The position numbers and the translations under genes were made by a program. Below, one piece after another: positions 1 through 64,000 of a stretch of 64,000 nucleotides of DNA (positions are counted from its first letter, which is position 1; the number at the start of each line of letters is the position of its first letter). The stretch is from a virus (Duplodnaviria > Caudoviricetes), in the IMG/VR virus record IMGVR_UViG_3300012016_000004, positions 1-64,000 of that record; one strand, given 5' to 3'. The notes beneath the pieces were generated by a model. It did no database searches. It was given only the letters and a program-made list of their open reading frames with translations, and was not told the DNA's origin.

Positions 1-45
1 CGAGAACGCGAGGCCGGCATACGCCCCGTTAGTCGCACTCCCGCC
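1..45 (-). other. Start of putative DGR variable region (VR1)
   Basis: Codons GGC GGG AGT GCG ACT AAC GGG GCG TAT GCC GGC CTC GCG TTC TCG fit adenine-mutated AAY codons alternating with fixed codons, within the LFGGxAxNGxxAG CLec motif. Confidence 0.7.
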
Positions 46-1275
46 GAACAAGACGGCCCTGATGCCAGTATTGGCAGTATAGTGATAGTCACACCAGTAG
101 GTGCTGCTACCACCACCGACTTCGCTGGCCATTATCTCGCCCTTGGCACCGAAGATGAGTGTCTTCGCGTAGCCTTCGGTAGCTTCACGACCGATATTGC
201 TCCACCCGCTGATGGAGGAGTCTCCGGCAGCGAACATGGTCGGATCATCGGTCACATATACTGGACGGACAGTGGCATCGGATTCCGGATAGACTCTGAT
301 GCCATCGGTAAACTCCCAAATATGGCCGAAAGGCAGCTCTATGCCTCTCCAGCGGTTGACGTGAACTTTGCTGTCACCAGTGGTCAGAGTCACGCCGTTG
401 TTCACATACTCGGAGGCGTTCTTAACCACCTCGCCGGAGTCATCGCCAAGCTCATTGGACGTACCGCAGAGAACGAACGGATTGTAACCGTTGAACTCAC
501 TCCAGTTGCTCACGTTGGAAACGCCGATACCAAGTCCACCTTGACGGAAGCCGTTGGCGTCACGTGCGGTGTTCACATCTGCCTGGGAGTCTCTGTTGGC
601 GTACTCTATCATATAGAGCCAAAACAGAGTCTTGCGCTGCAGGTAAGGGAGGATGTTCCACTGGGTGCTGCCGGACTTCCTGGCGCGGGCGGCATTGCGG
701 AATGCGGTCATCGAGATGCCGGTAGTAGGCTTCACTCCGGAGATGGAGCAGAGCTTGCCATTGCCGTCACGATAGGCTTCATAAGAAGCAACGTAGAACT
801 TCGGCACAAGGATGGCACCTTCGAACGGCTCAAGAGAGCAGAGTGCCATACGGTCACGGACTGTTCCGCTCGCCACTTGGTCCGGGAAGCGCCACCAAGA
901 GTCCGGCACTTCGACCATCACCTGGCCACGAGAGCCGTCGAGCGTGTGGTCGTTCCAACCTCCGGAGAGATACTCCACCACATTGCCGTTGTCATCCAGC
1001 AAGCATCCGCGCATAGCGTTCTGCACCGGCAGCTCCTGGTGGAGCTTGGTGCTGCCCACGCGAATCAATCCTTTCTGACCGGCAGTGTAACTCGGGTTGG
1101 TGTTCGTGCCAGTGAACCAGCGGACACCATAATACTTTTCATCACCGCCAAACATAGTGGCGGCATCGAAGGCACTCGGCTCACCCGTGGTCGGGTTGTA
1201 AAGCACGATGGCCTTTCCGGTCAGCAAATCCTTCGATTTGCCAACGGTCATTTTTGTTACATCTAAATCTGCCAT
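1..1275 (-). CDS. Tail adhesin/receptor-binding protein with C-type-lectin-like C-terminus, DGR target-like (3' end beyond window edge)
   Basis: Not in the ORF track. Hand translation from ATG 1275 stays open for 425 codons to base 1: MADLDVTK...YYGVRW...LHQELPVQNAMRGCLLDDNGNVVEYL...DGSRGQVMVEVP...RAVLFGGSATNGAYAGLAFS. Starts 28 nt after the tail gene stop. Confidence 0.85.
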   Translation of the reverse strand, partial: MADLDVTKMTVGKSKDLLTGKAIVLYNPTTGEPSAFDAATMFGGDEKYYGVRWFTGTNTNPSYTAGQKGLIRVGSTKLHQELPVQNAMRGCLLDDNGNVVEYLSGGWNDHTLDGSRGQVMVEVPDSWWRFPDQVASGTVRDRMALCSLEPFEGAILVPKFYVASYEAYRDGNGKLCSISGVKPTTGISMTAFRNAARARKSGSTQWNILPYLQRKTLFWLYMIEYANRDSQADVNTARDANGFRQGGLGIGVSNVSNWSEFNGYNPFVLCGTSNELGDDSGEVVKNASEYVNNGVTLTTGDSKVHVNRWRGIELPFGHIWEFTDGIRVYPESDATVRPVYVTDDPTMFAAGDSSISGWSNIGREATEGYAKTLIFGAKGEIMASEVGGGSSTYWCDYHYTANTGIRAVLFGGSATNGAYAGLAFS

Positions 1276-1303
1276 AATGTTTTATGAATAAAAGGTTACT
1301 TTA

Positions 1304-4300
1304 CTACGATAGTTTATATCCCCAGTAAGGGCCAAAGATGATGAAGTTAAAACTGCCTTCGTTTGGCGTTGTATCATCGTGCACATCCACACGGAAGTGG
1401 GTATAATCGCCTAACGTGTACTGATTAGTCACCGTAGCGATCAGAGCATAGTCGTTACTGTGTCCGGATGTATATCCATAACCACATACCATCATCATAC
1501 TCCCGCTCGGAATGATGGAGGAAAGAGCAGAGATGTCATAGATCCCCTCACTGACTCTCGTGATGATGAAAGGGTTGTTTTTCAACGAAGTTCCATAGCA
1601 GTTTCCTCCATCGCTCTTGTTCCAAATACTACCATTGATGGAACAGTTCGCAACAGTAGAGCCTCCCACGAACCTGCCCATAGCAAGAACAAGCGGGAAT
1701 CGGCCAAAGGCATTTTGGTTGATAAACTCCTGCTGTGAGAATCTCCCGGACAGTTCCCAGGCAGCATCAGTCCCACTCGAACTCGAAGATACCTTCACGC
1801 AGGTAAACTCTGCCCATTCTTCCGGCCTTACAATCGCATCATAACTGAACTGTGACCAAGAAATGCTTCCATCGCTTGATACACCAAATTTTTGGCACGA
1901 AATCTTGTAATTCTTATGAGTTCCAGCTTCTCCGGAATTGAACATTCTGATGACCTTGCCGATATGCTTAACATTCGCTTCAAGTGTGATTGTGCTCTCT
2001 GAAGAAACAGCTGGCAAGTAATAGATATTCGCGTCTTCAAAGCGTCCACTCGTAGCAGATGCGAGCTGAAGAACGCCAGTGAGGTTACCGGCTCCGGCAT
2101 AGAAAGAACCGTCCCTATACACACGGAACTTCGCATTGTTGGCACCGGCAAAGTTTTGTGCGCCGGCGAATATCATAGGCACTTCGTCAGCTCCAACCTT
2201 TCCATTCGTCATACCAGCGACAACGTGAGTATTATTGCTTCCCTTCACACCAATGACCTGGGACAAAACAACACCTTCTCCAATTTCCGTTGATGCGCCA
2301 TCTGGCATTGCATCCATCAGATATGCAAAGTCATCAGCCCTCACCTTCACGGCGCTGTCTATCGCATTTTCGAGAGATGCCCTCGATGAGAAATAACCAG
2401 TGATATAATTCCAACTATACGCGGCACCAGACTCGGTAACGATTGCAATGCTATCATTCCACGTGGCCGAATCAGTGTAATAGTTGATGGTCGCTAAAAA
2501 TGCTGTATAAGCCTGGTTATATGCTTGCAGAGCTGCGTAAACAGCTTGCTGAGATGCAGTACCGCTTGCGTTTGAGTATAGAGCAGCCGTGGCAATAAGG
2601 TTCGCATAGACCTGGGACTCATCCTGCTTCATCGTCACAAGCGACCGCTTCTCCACTGGCGAGATATAGCCGTCTGATGCCCACAACTCAAGGAAGCTCG
2701 TGTAGTCCTTCTGCGCGTTGGCGAGAAGCAACTGCTGAGCCTCATAGTACCGAGTGAACATACCGGACATAATAGTGCGGTCGAATCCCTCAGTCGAACC
2801 AGCATCGTACAGCTTCATACTCTGCAGATAGCTTCTGAGGTTATAGAACGCGGCCTTGAAGTCATCCATCCCGCGATACTTGAACAAGAGCTTGTTTCCG
2901 GCGAACGTCAGAAGGTAGTTGGCGAAAGACAGATGAACCTTCTCGCCTTCCGTATAGCCCAAACCGGCCACAATCTCCAGGGTGGTCTCAAACGAGCCGC
3001 TGGAGCCAGTGGATTCGAATCCCGGTTTACCGTTCACCTTCTCCCATTCCGTGCGAATATAGCCCTTCTCTGACTCATCCAGTACCTTGTCGGAGTTCAT
3101 CTTGCGAATTGCCTCCTGCGTGCTGGCAATCGATTCCTGGAGGGCCTCAATCGTATCGGCGTACAAGCCGTTGATGAACTCTGTCAGAGAGCTATCATCA
3201 GTGTACTTGACTTTCTTGGCCCAGTGAGCCTTGTTGAAGTTCACGGAGTCCTGCGTGGCAACAACGAGGTCACCGGTGGTGCATTCTGACGGAAGGTCGG
3301 CAGTAGCGATCTCCGGGCCGATAATCCACATATCCTTTGCGTGATAGTTGGCCGGCTTGACGATGTACAGAGATGCCTTTCCGTCAATCTCATCGAACAG
3401 CTGGTTTGGAATGTTCTGCTGAGCCCAGGAGAACGTTGGACTCTGCTCGGTTCCACCTTGTGTGTAGATGGCCGTCTTCATCGAGCCGATGCCACTCACA
3501 GCAGTACGGGCCGAGTTCAGCCACATATCTCCCACGTGCTCTTTCTTGGCCTCTGTTGTAGTCCAGGCGGCAGCAGGGTCAGAGCTTTGCACATAAGTCT
3601 CTGCCTTGCCATCAATCTGATTCTTTAGAGAATCGATGGCCGGCTGGTATGTATTCTGAATGAAGTCATTCAGCGTTGCGGTATCTACGTAGCTCAGAGG
3701 AGCGAACGTAGCAGGATTCGTGTTGATGCAGCGGTAGAAGTGATTCTGTTTGTAGGTCACACCACCCTGCGTAGTGTCTTCAGCCGGAATGAAGACGTCC
3801 CTAAGCTGGAGCTTTGACACGTTGTTGACGATCCAGGCATTCCACGTGACATATATGGCCGATTTGCCATCAATCTTGTCATAGACCTCCTGCGGAACTG
3901 TCTCATCGACAGACCAGGCGGTTCCGCTCCAAATAGCATCCTGGCCGGCCTTCACGCCGTTGATAGTGCTATTCGACGTGTTGTGCCAAATATCACCCTT
4001 GTGAGCAGCCTTGTCTTCGCCGGTAGTCCAGGCTGTCGAAGGGTCTGTAGCCTGGTACCACGTCTCGGCTTTCTTGTCAATGGAGTTGCGGATAGCCGTC
4101 AGGTTGCCGGAGTAGCCGTCCAGGAACGTGTTCAGTGCAGAATCGTCCGTATAGCGGACTTTCTTCGACCAGTGGGCCTTGTTGTAGGAGGTGGAGTCCG
4201 AAGATGCTACAAGCAGATCACCGACCTTCGCATCGGCAGGAACAAGGTCTGCAGTGAGGCCGCTCTCCATAATCCAAAGGTCATCCTTGTGATAGCACTT

Positions 4301-7300
4301 ACCATCGGCGCCGGCCGTATTCGGGATGGCAGTGTAGATGGTCTTCTTTCCATCAATCTTGTCAAACACGTCCTTCGGCACTGGGGTCTCCTCCCAGTAG
4401 TACGTGCTGGTGCTTTGGTCGTACCGATACACGGCAGTCGCGCCGGAAGACACACCGCTGACTGTCGAGTTGCCATTGTTCCACCAAATGTCTCCTACGT
4501 GCTGCTCGCGCACATCCGTGGGAGAAGTCCAACCGGAAGCCGGGTCTGTACTCTGAACGAATGTCTCGGCCTTCTTGTCGATGCTGGCCCTTACCGCCGC
4601 AATGTCGGAGGCGTACTCGCCTTCGATGAACGTCTGGACTGCCGACTGGGAAGCGGCATTTGCATAGTAGAACTGGCTGTTCTCAAGCAGAATCTCCTGG
4701 GCATCATAGTAGGTCGTGAAAAGAGAGGCCATATACTCCCGGTCATACCCCTCCGTGAAACCGTCATCATAGAGTTGCATACGGCGCAGGTAGTCTCTGA
4801 GGTTGAAGTACGCTGCATTGAAGCTATCCAAGCCGGTGTACTTGAACATAAGATTGTCCTGCCCTTCATTGAACTTCAGAATGTTCTGAGCGAATGACAG
4901 AGCGACCTGCTTTCCGGTTGCGTATCCGCTACGCTCCACAATGTCGAGAGTGCTGATATACGAGCCGTTGGCGCCCATATCATCCAGCGAAGGAAGGCCG
5001 TTCACGTTCTCCCACAGAGTACGGATATACGCCTTCTCCGTGGCATCGAAGACCTTGTCTGAATTCATCTTCTCCAGTACGGACTGGGTGGAGACCATCT
5101 GCGCCTCGAGAGCAGCGATGGCGTTCTCCATACCTTCCACGTCGAACTCTGATGCATCATTCAGAATGAGGATGCGCTGGGAATCCAGCAGTGTCGTGCC
5201 GTCTGTATCGTAGAGACGGAAGTCAATGTACTCCATTCCGCTGTTGATGGAAATCTGGCCGGAATAGGCCGTCTCAGCAGCCCCATCGATGGAATACTTC
5301 AGAACCTTCTCAGTTGTCTCGGCAGCTGCCTGGTTACCTACGATCTTGTACTTCTTGCAGGTAATAGTGGACGGAGTGATGGTGCCGCCCCACGTGCGCT
5401 TCACAACTGACACGGAAGGCTGAACCATATACAGAACGGCATCCTCACCCTTGATGAGACTCCAGTTATAATCGGACGGCGTTTGGCTGTCCTGCTCGTT
5501 CTCATCTACGTACTGACCGATGTAAGACTTGCCCTGGGAAACAGAGGTCGAGAAGTCCTCCGTACCATCCTGCGAGTTGGCATATGCTATATGCAGGTAG
5601 TACGTTGTTCCGTCCTCACCATCCTGGCCAGGAATACCTTGGTCACCATCTTCGCCCTTGAAGCGGCTCCAGGTGTAATCTGACGGGACTAACGAATCGA
5701 CCGGGTTGTAGTCCACATACGTTCCGATGTAGTCGGAAGGAGTTTCCGTCATCTGCTCGTCGGTAGGATTGGCAACCGGGCTGTACTTCACGTGGAAATA
5801 GGTCGTGCGTCCATCTTGACCGGCAGGGCCTTGAATACCCTGCTCACCCTTCGCACCGGTTATGCAGCAAGGGTCTGAGTAGTCCTCATCCCCGTCAGTG
5901 TACGTTGTGTGGGTGCGAGACCACATATACTTACCATTCACCCACGCCGGAGCCGTGGTGCTCCACTGGCCACCAATCAGCTGAGAAGACGATTCAGAAA
6001 GGTAGTATTCGACATCTACGCCGGCAATGCCGACACCATCATCGCCAGTAGAGCCCTTACCGCCGGTAACACATACCGGGTCGGTAGTGACAGAACTGGA
6101 GTCAGTGTACGTGATGACAGAGCGAGTCCAAATGTACTTGCCGTCCACCCACGTAGGAACAGTCGTTCCCCAGGAGCCTCCGCCAAGAGAGGTCGGTGAT
6201 GTGGACAAGTAGTATTCCTCCTCGATGGACTGGACACCCACGCCGGAGCCGCCGCCACGAACCTTGATGATGTTCATCGTGGTCTTTAACGTGGGGCAAT
6301 CTGTCTTTGTTGCGGTCACTTCTACTGTCGCATTGTCGGCTGTCAGACCAGTGACAGTGATGACGCCGTTGGCTACGGTGGCCGTACACCCGGTGCAGTT
6401 GAGCGAGAATGCCCATCCGCTTTGGAGCGAACCGCCATAGAAGACCTGGATAGCCGATGTGGGCAGGGCGCCAATCACCGTACCATCATAACGGCAAGCT
6501 ACACCCGCGTTCTCATTTGCAAGCAGGATGTTGTACGGAGTACGATTCTGAATCTCTGCGATGAGAGACGGATATTCAGTGAACTGAGCTAAGCCGGACG
6601 ATCCGGCGCCAATGACCACCTTACCCTTGATATGCACTCCATTCTCATCGAACTTGATGAACTGGGAGCCGTTTGGCAGTGACATATTCAGCTCGCCAGT
6701 CTGCAGGTCGAAGTAGTTTATGCCGTCGGATGCTACGATGCGGTCTGTCGTGATGCGCCCTGGCAGAACCTCCGTGTAGCCGTAGGTCTGAGCGAACGAG
6801 CGCGTTCCTTCAAACTCGCTATTGAGGATGCCCAGCAGCAGATGATAGTAGCCTGCAACCGACTCCATACCGATGGCCGTCTCCGACAGAATGAACTGGC
6901 CGGTGGTGCTGCTCTTACCGACCTTCGCGTACACATAATACTTCTTGTCAGTGTCGTTCAGATACTCGCTCACAAAGGCCGGGATGTCCCAGAAATGATA
7001 CTCTGCGGTATCGTGCTGGCTGCTCAACGTGGCAATCCCGATGGTCATGTGCTGGAGTATGCTTGCTCCGGAGGTCAGACCACCGGTGATGGCCAGCCGC
7101 TTGCTCACAGAATCGAATAGGATAGTGAAGTCGCTGTCCACGGTTATAGGCGACACCTTCGATGTGACAAAGCGGAACTGGAGACTTTCGTCCCCCGCGA
7201 TGAGCTGCATCGTCTGCACTGAAATCGGATTGATGGCCTCCGAGTAGTTCTCAATGGCCGCGGCCAGCATCTCCGCTGTCTCCTGGAGGTCACGCCAACG

Positions 7301-8851
7301 GCGCTTAGTGAACTGAATGGATTCCTGCACACGGCTGTCACGGGTCACTTCCTCTGCCTTATACTCATTGAGCTCCGTGGCGATGGAGGATGTGACCGTG
7401 GCATTCGAGAGCTGGAGCTCCGGATAGTGAGGCTTATTGACGTACTGCTTGATGCCGATGATGCGGATCAGCTCTGCTTCCGTCAAGAACTGGGTGTCCG
7501 AGAAAGAGACAATGCCTCCGAGGACAAGCCTTCCGGAGAGAACAGACCAACCAGCAGCAGCCCACCGACCGTCAAGTACGCCGTTGAATGAGAACCTGGG
7601 GTCTTCATTCTCGAACATGTACTTGACTGCCTGCTTGAACATGTCCCATGATGCGCCGGTGCGGGTCTGATTGTCGCAGATGTAGGAATCCGGCAGTGTG
7701 CATCCGAAGATAGCATACTCATCGCCGACAGCGGCCTTGAAGATGTCGTTCGGCATCGTCTGGCCGTCCAGCTCTGCTGGGACAATCTCGAACCGCCTGG
7801 TGGCATGGTCGTACTTGCTGAGGTCGAACTCCCGGCCGGCGAGCATGCCGGACTGGAAGATGACGGTCAGTGTCTCGCCCTCAATCATGTAGTTGTTATA
7901 GTCCAGAGCTGACGGGATGCTCGTATCAATGAAGTCGTACAGACCCTTGCTCGCATCTACAACCACCCATGACGAAACGGAGCCCACCCGCTTCGGGTAG
8001 CTCTCCGAGCAATCATAGCTATCCTCCGGAGCCAGTGATGAGAGTGTCTTATCGATTCTGCGGATGGACACGCCGTCATCATCCACGATGTATCTCCTGG
8101 CGCGGGATGCCACAAATCCTGGCTCTCCATCGAAGTGCTGGCCATCGTAGCTGAGTTCCTGCCCCTTCGGCAGAAGCAGTGTCTTGCTACCATATGTCGA
8201 GTAGTCAATGTTCCTCTCGCCGCCCTGAACGTACAGAATCTCAAAGGCCCGCGAGTTATCATAGTTCGACCGTCCAAGGCCGGGGATGAAGCCGTTCCCC
8301 TTTCCATAGGACAGCGCAATCGGATTCTCCTTGAACTTCTCCAGCTTGCCGAGACTGATGACCTTCCCTTCAATGGACCACTCTGTGTCAAACTCTTTCG
8401 CCACCATGTCCAGGGCCTCTGCGACCGTATTGTGGTTGAACGAAAGCAGCTTCTCGCCGGCCACGATGCAGCTGCCGACAGACCATCCGGAATCGCGCTG
8501 ATTCATGTTGGCCACGATCATCGTCAGGTACTCCTCCGGGCGTGATGCGGCCTCGAACTTTATGCGTCTGTCAACTGGATTCTTGAACCGATACAGAGAA
8601 AGTCTGCCGGAGTCAGCCTGCAATGTGAGGTCGTAGCTGAACTTCCTCGTGCCATTCTTCTTGAAGTTCGACGGCTTGAGCAAGTAATATGTCGTGCCGT
8701 CAAACACACAGTATGCGCCCACCGGGATGTTCAGATAGCCCTGGTACTCAAAGCTGAGATACAGAGCATCCTCTCCCATTATGCGCCGTGAGCGATAGGC
8801 TTTATCGTCAGGCTGAATCTCGATATACGAGCCGTTGAAATATATCTTCAT
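1304..8851 (-). CDS. Giant tail protein (baseplate hub/central fibre) with collagen-like and internal repeats
   Basis: 2515 aa directly after the Dit-like gene. N-terminus is of Bacteroidota tail-hub type; Gly-X-Y segments; repeated KAETxxQxxDP and KMNSDKV modules. Confidence 0.85.
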   Translation of the reverse strand: MKIYFNGSYIEIQPDDKAYRSRRIMGEDALYLSFEYQGYLNIPVGAYCVFDGTTYYLLKPSNFKKNGTRKFSYDLTLQADSGRLSLYRFKNPVDRRIKFEAASRPEEYLTMIVANMNQRDSGWSVGSCIVAGEKLLSFNHNTVAEALDMVAKEFDTEWSIEGKVISLGKLEKFKENPIALSYGKGNGFIPGLGRSNYDNSRAFEILYVQGGERNIDYSTYGSKTLLLPKGQELSYDGQHFDGEPGFVASRARRYIVDDDGVSIRRIDKTLSSLAPEDSYDCSESYPKRVGSVSSWVVVDASKGLYDFIDTSIPSALDYNNYMIEGETLTVIFQSGMLAGREFDLSKYDHATRRFEIVPAELDGQTMPNDIFKAAVGDEYAIFGCTLPDSYICDNQTRTGASWDMFKQAVKYMFENEDPRFSFNGVLDGRWAAAGWSVLSGRLVLGGIVSFSDTQFLTEAELIRIIGIKQYVNKPHYPELQLSNATVTSSIATELNEYKAEEVTRDSRVQESIQFTKRRWRDLQETAEMLAAAIENYSEAINPISVQTMQLIAGDESLQFRFVTSKVSPITVDSDFTILFDSVSKRLAITGGLTSGASILQHMTIGIATLSSQHDTAEYHFWDIPAFVSEYLNDTDKKYYVYAKVGKSSTTGQFILSETAIGMESVAGYYHLLLGILNSEFEGTRSFAQTYGYTEVLPGRITTDRIVASDGINYFDLQTGELNMSLPNGSQFIKFDENGVHIKGKVVIGAGSSGLAQFTEYPSLIAEIQNRTPYNILLANENAGVACRYDGTVIGALPTSAIQVFYGGSLQSGWAFSLNCTGCTATVANGVITVTGLTADNATVEVTATKTDCPTLKTTMNIIKVRGGGSGVGVQSIEEEYYLSTSPTSLGGGSWGTTVPTWVDGKYIWTRSVITYTDSSSVTTDPVCVTGGKGSTGDDGVGIAGVDVEYYLSESSSQLIGGQWSTTAPAWVNGKYMWSRTHTTYTDGDEDYSDPCCITGAKGEQGIQGPAGQDGRTTYFHVKYSPVANPTDEQMTETPSDYIGTYVDYNPVDSLVPSDYTWSRFKGEDGDQGIPGQDGEDGTTYYLHIAYANSQDGTEDFSTSVSQGKSYIGQYVDENEQDSQTPSDYNWSLIKGEDAVLYMVQPSVSVVKRTWGGTITPSTITCKKYKIVGNQAAAETTEKVLKYSIDGAAETAYSGQISINSGMEYIDFRLYDTDGTTLLDSQRILILNDASEFDVEGMENAIAALEAQMVSTQSVLEKMNSDKVFDATEKAYIRTLWENVNGLPSLDDMGANGSYISTLDIVERSGYATGKQVALSFAQNILKFNEGQDNLMFKYTGLDSFNAAYFNLRDYLRRMQLYDDGFTEGYDREYMASLFTTYYDAQEILLENSQFYYANAASQSAVQTFIEGEYASDIAAVRASIDKKAETFVQSTDPASGWTSPTDVREQHVGDIWWNNGNSTVSGVSSGATAVYRYDQSTSTYYWEETPVPKDVFDKIDGKKTIYTAIPNTAGADGKCYHKDDLWIMESGLTADLVPADAKVGDLLVASSDSTSYNKAHWSKKVRYTDDSALNTFLDGYSGNLTAIRNSIDKKAETWYQATDPSTAWTTGEDKAAHKGDIWHNTSNSTINGVKAGQDAIWSGTAWSVDETVPQEVYDKIDGKSAIYVTWNAWIVNNVSKLQLRDVFIPAEDTTQGGVTYKQNHFYRCINTNPATFAPLSYVDTATLNDFIQNTYQPAIDSLKNQIDGKAETYVQSSDPAAAWTTTEAKKEHVGDMWLNSARTAVSGIGSMKTAIYTQGGTEQSPTFSWAQQNIPNQLFDEIDGKASLYIVKPANYHAKDMWIIGPEIATADLPSECTTGDLVVATQDSVNFNKAHWAKKVKYTDDSSLTEFINGLYADTIEALQESIASTQEAIRKMNSDKVLDESEKGYIRTEWEKVNGKPGFESTGSSGSFETTLEIVAGLGYTEGEKVHLSFANYLLTFAGNKLLFKYRGMDDFKAAFYNLRSYLQSMKLYDAGSTEGFDRTIMSGMFTRYYEAQQLLLANAQKDYTSFLELWASDGYISPVEKRSLVTMKQDESQVYANLIATAALYSNASGTASQQAVYAALQAYNQAYTAFLATINYYTDSATWNDSIAIVTESGAAYSWNYITGYFSSRASLENAIDSAVKVRADDFAYLMDAMPDGASTEIGEGVVLSQVIGVKGSNNTHVVAGMTNGKVGADEVPMIFAGAQNFAGANNAKFRVYRDGSFYAGAGNLTGVLQLASATSGRFEDANIYYLPAVSSESTITLEANVKHIGKVIRMFNSGEAGTHKNYKISCQKFGVSSDGSISWSQFSYDAIVRPEEWAEFTCVKVSSSSSGTDAAWELSGRFSQQEFINQNAFGRFPLVLAMGRFVGGSTVANCSINGSIWNKSDGGNCYGTSLKNNPFIITRVSEGIYDISALSSIIPSGSMMMVCGYGYTSGHSNDYALIATVTNQYTLGDYTHFRVDVHDDTTPNEGSFNFIIFGPYWGYKLS
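2720..5075 (-). repeat. Internal A-B-B-B-A protein repeat array in the tail protein
   Basis: KMNSDKVxDxxEKxYIRTxWExVNG at ~5075 and ~3105; KAET(F/W/Y)xQxxDP...H(V/K)GD(I/M)W...DxIDGK at ~4580, ~4080 and ~3615. Boundaries approximate. Confidence 0.8.
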
Positions 8852-8857
8852 ATTGCT

Positions 8858-9796
8858 TTACTCTCCTTCGTAGAAACAAAGTGTGACGGTGAACTGACAC
8901 CAGATTTGGTTGTCGCCAAGCTTTACAAACTCTCCGAGGCTTTGGCTCTGATAGTAGCATTTGTAGGTCTTCCCCTTCCAGGTCAGAACACGGTTGCCGT
9001 TGGATGCGAATACGCCCAGCAAGCGCAGGTACTCCTTCCAGAATAGACTGGGATTAACCGCCCGCATGAGAAGCGGAATAGAGACCGTTTTAGCCCCCTT
9101 TACGGCGGTGTTGTCCGGGTATAGCTGGCCTTTCATCCCAGTGGCCTTAATGATGAGATTGTCCTTGAGCGGAGCAGCCTTCGTAATCTCATTGTCTGTC
9201 CCATCCAAAACATAGCAGCCGAAGTCTCCGAAGTCCTCGCCGTCCAGCAGGAGGCCGGTCTTCTTCTTGCTGATGACAGCATGGCTCTCCTGGCCGTCGT
9301 CATAATCCGTGAACACAAGCAGGTCTTTGTTGAAGACCAACCTGCTTCCGTTGCGCCGGAAAGTCAGATAGGCCGGAGTGCCAACATACGGCTCCATCTC
9401 ATCGAGGAAGTCAAAGTCGAAAGCGAACTCCAACGTGAAGCATTCCAGAGGAGCAATCTTATCACGAGACACGAGTGACTTGTATCTCAGTGGCATGGTT
9501 ACGCCAATCTCCTTGAAATTGAACACATGGTAGCTCTCGCTCTGGAGCATGGCGATGAAGGCATCAGTGCCGGTCGGTGCCGTCCTGCAGAAGAAGTCCA
9601 CTCTGATGCTATCCTTCGGCTCCAAACTAACCGAAAGGAGGTCCGGCTCTATGCCAGGCTCCTCCGGCCATTCGATATACTGCGGTGTCTTGAGTCTCGG
9701 CCATACGACAACACCGTCAAAGCCACCTTCTGCTATTGCGATTCCGTAATTGACGAGGGCATCATTGCCATCGATTAACAGCCTTCCGGTTCTCAT
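8858..9796 (-). CDS. Distal tail (Dit-like) protein
   Basis: 312 aa between tape measure and tail hub; two similar halves (LLIDGND.../LLLDGED...). Confidence 0.6.
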   Translation of the reverse strand: MRTGRLLIDGNDALVNYGIAIAEGGFDGVVVWPRLKTPQYIEWPEEPGIEPDLLSVSLEPKDSIRVDFFCRTAPTGTDAFIAMLQSESYHVFNFKEIGVTMPLRYKSLVSRDKIAPLECFTLEFAFDFDFLDEMEPYVGTPAYLTFRRNGSRLVFNKDLLVFTDYDDGQESHAVISKKKTGLLLDGEDFGDFGCYVLDGTDNEITKAAPLKDNLIIKATGMKGQLYPDNTAVKGAKTVSIPLLMRAVNPSLFWKEYLRLLGVFASNGNRVLTWKGKTYKCYYQSQSLGEFVKLGDNQIWCQFTVTLCFYEGE

Positions 9797-9807
9797 CTCC
9801 AGTCCTC

Positions 9808-12800
9808 CTATCGTTTGATGGTTACACCCTCTTGCTTCATCCGGCTGATGTCGCTACCGATGGAGTCGAGTCCATCGATGATGTCTCCGGCCTTCTCGTT
9901 CAAAGCCTCGGTATCCTTATGGATGCCCATCACATGCTTGAGGATTGAGCCGGTCATGCCAATCAGCGCAGAGTGAAGCTCGCGCATAGTACGGACATCC
10001 TGCTTCATCTCGTAGGTGTGTCCTTGGATGGTTGTCAGCCTGGCGTTCTGCTCATCTACGGAATCCTGCGATGCCGTGATGCCACTGTTGGTGGCGCCGG
10101 TCCTCGTAGTGTCTTCCTCGTTCATCTGGAGATTGAGTCCACGGAGGAACTGCGTGATGGCCGGGGCTTCCGAGTTGGCCTTATCCAGCAAGCTGTTGTA
10201 GAACTCAATGGCACCAGCGGCATCGTTCGCAAGGAGCATGTTCTTGATTTTCTCCTGGGCGTCCTTGTTGAACACATCTTCCATCAGCATGCTGGTCACA
10301 ACCGACTTGGCCATCTGCTTACCAAAGTCTTTGGCGAGGTCAGTCAAGTCTGCCAAAGCATCCCCGCTTTCGAGGAAGGCATCAACCATCGAGCTGGCCA
10401 CATTCTCCGCGACGCCATTGAACAAGTCGGAGAGGTACTGCGACATACCGTCCATAGCTTCCTCGTATCGCTCCCACTCGGACAAGATGGAATCTACCGT
10501 ATGCTTGGTCTGGTCATCCAGGTAGTCTCCGTACTGGTCATACCATGCCTTGAGCTTGTCCCCGTTCAGCTTGCCGTTCTCATCGTAGAAGTCTGCAAGG
10601 TCAGCAGTGACAATGTTCTTGGATGAGCCCCAGAACTTCTGCCAGCCACTACGCATATCGGCCACCAGTTGACCGGATACCTTGCCAACACCTTCGACCA
10701 CGCCCTTGAGGGCCATGAGGCCACCGCTGAACGGATCGCCGGTGACACCAAGGCCGGCAGTCATAAGGAGCGCACCCCAGTTCCGGAGTACCTTCTGATT
10801 GACCTTCATGCCTTTCTCCAGCTCATCGAGATTGTTGCTGGCCTCCTGCAGCTGCTTATTGAATGCGATGAACTGGCCGTAGCCGTCCTCGCCGAAGGCG
10901 TTCTTGAGTTTATCCAACCTCGCTGCATCATTCAGCTCCTCCAGGGCAATCTTGTATTTGCGGGCCGCTTCCGTAGCACGTTCCGTTGCTTCGTTGTTGG
11001 CCTTGATGATGGAGAAAATCGCCGTGACCACCTTGATAGCAGCCTTGATGATGAGCAGGATGACAGAGGCAGATTCTGCAGCACTGATGGCCTGGGCCGT
11101 CGCTTCGCTGGCCTGCTCTACTCCTTCTGACACTCCTTCTACGGTGTCCTGGAGACCACCAACAATATCCTCGCCCTCCTTGACGAAGATTTCAGTAATC
11201 TCCATTGCGGTGTCACCCACCTCCTCGAACAAGTCAATAGCATCGCCCAGAACCTTGGCAACATCATCATCGAATATGCCTACCAGCTCTACGGCACCAC
11301 CTGCAACCGTACTGATTGTGCCGCGAGCCTTGTTTAGCGCGGAGATGAATTTCATCGAGGAGCTGACAACCTTACCCTGGGCGTTGTTGAGCTTCGCGGT
11401 GCTCTTGGTGAGCTTGTCTTGGGCACCACCCAACTCCATCTGCGCAGACTTCAACTGCTCGTCATATTCCTCTTGGGTAAGAATGCCATCGTTGAGCATG
11501 CTGTCCAACGTGGACTTCTGAATAGCATAGTTGGCGTCAGCAAGAACCATCTCTTGCTGAGCCTTCTTGTATTCCTCCAGGGCAGCAACAGTCTCGTCTT
11601 TAGCGGCTGCTACCTCCTGCATGGAGATGCGCATGGCCGCGAAAGGATTGCGATTGGACAGTTCATCGGAGATGGAGGCGATGGCCTTTTCCATCTCGCT
11701 GATGTCCTTCACATCCATCGACCCTTTGTTCGAGGAGAGGAGAGCCCTCGCTTTTGCAAGGCTTTCAGTGAGAACCCGCGTGGACTGCTCGCCGATGTTA
11801 CCGAACAAGGCAGACCAGTTGATGCTGGACTGCATTCCTTTGAGCTTGACTCCGCTCAACTCCTCGTCCCTCTGTTTGGCCAGAGACTTCTTCTCCCACT
11901 CGTTATTGGACTTGGCAATCAGAGCATTGTACTTCTCTGTGATGGCCAGCTCCTGCTCCTTGATGTTTCCATACTCAGCAAGGTATTGCAAGCGGTGGTC
12001 ATTGAGGGCAAACAGTGCATCGTCCCTCTGCTTGGCCAGCATCTTCTTCTTATACTCGTCATCCTCCTTCTCGATGGCGGCATTGTAGCTCGCTTCGATA
12101 GCCTGCTCCTGCTCCTTGTAGTCACCATAGGTCATCAGATAGTTCCACTCGCTCTGGAGCTTCTCATCGAGGACCTCCTTGGTCTTTTTAGCGGCAATCT
12201 TCTCGGTGTCATCAATGCGCTTCTGGAACTGGGCAAGGGTAGTCTGATCTATCTTGTTTCCGGACTTCCTTCCAGCTTCTTCCAGCTTCTTTTGCTCATC
12301 CTTAATAGCAGCGATAGATTGGAGCTTTTCATTTTCAATCTCGGCCAGGCGCTTTTCGTAGCCATCCTCCATGGCCTCAATCTCCGTATTGGCAACAGAC
12401 ATCCACATATCGCGCACGGCCTGCTTGAATGCGTCGCCATATCGCTTGATTTCTTTCTTCTCCGCGTCTGTAAGAATCTTCTTCGGAGTAGTTGTCGTTG
12501 TCGTATTATCGTCTTTCTTATTGAAGCCGGGAGGAGGCATCGGACCAATGAAGTCATTCTCTGTCCTGGTACGTTCGCCAAAACGCCTATCTGCTTCGGC
12601 CATTACATCAGTAAGAGTCTGAGCAGCGCTCGCAGCGCGAGAGAGCTGCATCTGCATGGCGTTGGTCGTGTATGAATAACTCTGCGCGGCCGTACCCTGG
12701 ACATAGGAGACTGTCTTATCGAAGGAGTCAACGACAGACTTCAATTCATCGCTCATCTCCTGCTTTCCCTCAAGCACTGGCACAATCTTCCAGAAGTATG

Positions 12801-14607
12801 TCTCGGCAAGGCTTACGCCATCGCTGCCCTTCTGGTCGCCGAATTTCTCCTTGAGTAGTTTATAGACCTCCTCGCGAACATCAGCTATCGTCTTCCCATA
12901 ATCATCGGCAGCGGAAGCGGTGAAGCTCTCAAAGGCTCTGGCTTTTGCTGCTTTCGATGCCTCCTCCGTAATGGTCTTGTATGCAAGAGCAATATCATCA
13001 AGCGCGGTCTTCTCGTCACCAAGCTTAGTGAGATACTGACCGTACTTGGACATGATTTCCTGCTTTGCTCTATCGTACTCCTCCGTCCCTTCCCTTGCAG
13101 CCTTGAGCTTTGCGAACAGAGTGTCGATTTTCGCCGTTTCAGCGATGATTCCGGCAGTGGCATCCTTGTCTGCCTTATCGAGTTTCTTCATCGCTTTCTC
13201 GGCGTCAGAAGTGGCAGAGACCATCTTGTATATGCCGAAGGCAAGACCAGCCACGGCAGCAGCAGCAAGAGCATACGGATTCTTGAGGATGGTCTTATTC
13301 AAAGCCTTCTGCGCCTTATCAGCAGCAGTCAAAGCTGCGAAGTGAGCAATCTCGGCCCTGGTCCAACCCTTGGTGGCCATAGCAGCAGCGGCCTTCAATG
13401 CGTTAATAGTGATGAGAGCTGCCTTGTATGCACCGAATGTAGCTATCAGTTCCACAATCAGCCGACCGAACTCATCGGCGTTGTCCGTGACCTTGTTGAT
13501 GCCATCGGCAAGGGCTTCTATGGCATTGGCCATCGGGCCGTTGCTGTCCTGGAACTTCAACATGAGACCTTCCCATGCAGACTGGAGCTTCTTTGTGGCA
13601 CCAATGAGGTTCTCGGTCATCGTGCCGTACATCTGCTCCAGTGTACCATCTACACTGCCGAGAGCCTGGCGAAGTTCATCAGCCGATGCCGCTCCAGTGA
13701 TGAGGGCGTTAAATGCAGAGACGGAACGTTTGTCCGTCATCTCCAAAGTCTCGCTCAGGTCAATTCCACGAGCATTGCATTCCTTCAACGAATCGATAAT
13801 CTCCGGGAATGTACGAGCTGTATGACCAAGGCCCTTTGCAAGCTTTCCGTTTGCATCCGCAAGGTTGAGCAGGATGTTTCTCGTGGCCGTTGCTGCGGAA
13901 GAAGCATCAAAGCCAGCGTTGGACAAGGCGCCGAGCAGGGTCACGGTGTCTTCTACCGTGAGACCAAAGGTGTGAGCGATAGGCGCTACGATAGAGATGG
14001 AGGTCTCCAGCTTACTGAAATCCAGTGCTGACTTGGTTGTCGCAGCAGCCATTACATCCAGCAGATGAGTGGAATCCTTGGCTTCAAGGCCAAAGCCTCG
14101 CAGGGCTGCGCCAGCGAAATTAGCCGCCCTTCCAAGGTCGGCATTCACGGCAGCAGCGAACTGCAAAACTGTGCCCTGCATTTCCTTAATCTGTGTCTTT
14201 GTGAAGCCAAGGCGAGCGAGGGCCAGCTGGAGCTCAGTGACCTCCGAAGCAGTGAACTCAGTAACACGGCCAAGGTCTTCCGCAGCCTTCGACATGTCTT
14301 TGATGTCACGGATAGATGAGCCGAGGACAGAGGCAAGTTCTGCATTCTTCCTTTCGAAGTTCGCATTCAGCTCAACGGCGCTCTTACCGACACGTGTTAC
14401 CGCGCTGATGGCTGCTGCAACCGACAGATACCTTGCTGCAAGTGTACCGAGAGAGTCTCCGAGCTTGCTCGATGACTTATCCAGAGAATCGCCGAAATTC
14501 TTGACCTTCCTTTCAGCCTGGTCAAGTCGCTTTTCGAGTTTTGCAACCCCCCTATCAACCGGGGCGTCATCGACTCCCATTACTATTTTCAGTTTGCCAT
14601 CATCCAT
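9808..14607 (-). CDS. Tail tape measure protein
   Basis: 1599 aa, Ala/Lys/Glu-rich helical; N-terminal TP901-like region (GRVTEFTASEVTELQLALARLGF...GFDASSAATATRNIL). Confidence 0.93.
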   Translation of the reverse strand: MDDGKLKIVMGVDDAPVDRGVAKLEKRLDQAERKVKNFGDSLDKSSSKLGDSLGTLAARYLSVAAAISAVTRVGKSAVELNANFERKNAELASVLGSSIRDIKDMSKAAEDLGRVTEFTASEVTELQLALARLGFTKTQIKEMQGTVLQFAAAVNADLGRAANFAGAALRGFGLEAKDSTHLLDVMAAATTKSALDFSKLETSISIVAPIAHTFGLTVEDTVTLLGALSNAGFDASSAATATRNILLNLADANGKLAKGLGHTARTFPEIIDSLKECNARGIDLSETLEMTDKRSVSAFNALITGAASADELRQALGSVDGTLEQMYGTMTENLIGATKKLQSAWEGLMLKFQDSNGPMANAIEALADGINKVTDNADEFGRLIVELIATFGAYKAALITINALKAAAAMATKGWTRAEIAHFAALTAADKAQKALNKTILKNPYALAAAAVAGLAFGIYKMVSATSDAEKAMKKLDKADKDATAGIIAETAKIDTLFAKLKAAREGTEEYDRAKQEIMSKYGQYLTKLGDEKTALDDIALAYKTITEEASKAAKARAFESFTASAADDYGKTIADVREEVYKLLKEKFGDQKGSDGVSLAETYFWKIVPVLEGKQEMSDELKSVVDSFDKTVSYVQGTAAQSYSYTTNAMQMQLSRAASAAQTLTDVMAEADRRFGERTRTENDFIGPMPPPGFNKKDDNTTTTTTPKKILTDAEKKEIKRYGDAFKQAVRDMWMSVANTEIEAMEDGYEKRLAEIENEKLQSIAAIKDEQKKLEEAGRKSGNKIDQTTLAQFQKRIDDTEKIAAKKTKEVLDEKLQSEWNYLMTYGDYKEQEQAIEASYNAAIEKEDDEYKKKMLAKQRDDALFALNDHRLQYLAEYGNIKEQELAITEKYNALIAKSNNEWEKKSLAKQRDEELSGVKLKGMQSSINWSALFGNIGEQSTRVLTESLAKARALLSSNKGSMDVKDISEMEKAIASISDELSNRNPFAAMRISMQEVAAAKDETVAALEEYKKAQQEMVLADANYAIQKSTLDSMLNDGILTQEEYDEQLKSAQMELGGAQDKLTKSTAKLNNAQGKVVSSSMKFISALNKARGTISTVAGGAVELVGIFDDDVAKVLGDAIDLFEEVGDTAMEITEIFVKEGEDIVGGLQDTVEGVSEGVEQASEATAQAISAAESASVILLIIKAAIKVVTAIFSIIKANNEATERATEAARKYKIALEELNDAARLDKLKNAFGEDGYGQFIAFNKQLQEASNNLDELEKGMKVNQKVLRNWGALLMTAGLGVTGDPFSGGLMALKGVVEGVGKVSGQLVADMRSGWQKFWGSSKNIVTADLADFYDENGKLNGDKLKAWYDQYGDYLDDQTKHTVDSILSEWERYEEAMDGMSQYLSDLFNGVAENVASSMVDAFLESGDALADLTDLAKDFGKQMAKSVVTSMLMEDVFNKDAQEKIKNMLLANDAAGAIEFYNSLLDKANSEAPAITQFLRGLNLQMNEEDTTRTGATNSGITASQDSVDEQNARLTTIQGHTYEMKQDVRTMRELHSALIGMTGSILKHVMGIHKDTEALNEKAGDIIDGLDSIGSDISRMKQEGVTIKR

Positions 14608-14899
14608 AGGTCTCGCTGAATGCTTTAATCAGTTCAATGTTATTCGGGTCGCCGGCGTCGAACCGCTCATACCCATCGTCATTCTTATCATCGTCCAAGT
14701 CGTAGCTTGGTAGCACCGCGCTGTACATCATCAGATTGTGATAGCTGAGCTTGTAAATCACGTATTCGAACGAGAGTCCGTAAGCCTTCGCTATCCCTCC
14801 GACTACTGACCAGATGCTGTCGTTTTCGTAGTCTCGCCCACTTCCCTTTCGCTTCCTACGAGATTTACCGTGCGGAGGAAAGTGGTAAGCGCGAAAAAA
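14600..14899 (-). CDS. Tail assembly chaperone C-terminal extension (probable -1 frameshift product)
   Basis: The -1 frame is open from the T TTT TTC heptamer (14899-14893) to TGA at 14602-14600, which overlaps the TMP start. Encodes NDSIWSVVGGIAKAYGLSFEYVIYKLSYHNLMMYSAVLPSY. Confidence 0.65.
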   Translation of the reverse strand, partial: FFRAYHFPPHGKSRRKRKGSGRDYENDSIWSVVGGIAKAYGLSFEYVIYKLSYHNLMMYSAVLPSYDLDDDKNDDGYERFDAGDPNNIELIKAFSETYG

Positions 14900-15288
14900 T
14901 CCTCAAGCTCCGAATTGGATAGGATGGTTGTCACTGCATCATATATCTGCGTGGGAGAGAGCTGCAGCAGGAGGTAGTTCTCCAGCTTGATTACACTTTT
15001 GCGAAGGAAAAACGGCTTCCAACGGAATGGATTGCGGATAGCATCGGCGCCATAAAGAAGGATGGCCAGGATTCTCGCCACTTCACGTCCGCGAGTGCAT
15101 CCTGCCAGTATTTCCGGGATTTTCTTCTCCGGGGAGAAAGACGGCATGGCAACGATATATTCTGCCACCATAGTCAGTGTGCCGAGTGTGACTCGCGGAA
15201 CAACGAATTTCCGCTTGCCGACTATTACCGTCATCGGCGATTGAAGTAAGGCGTCAGCCACCTTTCCTTCGATGTTCTTCTTGCCCAT
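14803..15288 (-). CDS. Tail assembly chaperone
   Basis: Between tail tube and TMP; probable start MGKKNIE at 15288; ends TTASGQ. Confidence 0.7.
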   Translation of the reverse strand: MGKKNIEGKVADALLQSPMTVIVGKRKFVVPRVTLGTLTMVAEYIVAMPSFSPEKKIPEILAGCTRGREVARILAILLYGADAIRNPFRWKPFFLRKSVIKLENYLLLQLSPTQIYDAVTTILSNSELEDFFALTTFLRTVNLVGSEREVGETTKTTASGQ

Positions 15289-15430
15289 AGTCAATGATGC
15301 TTCGTTTGTTAACAATCACGCACTTGCTGTTGTCAAGCCGCACAAGACAGTTGTCACCATTGACCTTTTCTATCGTACCGTGCGCAGTTCCGTTGACCGC
15401 TGGCCACGATATTCTGCGACCTATCTCCAT
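15254..15430 (-). CDS. Small KOW/Tudor-like hypothetical protein
   Basis: 58 aa MEIGRRISWPAVNGTAHGTIEKVNGDNCLVRLD, starting just downstream of the tRNA-like element. Confidence 0.4.
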   Translation of the reverse strand: MEIGRRISWPAVNGTAHGTIEKVNGDNCLVRLDNSKCVIVNKRSIIDYGQEEHRRKGG

Positions 15431-15445
15431 AATCAGCAAGTGTGT

Positions 15446-15549
15446 TGGTCGCTCCGGGAGGACTCGAACCCCCGACCAAATCATCATCGGCGAAGTGGAT
15501 TCCATGGAAAACCGACGATGCAAAGCTCTACCTACTGAGCTACGGAGCG
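15446..15549 (-). ncRNA. tRNA-like RNA with elongated anticodon arm (104 nt)
   Basis: Acceptor CGCTCCG/CGGAGCG plus A-CCA; D-arm GCTC-AGTAGGTA-GAGC; T-arm GGGGG-TTCGAGT-CCTCC; 51 nt between D- and T-arms instead of ~23. Confidence 0.7.
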
Positions 15550-15597
15550 ATGGGTGCCGGGATTTGAACACCTCCCGGCGTAGGTGCGGTTTGAGGT

Positions 15598-16128
15598 TTA
15601 GAGGTCAACGGCAGTGTCGCCGAAGTCCATACCAACACCCTGGAGAGTGTAGGCATCGCCGGACTGGGCCTTGGTGGCCGTGATGGTGCCCCACTTCACA
15701 ATCTTCCCGCTCTCAGGAGCAAGGGCATTGTGAGTGTAGTTCCAGTTGGAACCATCGGCGGCGTTGAAGGGGTCTTCAACGGACACAGCGGTGCGCTCGA
15801 TGTAGAAGCCAGGGGCGCCGGTCTCCTCCGGAATGAGGGCCACGGCGTACTCGTGCTCTACAGTGCCATCGACATGCGAGATGGGCATATCGCGGTTGGC
15901 GAGCAGACGGATAGCATAGGCCAGCTCATAGGAGCTTTTCTTGTTCTTCCGTACTTCGGTCTCGCCTCCTTCAATCTTGCCCTCCAGCGCATCACCCTTG
16001 GTAGGGGTCAGCTGGGTCGAATCTTCTACGGGAGTGGGGATGATCTTCCACGCAGGGGTGGCCGCATTCAGATCCTTCACGAAAATCCTGGGCTTACCCC
16101 AAGACGGTGCTTTCTTCGTAGTAGGCAT
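15598..16128 (-). CDS. Major tail tube protein
   Basis: 176 aa, SWGKPRIFVKD...TPVEDSTQLTPTKGD...EGG type; position after the neck genes. Confidence 0.7.
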   Translation of the reverse strand: MPTTKKAPSWGKPRIFVKDLNAATPAWKIIPTPVEDSTQLTPTKGDALEGKIEGGETEVRKNKKSSYELAYAIRLLANRDMPISHVDGTVEHEYAVALIPEETGAPGFYIERTAVSVEDPFNAADGSNWNYTHNALAPESGKIVKWGTITATKAQSGDAYTLQGVGMDFGDTAVDL

Positions 16129-16159
16129 AATTCATTGACAGATTAAATGGTTTCACACA

Positions 16160-16570
16160 CTATTCCTCGTCAGCCTCCTGGATGTGTTCGAGGCTAAGCC
16201 GATTGTTGATTACGCGCACATGGCGGTCATTGACCTTGAACACGTGCTGTGACTGGAGACGGATTTTGAATCCATCGAAAACATTGCTTTCGAGGGCTTG
16301 CATGAAGACACGGCACAGAGGACGGAGCCTCGGCTGGTTTTCAATCCATTCGTTTTCGCGCTGGACATCATGCACGAAAACATTGACATTGATTGCGACT
16401 TCCTGGCGCTGCTTGGCATCTCCATCAAGGATGGAAATCTCCACATCCTCAAGCACCGAGTTGTCCGGCCGGTTATCCTTGTAGATTCGGCCAGAAATCT
16501 CCGTATGGAGACCTTTCTCACGCAGAAGTGTGTAGATGGTGTCCTTTATTTCGATGTCAGTCAGTGCCAT
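16160..16570 (-). CDS. Tail terminator-like protein
   Basis: 136 aa, ISGRIYKDNRPDNSVLEDVEI; synteny. Confidence 0.55.
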   Translation of the reverse strand: MALTDIEIKDTIYTLLREKGLHTEISGRIYKDNRPDNSVLEDVEISILDGDAKQRQEVAINVNVFVHDVQRENEWIENQPRLRPLCRVFMQALESNVFDGFKIRLQSQHVFKVNDRHVRVINNRLSLEHIQEADEE

Positions 16571-16928
16571 TGTCGTTCTCGTCAGAATGGATTAAACAAA
16601 CCCACGTTTTAGCATTTAACTGGCCTCTGTGGAAGCCTTTCGCTTCGTACCAGCCAGTGCATTCCCCTTCGGCATTGTAGAGCTTGAGGGTCTGACCATA
16701 GCTGATTTCCGGAATGTCGGTATCCAAGTACACGATGTAGTCGTACACGATGTCCTTACCGACACCTACCGGGACTGTACGTGCTTGGCCGTTCGGTTCA
16801 TACCTGCAAGGGTACTGCTCTGACCATTGCTCTCCACCCTGGATGTAGTCTCCGGTCTCCTCGTTATAGGAGCCGGGGACTACAGTCAGCAGGGAAATGG
16901 AATGCGGTCTGAATCGGACTGGAAGCAT
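16557..16928 (-). CDS. Head-closure/stopper-like protein
   Basis: 123 aa, YNEETGDY...PCRYEPNGQA; synteny. Confidence 0.55.
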   Translation of the reverse strand: MLPVRFRPHSISLLTVVPGSYNEETGDYIQGGEQWSEQYPCRYEPNGQARTVPVGVGKDIVYDYIVYLDTDIPEISYGQTLKLYNAEGECTGWYEAKGFHRGQLNAKTWVCLIHSDENDNGTD

Positions 16929-16948
16929 TGCGAATAGGCTTTCAGAGG

Positions 16949-17275
16949 TTAGTCTTCATCAATAGGCGTAACAGTCGGTATAGCCTCCAGGATAACGGAC
17001 TCCGGCTCAAACTTCGAATAGATACGGTTTGCGATGCCAATGAGCGATTTCCTATCCGTGTAGGAGATACTTACGCCTCCTTCAGACACACTTGTTGGTG
17101 TTGTGATGAAATTAGCAATCATATCAGCTATCGCGAGACGGAAGTTCGGCGTTTTGCCAATCGCTTTCGTGTACTCATCGTTGAGCTTGATACCTCTATC
17201 CTCGGCAATCACTCCCAGTGTTTTTTGGGACACCGGGAATGATACCTTACTTTCGAGTGCAGTCCTTACATCCAT
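16949..17275 (-). CDS. Head-tail connector/adaptor
   Basis: 108 aa following the capsid gene; SVSEGGVSIS motif. Confidence 0.6.
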   Translation of the reverse strand: MDVRTALESKVSFPVSQKTLGVIAEDRGIKLNDEYTKAIGKTPNFRLAIADMIANFITTPTSVSEGGVSISYTDRKSLIGIANRIYSKFEPESVILEAIPTVTPIDED

Positions 17276-17289
17276 AGGGCAGAGTCGGA

Positions 17290-18423
17290 CTATTCAGCGG
17301 GTTCGCCACCGTTCCAGTTGGTGACGTACTCCGTATTGAGGAAGTTGACGGTGCTGCGGTTGATGAGCACGCACTGCACGTAACCTTCGGCCAGAGTGAC
17401 CTCCAGCATCGGGTTGACCTGGGAGTAACGGGTCACCTTGTAGAAGGAGCCGTAGCTCTGCAGGGCCTCGGTGTTCCGCACCATGGGTACGGTCTTCCAG
17501 TAGGTCCAGCCCAGCTGGATGCTGGGAGCCAGGGTAACCACGTTCTCAGCCCAGGGCTTGATGGTGGTCACATTGCCTTCCTTGTCCTCGATACCGGCTT
17601 CGGTCTCAATCACCACGATAGTGGGATAGCCCTGGGAACGCATGAAGGCGTTCACGGCTTCGAGGGTCACGGAGTTCTGGGTCAGGATCATCGACTTGCC
17701 GGTGAGGGCGTTGTAGCCGGAGAGCTTCTGCATGGTGGCCTTCTGGGCGCAGAGGTGCTCGAAAGCAGCCTGCTCCATGATGGCGTAGCGGAGGGTCTTG
17801 CCGAGCTTACGCATCGCTTTGTAGCGATTGGCGATGTCGGAGATGCCGTCGGCCTGGTCGTGGTTGCTCCATACGACGGGAACGCCGTTGAAGTTCTCGG
17901 CAGGCACGTTGAAGTTGATGATGTCGGCGGTGGCGTTCTCGCCGTCGATGACGGCCGGGAAGTCCTGGACACCGTGGGAGCCGATTCGGCAGGAATCGAC
18001 CTCAATCTTGGTGTCCATACCCTCGTTCACATACGCGACATCGTCGTAAATCATGTCAACGAGCTCCATCTTTGCGGAGTTATCCTCGCCTTCCGGCAGG
18101 GATGCAACGATGGCTTCGAGGTCGTTGTACTCGTTGATGACTTCTTCGTCCTGCTCACGGGAGATGGCCACCTTGCCGAGCTTGCCGCTCCAGGAACCCA
18201 CAGTCTTGCGGGTCTTCACCGGAGCCTTCACGTTGAAGGCAATCTTATCGGCGGAGATGGGAACACCCTCCTTACCTGCCAGGGACTTGATGTCGAACTT
18301 GGAGGTAGGACGGAGCGGGAAGAACGTGGGCCATACCTTACCGGCACCAACCTCGTAGGAATCGATCTCAGCCTGCATGGAAGGCTGGTCGATGTCGAAA
18401 ATGGGCTTATGCATATCAGCCAT
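17290..18423 (-). CDS. Major capsid protein
   Basis: 377 aa, strongly biased codon usage, follows scaffold and decoration genes; lambda-E-like size and position. Confidence 0.85.
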   Translation of the reverse strand: MADMHKPIFDIDQPSMQAEIDSYEVGAGKVWPTFFPLRPTSKFDIKSLAGKEGVPISADKIAFNVKAPVKTRKTVGSWSGKLGKVAISREQDEEVINEYNDLEAIVASLPEGEDNSAKMELVDMIYDDVAYVNEGMDTKIEVDSCRIGSHGVQDFPAVIDGENATADIINFNVPAENFNGVPVVWSNHDQADGISDIANRYKAMRKLGKTLRYAIMEQAAFEHLCAQKATMQKLSGYNALTGKSMILTQNSVTLEAVNAFMRSQGYPTIVVIETEAGIEDKEGNVTTIKPWAENVVTLAPSIQLGWTYWKTVPMVRNTEALQSYGSFYKVTRYSQVNPMLEVTLAEGYVQCVLINRSTVNFLNTEYVTNWNGGEPAE

Positions 18424-18447
18424 AGTAAATTCTCCACTCCTTTAGGG

Positions 18448-19026
18448 TTAAACCAGGGAAATGCCCTTCATCATGTCTGCGATTTCCGCAGGGAAAAGGG
18501 CGGTCTCTTTGCGAACGTTGGCGCCGTTCACGAGCTTGGCCAGCTCATCGCCGCAGTTGGCGGGCAGGAACGTGCCGAGCACGAAAACAGGGGCAACCTT
18601 GGGTTCGGCAAGGACTGCGGGGTCATCGCCGGAGGCTTCAGCGGAAGCGGCCTTAGCCTGGTACAGAACTGCGCCTTTCTCGACTGCCACACCGAGGGTG
18701 GCGGTCAGAATGTCGTAGTCTGCGTGGGTGGTATCGATGGCGGTGATGGCGACGGCAACGCCGCTCTCGCCAACTCCGGAACCGACAAATTCACCAACGG
18801 CGAAGCCGTGGTCCTTGGCGACCTTGATGGTCGTGGATTCTGTGGTGATGGCTTCCACGAGGCGAGCACCTTTGAGGCACACGCCGTCAGCGGAAACAGC
18901 CAGACCGGGATGACGGTCATAGGCTGCGTTCTTAACGAGACCACCACCAACCTTCTCGGCGAAGATTTGGTCGAAGATGACCGGCTGCTTAGCCGGGGCT
19001 TCATTGTAGTGGAAATTCTTGTCCAT
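18448..19026 (-). CDS. Head decoration/fibre protein
   Basis: 192 aa between scaffold and capsid genes. Confidence 0.55.
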   Translation of the reverse strand: MDKNFHYNEAPAKQPVIFDQIFAEKVGGGLVKNAAYDRHPGLAVSADGVCLKGARLVEAITTESTTIKVAKDHGFAVGEFVGSGVGESGVAVAITAIDTTHADYDILTATLGVAVEKGAVLYQAKAASAEASGDDPAVLAEPKVAPVFVLGTFLPANCGDELAKLVNGANVRKETALFPAEIADMMKGISLV

Positions 19027-19072
19027 CTTTGAACAGAGTGTTAACGGTTAAACTTTGCCGTCGCACTGCTGC

Positions 19073-19810
19073 CTACTTCTTTGGTTCGAGACCACGGATT
19101 GAGGCACCAGGCTGTCCGGCTTTCTTTCTGCGCTCAATGCGAGCATTGACTGCCTCACTGGGTTTGTCTCCGGTAGGAGTTCCAGTCTTGGGAGGACGCA
19201 CACTTGTGAGAGAGCCAATCTTGAGCTTCTTGCTCATAGCTTCCCAACCTTCTTTGACCTCGGCTACGAATGAGTCAACATCCTCCTGCTTCTCGAACTT
19301 CTTGCCTTTCAGCATCAGTCCGTAGTAGGACTCGTCAACACCTTCGAGGGCAGCGATGGCTTTTTCGCGGAGAGTGGAATCCGTGCGTTCGCTGACCAGG
19401 CGTTTGTTCTCGGATTCCAGCTCGGAGATTCGCTTTTCCTGGTCGGCCTTGTACTGTTTGAACCATTCCGGTTCTTTCTTCTCGGCCTCCTTACGGCGCT
19501 CCTCCTCTTCCTTCGCTTTGCGTGCGGCTTCTTCTTTAGCCTTGCGCTCAGCCTCCTCTTCCTCCTTAGTCTTGGTGGGATGGTCTTTCTCAAATTGCGC
19601 CTTCAACCGTTCGTATGACCGATTGGCCGCACTCTGTGAAAGTTTCAGAAATGGAAGATGGTTGTCAACTACTTTGTCAACTTCTTCCTGGGTTGCTTCT
19701 TCTGGATGAAGCTTTGCGATGTTTTCGCTGGCTTCCCTGAGTTCTTCCTCACTGAACCCGTACGAAGCTGCTTTCGGTTTCAGTGCATCGAGGACTTGTT
19801 GAGTCTCCAT
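19073..19810 (-). CDS. Capsid scaffolding protein
   Basis: 245 aa, charged coiled coil (EEEAERKAKEEAARKAKEEEE), EPEWFK motif, upstream of capsid. Confidence 0.75.
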   Translation of the reverse strand: METQQVLDALKPKAASYGFSEEELREASENIAKLHPEEATQEEVDKVVDNHLPFLKLSQSAANRSYERLKAQFEKDHPTKTKEEEEAERKAKEEAARKAKEEEERRKEAEKKEPEWFKQYKADQEKRISELESENKRLVSERTDSTLREKAIAALEGVDESYYGLMLKGKKFEKQEDVDSFVAEVKEGWEAMSKKLKIGSLTSVRPPKTGTPTGDKPSEAVNARIERRKKAGQPGASIRGLEPKK

Positions 19811-19836
19811 AAATTTACTTTCGTTAAATTTTTAAT

Positions 19837-19875
19837 AAAAACTGGGGCGGCCACACGAATCGGAGACAGCCCCAG
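19837..19875 (-). terminator. Terminator-like hairpin in the scaffold gene leader
   Basis: CTGGGGC...GCCCCAG stem followed by TTTTT on the minus strand. Confidence 0.5.
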
Positions 19876-19922
19876 CGAAGTAAGTTTTACGAGACTTAGC
19901 CTGCGAATCGGGTAGCTCGGCG

Positions 19923-19960
19923 CAAATATAAGCAAAACCGTTGCGATTTGCAACGGTTTT
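19923..19960 (-). promoter_or_regulatory. Promoter of head/tail operon with palindromic operator
   Basis: TATATTTG -7 box (19930-19923); 11-bp inverted repeat AAAACCGTTGC-N5-GCAACGGTTTT (19934-19960). Confidence 0.65.
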
Positions 19961-20074
19961 AGGGAAAATTTTTTTCGCTTCCTTCCGAAAGCAAGAAATC
20001 CAAATAACCAACAGACGGTCAGAACGACCTAATTCGCAGACTCGCGTGGAAGCTCTCGAATCTTCCCTTTGATG

Positions 20075-20416
20075 CTATCTCTGGACTGGAGGAGCGATAA
20101 CATTGAAATCAGTTACGACCACCTCGTAGCCGTACCTCTCCGTTCCGTCCTGGGCAGTGAACTTATAGTTTCGGATTCGCCCGACCACGCTGACATTGGC
20201 CCCTTTCTCGATGGTCTCTACACTTTCCATCTGAGGATAGGGCTGCTGCCAAACGATGCAGTTGAACCACTGGACGTCAACTATCTGATTGCCATCCTTG
20301 TCATTGTAAGTGCGCTCTGTGCAGAGAGAGAAGCGACATGCCTTACGATTTCCATAGGTGGATACTTCGGCGCGACCCACCACCCCGCGCAATTCGATTT
20401 TGTTCAAATATTCCAT
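20075..20416 (-). CDS. ssb: Single-stranded DNA-binding protein
   Basis: LNKIELRGVVG...FSLCT...VQWFNCIVW...KGANVSVVGRIRNYKF OB-fold motifs; no acidic tail; probable start 20416. Confidence 0.85.
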   Translation of the reverse strand: MEYLNKIELRGVVGRAEVSTYGNRKACRFSLCTERTYNDKDGNQIVDVQWFNCIVWQQPYPQMESVETIEKGANVSVVGRIRNYKFTAQDGTERYGYEVVVTDFNVIAPPVQR

Positions 20417-20417
20417 A

Positions 20418-20798
20418 TCAGTTCTGTACTTTATACGTTCTTTCATCAGAGAATGAGAACCAGCAGCCGTTTCCGATGACAACGACATCTGTAAGGCTCA
20501 TCTGGACCGACCGGAGCATATTGGTAATGCCGGCCACCGATTCAATCTCCTTGGATGTCGGCTCCGGTGTGTTACGTGCAGTATCATAGACGAGAATGAC
20601 TGACCTGCAGTCCGGATTGTCAATGGCTTTGACGACCGGCGAATGATAGTCGGCCAGCAGGTCTCCGACAGTGTGGTCTGTGCCGATGACCTCGTACTGG
20701 GAGTTGAGCATGACTGCCGAAATGATTCCGGCATCGTGATTCTGGTGATACCGACCAACCAGGTCGAACACGTTCTTGGAGCATGTAATCTTTTCCAT
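20418..20798 (-). CDS. RadC-like JAB domain protein (degenerate)
   Basis: MLNSQYEVIG...SVILVY...PEPTSKEIE...LTDVVVIG..WFSFSD; the usual HNHP metal motif is replaced. Confidence 0.65.
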   Translation of the reverse strand: MEKITCSKNVFDLVGRYHQNHDAGIISAVMLNSQYEVIGTDHTVGDLLADYHSPVVKAIDNPDCRSVILVYDTARNTPEPTSKEIESVAGITNMLRSVQMSLTDVVVIGNGCWFSFSDERTYKVQN

Positions 20799-21431
20799 CT
20801 ACTTAACCTCCGCAATCTTGGTTAATTCATCAACGATACGGCGCCATTCTTCGGTGCGCCAGACGAGATTCTCCTCTGCCTTATTGGTGCCTGGGGCTGT
20901 GATGATGTCAATGGCATCCATCAAGTCATTCGGAGCATAGACATTGGATGGGAGCAGGCTGGCAGTCTGAATGGCCAGCTGGAAGGGCATCAGGAACTTC
21001 GAGAAGTCCGACTTTGAGAACTGATAGACATCGTAGCCGGATACTCCGTATGGACTGCGAATGCTTCCGTCAAGACCCAGCTCTCCGATAATGCAGAGTG
21101 AGCTGGTCATGTACTTCGTTTCTATCTGGCCGGATGCCAGCAGGAGCGCTATTGCAATCGGGAGGTCGAAGCCGGAGCCGAACGCCGTGGCATTGCCATA
21201 GACCGACTCAATGACGATGACCACCTTCTTTCCTGGGATGCGATAGCCTTTGGCCTCGATGGCGGTAACTGTGCGTAGCAGACTTTCTTTGACGGCCTGG
21301 TCTGCGAGACCGATAAGGTGGATGCCGATGCCGGGCGCGACCTCGCAACTGACTTTGAATTGGCGGTAATGCTGGCCGATTCTGATGACTGAGTGAACTA
21401 TTGCTTGCATAACTTTCTTACTATTTGTCAT
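20799..21431 (-). CDS. Stand-alone N-terminal domain of ComM/YifB Mg-chelatase-like protein
   Basis: GIHLIGLADQAVKES..R...AI...GYRIPGKKVV...GSGFDLPIAIALL...IIGELGLDGSIR; no Walker A/AAA+ part. Confidence 0.75.
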   Translation of the reverse strand: MTNSKKVMQAIVHSVIRIGQHYRQFKVSCEVAPGIGIHLIGLADQAVKESLLRTVTAIEAKGYRIPGKKVVIVIESVYGNATAFGSGFDLPIAIALLLASGQIETKYMTSSLCIIGELGLDGSIRSPYGVSGYDVYQFSKSDFSKFLMPFQLAIQTASLLPSNVYAPNDLMDAIDIITAPGTNKAEENLVWRTEEWRRIVDELTKIAEVK

Positions 21432-21756
21432 TATAAACTCTGATACCGAAACTACCGAGATAGCGCTGGAATTCTTCCTCGTCTCTGCAAAGCCCGTGAA
21501 CATCTACGATGGCTTCCTTCATCTGTCCGTATAGGATGGAGTTCGAATGATAGCTCTCCGCGAGAACGATGAATCCTCCGTCTTCATAGGGGCGAGCAGT
21601 GATGAGGCCATCCTCATCAAGACCGAAGACTTCGATATGCCCAACTTCATCCATCTTAAGGACATAGGCAATCAGCCGGACGATGTGCTGGTATTCAGAA
21701 TCGAAGGCGACCTTTGGCTCATTGAACTGAACGGTCTGCATTGATACTAAGTTCAT
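21421..21756 (-). CDS. Hypothetical protein
   Basis: 111-aa ORF tightly packed in the operon. Confidence 0.6.
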   Translation of the reverse strand: MNLVSMQTVQFNEPKVAFDSEYQHIVRLIAYVLKMDEVGHIEVFGLDEDGLITARPYEDGGFIVLAESYHSNSILYGQMKEAIVDVHGLCRDEEEFQRYLGSFGIRVYNDK

Positions 21757-21758
21757 GG

Positions 21759-22040
21759 CTACTCCTCCGCTATCTTTTGCCCGGCCTTGGTCTGGCGGTT
21801 ATCCTTGAATGCATCCGGCTCAATGATTTCCCAAACCTTGCAGCAAACTCCGATGACGATCATCCATAGGATGCGTTCGATGACGAACCAGGCGCCGGAG
21901 AATACGCCAAACATCTTGTCTGCCCAGTTGTACCATTCTTCGGTAGGTTCTCCTACCACACCGCAGAATGCGTAGAATCCGATGAGGAATAGAGCCACTT
22001 TCAGCAGGCCCTTTCCGATTGTGATAACTGTCTTCTTCAT
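21759..22040 (-). CDS. Small membrane protein
   Basis: 93 aa, two hydrophobic segments; leader motif upstream. Confidence 0.65.
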   Translation of the reverse strand: MKKTVITIGKGLLKVALFLIGFYAFCGVVGEPTEEWYNWADKMFGVFSGAWFVIERILWMIVIGVCCKVWEIIEPDAFKDNRQTKAGQKIAEE

Positions 22041-22063
22041 ATACTTACTTTCTTATTTGGTTC

Positions 22064-22330
22064 TTACTTCGTGAGGGGGTGAGCGATCAGTCGCTCGTCA
22101 AGGTCATCGGCCCAATACTTCAACAGACCGTGAAAGTGCTGAGCCACATTCCATAGATTCAAGCGGCCCTCTACCCGCATCCCTATCGTATCTATCCATC
22201 CGTGCTCGAATGGGTTGTAGCCTTCGTTCAGCTCCTCATCGCTGGCCTTGAACGTGACATACCAAACGTGGAGCAGTATCTCCTTGACCTCCAGCCTGGT
22301 CTTCATGGCTTCGTAAACTTCCTTCTTCAT
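22064..22330 (-). CDS. Hypothetical protein
   Basis: 88-aa ORF with start/stop overlap to neighbour. Confidence 0.6.
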   Translation of the reverse strand: MKKEVYEAMKTRLEVKEILLHVWYVTFKASDEELNEGYNPFEHGWIDTIGMRVEGRLNLWNVAQHFHGLLKYWADDLDERLIAHPLTK

Positions 22331-22611
22331 AGCTCAATATCTTTTGTTTTGATAGCGACTTTCACCGTGTCCAGCAGGTTCATTCTGATGGTCTTTGGCG
22401 TTGCATATCCTTTGCAAAGACCGTTGATATACAGCTCCATCGTCCGGTCTTCCATATCGACTATTTCAACTCTGATTCGATTGCCTTTCTTGCGAAGATA
22501 GAAGGCAGCATTGGTATTGAGCACCTCCGGGCGAGTCAAGCTCCCCCCGGTCTTCTCTGCGTATTCCTGCATGGGAATCGTATAGCTCCAGACATCAGCG
22601 AATGTGAACAT
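22327..22611 (-). CDS. Hypothetical protein
   Basis: 94-aa ORF in operon. Confidence 0.6.
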   Translation of the reverse strand: MFTFADVWSYTIPMQEYAEKTGGSLTRPEVLNTNAAFYLRKKGNRIRVEIVDMEDRTMELYINGLCKGYATPKTIRMNLLDTVKVAIKTKDIEL

Positions 22612-22623
22612 GTCTCGTCCTCC

Positions 22624-22857
22624 TTATTTCAAGATGCATACAATAGCGTCCTGCAACTCCGGACAGAACTGACGGCTACTAAGAATGGACATACCCATCT
22701 CCAGAATGGCATCTTCTTCGTCTTCTTCTTTGAGTGTAAACCAAGACCGGGGAGCGCCGGTCTCTTTCATTGCGCCGGCGATGAACCGCTCAGCACTTTC
22801 TTTGCTTTTGAACTGGAGTGGAGCCTTACGGCCTTTCAGATAGACTTTAGTCTTCAT
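22624..22857 (-). CDS. Hypothetical early protein
   Basis: 77 aa; first gene behind a promoter cassette. Confidence 0.65.
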   Translation of the reverse strand: MKTKVYLKGRKAPLQFKSKESAERFIAGAMKETGAPRSWFTLKEEDEEDAILEMGMSILSSRQFCPELQDAIVCILK

Positions 22858-22975
22858 AACTTGCTTACTTTCGTTTTGTTGTTGGTGTTATTTGGTACTG
22901 TAAAGATAGTCATTATTTGGGAATTATCCAAATTTAATCGCTTAATTTACAATAAATTACACAAGTTTTTTGCAG
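22858..22975 (-). promoter_or_regulatory. Repeated early promoter cassette, copy 1
   Basis: TTTG-N20-TATCTTTA, ATTTGG/CCAAAT palindrome, AACGAAAGTAAG leader. Confidence 0.7.
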
Positions 22976-22982
22976 TCAGACT

Positions 22983-23287
22983 TTAGGCCGAGAAGATGAG
23001 TTGTCCGACCATTTCGGACAACTTGACCGGAGCCTCAAACAAGTCCGGGGACTAAGATGGGACCAAGTTGCCATGATTCCATGAAAAACGGAGGCGCACT
23101 TCACAGCGGGCCTCCGAACCAAATAATAACCAACTGGAAAGCAAGTTCCAGAAGGGCTTGCAGCAGCCGCTCCAGGGTGGCGAATTTTTTAGTGTTCAGT
23201 TTTTTCGCACCTGGGCGACTGACGGGAAATCACAACTTATTCATTATTAACTAATTAACATTTAACCTCTTTACTCTATCGGCCTAA
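22983..23287. ncRNA. Candidate structured RNA / small-peptide locus
   Basis: Terminal 9-bp helix TTAGGCCGA/TCGGCCTAA enclosing several hairpins; no long ORF. Confidence 0.35.
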
Positions 23288-23294
23288 TCGGCGG

Positions 23295-23528
23295 TCAATC
23301 CCAGTAGGCATTGTTGGTCACGGTCAATCCTCCGAAGGGTGTTCCCCCGTACATGGAGCATTCCAAAGCCGTTCCAGTCATGTACGAAATCTCATCCGGA
23401 TTGAACTGGAGAAAGTCGCGGATGTAGAGCTCAACGTTGTTCTCATACTTCTCGGCAATTTCGTTTTCGTCTGCCTTGACGAAGACCACCTCTCCTGCAT
23501 TGTGGTCGAGGATGCAAATATCTATCAT
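23295..23528 (-). CDS. Hypothetical protein
   Basis: 77-aa ORF. Confidence 0.55.
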   Translation of the reverse strand: MIDICILDHNAGEVVFVKADENEIAEKYENNVELYIRDFLQFNPDEISYMTGTALECSMYGGTPFGGLTVTNNAYWD

Positions 23529-23530
23529 GG

Positions 23531-23722
23531 CTAAAACAGGTTTTCTGACTTGTCACACATGCTGGCAGAGAGTTTCCTCTTGTTCCAGTACAACTTCATG
23601 AAGCGCTTCTTGGCCTTTTCTGCGGCCTCCTGGTAGGTGTCTGCCTTGATATTGAAGAAGACATCGCGTGTGCCGGTATCTTCGACGGCCACCGTGTAGC
23701 TGTATTTCTTTTTCTGAGCCAT
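23531..23722 (-). CDS. Hypothetical protein
   Basis: 63-aa ORF. Confidence 0.55.
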   Translation of the reverse strand: MAQKKKYSYTVAVEDTGTRDVFFNIKADTYQEAAEKAKKRFMKLYWNKRKLSASMCDKSENLF

Positions 23723-23724
23723 AG

Positions 23725-24303
23725 CTATTTGATTTCAATAACGGCCTCCTTCCACCGATTGAGCAGGTCCTGCATCATGGCCTTGCAATCCTCCATGTCT
23801 TTGATGACTTCTCGCGGATCATCAGGCGCACCGTTAATTCCGTGGCCATCCACTGTCCATAGGGAGGCTTCATAGAACGGGTCGTAGCCTTCGATGTAGT
23901 CCTCAAGGCGTTCTATCATCTCCTGGGGCGTTTTCTTTTCAAGAATGATGGTGCAATTAAAGTCCTGCCCCTTGGGACTGAATTTCTCCATGTTGTAGTC
24001 ACACATAGATTCGTTGCCGTCCATAAAGACTTTCCATCCAAGTTCCTCGGCAATATCCGTCAGTCTTGCCATCCCATTGCGCTTGAAGGCGAAAATCGGT
24101 TCGACGTCGAGGGCCTTACAGTAATCTGCAAGCATAGTGAGAGTAATAGTCTCGGTACGACTATTTTCTATTTCCGAGATTCTTGAACGTGAAGTGCCAA
24201 TCCGGCGGGCTACCTCTGTGATGGTAAGGCCCTGGCGCTCACGTTCCTTTATGAGAGCGGAGAGGACTCTTATTCTTAATTGTTCCGAATGCATGCTTCC
24301 CAT
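23725..24303 (-). CDS. XRE-family HTH protein with extra C-terminal domain
   Basis: RERQGLTITEVARRIGTSRSRISEIEN HTH motif. Confidence 0.8.
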   Translation of the reverse strand: MGSMHSEQLRIRVLSALIKERERQGLTITEVARRIGTSRSRISEIENSRTETITLTMLADYCKALDVEPIFAFKRNGMARLTDIAEELGWKVFMDGNESMCDYNMEKFSPKGQDFNCTIILEKKTPQEMIERLEDYIEGYDPFYEASLWTVDGHGINGAPDDPREVIKDMEDCKAMMQDLLNRWKEAVIEIK

Positions 24304-24307
24304 ATCG

Positions 24308-24952
24308 CTATCCCTTTAATATGTCCCACAATTCAAGGATTACCACATTCTCTCCGAAGAACCACCATTTGAAGATAAACGCATCGTCTTCGTCTTCGAG
24401 GTCTGGGAACTGGAGGAAGTTTCCGGATTCCCAATAGCATCCCTGGGCTTCTTCCTCGGCCCACTCCTTGAATGACTCTGTGGTGTTAACATCCTTCCAT
24501 ATGTTTTCAACGGACGGGCGTACGCGCTTATCAAGGTATTCCTCGTCATTGAACGTTTCCGGAAGTGCGTCATTCACCTTTCCGAACTTCCACGTGAGGT
24601 TCGGCTTCTGCATGAACGTTTCGAGGGAGACCTGGGGCAAGCCAAGTGAAGTCAGACCTCTATTCAAGTCCTGCAGATAGCCGTTGGCGGGGTCACGGAA
24701 TTTCTTCACATCGATTTCTTTTCGCACGCTCCATAAATCCGGGTCATCCACTTTGTCGGTTTTGAGCCTCCAGTGTTCGAGAGGAAGGCTTTCCAAAGCG
24801 GCCCAGTTTGCGAGTGTCTGCTGGAGATGGGTTGCAGATTGAGCGACCGTACTGAGGTCGTAGAGTGCCGTTTGGCTGAATCGGATACTACTCATATTAC
24901 CTTCTGATAACGCCGCCTCCTTTGCGCAGCTTTTCGGTTGCTTCCTTATCAA
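24308..24952 (-). CDS. Hypothetical protein
   Basis: 214-aa ORF; start uncertain. Confidence 0.6.
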   Translation of the reverse strand: MIRKQPKSCAKEAALSEGNMSSIRFSQTALYDLSTVAQSATHLQQTLANWAALESLPLEHWRLKTDKVDDPDLWSVRKEIDVKKFRDPANGYLQDLNRGLTSLGLPQVSLETFMQKPNLTWKFGKVNDALPETFNDEEYLDKRVRPSVENIWKDVNTTESFKEWAEEEAQGCYWESGNFLQFPDLEDEDDAFIFKWWFFGENVVILELWDILKG

Positions 24953-25163
24953 CAGTCAGGCACTTCATGGGGATGACCGGTTCGAAGACCTGCACTTTGT
25001 TGCCGGGCAACTCTATATTACCGTACTTGACCTTGGCATAGCTGCCGAACAGACCTATGACCTCCGCAAGCTGGCCATCGTGCCGAGAGCCGGTGCCATG
25101 AATCTTTACGGCCATGCCAACCTTGATTTCACTGTCCTCCGTGACTTTCAAACTCCTAATCAT
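24897..25163 (-). CDS. KOW-like hypothetical protein
   Basis: IKVGMAVKIHGTGSRHDGQLAEVIG. Confidence 0.5.
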   Translation of the reverse strand: MIRSLKVTEDSEIKVGMAVKIHGTGSRHDGQLAEVIGLFGSYAKVKYGNIELPGNKVQVFEPVIPMKCLTVDKEATEKLRKGGGVIRR

Positions 25164-25338
25164 TGCGAACCCTCCTCTGGATTACGTGGAACGTGATGCC
25201 AGGATATTTCTTTTTCAGCTCATTCAGTGCCTTGCCGACCTCCGCCACCTGGTTGTCTTCGAAAGTCTGCTCGTCCTCCCACTTATGGGTGCGAGTGTCT
25301 CGGCGCTGAATTACGATGATGGTCTTCTTCTTGCTCAT
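25156..25338 (-). CDS. Hypothetical protein
   Basis: 60-aa ORF overlapping neighbours. Confidence 0.5.
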   Translation of the reverse strand: MSKKKTIIVIQRRDTRTHKWEDEQTFEDNQVAEVGKALNELKKKYPGITFHVIQRRVRND

Positions 25339-26262
25339 TTTGCGTAGTCGTATTGAAATTCGAACTTGATGCCTTCCGGCAGGAACACCTCGTCATCCCA
25401 GTCGGAATGATCGTCCTCGCTGACCGAATCCACAAATGCCTGGAACTCCTCGCGTGTCCAGTGCTTGCAGTAGTGAGCGAAGCGCTCCTCCGTGTGATTG
25501 AACACGACCGTATTCTTGTGCGTGTAGTAGATGATATTGTCAACGGTGCCGAGGCGGTCAAAGATGTAGAGAGAGACGGCCTTGTCAAGCACTGCCTCCT
25601 GCATTACCTTATCGTATCTGGAGACAATTCGGTCGCGCTCTTTCTCAAGTTTCTCGATGCGGGCCTTCTCCTCGCGTTCTGCGATGGCTTCTTTTTCCCA
25701 GTAGCCTTGTGCCAGGAGTGTCTCGACCTCTTGGCATTCTTCATCCGTGAGTGTGAGTGTGCGCTCCTCCTCCGGCTTGTATGGATTGACAAAGGTATCG
25801 CCGGACAACTCCTCCAGGTGCTTGATGGCGGCATCGGCCGCTTTCTGCCAGCGGTCAACGATTCCCATCTTGAAAAGCTGATATTTGAAGTACCGCTTGT
25901 CCGCAGAGAGCTGCATGGCCTCGGCCTTGCTGATGTGGAGATAATCGGCAGCTTTTTCTGCCCCCCCCCTCCTTCAACCAGTAGATGCCGTTCTCGACGG
26001 CATACATCGGAACGCCGTGGCAGTTCGAGAGATGCAAGGCAACAAAATCCTTGAACTCCGGGAAATGCTTGAGGATGGTGTCGTGGATGCATCCTCCTTC
26101 ATTATGAATCCATCGGCCGTTTTCCTTGATATAGGTTTCTCCAGTGATGGCAAAATCACAATGACCATTGTGGCATTCATCATCGAGTCGGATTTCCACG
26201 ACAATCTTCTTTCTGGAAGTCTCCTTCGTGGCGATGTGCATGATTCCGGTTTGTGTCTTCAT
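25335..26262 (-). pseudogene. Single gene split by a frameshift at a G9 tract
   Basis: ORF 25855..26262 reads ...IYWLKE GGG; removing one G from 25961-25969 joins it to AEKAADYLHISKAEAMQLSADKRYF... of ORF 25335..25916. Confidence 0.7.
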
Positions 26263-26273
26263 GGCCGTTCCTC

Positions 26274-26573
26274 CTACTCGTTATTCATACCGGCAATCAC
26301 GAACACCGTGTAGAGTGCAGTGATGGGAGTGACCTGGCAGACAGCCCCGTCAGAGAACTCCTTGTCCTGGAAATACGAGGCGAGGCCGTCGATGACCTCC
26401 TCCCGGCTGTTGGCATTCTTGTTGATGAAAAACTCAGCCTGGTCTTCTTCCTCCTCCAGATAGAAGGACGGCTCCGGGCGGTCTTCTCCTTCGACCCATT
26501 TCTTGGCGCCGAAGATTTCGGATAGGCGGGCGATGGCCTCCTTCCGTGTGATTTGAATTTTGCTTGTCTCCAT
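26274..26573 (-). CDS. Hypothetical protein
   Basis: 99 aa; leader motif upstream. Confidence 0.65.
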   Translation of the reverse strand: METSKIQITRKEAIARLSEIFGAKKWVEGEDRPEPSFYLEEEEDQAEFFINKNANSREEVIDGLASYFQDKEFSDGAVCQVTPITALYTVFVIAGMNNE

Positions 26574-26598
26574 AAATACTTACTTTCGTTATTGGTTA

Positions 26599-26835
26599 TT
26601 ACTTGTCTTCTATCTTGTAGCATTCGTAGCTATAATGCCAGTGATTAGCTTCGCACTTCCGCTGGACGATCTCGAACTGCTTCTCCAGGAACCAGGTCTT
26701 TGATTCAGCAGCGATGACAGTGAGAGTAATACCGCCATCATAATTTATCGGCATCTGAGACTTAACGAGAATCCGTGCCAGGTTGCTAAGCTCTGCGAGC
26801 GGTGCCTTGATGTAGTGTTTGTATATCTCCATCAC
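26599..26835 (-). CDS. Hypothetical protein
   Basis: 78-aa ORF. Confidence 0.55.
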   Translation of the reverse strand: MMEIYKHYIKAPLAELSNLARILVKSQMPINYDGGITLTVIAAESKTWFLEKQFEIVQRKCEANHWHYSYECYKIEDK

Positions 26836-27077
26836 TGTCTGAAATCAAAATACTGCTCGGCGCAAGCCTCGATAGTTTCCGGCTCAGCATCAACGATGCT
26901 TTCGTATATCCAGCCCTCCGGTGTGTCAAGATAACCGTCAATGACCTTGACCTCATAGGTTGCAGGATTGACGGCAAACTCATACACTTCCGGGATGTCA
27001 TCCTCGTAGGCTTCTGCCAGTGCGTTGTAGATATTGTCGCACAACTCCTTGAAACGATTGTACTCGGACTGCTTCAT
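26832..27077 (-). CDS. Hypothetical acidic protein
   Basis: 81-aa ORF. Confidence 0.6.
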   Translation of the reverse strand: MKQSEYNRFKELCDNIYNALAEAYEDDIPEVYEFAVNPATYEVKVIDGYLDTPEGWIYESIVDAEPETIEACAEQYFDFRQ

Positions 27078-27243
27078 CTTGACGCCCTCCTTCCTTTAGT
27101 TTGATTACGGCGATGGGCCTTTTTCTTCTTGCGGGTATCTTTACCTATCCCCACCCGATATTCGTGATGCTGATTCGGGAGCGAATCAGACCAGGCTTGA
27201 GCTACGCGCTCGATGTCTGAGAACCTCGTCATGACTGCTCCTC

Positions 27244-27543
27244 CTATTTCAGAACGAACTTGATAGCATCGCAGCTTTCCGGCTGGAAGATGTTCAGCTG
27301 CCGGTCATCGTAACCCATGCTCCGGAGAGCATAATACAGAGAGTAGCGGAGGTCGCTGAGCTGTGCTTCGAGAATCGACTGGGTGTCGTAATACGTGTAA
27401 ATCGTATTCTCCAGCTCCTCCCTTTCTTCGATGGGAGTTTCAGCGCGACGGCCTTTCAGCATTTCGCGATACTGTTCAGTGTGGGAGATTTCCTCTTTGT
27501 GAGCCTCGATCTGGGCTTTCAGATGTTCAATAACGGTCTTCAT
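27244..27543 (-). CDS. Hypothetical coiled-coil early protein
   Basis: 99 aa; first gene behind a promoter cassette. Confidence 0.65.
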   Translation of the reverse strand: MKTVIEHLKAQIEAHKEEISHTEQYREMLKGRRAETPIEEREELENTIYTYYDTQSILEAQLSDLRYSLYYALRSMGYDDRQLNIFQPESCDAIKFVLK

Positions 27544-27650
27544 AAACTTACTTTCGTTGAGTTGTTATTTGGTATTGCAAATCTAATCATTTTTTGGGAA
27601 TTTACCAAATAATAACGCATTTATTTACAGATAGTTATGCGAATTTTTGA
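27544..27650 (-). promoter_or_regulatory. Repeated early promoter cassette, copy 2
   Basis: TAGATTTG -7 box, TTTGG/CCAAA palindrome, AACGAAAGTAAG leader. Confidence 0.7.
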
Positions 27651-27944
27651 CGCATCAAAATCCGCAAGAATGAGAGGCACGAAAAGACGGAACACAGCGC
27701 GTTTTTCCTCCGGTATATCGTCCTCTGTCAAGCACCGACATATCAGACCTCCAAGCGAGATTTGCATCGCTTCTGCGAGCTTTTTGAGGTGTTCCTGCGT
27801 GGGAAAAGAATAGCCCTTTTCTATGCTCGACAGGGCGTTGGACGAGATGCCGGCCATAGCGGCGAGCTGCTTCTGCTTGAGGTGGCGCTCCTTTCGGACG
27901 AGCCGGATGGTCTCTCCAAGTTCTGCCATGACATCAGAAGTCAA
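27621..27944 (-). CDS. XRE-family HTH transcriptional regulator
   Basis: IRLVRKERHLKQKQLAAMAGISSNALSSIEKG. Confidence 0.85.
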   Translation of the reverse strand: MTSDVMAELGETIRLVRKERHLKQKQLAAMAGISSNALSSIEKGYSFPTQEHLKKLAEAMQISLGGLICRCLTEDDIPEEKRAVFRLFVPLILADFDASKIRITICK

Positions 27945-28167
27945 GAGAGAATACCCAATCCTTCAAGGAGCCGAAGTCCTTGCATTTCTTCGGGACTTTC
28001 AACGTGCGCTGGTGGCAGATGATTACCAGGGCCTTGCGGCCAGGCAACAGATGGCACTCCATGAACTTCTGTGCAAGTTCCTTGTTGAAACGAGAGATGT
28101 CAACCGGATGCGTCTTGATGAGTATCGGCGCCAGGTCTGACTTGACTGAGCAGGTGAAATTATCCAT
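27934..28167 (-). CDS. Hypothetical protein
   Basis: 77-aa ORF. Confidence 0.45.
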   Translation of the reverse strand: MDNFTCSVKSDLAPILIKTHPVDISRFNKELAQKFMECHLLPGRKALVIICHQRTLKVPKKCKDFGSLKDWVFSLDF

Positions 28168-28177
28168 ATATCTGGAT

Positions 28178-28504
28178 TTAGTTAAGGATGAAACTCATGT
28201 CGTACTTGGAGAACGGGTCTTCTACGGAGCCAGCTGCATGGCAGTTGAGAATGGCCGAGAACTTGTAGCTTCCGCATTCGATTTCCATCTTGTATTCTTT
28301 CCACTGAACACCGTCCGAGTTCTTTCTGTACCCACCGTTCTCGCACCAGACATCAACGTTGCATCCATTCTCACAGAGAGCATCGATGACATCGTTTTTG
28401 CCTTGCCACCATTCATCGTAGTACATCTTGGAAGTGAGCGGGCTGATGGAGCGGTAGAGTTGGTTCTTTGCTCCGGTCTTTGTCTGATAATTTGCAGCTT
28501 TCAT
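28178..28504 (-). CDS. Hypothetical early protein
   Basis: 108 aa; first gene behind a promoter cassette. Confidence 0.7.
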   Translation of the reverse strand: MKAANYQTKTGAKNQLYRSISPLTSKMYYDEWWQGKNDVIDALCENGCNVDVWCENGGYRKNSDGVQWKEYKMEIECGSYKFSAILNCHAAGSVEDPFSKYDMSFILN

Positions 28505-28620
28505 CTTACTTGCTTTCGTTAGAAGTTGGTGTATTATTTGGTACTGTAAAGATAGGCATTTTATTTGGATTTACCAAATTTAATCGCTTAATTATCAATG
28601 ATTTATGCAATTATTTTTCA
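28505..28620 (-). promoter_or_regulatory. Repeated early promoter cassette, copy 3
   Basis: Shares ttatttggtactgtaaagatag and ccaaatttaatcgcttaatt (plus strand) with copy 1. Confidence 0.7.
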
Positions 28621-28640
28621 TCGCGTAGCCTGGCGGGAAT

Positions 28641-28690
28641 TTACTCGCCTTACTCGGATTTTACTTACTCGAAAAGATTTACTACCTTTG
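28641..28690 (+). promoter_or_regulatory. Rightward promoter with three TTACTCG direct repeats
   Basis: TACCTTTG at 28683-28690; TTACTCG at 28641, 28650 and 28665. Confidence 0.55.
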
Positions 28691-28712
28691 TATCTACAAG
28701 CAAGTTAGAGAG

Positions 28713-28904
28713 ATGAAAGAAGAATTTACAACAGCAATGCACGAGGAACTCATCGGAAAGGAGATTCCTCATAGCGACCTTCTTATCGGCAGTGTTTACG
28801 GAGCAATCAAAAACGGCGTAAAGAAATCTGATGCGCTTGCAAAATACGGAGTATCAGAATCTGAGTACGACCAAAATATCCATCGTGTCTTATACTCCGT
28901 TTAG
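28713..28904 (+). CDS. Small protein, candidate immunity factor for the MuF toxin domain
   Basis: 63 aa; only supported plus-strand gene; own promoter; 3' end overlaps the MuF gene by 15 nt. Confidence 0.6.
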   Translation: MKEEFTTAMHEELIGKEIPHSDLLIGSVYGAIKNGVKKSDALAKYGVSESEYDQNIHRVLYSV

Positions 28905-30734
28905 ATAGCCCCTCAAGTATGACATCGCTTTCGGATCATCGAGAAACATTACTCCGTCCCAGCTACTTCCATACAAAATAGCCTTTGCTCCAGGAATCTC
29001 CGCAAATAAGCGCATCGGGAAAAGACCTCTATGGTCGATATAGTAGCTATCGTACGCCTTCTTGAAAGCTATACCAAGTTCAGTATTTTCTGCTTCTGCA
29101 AGACTGATAAACGCCCTTGCCGTTTTGCTATCGGTAGAGAATCCATATCTCGCCCAGCAATAGCCACCCACATCAATATTTGCACGTAAGTCAATCCGGC
29201 TGAATTTCGACCTCTTATACTCATTAAGGAACACATTGAAGACCTTCTTAGATGCACCCTTACCTTGAAACTGGGTTGCCAATTCAAAGCTTTGGTGCTC
29301 TACCCTTATCTCACCATCAAGCATAGAGAACTGGCGTTCCAATCTGAAATAATCTCCATCAAGAGTCAATCTAAAGGCATTCTGACCATCTACAACCACA
29401 CGTTTGAAAGACGCTCCGAATCCATATTCGTCATAGATTGACTGCATACCTCTCTCAATTCGAGGGAGATTAAAATGCGACAGAGGTACACAAGACTCGA
29501 TGGCCTGCAAAGCATCCTTTCCAACAAGCTGTTCGCCAGAATTTGTTTTGAAAGCATATCCGGAGGAAATCATCGACTGCACAGATTCAATACTCCATGA
29601 GAAACTCTGTTGCGCTTCTTTAACGATAGCATCTACAACTGCCTTATTGTCTTTGATGAAGTATGGGAGAGACCCTCGCATCTCAGCTTGCGTGATCCTA
29701 TCACTGTTGTCCGAAACCCAATCCTTGAAGTTGCCAGGCACATCGCTGATATAATTCTTCGACTGTGTTGTATCGTAATCTTCTCCATTGATGTAGGCCA
29801 GTGTCCTCGCCTCCATCTCCTCATCGGAAATCAGAATCGGCACCATGTAGCACCGGCAGTTCGGATGCCACCCATTCCACTTAAAGTCCTTTGGGTAACG
29901 TCCGGCCAGCGAAGCACACACCGGGCAATCGTAAGGATGGTTACTCCTCTTGATCTCAATACCGACAACATAGTCTTTCTCCAGATAGCTCAACTGCTCC
30001 GCGTTCCGGTAGGCCATGTTAATCTCCGTTCTGGCCAGGCGCTTTGCATTCTTGAAGGAGCTTCTGTAAACACCCTCGCCGGGGTTGTAGGCAGCGGCAT
30101 TCTTCGACAGATGGAGCATCCCAAACTCATCCCGCACCCTGCGGAACAGCTTACTCGGCTCATTCAGCAGTTCCTTCATGGATTCAGCCAGTTCGTCCGC
30201 GCTGGTGCCACTGGCTATGGAGCGGGCCAGTTCCGCTTCTATACGGCTCTGATTTGCAAGATTCCAAACCCTTGAAGAGAGATTGAGACCGCCAATCTGA
30301 CGGGTCTGGAAAGCCTTTAGCGCAGTTTCATGATTGTTCAGATGCTCACCAACCATCGAAGCCTTCAATTCGTCCGCAGAGATGCCCAGCTTCTTCATCC
30401 GGGAAGTGAGGCCGGTCTTCTGCATCACATACTCCAGGATACCGTCATTCGCATCCTGCGTACCATGCGCCCACTCGGCTGTGGTCCCAGTGATAATGGT
30501 TTGCCCCATACCGCGAGCGAGGCTGGCAACAAGGTTGTCAACCTCCCTCTTGATTTCCGGATAGTCGGAGAAATAGAACTGGCCGTCCTTTTCGCGGTCG
30601 TAGGATACACTTGTGGACAAGGAAATGAATCGACCAGTAGCCTTTCTCATTAGCGACTCAATGCGCTTGACATACTGCTCGATTCTCCTTAGGTTAGCGG
30701 CACCTAATCTCTGATAGCTGCCTTCGAGACTCAT
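28890..30734 (-). CDS. Minor head protein (MuF/SPP1 gp7-like) with C-terminal GNAT-like domain
   Basis: RLARTEINMAY...CPVCASLAGRYPKDFKWNGWHPNCRC MuF motifs; C-terminal FQGKGASK...GGYCWARYGF. Confidence 0.8.
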   Translation of the reverse strand: MSLEGSYQRLGAANLRRIEQYVKRIESLMRKATGRFISLSTSVSYDREKDGQFYFSDYPEIKREVDNLVASLARGMGQTIITGTTAEWAHGTQDANDGILEYVMQKTGLTSRMKKLGISADELKASMVGEHLNNHETALKAFQTRQIGGLNLSSRVWNLANQSRIEAELARSIASGTSADELAESMKELLNEPSKLFRRVRDEFGMLHLSKNAAAYNPGEGVYRSSFKNAKRLARTEINMAYRNAEQLSYLEKDYVVGIEIKRSNHPYDCPVCASLAGRYPKDFKWNGWHPNCRCYMVPILISDEEMEARTLAYINGEDYDTTQSKNYISDVPGNFKDWVSDNSDRITQAEMRGSLPYFIKDNKAVVDAIVKEAQQSFSWSIESVQSMISSGYAFKTNSGEQLVGKDALQAIESCVPLSHFNLPRIERGMQSIYDEYGFGASFKRVVVDGQNAFRLTLDGDYFRLERQFSMLDGEIRVEHQSFELATQFQGKGASKKVFNVFLNEYKRSKFSRIDLRANIDVGGYCWARYGFSTDSKTARAFISLAEAENTELGIAFKKAYDSYYIDHRGLFPMRLFAEIPGAKAILYGSSWDGVMFLDDPKAMSYLRGYLNGV

Positions 30735-32152
30735 TACTCAGCACCGGGGAAAAGTTCGATCTGACGTTCGGTCTCGGACTGCGCTGCTGCTTCCGTCTCA
30801 ATCTGCTCATAATCAGCCTCCGGGTCTTCCACCAGATTGGCCTCCATGACAGAAGCCTTGTGGGAGATGATGGCCTTGCCACCGTTCGCTTTCGTTAGAT
30901 TGTTGATGTCGGTGGTCGTGTCGTTCTGAATGAACGGCGTGATGACATGCTTGCATGTGGTGGTATGGACAAACGGCATCCACTCCGGGTTCTCATGTGC
31001 AACGATGGCCTTCACCACCTCAAACTCGCGGTCAAGGAACTCGATGATGTCATGGGATTCCTCCTTCACCTTGAGGTGTGCATCCGTCAGCAGGGTCTTC
31101 CTGGCCTCGCCGGACTGGGCACCAAGTCCCTTTATGTTCTCCAGCGAAAGGTCCGGAAGCTGCGTTACTTCGCAGTTGATTTGCTTGAGCATGTCCACAT
31201 GGGTCTTGCTGTCAGAAGTGGTCAGAGCCGGAGCTACGAGGTCAAGGTCACCTCCCTGCTCCAGCTTATACACCTGGCGAGATGTATCGCCGACTGGCAT
31301 GTCACCTTCAATCGTACCCATGATTTTCAGAATAGGCGTAGAGTTTTTCCGGATATTGTCAGAGTTACGACTGAGGGTAAACTCAATATCATCACGGTTC
31401 GTAGAGATACCGTCATAGATGGGAAGCGGACGGCACAGATAGATGGCCGGGATTTTATTTATGTCAATATCCACATCCTCCAGAATCCATTCGCTGCCCT
31501 CCTTTGTGAAATAGTAGGCTTTCTCTGCCGTAAACGCATCGAAGTGGTCCACACTATCGGCATCCCTATATTCAAAACTGAGGACGATAAGGTCATCCAT
31601 ATCGTCAAAGTACGGATAAATCTTTGCGGAGGTTATTTTCGAATACTTTTTCGGCATCGGCGAGAAACTCCTGCAGCGAATCTTGGACTTGGTGCTGAAT
31701 CCATACCTATTGTGCTCCTCTTTGCCCTCTACGACAAACCAGAACGTAGCGCATTCGCACCCGGCAAAATATGCGTAGAATCGCTTCGCATTCACACCAT
31801 CGATGCGAACGTATTCATACACCTTGTCAATGGCGTTCTGGAAAGCTTTTTCGCTATCGTTGGACGGTTTGCTGTATCGGCGCTTTACCGGGATGGAGAA
31901 TGCCATCTGGTTCATGCGACGGGCAGCAATCATTTCGGCAGGATAGACGAGCTTGGCCGGGACTTCCTTCTTGGCATTCTTTACTTTGACCCTCGGACGG
32001 CGAGACGGGTCTGCGATGATGTCGTGCAGCTTCGGGACAAAGTTCTTTTCCAGCTCGCCCCATGACGGACAATCCTTCCCCTGGCTGGATAGGATTTCCA
32101 TAATCTTCTCCGGCTTCAATCCTCCTTCAAAGATTTCTTCAAGAGACTTCAT
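30734..32152 (-). CDS. Portal protein (SPP1-like)
   Basis: 472 aa immediately after TerL; SGEARK...FLDREFEVVK. Confidence 0.85.
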   Translation of the reverse strand: MKSLEEIFEGGLKPEKIMEILSSQGKDCPSWGELEKNFVPKLHDIIADPSRRPRVKVKNAKKEVPAKLVYPAEMIAARRMNQMAFSIPVKRRYSKPSNDSEKAFQNAIDKVYEYVRIDGVNAKRFYAYFAGCECATFWFVVEGKEEHNRYGFSTKSKIRCRSFSPMPKKYSKITSAKIYPYFDDMDDLIVLSFEYRDADSVDHFDAFTAEKAYYFTKEGSEWILEDVDIDINKIPAIYLCRPLPIYDGISTNRDDIEFTLSRNSDNIRKNSTPILKIMGTIEGDMPVGDTSRQVYKLEQGGDLDLVAPALTTSDSKTHVDMLKQINCEVTQLPDLSLENIKGLGAQSGEARKTLLTDAHLKVKEESHDIIEFLDREFEVVKAIVAHENPEWMPFVHTTTCKHVITPFIQNDTTTDINNLTKANGGKAIISHKASVMEANLVEDPEADYEQIETEAAAQSETERQIELFPGAE

Positions 32153-32182
32153 AACTTACTTTCGTGAATTGGTTAACCGATG

Positions 32183-32215
32183 CAAAGATAATAAATTCCG
32201 TTTCAAAATGAAACG
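32183..32215 (-). promoter_or_regulatory. Portal operon promoter with palindromic operator
   Basis: TATCTTTG (32190-32183); CGTTTCA-N3-TGAAACG (32199-32215). Confidence 0.6.
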
Positions 32216-32216
32216 C

Positions 32217-33749
32217 TTAGTCCATATCTTCTTCAATTTCCTCGACCGACAGCCCCTTGCTGTCCTTCACCGGATAGAAAGTATTGCACAACGCATCCCA
32301 CTTATCTGGCGAGCGGCCAAGCCTTTCCTTGATGTCCTCCTTCTTCTCTATGAGGATGGAGCCGGTGCTGGTAAACGACCACTTGATGGCCGTCGCTTCC
32401 TCCAAAAGCATATCATCTGGCGGCAACATGGCACCAGTCTTGTTCTTCGGATTGAGCCAGTCTCTCACACACCAATGCAGATATGCCCTCATATTGGCAA
32501 ATTTGTACTGTCCGGTTTTATCGGACAGTCCGTTGGCGCCCTCGCTGAACTTACACGAATAGGCATTCTTAATATTCAGTTCCTGGAGCCGAGAGTACAC
32601 GCCGGCGCCTTCTCCGATGGTATCAATCAAGGCCCGCGACTTCTTCTTGCTCTGATGAAGGCCGTTGATAGTCATTCCGGCAACCTTCATGTGGTCGGCT
32701 TTGCCACCCGACTGATGCACCTGGAATCTGGAAACGTAGTTGTCGTAGCGGTAGCATAAGTTGGAGCTATCACGGCCCATACCAGCCACATCAACACCAA
32801 GGTCCAGATCCTCATCCGGAATCCAGTCATCGCCCATCTCCTCCTTTTTCTCCTTCCATCTCTCCTGGGCAAGAGTGACCCACTCGTAAGGGATGAGGCA
32901 GTCTTCGGAGGCGCGAGGGAATAGCCCAAGCACCTTTACACGGAAAAGGTCATTTGGACGATACAGCCCACCTTCCCATTTGAAGTCTCCCTCGCCCTCA
33001 TTGAAGTCATCCGGGTTGTAGATAGGGGTACACCAGTTTTCAACCTTATCGGCCACCCAGCGATAGTCCACCTGGCCGGGGAAAATCATCTGCTTCCTCA
33101 CGACATTCTCTGCATTCAGAGAGTTAAGCCGGAAGTGCTTGAATCGGTCAGAGGACATGGCCTTGGCCGCATAGCCGGAAGTGATATTCGGGTTAAACAC
33201 CAGCAGCAGCCGTGAATCGCCCTGCAGGTTACCTTCTATGGCATTGTACACCGTTTCCGAGATACCGGATGCTTCCGTCACGGCGAACATGATGTGGACG
33301 GCATGGAGACCGGACCAAGACTCTGTTTCCTCCGCTGCCTTGAAGCCGGTCAGAAACCATTCCTCATACGGAGTCTTAATCTTCGAGGACTGGAGTATGC
33401 CAGGAAGGAATCCGGCCCGGCGGTAGAGCCTGGAGATTTCCGGCATCATGATGTTATACACCTGCCGGCCGGTAGGCGCAGTCATGATGACCTTCGTATT
33501 CTCAACCAGCTCTCCCTTCTTGTTGAATCTGGGGGTCAGATATAGAAAGCAGAGGCATCCGCAGGCCGAGACAAAATCCTTGCCCCTTGAGGTCCCGGAT
33601 GCCACTGCTGTCATCGGATTCGTTTGGAGGGATTCGATGATGGCTTGCTGTTCTTTGTCAAGACGAGCACCAAGCACATCCCGGACAAACTTGTTCCAGT
33701 CTGCCCGCCAAGACATCATGTATTTCAGTCCTTTCTCGTTTACCTCCAT
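32217..33749 (-). CDS. Terminase large subunit
   Basis: VASGTSRGKD Walker A, FAVTEASG Walker B, LLVFNP motif, LGVDVAGMGRD and SPDKWDAL nuclease motifs. Confidence 0.92.
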   Translation of the reverse strand: MEVNEKGLKYMMSWRADWNKFVRDVLGARLDKEQQAIIESLQTNPMTAVASGTSRGKDFVSACGCLCFLYLTPRFNKKGELVENTKVIMTAPTGRQVYNIMMPEISRLYRRAGFLPGILQSSKIKTPYEEWFLTGFKAAEETESWSGLHAVHIMFAVTEASGISETVYNAIEGNLQGDSRLLLVFNPNITSGYAAKAMSSDRFKHFRLNSLNAENVVRKQMIFPGQVDYRWVADKVENWCTPIYNPDDFNEGEGDFKWEGGLYRPNDLFRVKVLGLFPRASEDCLIPYEWVTLAQERWKEKKEEMGDDWIPDEDLDLGVDVAGMGRDSSNLCYRYDNYVSRFQVHQSGGKADHMKVAGMTINGLHQSKKKSRALIDTIGEGAGVYSRLQELNIKNAYSCKFSEGANGLSDKTGQYKFANMRAYLHWCVRDWLNPKNKTGAMLPPDDMLLEEATAIKWSFTSTGSILIEKKEDIKERLGRSPDKWDALCNTFYPVKDSKGLSVEEIEEDMD

Positions 33750-33765
33750 TTCTCATAGTCGTACT

Positions 33766-34992
33766 CTATCGGACGATTCCTCGATACAGATAGTCGCGCA
33801 GCTCCGGCAAGGTCATCTTTCCGATGCCAAGGTAGTCAAGGCTGTACTTCGATGTGGCTCTGAGGTCTTTCTCATGGAAGGCAGAACCAATGACGATCAT
33901 CGAATCAATGACCGGAGTTGGAACGCCGAACTTCGCGCCCAGCTCGCTGTAAATCTTGCATCCGACCGGAATGTCCTCCGTGATGTAACGGTGGTTGATA
34001 TTGTCCGGTCCAGTATTGCCTTCATCGCACGGCTTGTCCAGAGGGAACACCACATTGTCCCTTCCGCTGGCATCAAGGCCCATGTACTCTGCCGTGAGGA
34101 TGCTGCGCCGGGAGAAGAACTGCTCGTACTCATACTCCGGGTACTTGATACCGATAGCATCGGCAATAGCGCACTCCTCTTTGTAGAACCGGTACTGTGT
34201 TCTGCAGATGGAAGGGCAAAGGCCATGCGAGTACATGGAATAGCTGCCGGGGGCATTCCCGTACACTTCCCAATTCTCCATGCTTGAAACGCCAAGCAAT
34301 GACGCAGGGACATGGATAACCGGGTTCACATTGGAGAAACCGATGTCAAGCATCGTATCGCCGACCACCGGACCGTCCCCCTTTGTCACAGACTCCATGC
34401 ACGGTAGATAGTCCACGGAATCCATGAACGTTGCAATGTCCGTCATCGGAAGGCAAGCACCGCGAAGACTGATGGCCCGATACTTAACACCAACATGGTT
34501 GGTCCAGAATCCGGCCACCTTCTCTATCCTCGTGCCGTAAGGAGCGGAAGACCATCCTCCAACGATAACATCCTTTGTACAACCGGCTTCACGCATCAGT
34601 TTCCTGAGCAGCAAGCTCGCGTAGTTGTCCGGGAACGTGTGGATAATCATTCCGTCCTCCAGCAGCGGGACGAGTTTCCGCAGGTAGTCTTCGTGGGCAA
34701 GCGCAGGGACAGAGATGAGTATGAGCTTTGCTCCTCTCACCGCCTCGGCCATGTCGTTCGTAACGACATCAAGAAATGCACGGCCAGAACGTTCGAATCC
34801 ATACAGATTGCGCTGGATACCGTCAAGCAGGATGCCGGTGCGCTCTACATACTGGATAGACTTCGGGCTACGCGAGTACAGACGGACCTCGCGGCCGGCC
34901 AGCTTGCAGTCAGCAGCGAGTGTCTTTCCGACGGCGCCACCACCGAGTACGGCGATGGGGCAGTCTTTCAGATAGGTTAAATTCTTCATCAT
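33766..34992 (-). CDS. NAD(P)-dependent opine (octopine/nopaline-type) dehydrogenase
   Basis: IAVLGGGAVG Rossmann fold; SNVNPVIH; C-terminal GPDNINHRYITEDIPVG...FGVPTPVIDSMI. Confidence 0.85.
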   Translation of the reverse strand: MMKNLTYLKDCPIAVLGGGAVGKTLAADCKLAGREVRLYSRSPKSIQYVERTGILLDGIQRNLYGFERSGRAFLDVVTNDMAEAVRGAKLILISVPALAHEDYLRKLVPLLEDGMIIHTFPDNYASLLLRKLMREAGCTKDVIVGGWSSAPYGTRIEKVAGFWTNHVGVKYRAISLRGACLPMTDIATFMDSVDYLPCMESVTKGDGPVVGDTMLDIGFSNVNPVIHVPASLLGVSSMENWEVYGNAPGSYSMYSHGLCPSICRTQYRFYKEECAIADAIGIKYPEYEYEQFFSRRSILTAEYMGLDASGRDNVVFPLDKPCDEGNTGPDNINHRYITEDIPVGCKIYSELGAKFGVPTPVIDSMIVIGSAFHEKDLRATSKYSLDYLGIGKMTLPELRDYLYRGIVR

Positions 34993-35019
34993 AAACTTAC
35001 TTTCGTTATTTGGGTACTA

Positions 35020-35361
35020 TTATTCCGGATTATCCGGGAGTTTCTTCATCATCTCCTCGAAGGGATTCAGCTGGACCTTGTTCTCCACCGTCTCCACATA
35101 GCCACGTTCTTTACCCTTCGTCTTTAAGAAGAAGATGAGGCAGGTATCGTTCCCCGCATCTATCTTCTCTATGAGCTTGGACTCTGCCCAGTCAATCAGA
35201 GACTCGTCAACGTCCTTGAGCATCTCCGCAAGTTTCGGAAACGACTTCCTCCAATGGTAGAACTGTGTGCGCCCACATCCGAGAGCAGTGCAGGTGGCAG
35301 ACACGTTGCCACCCTTCTTCTCATACACCTTTGCAATGGTTGCAAAACTTGGTCTTTTCAT
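35020..35361 (-). CDS. Terminase small subunit-like HTH protein
   Basis: GNVSATCTALGCGRTQFYHW...IFFLKTKGKERGYVE. Confidence 0.75.
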   Translation of the reverse strand: MKRPSFATIAKVYEKKGGNVSATCTALGCGRTQFYHWRKSFPKLAEMLKDVDESLIDWAESKLIEKIDAGNDTCLIFFLKTKGKERGYVETVENKVQLNPFEEMMKKLPDNPE

Positions 35362-35372
35362 ATCTTCTCCTC

Positions 35373-36224
35373 CTATTTTGTTGCGGTCTCAACGACCTTG
35401 CGAATAAATTCATCATATTCTATCCCGGCGCATTCTTTGGCGCAACCGGCCAGGTGGTCCGTGGCGCCGAGACATGGGTACAGATTGAGGTCAATGAGCA
35501 CGTAGTCTCCGTCCAGTGTCTGACGGAAGTCTATTCTCATGTATCTCTTGGCGCCGACCGCCCAGAAAGCGGCCCGTGCATAGCGGATCAGCTTATCATC
35601 AATCAGCGGATGGCAGACATCCACCTCCTTGAACTTGAGTTCGTGAGTGAGGATGCCGGACTTACTCTCATACTCAAGTATGACCGGCCAGCAATCCGGA
35701 ACGCCAGTCTTGTAATTGGCTACGAGGCCGACGGTGCAGTCGCGCCCTTCCACAAACTCCTCGATAATGGCATGGTCATTAAGGGTGGTCTCAATCTCCA
35801 CGACCTTCTTGCGGATTGCCTCGCGAGACGTGCAGATGGAGTCCTCGTCAATACAGTTGCTATCTTCGCCATGCATCGGCTTGACGAAATAACGGCCACC
35901 GTCACAAGGCTCTATGACGGTTTCTGGGACACGAACTCCGGCCTGCCGGAGCAAACCCTTACTGATTGCCTTATCGTGCGTCAGATGCACCGTTTCCCGG
36001 CTTTCTGCCGTAGTGTATGCGCACGTCGCAACAAGCTTGTCAATGATGGTGCGGTTCCTGGTCTGAACGAGAATCCTATCGCTGGGACAGATATAGTGAA
36101 AATCATCGTCCTCCGTGGCGAAGATTCTCTTGATATTGGAGCCGAACACCCTTTCAAGGTGGGCATACCTTTCGTCCGGCATGAAGGCGCTTTCCTCGCG
36201 CCTGGTGGTTACAACGTAAATCAT
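35373..36224 (-). CDS. ATP-grasp ligase (D-Ala-D-Ala ligase-like)
   Basis: DKAISKGLL..AGVRVP, YFVKPMHGEDS, IIEEFVEGRD.TV, RIDFR, DLNLYP. Confidence 0.85.
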   Translation of the reverse strand: MIYVVTTRREESAFMPDERYAHLERVFGSNIKRIFATEDDDFHYICPSDRILVQTRNRTIIDKLVATCAYTTAESRETVHLTHDKAISKGLLRQAGVRVPETVIEPCDGGRYFVKPMHGEDSNCIDEDSICTSREAIRKKVVEIETTLNDHAIIEEFVEGRDCTVGLVANYKTGVPDCWPVILEYESKSGILTHELKFKEVDVCHPLIDDKLIRYARAAFWAVGAKRYMRIDFRQTLDGDYVLIDLNLYPCLGATDHLAGCAKECAGIEYDEFIRKVVETATK

Positions 36225-36232
36225 ACTGATAC

Positions 36233-36964
36233 CTATTTCTTTCCCGCTGATTCAAAAGCCGTCATACTATCTCCTATTTGCATCAGAGCCAGCTCCAGAA
36301 TCTTCGAGAATATGATGTTTGAGGATTTGATTTCGAGCTTCTGATTTATCTCCTTGGAGAGCTTGAGATACAGCTCCTCGTTCGGCTCGTTCTCGGCCAT
36401 GACAACGACATCGCTTTTCTTGATAGCCTCACGCAACTCCCCGACCAGTTCCTCGAAATACTGCATGGCCTTGTTATACAGAACAAGCGTGACCGTGAAG
36501 GTCTCCTTCTCCAGAGGGGATGCGATGGAACCGACATCAATGTTGCCGATTTCGTCAATGTTGATGTGGGCGAACTTCTTGAAGTCAACACTCGAAATGC
36601 TTTCGAACAATTTCTTCAAGATGCTCTTGTTGTCTGTCCCATGCAAGGAGTTGTGGGAAAGCTGGATTGCTACAATCTCATCTTTCGTCAATTCTGACTC
36701 CAGGGCATAAAGAATGCCTATCTCTGTGAAGCCCTTCTTGCGACATGCATGGACACGATGATGACCACTGATGATAGTAAACCGGCCATTCTCCCGCTTA
36801 TAGCAGGTCGGCACCGAACTTAAACCACTCCGGCCGATGTTCTCGACCAACTGATTGAAGTCATCGTCAGACATCATGTTGGCATTCAACTCGGCATCGT
36901 CTATCATGTCGATGGGTACGACCTCGTACTTCCATCGGTTTTCCACTTTATCCTTTTGCTGCAT
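36233..36964 (-). CDS. ParB/Srx-like N-terminal domain protein
   Basis: LNANMMSDDDFNQLVENIGRSG...FTIISGHHRVHA...SHNSLHG. Confidence 0.85.
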   Translation of the reverse strand: MQQKDKVENRWKYEVVPIDMIDDAELNANMMSDDDFNQLVENIGRSGLSSVPTCYKRENGRFTIISGHHRVHACRKKGFTEIGILYALESELTKDEIVAIQLSHNSLHGTDNKSILKKLFESISSVDFKKFAHINIDEIGNIDVGSIASPLEKETFTVTLVLYNKAMQYFEELVGELREAIKKSDVVVMAENEPNEELYLKLSKEINQKLEIKSSNIIFSKILELALMQIGDSMTAFESAGKK

Positions 36965-39005
36965 CGTTGACAGATTTTAAGTATGTTTTGATGATTTCCT
37001 CGTTATCGGCAAACCGGCCAAGGTGGCCCACATAGAAAAGTGAGTTCGGAGTGCATCTCTCCTTCACCTTGTTGTACAGACCACGGTACTTCATGGACAC
37101 CGGCTTCTTCGTATAGGCAATAGTGAAGACTGACTCCGCTTCCATGCGATTGAAACGGGACAGAATCTTCTTTACCTCCTTTGACAGAAGGCACATCAGC
37201 ACCAGGCGGGACAGCCGGGGAACGGCATTGTTCGTGGCGAAATCACAGAGCTGCTCCATGTCATATTCCTTCGCCGGCGATTTGGTGAAGCCAAAACCAC
37301 CAAGCAGATAGTCTCCGTACATCACGACAAAGCTGAGCCTGGGGCTTTGGAATGAGTTGACCTTATACACGAAATGCTCCTGCAGGATTCGGAAGTCAAC
37401 GGCGCACCGTCTGATAGACAGCAGCGCGGGGTCATTGATATACAGATCATCCGGAGGCACCTTGTAATCCACCTGGTTCGGAAGCTGGTCGTTCACGATG
37501 ATGGCAGACGTCTTCGGCTTCGGATGGTTGCTATAAAGATACTTCCCGAAATCCTTCGAGCCATGCCCGGTGTCGAACAAGGCAATCTTGTGAAGGTTCA
37601 TCAGATACGGCGTCTCGCTGAACACATAGAAGTTCACATCGTCCGGGACACTCTCTACCAGGCCGTCATACTCCGTTGGCTTGACATCCCAGTCTTCCAC
37701 TTCGCAGTTCCTCCGATAGATGCCGAACGTGCGCTTTGAGGTCTTATCTCCGACCAGCTGGAAAAGGATGTTCTTTTCTCCGTTAGCGAGGGCATCATGG
37801 ACCGTCCCACGAACATACCGGCACGAGGTCAGCATGTCGATGTAGAACTGGGCCTGCTCACGCATGTTTGCGATGCTCTCGTGCATCTTCTCTCGGTAAG
37901 CGGCCACTTCATCATCCTTGAACTCGTTCCCGCCTTCTATGACCTTTCTGAGCTTCGTGACGATGAGAAGGAGCGACACCTGGCGCAAAGGCGTGTTGTC
38001 ATTATACTCCTCCAACCACGCGATGTCCTTCTTGAATGTCACGGTCATCTGTCCAGTGGCCAGCAGGTACAGCAGGTGGCAGTAATTGTTCTGATTGTAG
38101 ATGACAAGCTTCGGCACCTTCTTGAACAGAGCGCTCTCAAAGCCAAACATGTTCGGATTCACGCAGCAAATCTCATCGAGGTTCAAGTCAACGAGCGCCT
38201 TGACCATCTTCTGGTTGCTGTCGATGGCTTTCGCCATGAAGCATTCCTTGGGATGGTACGGATTGCCCATGTAAAGCAGCGGAGGGATGAGAGCCGGCAT
38301 CTCCTTCGGCAGCTTCGTAAGCGCCATGAACTCCTCGTAGGAGCGGATGGACTTGAAGTCTTCTTCGGTGTGATGGATGGCGTATTCAAACATCCGGTAG
38401 GCAGACAGAACACAGTTGAAGGCCAGTTCCGGAGACTGCGTAGCATTGAAGCAGCGGAACTCAACTGTCTTCGTCTTGAACACGGCTGCTATATTGATGA
38501 GGAAACGGATGTAGCCCTTCTTACTCTGGTTCGACAGAGTGTTTTGCAGGTCTTGCATCGTCTCGCACTTCTTCACACGCTCGTAGTAACTTGGAGTGAT
38601 GGCAGGCTGGCAGTTGAACACCTTGTCATTCCAGTCACCCCAGTTGTTATGCTGGTTGATATACGGCGTCAGAAAATACGTGAAGAAGAAAACGCGCTTC
38701 AATTCTTCAACGGTCAGGTCGCCGGCGTAGATGTGGACATGCGTATCGATAGACCACTTGAGCTTGCCACCATGCTTCTTCATCTGGTCGTATAGGTAAA
38801 CGAGGTCATCCCGGTCCTTCCAACAAAGATGAAGCGGAGGGGTGTTCACCTCGCCGCCGTATTGTTTGCTTACCTGGCCGTCGGTATTGAAAATTTGCTC
38901 ATCTGGGCTCCATGAATAACCTGCAGGGAGAGAGACGCGCGTTCGATCCACATTGCACATCTCTATCTCCATTCCGAAAGTCCTCTCTGTGATTTTCAGT
39001 TCCAT
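36948..39005 (-). CDS. Amidoligase (COOH-NH2 ligase) fused to a Mom-like GNAT domain
   Basis: N-terminal TFGMEIE, GGEVNTP, THVHI, TVEFRCF; C-terminal segment aligns by eye with phage Mu Mom motifs recalled from memory. Confidence 0.7.
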   Translation of the reverse strand: MELKITERTFGMEIEMCNVDRTRVSLPAGYSWSPDEQIFNTDGQVSKQYGGEVNTPPLHLCWKDRDDLVYLYDQMKKHGGKLKWSIDTHVHIYAGDLTVEELKRVFFFTYFLTPYINQHNNWGDWNDKVFNCQPAITPSYYERVKKCETMQDLQNTLSNQSKKGYIRFLINIAAVFKTKTVEFRCFNATQSPELAFNCVLSAYRMFEYAIHHTEEDFKSIRSYEEFMALTKLPKEMPALIPPLLYMGNPYHPKECFMAKAIDSNQKMVKALVDLNLDEICCVNPNMFGFESALFKKVPKLVIYNQNNYCHLLYLLATGQMTVTFKKDIAWLEEYNDNTPLRQVSLLLIVTKLRKVIEGGNEFKDDEVAAYREKMHESIANMREQAQFYIDMLTSCRYVRGTVHDALANGEKNILFQLVGDKTSKRTFGIYRRNCEVEDWDVKPTEYDGLVESVPDDVNFYVFSETPYLMNLHKIALFDTGHGSKDFGKYLYSNHPKPKTSAIIVNDQLPNQVDYKVPPDDLYINDPALLSIRRCAVDFRILQEHFVYKVNSFQSPRLSFVVMYGDYLLGGFGFTKSPAKEYDMEQLCDFATNNAVPRLSRLVLMCLLSKEVKKILSRFNRMEAESVFTIAYTKKPVSMKYRGLYNKVKERCTPNSLFYVGHLGRFADNEEIIKTYLKSVNDAAKG

Positions 39006-39026
39006 AATCCGCAGCTAATAAAAAAG

Positions 39027-39097
39027 AGCGGAGAGACCGATTCGAACAGCCGCCTCGATGCAGGAAGCACCGCGCTCTACCACTGAGCTATCTCCGC
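39027..39097 (-). tRNA. tRNA-Gly (TCC), atypical, CCA not encoded
   Basis: GCGGAGA/TCTCCGC acceptor, U73, D-arm GCTC-AGTGGTA-GAGC, anticodon arm CGGTG-CTTCCTG-CATCG, T-arm GGCTG-TTCGAAT-CGGTC. Confidence 0.85.
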
Positions 39098-39124
39098 TTT
39101 GGTGGGGACTTCATCGTCCCCTAT

Positions 39125-39571
39125 CTAAAACAACCCGTCAAAGAGGCTTGGCTCCTCAAGTACCGGCGTTTGCATCTGTTTTGCCACCTGCTCCTCAATC
39201 TGCTTCTGGTCCGGTTCCCATTCCTTGATTTCAAGTCCGGTCTCCCTGAGCATCCAGTCGGCGAACAGTCTGCGGTGGCAGAAGTCTCCAGGCTTTTCGT
39301 AACAGAGCAGAGCGGCATCCTTGCCTTGCGACATCCTTTCGATGTCAGCGATGACCTGGGCCGGATTCAGATGGCCTACGACATCTCTGTAGTACATCTG
39401 AATATACTGCTCCCTTGTTACCTCATCCTTCATCATATACCGTTTCGGCGCGAGGTACTGGAGATGCAATCCTTGAAAGAACTTCGGCGGCCAAAGTGCG
39501 ATTCCAATCGGGACTATGCCAGCCTCTCTTAATTTGCCCTGGCGGGCGAAATAGGATGTATAAATTTCCAT
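39125..39571 (-). CDS. DUF488-family protein
   Basis: MEIYTSYFA...LAP...ALLCYEKPGDFCHRRL; probable start 39571, just after a promoter. Confidence 0.8.
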   Translation of the reverse strand: MEIYTSYFARQGKLREAGIVPIGIALWPPKFFQGLHLQYLAPKRYMMKDEVTREQYIQMYYRDVVGHLNPAQVIADIERMSQGKDAALLCYEKPGDFCHRRLFADWMLRETGLEIKEWEPDQKQIEEQVAKQMQTPVLEEPSLFDGLF

Positions 39572-39586
39572 TTCCTTTTGTATATG

Positions 39587-39628
39587 CAAATCTACAAATA
39601 ATTTTCCAAATAGTTGCAAAATGAAACG
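39587..39628 (-). promoter_or_regulatory. Promoter of modification/terminase operon with palindromic operator
   Basis: TAGATTTG (39594-39587); AGTTGCA-N3-TGAAACG (39612-39628). Confidence 0.6.
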
Positions 39629-39647
39629 CTTTTTTGCAAAAAAATCG

Positions 39648-40304
39648 TCATTTTTTGGTCTGCAACTGCACTTCTTGCGGTTCTCCATGCGGACGGTCTT
39701 TGTACAGCCACTTAATCATCTTCTGGCAAAGAATGTCAACAGCCGCCACTATCGGCTTACTCTGATTCGGATTGACATGCCGGTCACTGACAGCACTGTG
39801 GAACAGATTCATGAACCTGGAGCTGGCCTTCTCGATTGCCTGGATATCCATGTTCTTCTGATTGTACAACGTTGATGTCTTATAGCAATTCCCCCAGACA
39901 ATCTGTGCAGACTGCGCCATGATGTTTGCAATCATCAGCTCTGCACATGTCTTCTGAATGTCGAAGTCAAGGTCCTGCAGGAAATTCATTATCTGGACTT
40001 TCGCAATCATCACATCGTTGGCAATCCAGTTGTCGAAGTCATCCATCTTGTCCACTACCTCATTCTGCTCATCCAGCGTGAATGCCCGGAAAAACTGCTT
40101 GTTCAGACGGTTGTATGCATCAATCCACCTCTGCTTCCACAACTTCATCTCATGCTTGCTTTCGAGCGGTCTGACCGTTTTAAGGAATATCTGATAATTG
40201 ACATCCAGCATCAGGAACGGAAGGATGGTCTCAAGGGTATGGCCCTGCACACGTTTCATGCCGATGGAAGCGAGCCATTTATCTACCATTTCATCGTTCG
40301 TCAT
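39648..40304 (-). CDS. Hypothetical protein
   Basis: 218-aa ORF. Confidence 0.65.
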   Translation of the reverse strand: MTNDEMVDKWLASIGMKRVQGHTLETILPFLMLDVNYQIFLKTVRPLESKHEMKLWKQRWIDAYNRLNKQFFRAFTLDEQNEVVDKMDDFDNWIANDVMIAKVQIMNFLQDLDFDIQKTCAELMIANIMAQSAQIVWGNCYKTSTLYNQKNMDIQAIEKASSRFMNLFHSAVSDRHVNPNQSKPIVAAVDILCQKMIKWLYKDRPHGEPQEVQLQTKK

Positions 40305-40783
40305 TTTTTCTCCTCCTCGCCAGCGATGAATTTCAGAAACTCCTCCTTCTTCTTGGTCTGATAATCGAGGTCAGACTGCATTTTGGTCAGTTGCGCGTCA
40401 GTATAAGGCCGTGGACAGCCTTTGCAGAAGGACGGATAGTTGATATGAACCAACTTGCCTTCTTCACGATTCGGCTTGTATAGGATTTCATAGTCCAGCT
40501 CGATATTTCTAAGCTTATCCTCGTAGTCGGAATACTGCTCGAATACCTCCTTCGGGACGGCATGGTCAATATCGTAGCGAATGGTGTCAAAGTCGATCCA
40601 GAGGTCTCCACCTCCAGGATTGACAACTGTGCCGATTCCGTCCTCTGAGCCAACCCAGTCTCTGGGATTGTATTCAAGGTCGTGCTTTTCGCAGAATAGC
40701 CGGAGATACTCATTTGCGATATTGGCAAAGGACTCCTTCATCATCTTGCCGAGCATACGTGCTCTACGTTCTTTCCCATCCAT
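40301..40783 (-). CDS. Hypothetical protein
   Basis: 160-aa ORF. Confidence 0.65.
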   Translation of the reverse strand: MDGKERRARMLGKMMKESFANIANEYLRLFCEKHDLEYNPRDWVGSEDGIGTVVNPGGGDLWIDFDTIRYDIDHAVPKEVFEQYSDYEDKLRNIELDYEILYKPNREEGKLVHINYPSFCKGCPRPYTDAQLTKMQSDLDYQTKKKEEFLKFIAGEEEKK

Positions 40784-40785
40784 GA

Positions 40786-41007
40786 CTACTTCTCCTCCTT
40801 CGTGTTCTTTAACACCTGGTCTGTAATGTCGAACATCTTACCATTGGCATTGGTCAGATAATGCGTCTCCTTTCCATTGAAGACGGAAACAGAGTGCTTG
40901 AGATACTTCCGGCAGAAAGTCTTCTCCGGCAGTGTCACCTTGATGCCCCGGCCACAAATCTTTTGGCCTTTCTGGGGACTTGAGATACATTCAGTACAAT
41001 TTGGCAT
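40786..41007 (-). CDS. Small Cys-containing hypothetical protein
   Basis: CTEC...C...C; 73 aa. Confidence 0.5.
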   Translation of the reverse strand: MPNCTECISSPQKGQKICGRGIKVTLPEKTFCRKYLKHSVSVFNGKETHYLTNANGKMFDITDQVLKNTKEEK

Positions 41008-41022
41008 AGCTAATATGTTTAA

Positions 41023-41598
41023 TCAAAATACTTCGTCAATGGAGGCGCCGGTAGCAGCCTTATACTCCGCCTTAAGAAAACCGACTTCATTTCGGAGTTG
41101 GCGGATGATTTCATCCTTATGGTCGTGCTTCCATCTGAGATGTGAATAGTTGTAATAGAACTTCTCCAGCAGATGTAAACTTTCATCAGAGAGCTTCTCG
41201 CCGTGCAGCTGATCCGGACACCTGACTAATAGTATCTGACCGTGGTCATCGACGGTACATATCCCGGCATAGTCTGGGATGAGGTCTCTTACTTTGTCAA
41301 GCAACTCTTTGGGAACGCAATACGAAAAGTAGTTCGGTTTCAGCCCTTCCGTCCGTCCCTCCAGGATGTCATACTTCTCCGACTTGTGCTTTCGGTCATT
41401 CTTGAAATCCGCACGTGAGATTTTCACTTCCACCTCATACCAATACCCAGCCTTGGTCTTCAAGAGGAAATCGCTTTCCCATGAGAACACGAACAGATTG
41501 GCAATGGCGTAGGCTGGATTACTCATGTAACCCAGACGGAGCCGTTCGAGGATATTCTGCTCTGTGAAGACAAAATTGCCCTTTCTTTGTATGCCCAT
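41023..41598 (-). CDS. MmcB-like PD-(D/E)XK nuclease-fold protein
   Basis: ESDFLL...YEVEVKISRADFKND...PNYFSYCVP. Confidence 0.7.
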   Translation of the reverse strand: MGIQRKGNFVFTEQNILERLRLGYMSNPAYAIANLFVFSWESDFLLKTKAGYWYEVEVKISRADFKNDRKHKSEKYDILEGRTEGLKPNYFSYCVPKELLDKVRDLIPDYAGICTVDDHGQILLVRCPDQLHGEKLSDESLHLLEKFYYNYSHLRWKHDHKDEIIRQLRNEVGFLKAEYKAATGASIDEVF

Positions 41599-41603
41599 AC
41601 TCT

Positions 41604-42047
41604 TTACAACAATTCGTCAACCTTGACAATGTGCATCATCCCTCTAACGTACTGGTGGCCGTCTTTCTCGTAATGAGCAATATCTATCAGCTTATCTTTA
41701 TACTTGACCAGCGCCTGGTGGAATCCTTCGATAATCCTCGCCTCATACTCCTTCAATTCGATGTCCTCGTGATAGAGTTCATCTCCTTGCTCAAGCAATA
41801 CCCCGAATTTTGCTGTCCGGGCGAAGTCTCCCGGAACGACCTCTCTCGCAACTCCACACACCTCGTATTCCGGTCCGACCAGTTCAAAGTCACCGCCATT
41901 CGGAAATACTTTCTCGATGTATTCCAGAGTGTCTTTGGCCTCGTTCATGGCACCGAACATCATGCGGTCTTTGGATTCATTGTACTTGGCTTCGTAGTCT
42001 GCAATTCGCTCCTTGAGCAACTGCTTGAATTTCTCGATTCTGTTCAT
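41604..42047 (-). CDS. Hypothetical protein
   Basis: 147-aa ORF. Confidence 0.6.
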   Translation of the reverse strand: MNRIEKFKQLLKERIADYEAKYNESKDRMMFGAMNEAKDTLEYIEKVFPNGGDFELVGPEYEVCGVAREVVPGDFARTAKFGVLLEQGDELYHEDIELKEYEARIIEGFHQALVKYKDKLIDIAHYEKDGHQYVRGMMHIVKVDELL

Positions 42048-42080
42048 CTCTTTTTCCTATTTGAATACTAAGTCTATCGT

Positions 42081-42500
42081 TCATTTCAGCTCTTTTACAT
42101 ATTGAATCAGATGTTCATCCTCGCCATCGAATGAGTAACCAAGCCGTTGATACCAGGCGGCAGTGAAGCTATCTTTCTCGGAGCTGATTAAAGCTATGTT
42201 TGCACCAAGATAGCGAGCCTCATCCTCGGCTGCGTCAATAAGGTCTGACGCATATCCTTTCCTCCGCTTTGACGGGATAACGGATAATGCGTGGATTGTA
42301 GCGACATTCGGATCATCGTCTTCAACGGATACAGAAACACTTCCAGCGCCATCGTCTGTGATGATGTGTGTCGAATATCCCCACCAGTTCCTATTCCGAT
42401 GATAGACATAGCGAATATCAGCATCGTTCCCTTCACTGCATCTTAAAACGGCAACCGTAATAGCGATGCCAAGGACAAAACCAATTATCAGTAGCATCAT
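42081..42500 (-). CDS. GNAT acetyltransferase
   Basis: IHALSVIPSKRRKGYASDLI...AWYQRLGY. Confidence 0.85.
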   Translation of the reverse strand: MMLLIIGFVLGIAITVAVLRCSEGNDADIRYVYHRNRNWWGYSTHIITDDGAGSVSVSVEDDDPNVATIHALSVIPSKRRKGYASDLIDAAEDEARYLGANIALISSEKDSFTAAWYQRLGYSFDGEDEHLIQYVKELK

Positions 42501-43075
42501 GATAACCTCTCTCCAAGTTTGATGACAAAATACTTCTTACCTGGCTCTGCACCCCATTCCGGATTCCCGAAACCGACAAACACATGTTCAATCTTAAACC
42601 GCATCTTGGTATTCGTATAGCCTCGATGAAAGGTTACAATCGAATGTTTACACCACACACCTGCATCATGGCAGTTGATGTTGGCCTTGCAAACCTCCTT
42701 CATTTTGCATACAGACTGATATTGGCAGATCCTTTTTCTCCAGAATGGCGTTATATCACGGTACTCCTCCAGCTTGATTCCTTTATCAATGAGGTCGTAA
42801 TACTCAGCCTTCAAAACCAACTCAAGGGACGGCTCTGTTATGCTACATCCTTCGACCTCGCTCAAAGCATCCATGCCTTTGAAGGTCACAACATAATCGA
42901 TGAAGCGACCGCTCCCTTCCATAGTTGCCAGTCCCTGCGCTACGAGTTCATCCCAGACATGGGAACCTCCTTCTGTACGGAAGTAGTTGCGATACGGAAC
43001 GTAGCGACCTCGGACCGGGTGCTTATGGTCAAGGCCAATCGCATGCTTCAGTTCGCTAATCTGTCTCGGTGTCAT
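42497..43075 (-). CDS. Protein with C-terminal ASCH-like domain
   Basis: LVLKAEYYDLIDKGIKLEEYR...VTFHRGY...GFGNPEWGAE...YFVIKLG. Confidence 0.7.
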   Translation of the reverse strand: MTPRQISELKHAIGLDHKHPVRGRYVPYRNYFRTEGGSHVWDELVAQGLATMEGSGRFIDYVVTFKGMDALSEVEGCSITEPSLELVLKAEYYDLIDKGIKLEEYRDITPFWRKRICQYQSVCKMKEVCKANINCHDAGVWCKHSIVTFHRGYTNTKMRFKIEHVFVGFGNPEWGAEPGKKYFVIKLGERLS

Positions 43076-43214
43076 ATCTATTTCCTCCTTTTTTTCTTCG
43101 GTGGTGTATAATTGGAGCCACGATTACCGGCACCACATTCTTTCCGGTCATTCTGCGAGCCAGTACATTTGTTAAGCTCGCAACTCCATTTCTTGCAGCA
43201 ATCACATCCCATAA

Positions 43215-43511
43215 CTATTCAATCTTAATGGTTATCGAGCAAGGCGTAGCCTTCTCGTCCTCCCACTTGACAGACGGGAACTCCGTGTCTTTGAGCCGGA
43301 GAATCGGATTGTTCCAGGATGAAGTCCAGTGGCCATGTTTATAGCATGGCGCACAAGGCAACTTGATTGGCTCAACGGTGAAGACGGCAAGACTACCATT
43401 TTCATCTCGCGCTACAAATCCGTCGATGACCTTTTCCTTCTTGTGGCCATGGAAAATCTTAGCGACCATATCCTTGGCCCAGTTCATTTTTTCTTCTCTT
43501 GTGTGTGGCAT
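43215..43511 (-). CDS. Hypothetical protein
   Basis: FVARDENGSLAVF...P; 98 aa. Confidence 0.6.
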   Translation of the reverse strand: MPHTREEKMNWAKDMVAKIFHGHKKEKVIDGFVARDENGSLAVFTVEPIKLPCAPCYKHGHWTSSWNNPILRLKDTEFPSVKWEDEKATPCSITIKIE

Positions 43512-43858
43512 TATTCTGTATCTTTAACAAAATTGCTTAAACGTGCGAGGCTATCGCATTCTTGGTCGAGAATATCTCTGAGTTCATGGAAGATGCTCCA
43601 CACTGCCTCCGGTGGAACCTCTATTTCTTCCGGCTTTTCTCGACGATTTACGAAGACTTTGAATAGAAAAGACTTCTTCTCCTTTTTCGGCAATTCCAGC
43701 AAGGCTCTGCCATCTTTATAGAACCAGAGCAACTGCTGCAAGAAAAAGTGGAGCTTGGAAATTTCTTTGGCTGCTGGCAACTCAATTCCGAATAGATTTT
43801 TTGAGTATGAGAGCAACTTCTTGATTTGCTCATCTGTCCATTTCTTTCCCATAATCAC
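43511..43858 (-). CDS. Hypothetical protein
   Basis: 115-aa ORF. Confidence 0.55.
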   Translation of the reverse strand: MIMGKKWTDEQIKKLLSYSKNLFGIELPAAKEISKLHFFLQQLLWFYKDGRALLELPKKEKKSFLFKVFVNRREKPEEIEVPPEAVWSIFHELRDILDQECDSLARLSNFVKDTE

Positions 43859-44646
43859 ATCCCTATATTGAAGATGTCGATAGGCTCCTGGGCCGGAAGA
43901 CCGAGATAGTCCGTGAGACTTTTCTTCAAGTACACGTTGCGGCCTCTTGACAAAATAGCCTCTGTCATCCGCTCAACCTCGTCGCGATTATACGTCGAGA
44001 GACTGATTCCGCTTTGCAGCCCAACTTTGAACAGGTCACAGCAGTCTTCTATTTGGTAGAACACACTGAGAGTTGATACCGGATCAATCACGGGTTCCAG
44101 AGAGGCGAACGTTCGGAACCCATTCTTCTTGAGTAGGTGCATTGTCTTTACCCGTTTCGTATTGTCAGATGCACCTGGCTCCAAATCATCACGTCCGGTG
44201 AGGGTGAATCCAAAAGCGAGGTACTCGCTATAATGTAACCCACTCGTGTTAGACACAATGCGACTTAATGCTTCATCCAAGATGAAGTCCGCATTCTTTG
44301 TGAGGAGCTGGCACCTTACGCGGCGCTGGATTGCGTAGTCAATACACCTTACGTTCAAAGCTCGTGTCTCCGGAATTAGCGGGTCGCTTGAGAATGTAAA
44401 GAACAGACTCGACTGACGGATCGCATCAATGTTCGAGTCCAGCTCTTTGACAAATACCTCGAAAGCGTGCTGCTCGTTGCGGAAGCAGGATTTCAGTTTA
44501 GCAACGGGGCCACCCATTACATGAGCGAGGACACCCCTCTTGCAGTAGCAGTAGTAGCAGTTGTTGCTGCATCCAACGTACAGATTGCAGGCCCATTCGG
44601 CATACTCGCCGGCCTTGCCTTTCGGCTTGTAGATAGCTTTACTCAT
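43855..44646 (-). CDS. Radical SAM protein (SPL-like)
   Basis: NLYVGCSNNCYYCYC CxxxCxxC motif; SDP, LLTK, ASLEP. Confidence 0.85.
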   Translation of the reverse strand: MSKAIYKPKGKAGEYAEWACNLYVGCSNNCYYCYCKRGVLAHVMGGPVAKLKSCFRNEQHAFEVFVKELDSNIDAIRQSSLFFTFSSDPLIPETRALNVRCIDYAIQRRVRCQLLTKNADFILDEALSRIVSNTSGLHYSEYLAFGFTLTGRDDLEPGASDNTKRVKTMHLLKKNGFRTFASLEPVIDPVSTLSVFYQIEDCCDLFKVGLQSGISLSTYNRDEVERMTEAILSRGRNVYLKKSLTDYLGLPAQEPIDIFNIGM

Positions 44647-44927
44647 TTCTTTCTCAGTTTGATTCTCAGTTTGATACAGACCCTGCGGAGGTTAGACTTG
44701 GCTTCAAGCAGCCTCACGTAGAGCAGGATGGCTTGATAAAACAGCTGGCGCTTCACGAAGTAGTACAGCAGTATCGGGAAGAAGACCGGGCCGAAAATAA
44801 TCGACGTCCGAATGTCCGGGGTAAACGGGAGCTCGGAATCATCCGCGAGCCATTTCGACAACCATGCCGTCAGTAGGCCGGATACGAACCATGCAGGGAT
44901 GATGTAGATTGCTTTACTCATTAGCAA
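44643..44927 (-). CDS. Small membrane protein
   Basis: Hydrophobic segments; 94 aa. Confidence 0.5.
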   Translation of the reverse strand: MLMSKAIYIIPAWFVSGLLTAWLSKWLADDSELPFTPDIRTSIIFGPVFFPILLYYFVKRQLFYQAILLYVRLLEAKSNLRRVCIKLRIKLRKK

Positions 44928-45640
44928 AGAACTTTAATCGTGTCCATGGCCTCACGGATTTCGTCAAGGTGCTCCTCTACATACTTATCGAAGGAACCTT
45001 CCCCACCATAGATTTCGTCAAGGCGTTTTGCAACTTGGCCCAAAGGATTGAGCCATGAATCATTCTTGACAATATCCTGCGGCTCATATAGAGCGATGAG
45101 ATGGTTGTTACGACCGAAGTGGGCAATCATCCCAGCATAAGCAGTGAGCTTGTTATCAGCCTCAATAGAGTATCTGGAACTCATGGCGCCGTATTCGTAT
45201 GTCTGAATCTTGAGCAACCGCTCCACATCCTGGATTGAAAGTGCGATGCCATCCAGAAGACCATACATCAGCTCCGGTTCAATGGAACTTCCCGGAGGGA
45301 TAAACGCGATAACCCTTTTTCCCGCACCCTTCATCCAACCAGCTTCAAGATGAGCACTCCTTCCGCAAGGAAGACAGAGAACACAGATGTCAGCTTCTTT
45401 CATGGCATCGAAATCCCGATTGAAGCCAAACTTTGCATAGTCATCTTTCAGCGCCTTGCGGTACTGTTCCATTGACCAGTTCTGCCATTTTTCATCGAGC
45501 TTGCTCCATTTGAACCCCGGCTTTCCGTCATCCGGATGTTTGAAATCATAAACATCATAGCCCATTAAGCGCAGCTCTTTTACAAGGCTTTCCTGAGCCT
45601 CATTGCGCCAGCTGCTGGCAACATATACTTTCTTTTTCAT
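44921..45640 (-). CDS. Nucleoside 2-deoxyribosyltransferase-like protein with C-terminal extension
   Basis: KVYVASSWRN...DFDAMKEADICVLCLPCGRSAHLEAGWMKG. Confidence 0.8.
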   Translation of the reverse strand: MKKKVYVASSWRNEAQESLVKELRLMGYDVYDFKHPDDGKPGFKWSKLDEKWQNWSMEQYRKALKDDYAKFGFNRDFDAMKEADICVLCLPCGRSAHLEAGWMKGAGKRVIAFIPPGSSIEPELMYGLLDGIALSIQDVERLLKIQTYEYGAMSSRYSIEADNKLTAYAGMIAHFGRNNHLIALYEPQDIVKNDSWLNPLGQVAKRLDEIYGGEGSFDKYVEEHLDEIREAMDTIKVLC

Positions 45641-45657
45641 ATGCTTCCTTTCTTGAG

Positions 45658-45867
45658 TTAATTATCTATCGTATAATCGAAGTTACGCGGGTGCCAAATA
45701 TGCCCACATTCACGACACACGCAATTTGTTCTTACGTGTTCACCACCATCGTCTGCGCCCTCCGCTGTCACTATTCCATCCTCGACCTCGTATATGTAGC
45801 CAGTCACACAATAATCGACGATTTGAAAGCACCGGCTCCCGCATTTCGGGCATTTCTTGTCTGTCAT
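45658..45867 (-). CDS. Small zinc-ribbon protein
   Basis: CPKCG...CRECG. Confidence 0.6.
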   Translation of the reverse strand: MTDKKCPKCGSRCFQIVDYCVTGYIYEVEDGIVTAEGADDGGEHVRTNCVCRECGHIWHPRNFDYTIDN

Positions 45868-46343
45868 TTCTGCCCCTCCTTTCTTGCGTTAAGTCCAAGT
45901 TCGTAGAAGTGGCGAGCAATTTCTTTTATATCGCCAACCGTCATGCTCTGGTTGCCGAAATGGTTGCAAGTACAAAGCCCCAAATCTTCGTCAATGGTCA
46001 TGTCTGGCAATTCAAGGATAAGGAGTTTCTCCAAATCCACCTCCGGCCGCTCCTGCTCAATGGAATCATTACGGATATATTCTATTGCAGTCATATCTTG
46101 CGGGGCGTAAGACATATCAATTGTCTTGTTATCTTTTGTTCTCGCATATAGGTATTTAGGGAAGACAAATTTCCCGCTTTGAACCTCCGGCTGCTCTTGC
46201 TGGAGGGACTCAACAATATCTATAGCTTGTAGCAATCCAGCATCCTTACCTTGTTCCCACTCATCGTAATCCCTATCAACAACGGTTGGTATTAGATGCT
46301 TTCTTAACTCGGAAATCAGTTTGTCTGCGTCAATGCACTTCAT
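45864..46343 (-). CDS. Hypothetical protein
   Basis: MKCIDADKLI...; two QQEQP-like repeats. Confidence 0.6.
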   Translation of the reverse strand: MKCIDADKLISELRKHLIPTVVDRDYDEWEQGKDAGLLQAIDIVESLQQEQPEVQSGKFVFPKYLYARTKDNKTIDMSYAPQDMTAIEYIRNDSIEQERPEVDLEKLLILELPDMTIDEDLGLCTCNHFGNQSMTVGDIKEIARHFYELGLNARKEGQK

Positions 46344-46539
46344 ATAATCTGTTATGTCTTAAAGTTATCGGCCACCATTTGGCTTTCCAGAGAGAACGGC
46401 AGTTAAGATGATTGATTTCATCTCCATAAATGTTTTCCATCCATTCAGCATGATTCTCTGGATTCTTACAGTTCTTGAAGAATAGTTCTATGATAAGTGT
46501 CAATATAATCATAGGGCCAGGTGTTTTCGTGGAAAACAA
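46330..46539 (-). CDS. Hypothetical protein
   Basis: 69-aa ORF. Confidence 0.45.
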   Translation of the reverse strand: MFSTKTPGPMIILTLIIELFFKNCKNPENHAEWMENIYGDEINHLNCRSLWKAKWWPITLRHNRLYEVH

Positions 46540-46547
46540 AATTCATA

Positions 46548-47381
46548 TTACTCGAACATTTGAGCTTCACACCAGTACAGAGGATAACAGTCCTGCTCGG
46601 CAATACCGATTTGTTGGGCAACATCATCTGCGCCCTGGCTCCATATTACACGGATTATCCGACGATCGCCAAGGAACAAGAATACATCCATACCGTCATC
46701 CGGCTTCTTTTCTGCAATCTTCTTCCAATGGCCATAGTCCTTCTTCTCGCTCTCACGAGGCGCTATCCGAGAATGGCACCAACGATGGTAGTGCTCCAAT
46801 ACCGTGTCCTCTGTTTCGTACGGCTCTACCAAGATTGAGGCACTGTTAAAGGACAACATAATAGGACGTCCTTCTTCTTTAACCATCTCGACTGCTTCCT
46901 TTGCAGCCTTCTGAATAGTGGTGCCGGCAATCGGTCTGAATACGCGAATCGTGTCTTTATGCGTTTGACGAATATCCTTATATGGCTTTAATCGAAGTTC
47001 TTTAATAAGTGCGTCTGCATATGAGATTGCATTACACATTACGTGCTTCTTGAAATATGCGTTGTCAAACTGAGCGGCAACTGAGTGGCCACTGAAACGC
47101 TTATACCACATAGGGTTCGCAAGGATGGATGCTGCAAATCGAGTGGCCGCTTCTTTTCTGAATTCAGAGACAGAATCTGATTCTTCTCCAGTCAGAACCT
47201 GGAGGCAGGATGGGAACATATATGCCTGGTGGCCATCCTCTGTACGACAGAGGAAAAGCCGACCGCCTGGGATATTCCAAATGCCTTCTGAATCCGTCTC
47301 CATCCCTGGGACGATCTCAACCACATCTCCCTTCTTGAAGTTCGGGGAGTACGGAGTTTCTTCTATTACTTTTGCTTTCAT
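46548..47381 (-). CDS. Hypothetical multi-domain protein
   Basis: Probable start MKAKVIEE at 47381; mosaic of short modules. Confidence 0.6.
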   Translation of the reverse strand: MKAKVIEETPYSPNFKKGDVVEIVPGMETDSEGIWNIPGGRLFLCRTEDGHQAYMFPSCLQVLTGEESDSVSEFRKEAATRFAASILANPMWYKRFSGHSVAAQFDNAYFKKHVMCNAISYADALIKELRLKPYKDIRQTHKDTIRVFRPIAGTTIQKAAKEAVEMVKEEGRPIMLSFNSASILVEPYETEDTVLEHYHRWCHSRIAPRESEKKDYGHWKKIAEKKPDDGMDVFLFLGDRRIIRVIWSQGADDVAQQIGIAEQDCYPLYWCEAQMFE

Positions 47382-47635
47382 TTCTTTAACATCTTTTCTG
47401 TGACATACATTGCGGTATAGCATCCGAGGAAGTTCGTAAATGCTTGGACTAAGAGAGCTGTCAGCAAGTCATAGTCTGCAATAAACTTGATAACGACCGC
47501 TGAGAAAGTATAGCAGATGCAATTGGCGAAGCTACCTACCAGCTTTGATGGGTGCTTGATTATGACTATGTTCTTTGCAGTATGCAGGAACACGTTCAAA
47601 AAACCGACAACGATATAAACGAGTAAACGAATCAT
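47378..47635 (-). CDS. Small multi-pass membrane protein
   Basis: Three hydrophobic segments in 85 aa. Confidence 0.65.
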   Translation of the reverse strand: MIRLLVYIVVGFLNVFLHTAKNIVIIKHPSKLVGSFANCICYTFSAVVIKFIADYDLLTALLVQAFTNFLGCYTAMYVTEKMLKK

Positions 47636-48138
47636 TTCTTCCTGAACTTATTTGACTGGTAGCGTGCAAACTTGTGCTGCTCTCGTAAAGCGTTAGCCCT
47701 TTTTCTCCTATCGTCTTCGATACGGACTTCGACTTGGGAGAAGAAATCTTTGATGTCTATCTTCGGCTCGAAACATTCTTCTTTGGGCTGAAAGCTTTCT
47801 GTTACTATTTCGTCCGGAATAACGCTTGTAATGTCTTTGATTTCTTTTGGAAGAGTCTGAATACCGATGTCATCACCTATCTCTGGTCTAACGACTATTC
47901 TTACCACGTTGTATTCTTTTGCAAAGAACGCTACCGATTTTGTAACATCGGAACTCCCAACAAAAAGGACAATCGGGTTTTTGCTCGCCTTTGCACGAAT
48001 AAGCGATTCGACTTCTTCACGAAATTCACACTCCTCCGTGCAGCCAACACAACGGGCCTTGTACTTCACTTGACCACGTCCGTATTTCAGTGTTGGGCAA
48101 TACGGATTTCCAAGCAGATCAAACTCTATCTTTGACAT
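47632..48138 (-). CDS. Hypothetical protein
   Basis: Probable start MSKIEF at 48138; Cys cluster near the N-terminus. Confidence 0.5.
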   Translation of the reverse strand: MSKIEFDLLGNPYCPTLKYGRGQVKYKARCVGCTEECEFREEVESLIRAKASKNPIVLFVGSSDVTKSVAFFAKEYNVVRIVVRPEIGDDIGIQTLPKEIKDITSVIPDEIVTESFQPKEECFEPKIDIKDFFSQVEVRIEDDRRKRANALREQHKFARYQSNKFRKK

Positions 48139-48146
48139 CTTGTGAG

Positions 48147-48986
48147 TTATTTCGAATACTTCAAATAGCCTTCGACGATAAAATACTCGTCCGAACACGT
48201 GCCGTCAGTGAAGTAGTTCAGACTATTGATAGACGTCTCCACCGTTCGCCAAAAATTGACTTCCTTGCCATAGAGCATATATCTCTGCGCAAGGTGGAAA
48301 TCTGTTATTCTATCCTGCTTATGCGCATCAGAGAACTTCTCATAGAAGCGCTCATACAGAGTAATGTCTTCTTCCAGCAGTTCGTACCTTGTGTCGGTGG
48401 ATATTCTTCTAACTTGGATGTATCGAACGTTTTCAAACTTGCTGATATACTTGATGAGGTCATCGAATTCATCCACGTTATATCTGCAGAGAACGATTGA
48501 AATTCGAACATTATCTCCGCTTGCAGGAATGATATAATCCCAGTCCGGAATCGTACTGAAGCCCATTATCTTCTTGTTGACGTCCGGCTTCAATGTGTGG
48601 ATGGAATACGCAATCTCGTCCTTCATTGCGTGAATGCAATCCATCTTCTGTTTGGCAAGGATGCCGTTGGTTCTGACACCAACGAGGAAGCCCTGGCCCT
48701 GCAGAAAATCAATAATCTCGGCCAAATACTTGTACTGGAGACCGTCAGCCGTTTGGCCGGTCAGATAGAGCTTCTTGATTCCTTCCTCTTTACATGTCTC
48801 AAGGAACGTATCAAAGTTCTTCCACTCTGAAAAGTGTACGTTCAGCTGGTTCTTTCCAGCGAGATTCTCGCTGATGTCTTTTCCAAGGCAGAAATAGCAA
48901 TTTGCATTGCAGGCGCCAAGCAGGTTGATGTTCGCGAAAGAGAATCCTTCGCGGTTTCTATTCTTTTTGATTTCAACTTTTTCCAT
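48147..48986 (-). CDS. Radical SAM protein
   Basis: NLLGACNANCYFC; YLTG; RTNG. Confidence 0.85.
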   Translation of the reverse strand: MEKVEIKKNRNREGFSFANINLLGACNANCYFCLGKDISENLAGKNQLNVHFSEWKNFDTFLETCKEEGIKKLYLTGQTADGLQYKYLAEIIDFLQGQGFLVGVRTNGILAKQKMDCIHAMKDEIAYSIHTLKPDVNKKIMGFSTIPDWDYIIPASGDNVRISIVLCRYNVDEFDDLIKYISKFENVRYIQVRRISTDTRYELLEEDITLYERFYEKFSDAHKQDRITDFHLAQRYMLYGKEVNFWRTVETSINSLNYFTDGTCSDEYFIVEGYLKYSK

Positions 48987-48999
48987 AATTCAAACTTTT

Positions 49000-49197
49000 T
49001 TACCCCCGCACCATTCTTCCAACATTGTTCAGATGATTCTGGACGGCCAGAGCGATGTCGTGGCATACCTTCTTGCTGCGGATTTTAATCCGGCAGTCCC
49101 CGGTCACACCGTCATAGCCGGGGATGACAATTTCCACGACCGGGGACTGCCGAATAGCCTCGACAAGAATCCTTTCGTTCTTCTCAAGACCTTTCAT
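49000..49197 (-). CDS. Hypothetical protein
   Basis: MKGLEKNE..., 65 aa, starting right at the upstream stop. Confidence 0.45.
   Translation of the reverse strand: MKGLEKNERILVEAIRQSPVVEIVIPGYDGVTGDCRIKIRSKKVCHDIALAVQNHLNNVGRMVRG
49091..49152. repeat. 15-bp perfect inverted repeat
   Basis: cggcagtccccggtc (49091-49105) / gaccggggactgccg (49138-49152), 32-nt spacer. Confidence 0.85.
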
Positions 49198-49198
49198 G

Positions 49199-49747
49199 CT
49201 ACTTCTCCTCCAGAAGAAGGTAATCTGCGTAGAGTTGCGTGAACGTGGTCGCTGCGTAAAGCGCGAGGTCGCTACTTTTGAAGCAAAGCCGAGAGCCGAA
49301 GTGCGCATACGTATGCGAGGGGGCGTTAGGCGAGTACGAGCACGCGAGGCCGGCAGTATTCTTTATTCCTTGGACACGGACTACGGTGTAGCCATTTCTG
49401 CGGTATTCATCGAACTCGTTTTCCTTGAGCATGATGAACCAGGGCCAATAGACATAGCATTCACCGCGCTTCTGAGGATGCTCCCATCCTTCATTCAGAG
49501 CCTTAGTGATGGTCTCCAGCTTGAGCATTGCAGAGACATGGCGCTTTTCTCGCTCCGGGAGATAATCGAAGTTGACCGGCTTGATTCCGAGAACCTTGCA
49601 GGCATCTTCATAGGACTTTACGACATCGGTAATCTTGACCTTGCAGTCATTGCCGAACAGATGCTCCAGCATTTCGCGCTGGGATGGATTACCATTTCTC
49701 CAGGCATCCTGGACGGACTCTTGCGAGACCACTAATTCTTTCTTCAT
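49199..49747 (-). CDS. Small early protein with a DGR VR-like C-terminal motif
   Basis: ...KLETITKALNEGW...YWPWF...AGLACSYSPNAPSHTYAHFGSRLCFKS; first gene behind a promoter cassette. Confidence 0.8.
   Translation of the reverse strand: MKKELVVSQESVQDAWRNGNPSQREMLEHLFGNDCKVKITDVVKSYEDACKVLGIKPVNFDYLPEREKRHVSAMLKLETITKALNEGWEHPQKRGECYVYWPWFIMLKENEFDEYRRNGYTVVRVQGIKNTAGLACSYSPNAPSHTYAHFGSRLCFKSSDLALYAATTFTQLYADYLLLEEK
49280..49357 (-). other. Putative second DGR variable region (VR2)
   Basis: 18/19-nt identity (49337-49355) with bases 1-19; codon pattern consistent with adenine-mutated AAY codons. Confidence 0.6.
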
Positions 49748-49855
49748 AAACCACTTTCGTTAATTTGTTTTTTTGGTATTGTAAATCTAATCATTATTTT
49801 GGAAATATCAAAATATAATCAGCTTATTTTCAAGCATTTGCACACATATTTGCAA
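49748..49855 (-). promoter_or_regulatory. Repeated early promoter cassette, copy 4
   Basis: TAGATTTA box, tggtattgtaaatctaatcatt core (plus strand), AACGAAAGT leader. Confidence 0.65.
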
Positions 49856-51140
49856 TGCGCTGGATTCTTCCCATATTGCGGTTAACCAACCGGACAATCC
49901 GCTTGTGATAAGGACTCGAAGTGTCTCCATAGCCACGAGACTGGAGGACAATGAACTCCTTTGTGCTGATCTCGACCGTTTCAGCACGCTTTCCGTCAAC
50001 CCTCGCTGTCATCAGAAGGGTTCCGTTCTTGTAGTATTCGCAACGGAAGACGCAGTGACCGAGATGGTTTCCTTCCTCCAGGACTTCCTTGACAGAGCGC
50101 AGCGTTCTGATGGTCAGCTCGTGGTCAGTGAACTCCAGTCCGAAGTAAGGAGCCATCTTCTTGACGTAAGCCGGGTTATCTCGTTCTGCTTTGGCCAGGT
50201 CTTCCTTCTTGGTTGTCTTCTTGGCGCGTCTCGCCTGCATCTGGAAGTGAGTCCGGGCCAGGTCATCCGGGCAAAGGTAGTAGGGGCTATGAATGTCCAG
50301 CCCCAGCTCCTGCAGGTCTCCGATATAGTCGCACCACGTCCTTACATCAGTGAACTTGTACTTGTGCCTGGTGGCAACATTGATGGCCTCCCAGGGAACG
50401 TTGATGAGCTTCGAGTCGGCCCTCAGCCGTTCAACGAATAGATTGCGGTAGCCTCTCTTGAGCAGAATCTCAGAGATGGGGTCTGTCAGCACAGAGACGA
50501 TCTGGCGCCATGAGCAGACCTCGTCAGAAAGCCTCGTAAGACCTCTCTGCTTGACGGACGGCAGGAACTTGCATCCGCTGGCGATATATCCTCCGATACC
50601 ACTATACCGACGGTGCCAGCATCGAAGCTCCATCGATGACTCGAACCTCCATAGGTCGTAGTACAGATTGCTCATATTCGTCAGCTTGGCGAAGACAGTT
50701 GTCTTCCCATCCTGGCCTATCCAAATCTGACAGACCTCATCAATGAAGTCACGTTTCTGCTCCTCTCTGATTGACGTTCCGTAGAACTTGACCGGCCTGG
50801 TTCTGTGGGTGCTGACAAAGAACATCCTCTGAATCTGGAACTCGCCGGCCACATCCATCAGTTCGTAGTAATACCGGCTCTCTATTGAGTGCTTTTGCGT
50901 GTTCCTTACCGGGAGGCGCTTGTGGCAGTGCGGGCAAACTGAGCGGCCATTGTCAAGGGCCTTCTTCCATACCTGGGTATCTTCCCAAATGTGACCGCAG
51001 TCAGTACACCACGCCTCCTTCTTGGTTGCTATGATTTCGCCGTTCTTATGGAATGCTTCTTCCTTCTGCCTTGCCGTCAGAGGGCGTAGCAAGGGACGAA
51101 GCTCGATGCAACGGCGTTCTCTATCAGTGGTGGGTTTCAT
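49830..51140 (-). CDS. PcfJ-domain protein
   Basis: Zn-ribbon N-terminus; C-terminal LRSVKEVLEEGNHLGHCVF...YY...RVDGKRAETVE...QSRG. Confidence 0.85.
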   Translation of the reverse strand: MKPTTDRERRCIELRPLLRPLTARQKEEAFHKNGEIIATKKEAWCTDCGHIWEDTQVWKKALDNGRSVCPHCHKRLPVRNTQKHSIESRYYYELMDVAGEFQIQRMFFVSTHRTRPVKFYGTSIREEQKRDFIDEVCQIWIGQDGKTTVFAKLTNMSNLYYDLWRFESSMELRCWHRRYSGIGGYIASGCKFLPSVKQRGLTRLSDEVCSWRQIVSVLTDPISEILLKRGYRNLFVERLRADSKLINVPWEAINVATRHKYKFTDVRTWCDYIGDLQELGLDIHSPYYLCPDDLARTHFQMQARRAKKTTKKEDLAKAERDNPAYVKKMAPYFGLEFTDHELTIRTLRSVKEVLEEGNHLGHCVFRCEYYKNGTLLMTARVDGKRAETVEISTKEFIVLQSRGYGDTSSPYHKRIVRLVNRNMGRIQRIANMCANA

Positions 51141-51143
51141 AGG

Positions 51144-51614
51144 CTACTCGTCGAACAAGAACATCACTCCACTCTCCTCCTCCTTCTGACGCTTCTCTTT
51201 TGACTTCTGACGGCGTTTCTCCTCCTCAGCCTTAATCTTCCTCGCCTCCTCCTCCGCGAGTCGCTCTATGGCCTTCTCTCGCGCCTTAGCTTTGTCTTCC
51301 TCACTCAGCTCCACTCCCGGAGTTGCGGTTGCGACCGAACCGACGCCATCCATCTTGCGAATCTCAATCTTCTCCTCATCGTAGTAGTGGACGGCGAGGC
51401 CGAAGCACTCCTGGCGTGACGGCATGGCAACGGCGACGCGCTTTCCGCCCGCCTCCTTGACGTACTTGTGAAATATCTCGCCCTCGATGAACTCAAGGCA
51501 CTTGTCTATGCTCTTGTCCGGGTTGGCGAGCTTCTGGGCGAAAACCGGATCACCGGCAGCATAGGTTTCAAGGTACGCTTGAATCGCCTCCTGGATTGTC
51601 TGAAACTGGCTCAT
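51144..51614 (-). CDS. PcfK-like / AcrIIA9-family protein
   Basis: IQAYLE...DPVFAQKLANPDKSIDKCLEFI...ECFGLAVHYYDEEKIE; adjacent to PcfJ. Confidence 0.75.
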   Translation of the reverse strand: MSQFQTIQEAIQAYLETYAAGDPVFAQKLANPDKSIDKCLEFIEGEIFHKYVKEAGGKRVAVAMPSRQECFGLAVHYYDEEKIEIRKMDGVGSVATATPGVELSEEDKAKAREKAIERLAEEEARKIKAEEEKRRQKSKEKRQKEEESGVMFLFDE

Positions 51615-51643
51615 AATACTTACTTTCGTTATGGATGGTTATC

Positions 51644-51847
51644 CTATTTGCTTACTTGGCTTAATTGGATGCAGTTGTAACCGCCACAAGGCATGCATGC
51701 AATCGTGGGCTTCGTGCATCCCGTGATGTAAAGGTCTCCGGTATCACATCCGACCACAATCTGGAAAACGCCGGTCTTTGTCTCGATATTGATGCGATTG
51801 GCTTCTGTCTCATAGACCACATCGCCGACGGAATCTGTCACTTTCAT
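51644..51847 (-). CDS. Hypothetical protein
   Basis: 67-aa ORF. Confidence 0.5.
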   Translation of the reverse strand: MKVTDSVGDVVYETEANRINIETKTGVFQIVVGCDTGDLYITGCTKPTIACMPCGGYNCIQLSQVSK

Positions 51848-52572
51848 AGGCCGAGCAACTTATTCGTATCCGGAACACGTAGGATGTCAACCTTGCATTG
51901 ACGAGTGAATCCTCCTGCCTCAGTAGCCGTGTAGTGTAACTCCAAAAGCTGATACTTGATTCTGCATTCGCACATCCACCCGTCATCAAGGATATGGAGC
52001 CATGCATCCGGGAATCTTTTCTTCACGGCCTCCTGGAACTCGTGGTTCTTTGCATTAGCCGTCTCGATATACTCCCGCTTGGCATCGTTCTCATTGAGGA
52101 GATACTCTACCCAGGCTTCAATCTTCTTCTTGGATGCCTTGCCGATGAAATTCGGCCTTTCCTCATCATTGTACTTGAAGTCTCTTAAACGGCCTTCAAC
52201 CTTGTCTTCTCTGTCCAAGAAAAGGCCGAATGTCTTGGCATTCCATGAATCCTTCCACGGAACCAGCACCAAGCCGGGCTTAATCCTTGGATTATCAGAC
52301 TTGATGATGCGGATGCAATACTGGGCTATCTCGAAACTGATGTACGTCTCAGGCTCGCCGTTGAACGTATTCCCGCATTGTTCGCGGAACTCATAGACAT
52401 CGACCACCTCAGAGAAACCTTCGATTTCGAAGGCATCTTTGAGGACCTGGAGATTGTCATCAAGATAGTGGCGATGCGCCCCGTTCTCGATGTCACTCAG
52501 ATAGTAGTCTTTCAAGTAGGTGCAATGCTCACGGGCAAATTGCAGAGCTTGTTCTTTTCCGATTACATTCAT
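51844..52572 (-). CDS. Hypothetical protein
   Basis: 242 aa; leader motif upstream. Confidence 0.7.
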   Translation of the reverse strand: MNVIGKEQALQFAREHCTYLKDYYLSDIENGAHRHYLDDNLQVLKDAFEIEGFSEVVDVYEFREQCGNTFNGEPETYISFEIAQYCIRIIKSDNPRIKPGLVLVPWKDSWNAKTFGLFLDREDKVEGRLRDFKYNDEERPNFIGKASKKKIEAWVEYLLNENDAKREYIETANAKNHEFQEAVKKRFPDAWLHILDDGWMCECRIKYQLLELHYTATEAGGFTRQCKVDILRVPDTNKLLGL

Positions 52573-52608
52573 AAACTTACTTCGTTATCTTGTTAAACTT
52601 ACTTTCTA

Positions 52609-53037
52609 TCAATAATGTGGGTCGATGCTGTGCATCTGATAGTGGAGCATCAGTATGACCGAATGCGGAGATGTTTCCTGCCCATCCATATACCAACGTC
52701 CGTTTCTGCGTAGAGTGAAGCGGTCTGTACGACCTTCCTCCAGCTCTGGTAGAATCTCGTAGTTATCAGCAAAGTAATCGATGCACTTCGTCTTGTTATG
52801 AGTGACAATGACGGCTTTGGGCTTGCCAGCCTTCGTGTACTCAACTTCGGTGATGGTAGCAGCTCTCTTGTCAGAATAGTAGCAGATCGTGCATCCACGA
52901 CCGACCTCTGGAATGATTTCCCGGATGGCCAGCTCTTTCTCCTTCCGGAGTGCGGATGCATCTTCTCTCGTCTTATACGCATTCTTGATGCGCTCAGTCA
53001 ACTTTTCGACCCTCTCGTATGATTCTGCAGGTGTCAT
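52609..53037 (-). CDS. Hypothetical protein
   Basis: 142 aa; PEVG.G.T...SD..AATI...FTLRRNGRW. Confidence 0.7.
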   Translation of the reverse strand: MTPAESYERVEKLTERIKNAYKTREDASALRKEKELAIREIIPEVGRGCTICYYSDKRAATITEVEYTKAGKPKAVIVTHNKTKCIDYFADNYEILPELEEGRTDRFTLRRNGRWYMDGQETSPHSVILMLHYQMHSIDPHY

Positions 53038-53042
53038 AGCTA

Positions 53043-53564
53043 TTAGTCTCTATCGTAATACCATCCATTCCAGTTGCTATCCATAAACACATTACGGTGG
53101 TAGCCTTTCAAGCAAAGGGCAATCTCTTTCAGCTGGTCATAGCTGAGCTGGCAGTCCTTGTCAATCCGGAACACGCTCTTTTTGAAGTCATCCCTGGAGC
53201 AATACCTCCGGTTCTTCTCGACGTAGTAGCGAATTTCGCCGGAGTAGAACTGCCCAGTTCGCTCGCGCTCCTCCTTGGAGTTCTCCGTCTTCTTGATTCC
53301 CATAACATCCCAGTTCCTGCAGGGATTGTCGGAACCGAACAGAATCGCATTCCCATCCGCATCCTTCATCGGATGCTCATTCGTCTTGGACTTGAGGTGC
53401 AGCGGCTGCTTGGCATACGATACCTCGTTGAACCGTGCTATGATGTAGGCAATCAGTTCCGCTCTGAGAGTCTTCTCAAGCTCCTCGCGGGCCTTGGCCA
53501 CCTGCTCATTGAACTTCTCAATGGCTTTGGTGGTTCTTTCGATAGCGTCAGTCATCTTTTCCAT
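53043..53564 (-). CDS. Hypothetical protein
   Basis: Probable start MEKMTD at 53564. Confidence 0.6.
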   Translation of the reverse strand: MEKMTDAIERTTKAIEKFNEQVAKAREELEKTLRAELIAYIIARFNEVSYAKQPLHLKSKTNEHPMKDADGNAILFGSDNPCRNWDVMGIKKTENSKEERERTGQFYSGEIRYYVEKNRRYCSRDDFKKSVFRIDKDCQLSYDQLKEIALCLKGYHRNVFMDSNWNGWYYDRD

Positions 53565-53568
53565 AGCC

Positions 53569-54075
53569 TTACACCTCCATTCCTCTGTTATACTTGAAAT
53601 GGTCGATGACAGCCGTGACTGACATAAGGCCGTCTGACAGATTCCATCTTTTTTCGTGGTCTCCTGCCATAATCGCATCCTCAATGAGTTTGTCGTAGAA
53701 AAGGACAATCTCATCGCGCTTATCCTTGAGCTGCTCGTTGGTCAGACCAGCCAGGTCGAGCTTTTCGGCAATCATCTTGATTTCTTCTTCGCTGGTGAAA
53801 TGCTTGTCTTTCGGCTGATAGTCTTTCAGCCAGTCCAGAGAACCAAGCAACTCAGTATGCTGGAGGTTTCCCCATCCATCTGACTTCCTTGCGGAAGACC
53901 AGTATTCGGTGTACTCATCATCACCCCACTGAACCGGTTTGTCCAGGGCGATCTTTACTGAGACAGTGTACTCGTCTTCGTTGATTTCGGTGATGGTTCC
54001 AGTGACGGCCATTGCGGTGAAAACACCCTTGACCTTGCGTCCGATGATGGACTGATTGACTTCTTGGACTTTCAT
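53569..54075 (-). CDS. Hypothetical early protein
   Basis: 168 aa; first gene behind a promoter cassette. Confidence 0.7.
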   Translation of the reverse strand: MKVQEVNQSIIGRKVKGVFTAMAVTGTITEINEDEYTVSVKIALDKPVQWGDDEYTEYWSSARKSDGWGNLQHTELLGSLDWLKDYQPKDKHFTSEEEIKMIAEKLDLAGLTNEQLKDKRDEIVLFYDKLIEDAIMAGDHEKRWNLSDGLMSVTAVIDHFKYNRGMEV

Positions 54076-54180
54076 CTTACTTTCGTTTTTAGTGGTTGTT
54101 ATTTGGTACTGTAAAGGTAGTCATTTTATTTGTTAATTCCAAATTTAATCCGCTAAAAATCAATAAGTTACACGAAATTT
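54076..54180 (-). promoter_or_regulatory. Repeated early promoter cassette, copy 5
   Basis: ttatttggtactgtaaag core and ccaaatttaatc (plus strand) shared with copies 1 and 3. Confidence 0.7.
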
Positions 54181-54555
54181 TTAATCGTCAATCGTCACTA
54201 TCCGGAACTCAACTCTTGGGTTCACTTTGTCAATGAACTTCTCGGCCACGATCTTCACGCAGCGGTTGTCGTTCTTCAATGTCTTGGTATGCTGCAAGCA
54301 GTCCTCCAGCACTTTGAGGGCGTTATCCAGGTCGCTGCTCATGGTGGGATAGTACACCCGGACATAGAACTCATACAGAGAATCTATCTCCAGGTTCCGG
54401 AGAGAGCCAACCTGCATATAGAACGAGCGCTCATAGTCCCTGATTCTGTCGGACTTAACTATCGTGCCGTGGCCATTTCTGGATGCGACACGATAGCTGT
54501 TCGACTTTGATGGGACTTTACCGATAATGGTCTTCCATCCGTAGTCCATGGGCAT
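54181..54555 (-). CDS. rusA: RusA-family Holliday junction resolvase
   Basis: PSKSN...DLDNALKVLEDCLQ...NDNRCVKIVAEKFIDKVNPRVEF. Confidence 0.85.
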   Translation of the reverse strand: MPMDYGWKTIIGKVPSKSNSYRVASRNGHGTIVKSDRIRDYERSFYMQVGSLRNLEIDSLYEFYVRVYYPTMSSDLDNALKVLEDCLQHTKTLKNDNRCVKIVAEKFIDKVNPRVEFRIVTIDD

Positions 54556-54851
54556 CAGTTCTGAATGGGATTCTTCTTGCGAGACTTCTTTGGTGCCGGT
54601 CCCTCCGGGATGCCGGCCATTGCCGAGATGTCATATACACCAAGTGTAGCAGAAGCACGAAATCCGTGTCCTTTCGTCTCGACAACCTCGAACTTAATGA
54701 GGCCGTTGGCAATGATTCCGCTGACGATACGGTTGATGCACTCTTGCTCCAGCTCCGTCAGAGCCTGGGCTTTTTCCTCTTGGGATTTGCCGGAGAAATC
54801 AGTCTTGTCCTCCAGTGTTACTTTCAGTCTTTTTAGCTGCATAATCTTCAA
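54555..54851 (-). CDS. Hypothetical protein
   Basis: 98-aa ORF. Confidence 0.55.
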   Translation of the reverse strand: MKIMQLKRLKVTLEDKTDFSGKSQEEKAQALTELEQECINRIVSGIIANGLIKFEVVETKGHGFRASATLGVYDISAMAGIPEGPAPKKSRKKNPIQN

Positions 54852-55290
54852 ATTTTAACAGTTTTCCTTTCATTCTTTCTGGGTGTCCTTCAAGAACACT
54901 TCCGATACAGTTTGCAATCCATTGGATTAAGTAGGCATGTGGTTCATCCTCATTCAGTGTAGGCGGGCTGATTCCGATCCAGTCACATAGCATCGTGACC
55001 ACATGCAGAGCCTCGTGCGATACAACTCCCCAGCGACATTTCTTTGGCCGATACAGAATGATGAGATACTTCATATACTCCGTCTCCTTATCAACCACAC
55101 ACAGAGTTTTTGCCGTGAGAGTTGGGAAAGCCAGAAGCTCATCTGCATCTAACGACATCATCGTTTTCTTATCAACGACCTTGTTGTACCTCTGCGCAAT
55201 CTCTGCTGACGTCACACCAGGAACGTACTTGCATACAATCACCGGGAAGGGGTACACCACCGGGTCGAACTCAAACAGCTTCGTCTTCAT
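54799..55290 (-). CDS. HExxH metallopeptidase-like protein
   Basis: VSHEALHVV...EPHAYLI. Confidence 0.65.
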   Translation of the reverse strand: MKTKLFEFDPVVYPFPVIVCKYVPGVTSAEIAQRYNKVVDKKTMMSLDADELLAFPTLTAKTLCVVDKETEYMKYLIILYRPKKCRWGVVSHEALHVVTMLCDWIGISPPTLNEDEPHAYLIQWIANCIGSVLEGHPERMKGKLLKFEDYAAKKTESNTGGQD

Positions 55291-55538
55291 CTCTTTTTTT
55301 CACGTTCATTGAATCTACTATCAATAAAATCAGCATATTCTAAAATCCATACACAGACAATGAGCGGAGCAACCAGTGGCGCGAAGAATAGAGCTTTGAA
55401 AGCATTCTCAGCCAATTTGGAGAGCATAATCTCTTTCCTGGCAGAAAAAAGCCTTGTGAGCCTTATTACCGAATCTATAACGAAGACCAGATAGCTCACC
55501 GCCCAGACGATAGATACGATGTCCCAAAACTTGCTCAT
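55287..55538 (-). CDS. Small membrane protein
   Basis: Two hydrophobic segments. Confidence 0.55.
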   Translation of the reverse strand: MSKFWDIVSIVWAVSYLVFVIDSVIRLTRLFSARKEIMLSKLAENAFKALFFAPLVAPLIVCVWILEYADFIDSRFNEREKKR

Positions 55539-56068
55539 AGGATTATTATCTCATTCTCATGCCGGCGTGAGATGTAGGCAAAGACCTCATCCCGCTGCAC
55601 AAGGCGTTCTTTCACTTTACGACCATGTGCCTTGGCATAGGCAAGGCACCATTCGAAATCAGTAGTCCACGATATGCCTGGGTCTGGTATTCTGTCATAG
55701 GCCCGCCAGACTTTCAGAGGGAAAGTCATCTCCTCCAAAGTCTTCGCATCTTCAACGGTCATAAACCAGCCCTTGCATGGCCTTTTTGACTGGAAGAACG
55801 GACGGAACTTATCTGCCAGGTCAGTTGAACCAACTCCCACCCAAACAGTGCGAAGCAGCTCCCAGTAGCGAGGATTAGAGAGGAGCCTGGACTTTCTGAA
55901 CCAAATGTCCAGTGTCTTTTCCTCTGACTGCTCTACATCATACGCATTGACGAGCTGGCGGGCAATCTTTGCATCCATCGCCAGCTGCTTATTCGACAGC
56001 GCCGGGATTCTTCGCGTGAACTCCGTCTGGTCAGTATTCGGCCTGGTATGGTTATAGACGGTTATCAT
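55535..56068 (-). CDS. Hypothetical protein
   Basis: 177 aa; VWRAY...GISWTTD...RHENEIII. Confidence 0.65.
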   Translation of the reverse strand: MITVYNHTRPNTDQTEFTRRIPALSNKQLAMDAKIARQLVNAYDVEQSEEKTLDIWFRKSRLLSNPRYWELLRTVWVGVGSTDLADKFRPFFQSKRPCKGWFMTVEDAKTLEEMTFPLKVWRAYDRIPDPGISWTTDFEWCLAYAKAHGRKVKERLVQRDEVFAYISRRHENEIIIL

Positions 56069-56547
56069 CTTCCGGAACTCCCATAACCGTTGGCGCCGCG
56101 CTCCGTGGAATCCAGCTCATCAACTTCGATGAACTCGATGTCGCACGTAAAGCCGATCTTGATTTGTCCGATTCTATCTCCGACGTGATACCTGGGCATG
56201 TTGGGCATCACGTGATAGAACACCGCGCTTATCTCGCCGGTATAGCCTTCATCTATTGTTCCAGTGCAGTTCGACAGAACCATACCTGTCTTCCATACTG
56301 ATGAGCGAGGACGAAGGTCGATTGATAACCTTCCCTGGTTTACGTACACCCTATGAGATTTCGTCTCATAAGCGATGGAAGTCAGTTGCTCCTTGTCAAT
56401 CTGCAGAGCGAAACCAAGCCCATAGCGCCAAACATTCGGAGCTATTTCCTCCTCAGTGACGGCAGTCACATCATAACAGAAATCTGTCTTATTTGCTTTT
56501 GTAGGGATGACTGCATCCGGGTGCAGTCTCTTAAATTTAAGTATCAT
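56065..56547 (-). CDS. dut: dUTPase (trimeric)
   Basis: RPRSS, GTIDEGYTGEI, RIGQI, RGANGYGSSG motifs. Confidence 0.92.
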   Translation of the reverse strand: MILKFKRLHPDAVIPTKANKTDFCYDVTAVTEEEIAPNVWRYGLGFALQIDKEQLTSIAYETKSHRVYVNQGRLSIDLRPRSSVWKTGMVLSNCTGTIDEGYTGEISAVFYHVMPNMPRYHVGDRIGQIKIGFTCDIEFIEVDELDSTERGANGYGSSGR

Positions 56548-57743
56548 CTTTTATCTTCTGCTTTGAAGTTATACACTGGCTTGATGATATTCACGACGTC
56601 AACAGTCGGAGCAATACACTCGATGATTTCCTCCATCGGCTTGTAGGCCATCGGAGACTCGTCGATAGTTCCTTTGCCGACCGTGGTCGAAAAGATTCCG
56701 GCCATGGTCCGCTTGAAATCATCAACGGACAGAGACTCCTTTGCTTTAGCGCGTGACATGAGACGGCCGGCGCCATGCGGAGCAGAGTAGTTCCAGTCCG
56801 GATTGCCCTTGCCCACACAAATCAGCGAGCCGTCTCGCATGTTCATCGGGATGATGAGCTTCTCGTCAGCGTCAGCCCGGACCGCGCCTTTGCGGAGAAT
56901 CATGGCCTTCGTGTCAATGTAGTTGTGAATCGTCTCGAAGTACAGCTTCGGATTCCAGTGCATACCGGCAAAGATGAATCCGGCCATCGTCATTCGGTTC
57001 ACAGATGCATACCGCTGAACGATCTCCATGTCGTGGATGTAGTCGGCGAAGTCCTGCCCTTCCAGGTGGGCCAGCTCTTTATTGCATGCAGGTTTCTGGA
57101 GCTTCTTCAACTCAGTCTGGATGTCCTTTTCTCGGCCCTCTGCTTTCAGTTTGCGCACCAGATCATCCTTGACCTTACCAATCTCATTCAGCTTCTTATA
57201 AGCGAGGTCCTGGTAATACTTGCAGACCTGCACTCCGAGGTTTCTTGAGCCGGAATGAATGACAAGGTAATACTTCCCAGTCTTCTCGTCAATATCCAGC
57301 TCTATGAAGTGATTCCCACCACCGAGCGAGCCGAGAGAAAGGGATGCTCTCTCCAAGTCCACATGCTTTGCGCAGCGAAGTAATTCCAGCTGCGGAAACT
57401 TAGCAATCGGGAAGTCATGGACATTGAATCCGGACGGGATACCGGTCTTGATGAGATCGTCCAAGAAGGCCAAATCCGGATGTATTCTTGACCCTAACTC
57501 GGCAACATACATCCCGCATCCGATGTCCACTCCAACAAGGTTCGGCGTGACCTTGCCATGCAGTGTCATCGTGGTGCCAATCGTGCATCCCGCGCCGGCG
57601 TGGGCATCAGGCATGATGCGGATGGTGGATTCTTTGTACGGCTCGTAGTTGGCCAGCGCCTTCACCTGGTCATACGCCTCATATTCGAAGGTCTTGGCAA
57701 ACACCTTTACGACCGACCCATTTTCGCGTTTAATCTCTATCAT
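56544..57743 (-). CDS. rtcB: RtcB RNA ligase
   Basis: MPDAHAG, GVDIGCG, GGGNHF, IHSGSR, HNY, SAPHGAGR, DESPMAYK. Confidence 0.95.
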   Translation of the reverse strand: MIEIKRENGSVVKVFAKTFEYEAYDQVKALANYEPYKESTIRIMPDAHAGAGCTIGTTMTLHGKVTPNLVGVDIGCGMYVAELGSRIHPDLAFLDDLIKTGIPSGFNVHDFPIAKFPQLELLRCAKHVDLERASLSLGSLGGGNHFIELDIDEKTGKYYLVIHSGSRNLGVQVCKYYQDLAYKKLNEIGKVKDDLVRKLKAEGREKDIQTELKKLQKPACNKELAHLEGQDFADYIHDMEIVQRYASVNRMTMAGFIFAGMHWNPKLYFETIHNYIDTKAMILRKGAVRADADEKLIIPMNMRDGSLICVGKGNPDWNYSAPHGAGRLMSRAKAKESLSVDDFKRTMAGIFSTTVGKGTIDESPMAYKPMEEIIECIAPTVDVVNIIKPVYNFKAEDKR

Positions 57744-58420
57744 ACTTCATCAAATAGCGACAGTTCCTTTATTACCTTTCCGGACGGAGTGTGGAACGTC
57801 AATAAACACTCCTCCTCGAATCTTTTCTGCTGGGCCTCGAAATACTTCGGGTCAATCTCGCATCCGTAGAAGTCATAACCCATTTGGTAGGCCACTATCC
57901 TGCTTGAGCCGGAGCCAAGATGGGTGTCGAGTATCTTACCCCCCCCCTTGAAGTAGTTCTCCAGTATCCATCTGTACAGAGACTTTGGTTTCTCATGTGG
58001 ATGGATGCCACTCCGCTTCTCGCACCTGCAGCAGCCATTCCATATCAGCGAGACAATACGTACCGGGATGTTGAATGATGTCCATGCAAGCTCTGCTTCG
58101 GATAGGTGCTGCGTTGGGAAGTCTATCTGCTTGTCCCAAACAATCCAGCTGTTCCTCGCCGGCAAGTGCTCCGTGTAGTAGTTGGCTCCCCAGATAATCT
58201 GATTCTTGCTCACCCGGAACAATTCTTTGAAATACTCCGGGCCTGGTATCGAATCATTCATGTACGTGGAATCTTCACGATAGAACTTGCTATGCTTATC
58301 CTTCCTCCAGTTACGGCCAATGCCGTATGGCGGATCAACGAGCGCGAGGTCGAAATGCTTATCCGGCATCGTTCTCATGTATGCGAGGCAGTCGCAGTTG
58401 TATGTTTCACTTATCGGCAT
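57740..58420 (-). CDS. DNA amino-methyltransferase (beta class)
   Basis: DPPY motif, HPHEKP, ILDTHLGSGS. Confidence 0.9.
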   Translation of the reverse strand: MPISETYNCDCLAYMRTMPDKHFDLALVDPPYGIGRNWRKDKHSKFYREDSTYMNDSIPGPEYFKELFRVSKNQIIWGANYYTEHLPARNSWIVWDKQIDFPTQHLSEAELAWTSFNIPVRIVSLIWNGCCRCEKRSGIHPHEKPKSLYRWILENYFKGGGKILDTHLGSGSSRIVAYQMGYDFYGCEIDPKYFEAQQKRFEEECLLTFHTPSGKVIKELSLFDEV

Positions 58421-58535
58421 ATATTATCTTTGTAAACAAATGTGCGGTGGAGCTATATGGTCTCGATTCTATCTATTGCGTAAAAGATGCTCCTGCTTGA
58501 TTCACACCGAGCTTTTCCGCACATTCGTTAAGCCT

Positions 58536-58724
58536 CTATTCTTTAATCAGCCTCTCAGCGAAGCTTTCAAGAACACCACGGGCGCCACTAAGCATTCCTT
58601 TGAGGTTTGTAAGGTCTTTCTCGTCTTGCTCAGATTCCGCTTCGACATACATGAGCGAGACATATTGTTCATTGATGACTCTGCGGATTTCCAAGAGTCT
58701 ATTGACCGTTTCTTCGTTCTTCAT
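58536..58724 (-). CDS. Hypothetical protein
   Basis: Probable start MKNEET at 58724. Confidence 0.5.
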   Translation of the reverse strand: MKNEETVNRLLEIRRVINEQYVSLMYVEAESEQDEKDLTNLKGMLSGARGVLESFAERLIKE

Positions 58725-58783
58725 AAACTTTTGAGTTAAGAGGAGGCGTAGCAGAGCCAGGCTGATACGCCCCCTCAAACGAA

Positions 58784-59524
58784 CTACACTTCGATGATGG
58801 CGATGTCCGGGGCAATCTCGCGGATGGCTGTCAGCTGTGCGTCGATTTCCGTGGCCTTGATTTCTTCGATGAGAGCAGCAGCATCCGGAGCGCTGAGAAC
58901 GCATGTCACATCCCGGCCGGAGATTTTCGCAAAGGTCTCGACGTCGATTTCTTCGGGCTTGCCACCCTTGAGCACAGGAATCATGAGCTTGAACGATTCC
59001 GGGAGGTTGGAGTTAACTGTCTGACGGAACTCGTCACCACGATCGCCGTTCTGTTTAATGCTGTTCTGCAGAGAACTGTTCACGGTGGCAGTGAAGTTCA
59101 TCAGAGTGGACACAAGCTCCATGCACTGGTTACGGTCGGGGAAGTAGGTTCGGTTCATCTTGATGAACAATCCCAGTTCTGCCGGTTGCCAGACAATAGA
59201 CGAGTTGTTGATGCCGAACTCATCGAACTTGGGGTTGGTCTCGATGACACCGGCCACCTGGCCCATCCTATAAGCATCGCGCTCGTTAAAGATGAGATGG
59301 ATGACACCTTTGTCGCGGTTCACGAGGATGTGGCAGTCCTTCTGTTCGAACTGACCAGAGTTAACTCTCTTAGAGAGATACTCCTGCACGGCGCCAATCG
59401 TGCCTTTGATTTCGACAGCCACCGGGGCTTTTTCGTCCAACTGCTTGGGGGCATTGCCTTCGAGCTGTACAACGGTCAACTTGTCTTGACCAGGGGCGCA
59501 ATGGATTTCTAATTCTTTTGCCAT
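58784..59524 (-). CDS. Conserved phage hypothetical protein
   Basis: 246 aa, paired with the next gene. Confidence 0.7.
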   Translation of the reverse strand: MAKELEIHCAPGQDKLTVVQLEGNAPKQLDEKAPVAVEIKGTIGAVQEYLSKRVNSGQFEQKDCHILVNRDKGVIHLIFNERDAYRMGQVAGVIETNPKFDEFGINNSSIVWQPAELGLFIKMNRTYFPDRNQCMELVSTLMNFTATVNSSLQNSIKQNGDRGDEFRQTVNSNLPESFKLMIPVLKGGKPEEIDVETFAKISGRDVTCVLSAPDAAALIEEIKATEIDAQLTAIREIAPDIAIIEV

Positions 59525-59536
59525 AACGATTCTGAT

Positions 59537-59998
59537 TTAGCTTGCGATTACACGTGATTCTTTCTGCTCCTCTTTTTCGACCATGTGGATGCTTGGACGG
59601 AACAGCTGTCCCTGCATCTCGTCGGCTGTGGCCTGGCGCATCTCAATCAGATCGCCAAGCGAGTTGTAGAAGCCGGTCTCTCCGGCATCCTGGTCCGTGA
59701 TGCGATAGCATTCCTCCGTGACCAGTTCGGCTTTCGCTTTGATGTTGCCTACCAGCTGGGCCTTCTGCTCATAGAGAGGCTTGAGCTTTCCCTTGATTTC
59801 TGCGAGCATGGCTTTCTTCTCGGCCTCCAACTCGGAGATTTCAATCTCGATGCTGGTAAGGTCCTCTTTCTTGCCCTGCAGCTCCGGAACGGTGTACTGC
59901 TTCATGTAGGTCTTCTTCACTACCTCGTCCGCATTGTCAGAGATGAAGATTTTCCTACGATTGACATCTTGAATGTCTTTTCCTAATGATTTTTCCAT
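59537..59998 (-). CDS. Conserved phage hypothetical protein
   Basis: Start MEKSLG at 59998, preceded by the leader motif. Confidence 0.7.
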   Translation of the reverse strand: MEKSLGKDIQDVNRRKIFISDNADEVVKKTYMKQYTVPELQGKKEDLTSIEIEISELEAEKKAMLAEIKGKLKPLYEQKAQLVGNIKAKAELVTEECYRITDQDAGETGFYNSLGDLIEMRQATADEMQGQLFRPSIHMVEKEEQKESRVIAS

Positions 59999-60099
59999 AA
60001 ACTTACTTTCGTTTTTGAATTGGGTTTCTTTCTGAACTATCTGATTCTCCAGGTCATAGGAGGAGAACGGGGGGGGGTAAATGTCTTCATGAACTTTCA

Positions 60100-60387
60100 T
60101 CAATAGTTCTTACGTTTCTGTTCCTCCTCAAGCAGAGCGAAGAAATTCTCCGCATACTTGCCCGTCAGACCTCCTTTGCACTGGAAATATCCACTCCATG
60201 GATAGAAATACAATTTCTCAGTTCGGTACATGACCACGAAGTAGTCCAGAGTCTCCTCAATAATCCGGACACCCATCTTGTCCAGACGGCTACGGATATA
60301 GGACATGCGTCCTACCATCTTTTCCCGGCGCCTGGCTCTCCATTCGGACTTGGGAGGGTATCTTTTATGCTTGCGAGTGTGTGGCAT
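60100..60387 (-). CDS. Hypothetical protein
   Basis: 95 aa, basic. Confidence 0.6.
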   Translation of the reverse strand: MPHTRKHKRYPPKSEWRARRREKMVGRMSYIRSRLDKMGVRIIEETLDYFVVMYRTEKLYFYPWSGYFQCKGGLTGKYAENFFALLEEEQKRKNY

Positions 60388-61099
60388 AGTCGCTTACTTT
60401 CTTAAATGTCTTTCCGTTGCTGTATGCCCGTTCAAACACGTCCAGCAGAGATTCGCCTTCCTTTGCAAATCCTTTCTGTTGCAGGTAGGTTATCCTCATC
60501 CTGCCGTAGTCATAGCAGGAAAACGGCATACCGATAACCTCTCCAATGGATACGGGGTCATTCTTTCTGGGCTTGATGACGCCTTTCTTGATGGCTTCAA
60601 GTCTTTTCACCATGGCATCCTTATACTCGCAGAACTCTGACCAAGCATCGGCTGTCATCCGCTTGAAATCCTCCTCCTTCATCTCATGGGCCGGAAGTTG
60701 CTTCGGTTTCTCTCTGTGGTCTTCCACATACTGACCAATAGCCTCACGGCGCTCCTGGTGCTTGATGTAGCCTTCAACCCAGCGGATCAGACTCTTGTAA
60801 GTCAGAACGATGTCCTTATCTGTTCCGAGACGGCCCTTCATTCCATTGGAGAAGATGTAGGGAATCTCCTTGTCACGGATTGACTTGTAAACCGGGTCTG
60901 TCACGAGTTCCTGGTACAGAGCAACAGCACATGTACGGACTTCCTCTTTGAAGGCATCCGGCTGCATCTGGCGATGGAGACCGTTCATCACATAGACGGT
61001 CATTATGTCATTGTTCAGCTTTGTCAGAGCTTCGACCTCCGGGATGTCCCGGAGAGGCCGGCCTTCTTCAATCAGCACTTTGATAAACTTCTTGTCCAT
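60365..61099 (-). CDS. Replication-associated hypothetical protein
   Basis: 244 aa directly after the initiator-like gene. Confidence 0.6.
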   Translation of the reverse strand: MDKKFIKVLIEEGRPLRDIPEVEALTKLNNDIMTVYVMNGLHRQMQPDAFKEEVRTCAVALYQELVTDPVYKSIRDKEIPYIFSNGMKGRLGTDKDIVLTYKSLIRWVEGYIKHQERREAIGQYVEDHREKPKQLPAHEMKEEDFKRMTADAWSEFCEYKDAMVKRLEAIKKGVIKPRKNDPVSIGEVIGMPFSCYDYGRMRITYLQQKGFAKEGESLLDVFERAYSNGKTFKKVSDYATHSQA

Positions 61100-61101
61100 A
61101 G

Positions 61102-62013
61102 CTATTCTCCCAAAAGTTTGGTGATGTCAAGCGAACCTTCCATTCCGGTTGCCGGGATGGCCGTTGCCTGAACTACTTCGGAAATCTTGCTTCCTCTGCG
61201 GGCTTGGCGCCCGGAACCGAATCCTTGCTCCGCCTTTTTCTTCCACGTTGCCAACCGGCCTCCGATATTGAATACACCGCCCCTGGTTTTTGCAATCTCA
61301 AACCGCATCTTCTTGCCTCCCTCGTTATGTTCCGTCCAATAGTCGAAGAACTCACGTATCATGCTTTGGCCGTACTTCTCGACGTATGGGATGAGTGCCA
61401 CGCCGAAATCATGCTTCCTCTCCTCAAGAGTCTTTTTCTTGGCCGGAGTTTTCTCAGAATCGTCGGCATTTTCACTGGGGGGGACTATCTCGTTAGAGAT
61501 AGGGGGGGTATTTACTTTTATTTCCTTTACTTTACTTTGTTGCATTTCTTCCGTAATAATTCCGGAGAAACCGGGTATTTCTTCGGAAGAAATTCCATTT
61601 TGTTCAGCAAAAATTGTCGGTTCGAGGAGATTAAACTGACCAATCGTAGCTTTCCGTTTGCTTGTCTCGCAAACCTTCTTATATCGAACTTGGATTGCTA
61701 TCGAGGTCAAGACCCCTCCTTCTGAATAGGAAGCTTCGTCAAACAGACCAATGGAGATGCACGTCTTGATGACTTCGAGTACATAGCCCTCATCATAACC
61801 CGAACCTAAATCGTCCGATATTATGAACGGCAACTCATCATCCCACAGAATGTAGTACCCATGTCCACCATAGATACGACACAGCAGGTCGATGTACACA
61901 AGCGCAGCCTTTCCTCCCTGGTACTTAATCAGCTTCCTTATCTTGATGTCGCTGAAAAAGGAACGTTCGAAAGGGAAATAATCGAGACCAGTATGAATCG
62001 GTCTTCCACTCAT
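61102..62013 (-). CDS. Replication initiator-like protein (DUF4373-type N-terminus)
   Basis: GLDYFPF...DIKIRKLIKYQGGKA...GLFDE...GVLTSIAIQVRY; C-terminal EFFDYWTE. Confidence 0.8.
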   Translation of the reverse strand: MSGRPIHTGLDYFPFERSFFSDIKIRKLIKYQGGKAALVYIDLLCRIYGGHGYYILWDDELPFIISDDLGSGYDEGYVLEVIKTCISIGLFDEASYSEGGVLTSIAIQVRYKKVCETSKRKATIGQFNLLEPTIFAEQNGISSEEIPGFSGIITEEMQQSKVKEIKVNTPPISNEIVPPSENADDSEKTPAKKKTLEERKHDFGVALIPYVEKYGQSMIREFFDYWTEHNEGGKKMRFEIAKTRGGVFNIGGRLATWKKKAEQGFGSGRQARRGSKISEVVQATAIPATGMEGSLDITKLLGE

Positions 62014-62016
62014 ATC

Positions 62017-62343
62017 CTACCTTGCAGAAATCTTGTCTGTCGCGTGGATGCTCGCCCATGTTGCCAGCTCGTCGTCCAGCTCCAGGCCGTGCTTCTTTGC
62101 GAATGCTTCTGGGATGTAGTACGCCTTGACCCTCTTGTCAGTCGGAGTCGTAATCCGGACTGAATCGAAAGGGACATTATCCTTCTTGAGGTCTGTCATT
62201 CGGCTTGCCAGACGGAAGCACTTGAACAGCTCCAAGGCTTCGAGCGATGTGATGGTCTCGCCATCCTCAAGATACTTGCGTATCTTTGCTTTCTGTGACT
62301 CCGAACTGACTTCGTTCGGATTGTCATTCTCATTGGTCATCAT
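62017..62343 (-). CDS. Winged-HTH protein
   Basis: KIRKYLEDGETITSLEALELFKCFRLASRMTDLK. Confidence 0.8.
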   Translation of the reverse strand: MMTNENDNPNEVSSESQKAKIRKYLEDGETITSLEALELFKCFRLASRMTDLKKDNVPFDSVRITTPTDKRVKAYYIPEAFAKKHGLELDDELATWASIHATDKISAR

Positions 62344-62427
62344 AACACTTACTTTCGTTAATTTTTTTTGATATGTAAATCTAAGCATAATTATCTGAAA
62401 ATCAAAGTATTATGCCGATAAATTGCA
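62344..62427 (-). promoter_or_regulatory. Repeated early promoter cassette, copy 6 (diverged)
   Basis: TAGATTTA box and AACGAAAGTAAG leader. Confidence 0.55.
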
Positions 62428-62844
62428 TCAGTATCCGCGCCGTGTGAGTGATAATTGCTCCTTGGCAAAACTGACCTGGGTGCGGATATTGTCGCTCTGG
62501 TGGACACATGCCTTGTTGATGCGCTCGATCCACGCGACATAGTAGTTCTCGCTCTCGCACTGCGATGAGATGAACTTCGTGCTCACTGTGGCCGGCATCT
62601 TCAAAATCATATTGGAGTAGGCTGCGAACACTCCTGCAGTGGCATTGTCAAGGTCTGCCTTTGCCTCTGCCAGCAGGAAGCCGGTCCTGGCCATGTAGGC
62701 GTTCAGATAGGTAATCCTTTCCACGAGGGCATTCGGGTCATCGCCTGGTGCCTCGATTTCGAGGAACTCCTGGATTTGCTTCAACTCCTCTACAATCTGT
62801 GGAGTGATGTGTCTGGTAGGCTTATTGTCTTCCATAGCATTCAA
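62428..62844 (-). CDS. Conserved phage recombination-module protein
   Basis: 138 aa; ...ERINKACVHQSDNIRTQVSFAKE. Confidence 0.65.
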   Translation of the reverse strand: MNAMEDNKPTRHITPQIVEELKQIQEFLEIEAPGDDPNALVERITYLNAYMARTGFLLAEAKADLDNATAGVFAAYSNMILKMPATVSTKFISSQCESENYYVAWIERINKACVHQSDNIRTQVSFAKEQLSLTRRGY

Positions 62845-63590
62845 ATCAAATTTCTGTTGAACGGAATGTCAAGTCCCTTGTCTGCCACGAATACCAGTTT
62901 CCCGGTTGCCTCCTCTACGGCCTTCTTGAAGTCGGCCGGGCTGGAGTTGTTGTGGGAGAGGTGCAGGAGCACCACCGTATTCACTCTTGACAAGTCGTTT
63001 GCAAGCAGGGTGGAAATATGGGTTTCCAGAGACATGTGCGAGCGGAAAACCCTATCACGGTAGAACGGAGGAATGACCTTGTTCTGGACGTTCCGCTCTA
63101 TGATTCCGCTCTCATAGTTGCACTCAAGCATGATGTGCGTGAGGTTCGGGAACTGGTACTTCAAGTAGTACGTGTCAGTGGCGAAAAGAATCTGACCCAT
63201 CTCCTCATGATAGACCAGGAAGCCGAATGGCTCCGCGCAATCATGCTCAGTATCGAAAGGCAGAACCTTGAATCTTCCGACCTCGAACAACTGCTGGTTG
63301 GCAACCGGCGTCATCTTGAGGAGCTTCTTCTTGAAAAGCTGCTCCTCGGCCTTACACGTTCCCTCGCTGGCATACACCTTTATTCCGGCTTCGAGATACT
63401 GCTCCACATACTTGGCATGGTCTTGATGCTCATGGGTTACCAGGGCACCGACAATCCACTCACGGTGGAAGTCAATGGCCCGGAGGCACTGGCTGTACGG
63501 AACACCGCACTCGATAACCAGCGCCTCGTGGTCATTGTACAAAACGTAGCCGTTTCCGGATGAGCCGGATGCCAGTACATGAAGTCTCAT
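62841..63590 (-). CDS. Metallo-beta-lactamase-fold hydrolase/nuclease
   Basis: LASGSSGNGY, THEHQDH, HDCAEP, ATDT, ECNY, HMS, LHLS; start MRLHVL at 63590. Confidence 0.9.
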   Translation of the reverse strand: MRLHVLASGSSGNGYVLYNDHEALVIECGVPYSQCLRAIDFHREWIVGALVTHEHQDHAKYVEQYLEAGIKVYASEGTCKAEEQLFKKKLLKMTPVANQQLFEVGRFKVLPFDTEHDCAEPFGFLVYHEEMGQILFATDTYYLKYQFPNLTHIMLECNYESGIIERNVQNKVIPPFYRDRVFRSHMSLETHISTLLANDLSRVNTVVLLHLSHNNSSPADFKKAVEEATGKLVFVADKGLDIPFNRNLI

Positions 63591-63594
63591 CTCG

Positions 63595-64000
63595 CTATCC
63601 CTGCATAAAGAGTGGCATTTCCTTACTCTCGCCGAGCGGCTTCTCATTCTGTTCGGCTGACGGCTGTTCGGCTGCGGCTGCTGCAGGAGCTGCGGTCTCC
63701 TCCTTAGGAGCCTCAGAGCCGTCCCCCTCGATGCCATTGATCTGAATCTTCTGGCGGTTGGCTTTGGCAGCAATCTCCTGCTTGTACTCCGGAGGTGTCT
63801 GATCATCGACATCCTCAATCTCCTCGGTGGTCATCAGGCCCATGGAAATCTCCGGGCAGTACACTCTCTGCCAGAAGGCGGCGGCACGGTAACGGAGCAT
63901 CTGATTTGGCATGGTCTGCCACTTGCTACCGTTCTTGGAGTACCATCCTTCCTTCTTGGCCATGTCAATGGAGACCCAATCGCCGAACAGCGGTTCCTTG
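63595..64000 (-). CDS. RecT-like single-strand annealing protein (5' part beyond window)
   Basis: Frame open to the window edge; MAKKEGW..KNGSKWQTMPNQMLRYRAAAFWQRVYCPEISMG. Confidence 0.75.
   Translation of the reverse strand, partial: KEPLFGDWVSIDMAKKEGWYSKNGSKWQTMPNQMLRYRAAAFWQRVYCPEISMGLMTTEEIEDVDDQTPPEYKQEIAAKANRQKIQINGIEGDGSEAPKEETAAPAAAAAEQPSAEQNEKPLGESKEMPLFMQG

Follow-up and report, generated by a model that had tools for sequence, protein, structure and literature searches.

The tRNA-Gly gene carried by this gut phage probably serves mainly to bring activated glycine to the phage's own DNA-modifying enzyme, and not to the ribosome. The gene lies directly before a gene for a fusion protein with a Dam-like domain and a GNAT domain of the family PF22559. 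A broader reading is somewhat favored, in which this tRNA represents a widespread class of virus-encoded "cofactor" tRNAs that are chargeable with glycine, largely non-decoding, located beside Dam-like and GNAT genes in at least five phyla, and employed as a private source of glycyl groups for DNA hypermodification.

The usual interpretation of phage tRNA genes is that they are devices for codon usage or anti-defence. The literature search returned no paper linking phage tRNA-Gly genes with DNA-modifying GNATs, although a 2013 comparative-genomics paper on DNA base modification may mention them; it also returned no paper naming PF22559, PF22555 or PF22556. The paper on the Mom enzyme (PMC13219725) and the 'Quimbyviridae' paper make no mention of phage tRNA-Gly genes beside such enzymes. 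If the proposed role is correct, this would be the first virus known to use a tRNA as co-substrate for modifying its own DNA.

Genomic Organization of the Module

The window, which is the whole 64,000-nt stretch of DNA that was analyzed, comprised most of a complete 72-kb phage genome from IMG/VR. All features of the module were on the minus strand, and the tRNA was read from 39097 to 39027. The order on this strand was DUF488, a GC-rich hairpin, the tRNA, a 21-nt spacer, the 685-aa fusion, a ParB-like gene, an ATP-grasp gene, a small ORF, an opine dehydrogenase gene and the large terminase. The features were as follows.

39125..39571, minus strand: DUF488 (PF22751/PF04343) gene (Pfam, alignments, synteny)
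39104..39121, minus strand: GC-rich hairpin, stem GGGGAC/GUCCCC with a 6-nt loop, located after the DUF488 stop codon and before the tRNA 5' end (sequence)
39027..39097, minus strand: tRNA-Gly(UCC), kept at the same site in relatives L002-L006 (ARAGORN, Rfam, fold)
39006..39026, minus strand: 21-nt spacer, C74 then a T-run, from the tRNA 3' end to the fusion start codon (sequence)
36948..39005, minus strand: 685-aa fusion of Amidoligase_2, Dam-like and GNAT-phage-like domains (Pfam, PHROGs)
38439..38876, minus strand: Amidoligase_2 domain, residues 44-189 (PF12224, E 1.5e-13)
37785..38294, minus strand: DNA adenine methylase-like domain, residues 238-407 (PF22556, E 2.8e-33)
36975..37397, minus strand: GNAT-phage-like domain, residues 537-677, proposed glycyl transferase (PF22559, E 1.7e-29)
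36233..36964, minus strand: ParB-like protein, conserved module member (PHROGs, synteny)
35373..36224, minus strand: ATP-grasp protein (D-Ala-D-Ala ligase-like), conserved module member (Pfam, NCBIfam, synteny)
33766..34992, minus strand: opine dehydrogenase-like protein, module member (Pfam)

The first-pass annotation had placed the end of the tRNA 21 nt from the start codon of the fusion, and this distance was correct (39027 and an ATG at 39005); the minus strand was unstated there. The DUF488 ORF was open to 39688, and alignments indicated that the Met at 39571 was the likely true start. The DUF488 protein had no match in a sequence search of the PDB and none in NCBIfam. Its AF2 model had a pLDDT of 83 and gave weak fold matches (Z at most 6.2), including many Cys-phosphatase folds at Z 4-5.5. 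Alignment showed that an AT-rich stretch replaced the hairpin at 39104..39121 in relatives.

A scan of 38900-39800 for promoters and terminators found none; it used the sigma-70 consensus, which is unfit for Bacteroidota. Logan contigs from four RNA-library runs (36900-39800) covered DUF488 (39134-39566) and the 5' part of the fusion up to 39005/39032. The stretch of 39033-39133, with the tRNA and the hairpin, was in no Logan contig; small structured RNAs are lost from such libraries, and DNA carry-over is possible.

Sequence and Structure of the tRNA

ARAGORN called a tRNA-Gly with the anticodon UCC at 39026-39097 as the sole tRNA in the window. The Rfam model RF00005 matched 39027-39097 over its full length with 52.1 bits, against a gathering score of 29. 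The acceptor stem was GCGGAGA/UCUCCGC, with G1-C72, C2-G71 and G3-C70, and the discriminator was U73. Together with C35 and C36, these positions formed the complete bacterial Gly identity set, which was also found in the tRNA-Gly genes of the Prevotella and Muribaculaceae hosts. CCA was not encoded, and it was likewise absent from the Prevotella host tRNA-Gly genes.

The D arm was normal, and G18 and G19 were present. The T stem consisted of G49-C65, G50-U64, C51-G63, U52-G62 and G53-C61, and the T loop was UUCGAAU. The anticodon stem was CGGUG/CAUCG, and the loop was C32 U33 U34 C35 C36 U37 G38. The minimum free energy fold (ViennaRNA) was a clean cloverleaf in which C32 paired with G38, so that the anticodon stem had 6 bp and the loop 5 nt (UUCCU). 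A canonical decoding loop has a purine at position 37 and no Watson-Crick pair between 32 and 38; the window tRNA had U37 and C32-G38 and kept U33. The anticodon loops of the host tRNA-Gly genes in Prevotella and Muribaculaceae were canonical (UUGCCAA, UUCCCAA and CUUCCAA). Reading the tRNA sequence confirmed what had been noticed at first pass, namely the intact G1-C72, UCC anticodon and U73, the U37 and G38 of the anticodon loop, and the two G-U pairs of the T stem (G50-U64 and U52-G62); the pairing of C32 with G38 was an addition.

Conservation of the tRNA Gene beside the GNAT Gene

The fusion had 734 homologues with identical domain architecture, and the PF22559 family as a whole comprised 324 clusters at 50% identity and hundreds of phage loci. 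The comparison covered 199 evaluable loci that encode the PF22559 GNAT domain joined to a Dam-like domain, either with an amidoligase or without one. A Gly-type tRNA was present in 123 of these 199 loci, nearly always within 2 kb upstream; 5 loci had only non-Gly tRNAs, and 71 had no tRNA. When the GNAT domains were clustered at 70% identity, 20 of the 56 evaluable clusters, or lineages, had a Gly-type tRNA, and no cluster had only another isotype. Conservation next to the GNAT gene, which the first-pass annotation had proposed as a check, was thus strongly borne out, and chance placement of the tRNA was ruled out by these isotype statistics.

In five metagenomic relatives (L002-L006), whose fusion proteins were 84-86% identical to that of the window, tRNA-Gly was located in the same gap between DUF488 and the fusion. 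In an abundant group with 45-47% identity, a single tRNA-Gly gene or a tandem pair either adjoined the start of the fusion gene or was about 1.1 kb upstream of it; in the latter case the opine dehydrogenase gene occupied the interval, and the tRNA remained within the module and directly after DUF488. The placement of the opine dehydrogenase gene between the tRNA gene or genes and the fusion gene was seen in many relatives. A tRNA-Gly was also found in relatives down to 24% protein identity (L117 and L144). By synteny, DUF488 was directly upstream of the tRNA in relatives, the exceptions being the two-domain loci L133, L151 and that of Mycobacterium phage Jeon, which had no adjoining DUF488.

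The same arrangement was present in prophages of Prevotella, Paludibacteraceae, Muribaculaceae, Alistipes and Dysgonomonas and in one Clostridiaceae MAG; prophages of this kind were identified in Prevotella vespertina, Prevotella sp. KH2C16 and Muribaculaceae MF13079. As labelled, the hosts belonged to Bacteroidota, Clostridia, Chloroflexota and Acidobacteriota, with cultured mycobacteriophages in addition, and the tRNA-bearing records included the labels Anaerolineaceae, Vicinamibacterales and Oscillospiraceae.

A second, shorter architecture of about 440-480 aa consisted of the Dam-like-phage1 and PF22559 GNAT domains with no amidoligase. Among 80 diverse IMG/VR loci with this two-domain architecture, 32 had a tRNA, mostly 15-170 nt upstream of the gene; 31 of these were Gly, one was a Gly-type body with a 6-nt loop, and none was of another isotype. 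The cultured Mycobacterium phage Jeon and seven close relatives had an annotated tRNA-Gly(tcc) directly before gp68, which in Jeon consisted of PF22555 and PF22559 and was followed by a ParB-like gene.

A control search of 80 Mu-type Mom loci (361 kb) found no tRNA gene. There was also no tRNA in the relatives at 71-73% identity (L001 and L014) or in four Gordonia phages. Since the tRNA was missing from these phages and from 71 of the 199 loci, it is dispensable in some lineages.

Variation among the tRNAs

A total of 93 distinct Gly-type tRNAs were parsed, of which 89 were readable in register. The acceptor end hardly varied: G1-C72, C2-G71 and U73 were each kept in 89/89 and G3-C70 in 87/89. 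C35 and C36 were kept in every 7-nt anticodon loop. The remaining stem positions varied by compensatory change and stayed paired, so that the cloverleaf was maintained.

The anticodon loop was scored as anomalous if it had 6 or 8 nt, a residue other than U at 33, A34, a pyrimidine at 37 or a C32-G38 pair. At least one anomaly was present in 65 of the 93 tRNAs (70%). Loops of 6 or 8 nt were found in 12, loops without U33 in 18, A34 in 26, a pyrimidine at 37 in 22, and a C32-G38 (or G-C) pair in 38. Within the clade of the window, the anticodon was UCC or GCC and two members had A33, with C35-C36-U37-G38 unchanged. The pattern of C32, pyrimidine 37 and G38 recurred independently in many two-domain loci (CUACCCG, CUUCCCG and CAUCCUG). 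At the elbow, TGC stood in place of TTC in the T loop of 21/89 tRNAs, including tRNAs of the 45-47% group that shared the acceptor stem of the window tRNA, and 34/89 had no GG in the D loop.

In these sequences, selection preserves the features for charging rather than those for decoding. The window tRNA is among the more canonical-looking members, with a 7-nt loop, U33, a TTC T loop, G18 and G19. Because it keeps these features, it could still decode GGA and GGG to some extent.

Calculated Affinity for EF-Tu

The binding to EF-Tu was calculated from the additive values published for the T-stem pairs 49-65, 50-64 and 51-63 (Schrader and Uhlenbeck, 2011; PMC3239215, Table 2). For bacterial tRNA-Gly, the mean of the UCC class is -10.8 kcal/mol (sd 0.68), and the means of the GCC and CCC classes are -11.0 kcal/mol (PMC3239215). 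The value calculated for the window tRNA was -8.6 kcal/mol, which is 2.2 kcal/mol weaker than the mean of its class and outside the range typical of tRNA-Gly (about -10.8 to -11.0); related T stems with G49-C65/G50-U64 can be non-additive in this model (PMC3239215). The staphylococcal donor tRNA-Gly of cell-wall synthesis has a value of -9.5 kcal/mol (PMC3239215).

Among the relatives, 46 tRNAs were computable; the calculated median was -9.5 kcal/mol, and 37 were at or weaker than -9.5 kcal/mol. The two-domain set had a calculated mean of -9.53 kcal/mol. In two Prevotella genomes and one Muribaculaceae genome with such prophages, the host tRNA-Gly GCC, CCC and UCC all gave -11.2 kcal/mol by the same calculation, and every host tRNA-Gly gene had the strong T-stem set G49-U65, C50-G64 and G51-C63. 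The window tRNA is an extra tRNA-Gly with a T stem calculated to be weak for EF-Tu, beside normal host tRNA-Gly. The A51-N63 mismatch in the second of the tandem tRNAs was also considered as a means of avoiding EF-Tu and was rejected, since A-C costs only +0.2 kcal/mol in the published table.

Relation of the Partner Enzyme to Mom

Mom of phage Mu (PF25680, PDB 8bv8) is a GNAT that transfers glycine from Gly-tRNA-Gly to the N6 of adenine in double-stranded DNA (Silva et al., 2026; PMC13219725). All three E. coli Gly isoacceptors serve Mom as donors, Gly-tRNA-Ala does not, and the enzyme probably reads the acceptor end (PMC13219725). The AF2 model of the window GNAT domain (pLDDT 87.5) had a GNAT fold. 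In comparison with this model, Mu Mom 8bv8 ranked 4-5 in Foldseek and first in VIA-align (Z 10.7, rmsd 3.1 A, 135 residues), a match that was tied with many ordinary GNATs within one Z unit.

At the sequence level, the fusion protein matched PF22559 and not the Mom family PF25680 in Pfam, and Mu Mom matched PF25680 only. A search of the PDB with the GNAT domain sequence gave no hits, BLASTP against Mu Mom gave nothing, and hhalign gave a probability of 0.4%. PF22559 has invariant residues of its own (D, an S-x-K-Y-R motif and Y). In Mu Mom, the catalytic residues are R111, S124, D149 and R151, and there is an HTH-like insertion (PMC13219725). As the sequence searches (PDB, BLASTP and hhalign) were empty, the link to Mom is one of fold and analogy. 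The partner enzyme is Mom-like in fold and context and is not a member of the Mom family by sequence; the label "Mom-like" given earlier holds for the GNAT fold and for Mom as nominal best match, and does not hold for the Pfam family, which is PF22559.

Proposed Role of the tRNA

The enzyme has the same fold as Mom and is fused to a Dam-like domain, and the tRNA keeps its identity at the acceptor end and at C35/C36; Mom chemistry with a private donor would therefore be the simplest explanation. The Dam-like fusion and the ParB-like partner make DNA the likely target.

In the proposed pathway, the tRNA would be transcribed with the DUF488-tRNA-fusion-ParB-ATP-grasp module, excised by RNase P and 3' enzymes, and provided with CCA by the host. 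Host GlyRS would then charge it, as proposed from the retained G1-C72, C2-G71, G3-C70, U73, C35 and C36. The T stem (G50-U64 and C51-G63) and the closed anticodon loop (C32-G38 and U37) may reduce its use by EF-Tu and the ribosome, as the affinity model and analogy suggest. The GNAT domain may move the glycyl group from the tRNA 3' end to a base, probably the N6 of an adenine offered by the Dam-like domain, by analogy with Mu Mom. More speculatively, the amidoligase, ATP-grasp and opine-dehydrogenase partners may extend the adduct. A private donor of this kind would feed DNA modification without draining or needing the translational Gly-tRNA pool of the host.

This reading would give the large uncharacterized family PF22559 a concrete candidate donor, Gly-tRNA, and would extend Mom chemistry beyond Mu. 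PF22559 would then be a second, independent family of aminoacyl-tRNA-dependent DNA-modifying GNATs. Tractable cultured systems are at hand in Mycobacterium phage Jeon and its relatives on M. smegmatis and in the prophages of Prevotella and Muribaculaceae. Chargeable tRNA bodies that do not decode could also serve as orthogonal aminoacyl carriers.

Alternative Explanations

Among the alternatives, an ordinary decoding tRNA-Gly(UCC), used for codon supply or after host shut-off and placed at an intergenic site that is tolerated by, or a hot spot for, tRNA genes, is unlikely but accounts for several features of the window copy. Its 7-nt loop, U33, UUC T loop, G18 and G19 and its good Rfam score are those of a decoder, GGA and GGG together make up 34% of the Gly codons of the phage, and the same site holds arrays of other tRNAs in a few relatives. 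Against this, the Gly isotype was found in nearly every tRNA-bearing lineage, including unrelated phages with another gene architecture, and many relatives are unfit for normal decoding because of 6- or 8-nt loops, a residue other than U33, or A34. The U37 and C32-G38 pair of the window tRNA were not found in the decoding tRNA-Gly of the host, and its calculated EF-Tu affinity lies well below the class mean. Comparison of Gly codon use with the anticodon among relatives, which is weak evidence, showed no consistent link, and no tRNA was present in the relative richest in GGA. Plain decoding possibly fits the window copy by itself, but not the monopoly of one isotype, the non-decoding relatives or the missing codon tracking.

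It is improbable that the tRNA serves the module in a different way, either as substrate or scaffold for aminoacyl or peptidyl building or editing by DUF488, the amidoligase or the GNAT, or as an RNase P/Z signal that splits the DUF488 and fusion messages. Since the tRNA follows DUF488 directly, its partner could be DUF488 or the whole module. The aminoacyl group of Gly-tRNA is a substrate of GNAT toxins, and in two studies the contigs of RNA libraries stop at 39134-39141, on the upstream side of the tRNA, which is a weak hint of processing. However, a processing signal could do without the Gly identity set that was invariant across the 89 sequences, the Dam-like fusion and the ParB-like partner point to DNA, and the tRNA-bearing two-domain loci L133, L151 and Jeon have no DUF488 beside the tRNA.

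Phage tRNAs with changed anticodon loops that evade host anticodon nucleases have been described. A counter-defence role, in which the tRNA would be a replacement or decoy for host tRNA-Gly hit by anticodon nucleases, Gly-tRNA-acetylating GNAT toxins or the tRNA-Gly-specific toxSAS FaRel2, with an altered loop that escapes, is very improbable here. Most of the variation falls in the anticodon loop, which fits such a role, and tRNA-Gly is a known target of several toxins (PMC11559606, PMC7595197 and PMC9177977). A replacement must decode, however, which many relatives are unable to do; a decoy would have no need of a Dam-like and GNAT neighbor in at least 20 lineages; and the weak T stem and the TGC T loops affect the elbow and the binding of EF-Tu rather than the anticodon.

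Two further candidates were rejected: an attP site or integration remnant, as the tRNA is complete, has no adjoining integrase and is conserved within the enzyme module; and a primer for the reverse transcriptase of the phage DGR, as the tRNA goes with the GNAT gene and not with the reverse transcriptase.

Comparison with Known Systems

The private-donor role has a precedent in staphylococci, in which the non-proteogenic tRNA-Gly species NP1-NP3 serve FmhB, FemA and FemB in building the pentaglycine bridge (Rietmeyer et al., 2021; PMC7826273). Their hallmarks are a T loop with TGC or TGT in place of TTC and a D loop without G18 and G19 (PMC7826273). Like these species, whose T stems bind EF-Tu weakly by calculation or measurement, the window tRNA is an extra tRNA-Gly that keeps the GlyRS identity and has a T stem weak for EF-Tu, as calculated here. 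The staphylococcal tRNAs serve a GNAT-fold aminoacyl transferase outside the ribosome, and the window tRNA adjoins the gene for a GNAT domain that is its proposed user. Many relatives of the window tRNA likewise have the TGC T loop and lack G18 and G19; the window tRNA itself has neither the TGC/TGT T loop nor the altered D loop, but keeps UUCGAAU, G18 and G19 and has its oddity in the anticodon loop (U37 and C32-G38). Also unlike the staphylococcal tRNAs, it is viral, of unrelated lineage and located beside its presumed enzyme, its presumed acceptor is DNA and not a peptidoglycan precursor, and many of its phage relatives have lost a decodable loop. On the proposed reading, the translation-avoiding features of tRNA-Gly would be convergent in viruses and staphylococci.

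As with Mu Mom, the window enzyme is phage-encoded and has a GNAT fold, and Mom is its nominal best structural match. Unlike the window enzyme, Mom has a single domain and uses host tRNAs, and the 80 Mom-family loci had no tRNA gene. In the window enzyme, the GNAT domain is joined to Dam-like and amidoligase domains; its gene shares a module with the ParB-like, ATP-grasp, opine-dehydrogenase and DUF488 genes, and no sequence kinship with Mom is detectable.

The phage tRNAs that escape nucleases still decode and are usually part of arrays with many isotypes. The window tRNA resembles them in being phage-encoded and in having an anticodon loop that departs from that of the host; it differs in that one isotype alone goes with one enzyme gene and that many members cannot decode.

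Other isotypes at the site count against the proposed role; they occurred in a small sub-lineage, where mixed arrays contained tRNAs for Met, Asn, Lys, Arg, Ser or Ile. If the proposed role is correct, the isotype of the adjoining tRNA would predict the amino acid used by the enzyme. In Faecalibacterium phage FP_Brigit, an unannotated and fully canonical tRNA-Lys(CUU) was found 163 nt before the PF22559 gene, which hints at a lysyl variant.

Gene upstream of the tRNA and candidate promoter sequences

The tRNA-Gly was always directly downstream of the gene for a DUF488 protein, which in the window is the following:

39125-39688, minus strand: DUF488 ORF

Because its relatives are 132-149 aa long, the true start of this ORF was placed at the Met at 39571, which is probably the correct one. 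A C-x7-C-H-R motif was kept across the DUF488 family, and the AF2 model matched Cys-phosphatase-type folds weakly (Z 4-6).

In the related loci L002-L007, which encode the same GNAT domain, an AT-rich stretch was present upstream of the tRNA and included TAGAATTG or TAGAATATTG, located some 8-15 nt from the tRNA 5' end. These sequences resemble the Bacteroidota -7 promoter motif TAnnTTTG and are considered candidates only. The corresponding place in the window (39098-39125) contained a GC hairpin instead.

Second tandem tRNA-Gly and atypical tRNAs at the same site

The following tRNAs were found in the related loci:

L007 7898-7972, and about 45 further related loci: second tandem tRNA-Gly (CCC or ACC)
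L040, L076, L077, L080, L087 and L118, each at roughly 1400-1900: tRNA arrays occupying the tRNA-Gly site
L026 2802-2875 and L027 1903-1975: Gly-type tRNA bodies (GCG...CGC-U73) with changed anticodon

In the second tandem copy, position 63, opposite A51, was always C, A or G and never U, and a G5-G68 mismatch was also frequent; according to a published table (PMC3239215), A51-C63 gives near-normal EF-Tu binding. The arrays contained an odd tRNA family whose acceptor strand starts with UAGCAGU, with A or G at position 33 and differing anticodons (GAU, GCU, GUU, and CCU); its 'Ser' members had no long variable arm. The Gly-type bodies of L026 and L027 were called Arg by ARAGORN because their anticodons read ACG and UCU, both of which arose from single position-36 changes. 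Their sequences suggest an anticodon free of decoding constraint.

Loci with the PF22555+PF22559 gene

An unannotated tRNA was detected in Faecalibacterium phage FP_Brigit (MG711465):

L373 2238-2314: canonical tRNA-Lys(CUU), Rfam 62.3 bits

It had A73 and an encoded CCA, and the PF22555+PF22559 gene started 163 nt downstream. Among the loci examined, this was the sole non-Gly tRNA directly preceding such a gene; its placement could be due to chance, or the FP_Brigit lineage could use lysyl-tRNA. In Gordonia phages Clawz and Jollymon (L371 and L372), the unannotated 170-220-nt gap preceding the PF22555+PF22559 gene contained no tRNA by ARAGORN and Rfam. This gene was annotated as a methyltransferase in Jollymon and Sting.

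Second tRNA-like element and head-module neighbours

The window contained another element, which matched the Rfam tRNA model and received no ARAGORN call in the window scan:

15449-15549, minus strand: tRNA-like element, Rfam 41.9 bits

Its acceptor, D and T arms were normal, with A73 and an encoded CCA, and the anticodon arm (usually 17 nt) was replaced by a 45-nt region with a long 9-bp stem.

ADP-ribosyl-transferase toxin-like domains (PF03496) were found in head-module neighbours of the modification module in L002 (13113-14058) and L012 (12687-13283), and one of the two terminated a large MuF-like protein.

Follow-up and report, generated by a model that had tools for sequence, protein, structure and literature searches.

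A small variable gene and a truncated tail adhesin

The stretch analysed here, referred to as the window, comprises bases 1-64,000 of a 72,008-bp IMG/VR contig classed as linear, and the gene under study lies on its minus strand at positions 49,199-49,747. This open reading frame encodes a 182-aa variable protein that matches the phrog_11581 profile over residues 7-180 (E 3e-42) and has 655 homologues at E≤1e-10; in addition, residues 131-159 are matched by the last part of the profile of phrog_5302, a tail-protein family. The window starts within another gene of interest, located at positions 1-1275 on the same strand, which encodes a tail adhesin of family phrog_5302 (E 5.5e-82; profile positions 150-522 of 548) and is cut at the contig start, so that the 425-aa fragment leaves the contig edge at profile position 522, the complete protein being 438-447 aa long. 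No Pfam domain was found in either protein. The adhesin gene and the small distal gene are hereafter referred to as target gene 1 and target gene 2, respectively.

Within target gene 2, the 77-nt segment at 49,281-49,357 (minus strand; residues 131-156, TAGLACSYSPNAPSHTYAHFGSRLCF) corresponds to the variable repeat VR2, which includes a 3' boundary segment at 49,281-49,297 (GGCTCTCGGCTTTGCTT). The end of VR2 and the stop codon are separated by 26 codons that encode a conserved C-terminal helix; the repeat is thus near the 3' end of the gene and not terminal, and the same layout, a variable repeat followed by a C-terminal helix, is found throughout the family. No hairpin was detected downstream of VR2 (z +0.5). 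The window allele also contains a 14-nt perfect palindrome within VR2 (CGCATACGTATGCG, 49,304-49,317), which is probably an incidental product of particular adenine substitutions (AAT ACG AAT to CAT ACG TAT).

Upstream of target gene 2, an AT-rich gap of 82 nt (49,748-49,829) contains a Bacteroidota-like promoter pair predicted by reading the sequence (TTTG, about 19 nt, and TAGATTTA), as well as the phage's AACGAAAGT leader ahead of the ATG. The gene directly upstream is PcfJ-like (49,830-51,140, minus strand; Pfam PF14284 and PF14058 on the identical gene order in contigs L063-L071), and the order PcfK, PcfJ, target, 65-aa ORF and radical SAM is kept in sister contigs. In sister contigs 95-99% identical to the window, N6_N4 methyltransferase and RtcB genes lie 6-8 kb from target gene 2; radical SAM, dUTPase and RusA genes are also found nearby, with the methyltransferase, RtcB, dUTPase and RusA all within 8 kb. 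The radical SAM gene, two ORFs downstream (window 48,147-48,986, minus strand), is matched by PADLOC pVip models (E 2e-10 and 2e-7), and it may encode a phage viperin-like enzyme, or the matches may merely reflect general radical SAM similarity. PADLOC gave no match for the target, PcfJ or the 65-aa ORF.

Template and reverse transcriptase beyond the contig edge

The original prediction started from a short echo between both genes and proposed that one DGR template diversifies the adhesin and, some 49 kb away, target gene 2. Bases 1-19 and 49,337-49,355 indeed differ at a single base (18/19 identical; codon TTC versus TGC on the minus, coding strand), and the pair is unique in the 72-kb genome at up to 3 mismatches; a blastn search rates the 19-mer alone no better than E 0.011. 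On the 5' side in the coding direction, the similarity breaks off sharply, the adjoining 60 nt being identical at 15/60 positions (chance level), and on the 3' side the adhesin copy is truncated by the contig start.

Neither a reverse transcriptase (RT; PF00078) nor, by an adenine-tolerant scan, a TR-like copy was found in the 72-kb contig. Reading the contig as a circle was rejected, as its ends share no terminal repeat and the variable repeat is not continued at the other end (16/80 identical). The sequence left of base 1 was instead found through P0135, a full-length relative of the adhesin fragment (100% identity, 438 aa, ending ...AGLAFSISNNAPSNTNASIGSRLCFIP), whose contig, L072, is a 30-kb ENA scaffold. 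This sister contig is 100.000% identical to window 1-11,251 (11,251 bases in common, free of mismatches and gaps), window base 1 corresponding to L072 11251, and it continues past that base with the rest of the adhesin repeat, a hairpin, a 115-aa ORF, the template (TR), the RT gene, lysis genes and bacterial genes. The adhesin repeat, VR1, spans L072 11192-11308 (117 nt in full), its 5' 60 nt being window positions 1-60 (minus strand), and is followed by a strong hairpin and a T-run (z -3.5). The 117-nt TR is located at L072 11784-11900, and the RT, encoded by a single ORF (L072 12031-13074; 347 aa; PF00078 E 2e-15, phrog_1423 E 1.5e-121), displays the DGR-type motifs IGNYLSQ at residue 182 and YADD at residue 214. 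In the window phage, by comparison with L072, both TR and RT are thus placed downstream of the tail adhesin gene, TR about 0.5-0.65 kb and RT about 0.8-1.8 kb to the left of base 1, which agrees with the expectation that both were to be sought just outside the window. The window's contig broke in assembly inside VR1, and only for this reason are TR and RT absent from it; assemblies are known to break at variable repeats (PMC8008677). The link between TR and VR2 for the window phage accordingly passes through sister contig L072.

The 115-aa ORF between the adhesin gene and TR (L072 11413-11760) belongs to phrog_19665; it has no Pfam match and is not recognisably Avd. This family accompanies RT in three other cassettes, and in RT-adjacent cassettes it is placed just after RT; proteins of about 105-115 aa occur with a DGR at L001 9402-9755, L010 5129-5443, L029 4648-4962 and L008 4660-4971. 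On these grounds, phrog_19665 is a candidate DGR accessory protein.

After the DGR, L072 carries lysis genes (GH108) and then the bacterial genes BipA, YceD and L32 (13455-21317), and the right end of the window's contig, outside the window (G000 69220-71860), carries an integrase and an IS-type transposase. The bacterial genes at one end and the integrase and transposase at the other point to an integrated Bacteroides-type prophage of roughly 76 kb with the DGR at one end.

Alignment of the coding strand of VR2 (window 49,281-49,357) to TR (L072 11823-11899) revealed 12 mismatches over 77 nt, all of them at TR adenines, with none at the 57 other positions; the chance expectation of a match of this type in the genome is about 5e-29. 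Over the 117 nt shared by TR and VR1, the 10 mismatches are likewise all at TR adenines, so the same TR matches both repeats, as had been proposed. VR1 corresponds to the whole 117 nt of TR and VR2 to its 3' 77 nt only (the 3' two-thirds), and the ends of VR1 and VR2 fall within one base of each other. The codons quoted for VR2 in the original prediction (TAC TCG CCT AAC GCC CCC TCG CAT ACG TAT GCG CAC TTC GGC TCT CGG CTT TGC) are correct, as is the protein ending GSRLCF (...FGSRLCF). The true TR reads AAT GCC GGC CTC GCG TAC TCG AAC TCG AAT AAC ACC CCC TCG AAT ACG AAT GCG AAC ATC GGC TCT CAG CTT AGC, and it bears out the ancestral codons that had been guessed: the TAT and ACT codons that precede the echo in VR1 and VR2 both correspond to AAT, and the single mismatch within the 19-mer represents a TAC codon in TR that became TTC in VR1 and TGC in VR2.

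At the 3' boundary, both repeats carry CGG...TGC where TR has CAG...AGC, and the same two differences are present in the close relative L001. These differences lie within the last 17 nt of VR2 and are essentially fixed, being invariant in 8/9 alleles, a pattern from which we infer that this segment is an IMH/IMH*-like homing boundary. In the remaining allele, L077 (P0126), the codon for residue 153 retains the CAG of TR, giving GSQLCF instead of GSRLCF, which suggests that homing may occasionally reach further 3' than usual.

Variation among alleles and the writing of VR2

Variation was assessed between samples and contigs. At the protein level, a 90%-identity cluster around the 182-aa protein contains 16 members from different samples, and these same-species variants differ almost only at residues 132, 136, 138, 140-141, 145-147 and 149-150. 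At the DNA level, the window and ten other copies of the gene represent nine distinct alleles, in which 18 of the 20 TR-adenine positions of VR2 vary, versus 4/57 of the other positions (Fisher p = 7e-12), all four being singletons. Only 17/472 gene positions vary outside VR2, most of them third positions of codons (p = 8e-11 for the VR against the remainder of the gene). Allelic variation is thus confined almost entirely to the positions where it had been predicted. Further, the VR2 alleles of contigs L075 and L076 are different despite the 99.5-99.6% identity of these contigs to the window over 1,749 bases that surround the gene, a pattern that argues for recent diversification. A pattern search using the VR2 flanks returned one match in metagenome contigs and none in viral contigs.

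None of the three conditions under which the original prediction would have failed, namely a lack of TR and RT, mismatches to TR at non-adenine positions and a lack of variation in the segment, was encountered. Taken together, the adenine-only match to TR and the corresponding variation among alleles bear out the proposal that target gene 2 is a remote second DGR target, and we consider, with a probability of about 0.93, that the segment at 49,281-49,357 is a working VR2 of the DGR whose TR and RT would sit beyond the left end of the contig. The TR RNA would be reverse-transcribed with adenine-specific errors, and the cDNA would then replace two homologous recipient segments, namely VR1 at the end of the adhesin gene, which would take the whole 117-nt TR, and VR2 in the 182-aa gene, about 49.8 kb away, which would take its 3' 77 nt only.

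Three other accounts of VR2 were weighed against this mechanism. The original prediction itself cautioned that a conserved protein motif could be common to two protein families with no DGR involved, and a motif of this kind, AG..(F/Y/C)S...APS....GSRLCF, does recur in adhesins of many phages. This account is essentially untenable, since the repeat matches a non-coding TR in its DNA and departs from it strictly at adenines, and a shared motif cannot account for the pattern of variation between alleles; both observations together refute it. Another possibility is that VR2 is a relic, written by the DGR in the past and no longer a recipient, with old, inherited differences among alleles; the lack of a downstream hairpin and the partial match to TR would fit such a history. 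Drift, however, would be expected at all bases, and the window strain shows no non-adenine difference from TR; this, the polymorphism of nearly all the adenine positions in only nine alleles and the distinct VR2 alleles of the almost identical contigs L075 and L076 make a relic very improbable.

The third account involves gene conversion, by which VR2 would have its variation copied from VR1 through homologous recombination and not by retrohoming of its own. The two repeats share 77 nt of homology, and conversion from a DGR-diversified VR1 would likewise yield adenine-only differences from TR. However, in the window strain VR1 (…FSISNNAPSNTNASI…) and VR2 (…CSYSPNAPSHTYAHF…) differ at most variable codons; moreover, the family of target gene 2 is the target located directly beside RT in eight phage lineages, and multi-target retrohoming is well documented (PMC5758913). 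We therefore regard gene conversion as exceedingly improbable, and retrohoming as the process that would write VR2.

A recurrent target family, its relatives and the role of the protein

Relatives of the 182-aa protein were found on 43 viral contigs with 25-38% identity. Within groups of near-identical phages, these proteins are invariant except for a scattered hypervariable patch, which is followed by a conserved (G/V)(S/V/P)RL.F motif and the C-terminal helix. A DGR-type RT is present in 16/38 records with a homologue, most records being fragments, and in 14 of these 16 the homologue is matched by a local TR, the mismatches per 60 nt numbering 0-2 at non-adenine and 5-15 at adenine positions; in the other two, L044 and L023, no TR match to the homologue was found in the stretches examined. 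Target, TR and RT follow one another directly, in this order, in eight of the 14 records, whereas RT is about 3 kb away in four and about 50 kb away in G029 and G030, where no second variable repeat was found in the 3.6-kb RT loci. Around the RT-adjacent cassettes lie genes for exonuclease/FtsK-like, HNH, RusA, methyltransferase and anti-repressor proteins. Tandem paralogues of the target occur by RT at L010 (2998-3474 and 3478-3951) and L046 (2511-2993, 3001-3483 and 3504-3899), one copy per locus having been compared with TR, and in these two phage lineages the paralogues may represent multiple targets. The small proteins of phrog_11581 thus constitute a recurrent DGR target across many Bacteroidota phages.

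The closest published parallel is found in the 'Quimbyviridae', temperate Bacteroides phages that occur in abundance and have a median genome size of 75 kb, whose DGR has two variable repeats, one in the gene after the tail fibres and the other in a distal gene read as non-structural, which has methyltransferases and a tRNA ligase as neighbours (Benler et al., 2021, Microbiome 9:78; PMC8008677). In Quimbyvirus, 22 adenine sites vary between near-identical genomes, both targets were called C-type lectin proteins by HHpred, and a role in phage-host conflict was proposed (PMC8008677). Therefore, a DGR that diversifies a distant gene together with the adhesin, which the original prediction took as unusual, had already been described: the two-target arrangement was published in 2021 for related gut phages, and the feature reported here is real and of a known kind.

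For comparison with this lineage, to which Quimbyvirus (OMAC01000147.1) belongs, we used LoVEphage, PV4-TP1 and BI-TP1. A Quimbyvirus protospacer (PMC8008677 supplement) is present at 100% in LoVEphage and PV4-TP1, and the link between LoVEphage and Quimbyvirus rests on this protospacer together with the split RT. As in the window phage, one DGR serves two targets in these temperate Bacteroidaceae phages of about 72-77 kb, one target after the tail-fibre genes and beside TR and RT, and a small distal one in a block with methyltransferases, radical SAM enzymes and a tRNA ligase. By tblastn, the window protein aligns over 98% of its length with LoVEphage, BI-TP1 and PV4-TP1 at 34-37% identity, and it is 36% identical to the LoVEphage/BI-TP1 protein (E 3e-22); the 194-aa LoVEphage homologue in turn matches its own TR with 0 non-adenine mismatches over about 108 nt. 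By this homology, the window gene is a divergent member of the LoVEphage/Quimbyvirus target family; a megablast of window 44,000-54,000 against GenBank phages returned no match.

Several traits set the window phage apart. Its RT is a single ORF, whereas in the Quimbyvirus lineage the RT is split over reading frames, for which programmed frameshifting was proposed (PMC8008677). In LoVEphage (OY725593.1, 41816-42401) and BI-TP1 (PQ571265.1, 5332-5917), RT is split over two frames, with Pfam positions 8-93 and 114-187 in different ORFs and the TR/VR pattern intact, which agrees with that proposal. The distance between target and RT is about 50 kb here versus about 15 kb in LoVEphage, VR2 uses 77 of the 117 TR bases versus about 108 in LoVEphage, and the target lies on the same strand as the tail genes, whereas it is on the opposite strand in Quimbyvirus (PMC8008677). 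The single-ORF RT, the larger distance, the partial use of TR and the lack of a downstream hairpin thus distinguish this phage from the published case.

The core of the system resembles that of Bordetella phage BPP-1 (Mtd, TR, Brt and Avd), in which an RT with the [LIV]GxxxSQ motif also carries out adenine-specific transfer from TR to VR, the VR encodes a ligand-binding surface near the C-terminus and the TR/VR differences at the 3' boundary are fixed. In contrast, the BPP-1 target is single, adjacent and structural, and homing is aided there by a hairpin/cruciform after the VR (PMC3240598), which VR2 lacks, and here the Avd position is taken by the phrog_19665 ORF, with no Avd homologue recognised. 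Wu et al. (2018, NAR 46:11; PMC5758913) found many prophage DGRs with a non-adjacent target, almost always within 50 kb, besides an adjacent one; the survey of Roux et al. (2021) was unable to detect non-adjacent targets. Two-target DGRs are also known from the tentaclin gut phages, in which VR2 is shorter than VR1 and uses fewer TR adenines (PMC10743442); both of their targets lie in the cassette and are read as receptor-binding, unlike the second target here, which is far away in a DNA-metabolism block.

As for its structure, the 182-aa protein contains neither a signal peptide nor a hydrophobic segment. An AlphaFold2 model built with 55 homologues is of good confidence and mostly helical (pLDDT 85, pTM 0.80), with lower confidence in the VR loop (about 62). 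Foldseek against the PDB gave nothing at E≤0.001, and the best hit of a VIA-align 2 wide search (pdb_via_wide) was the SSV19 tail chain (Z 4.0), with no C-type lectin among the matches listed; a profile search against PDB sequences returned only E>0.5, and the ESM Atlas only unnamed viral clusters of about 194 aa. Profile-profile comparison (hhalign) aligned residues ~77-154 with the last ~80 residues of the adhesin (probability 97%, E 3e-11, with the VR dominating the signal), a homology by which both targets share a variable C-terminal module. The sequences thus describe what appears to be a small soluble protein whose scaffold is conserved apart from a 20-residue patch, in which about ten residues are hypervariable.

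Two roles were considered for this protein. We give roughly even odds to its being a non-structural ligand binder that acts inside the cell in phage-host conflict, a suggestion that draws on the lack of a hydrophobic segment, the neighbouring DNA-metabolism and modification genes, and the similar genes around the RT-adjacent cassettes. The rival view concerns function only and takes the protein as a virion-associated accessory for host recognition, such as a tip adhesin or a fibre-bound lectin encoded outside the tail module, in which case the DGR would diversify two parts of one adsorption apparatus. The homology between its C-terminal ~80 residues and the variable module of the adhesin fits this view, as does the GenBank record of phage Versailles, in which a homologue is labelled 'tail protein', and other phages do encode small distal adhesins away from their fibre genes, as exemplified by T4-type gp38. 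The Versailles label, however, probably derives from the common VR motif alone; the gene is on the same strand as, and within, the DNA-metabolism and modification block, both here and in the Quimbyvirus lineage; its neighbours in the eight RT-adjacent cassettes are replication, recombination and methylase genes, not tail genes; and VR1 and VR2 of the window strain are unlike at most variable positions. We therefore hold a virion-associated role to be unlikely.

Returning to the intracellular binder, we tentatively extend this reading to the whole phrog_11581 family, whose members would be DGR-diversified proteins with a fold unlike solved C-type lectins, tracking a fast-changing cytoplasmic partner; with the same reserve, this partner could be a host defence protein or a protein of a competing phage. 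An intracellular binder engaged in counter-defence, for which our own estimate ranges from tentative to about even, is the same hypothesis as that put forward in the literature.

With regard to DGR detection, the window shows that a 19-nt echo can reveal such an element even where an assembly break in a variable repeat has removed its RT and TR, and it adds a caution for DGR surveys of fragmented metagenomes, in which non-adjacent targets are missed by design (PMC8144416). These results add to the known case a second phage lineage, divergent from it, whose single template diversifies a tail adhesin as well as a small protein encoded among DNA-modification genes. Phages of this type are frequent in the human gut, and cultures exist of some relatives (BI-TP1 and PV4-TP1), so the question of the ligand is open to experiment. 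If proteins of this family do track a cytoplasmic partner, programmed hypermutation would serve counter-defence or superinfection control instead of adsorption, and the phrog_11581 protein would be the primary target of the DGR in several lineages, where it is RT-adjacent and sometimes tandemly duplicated.
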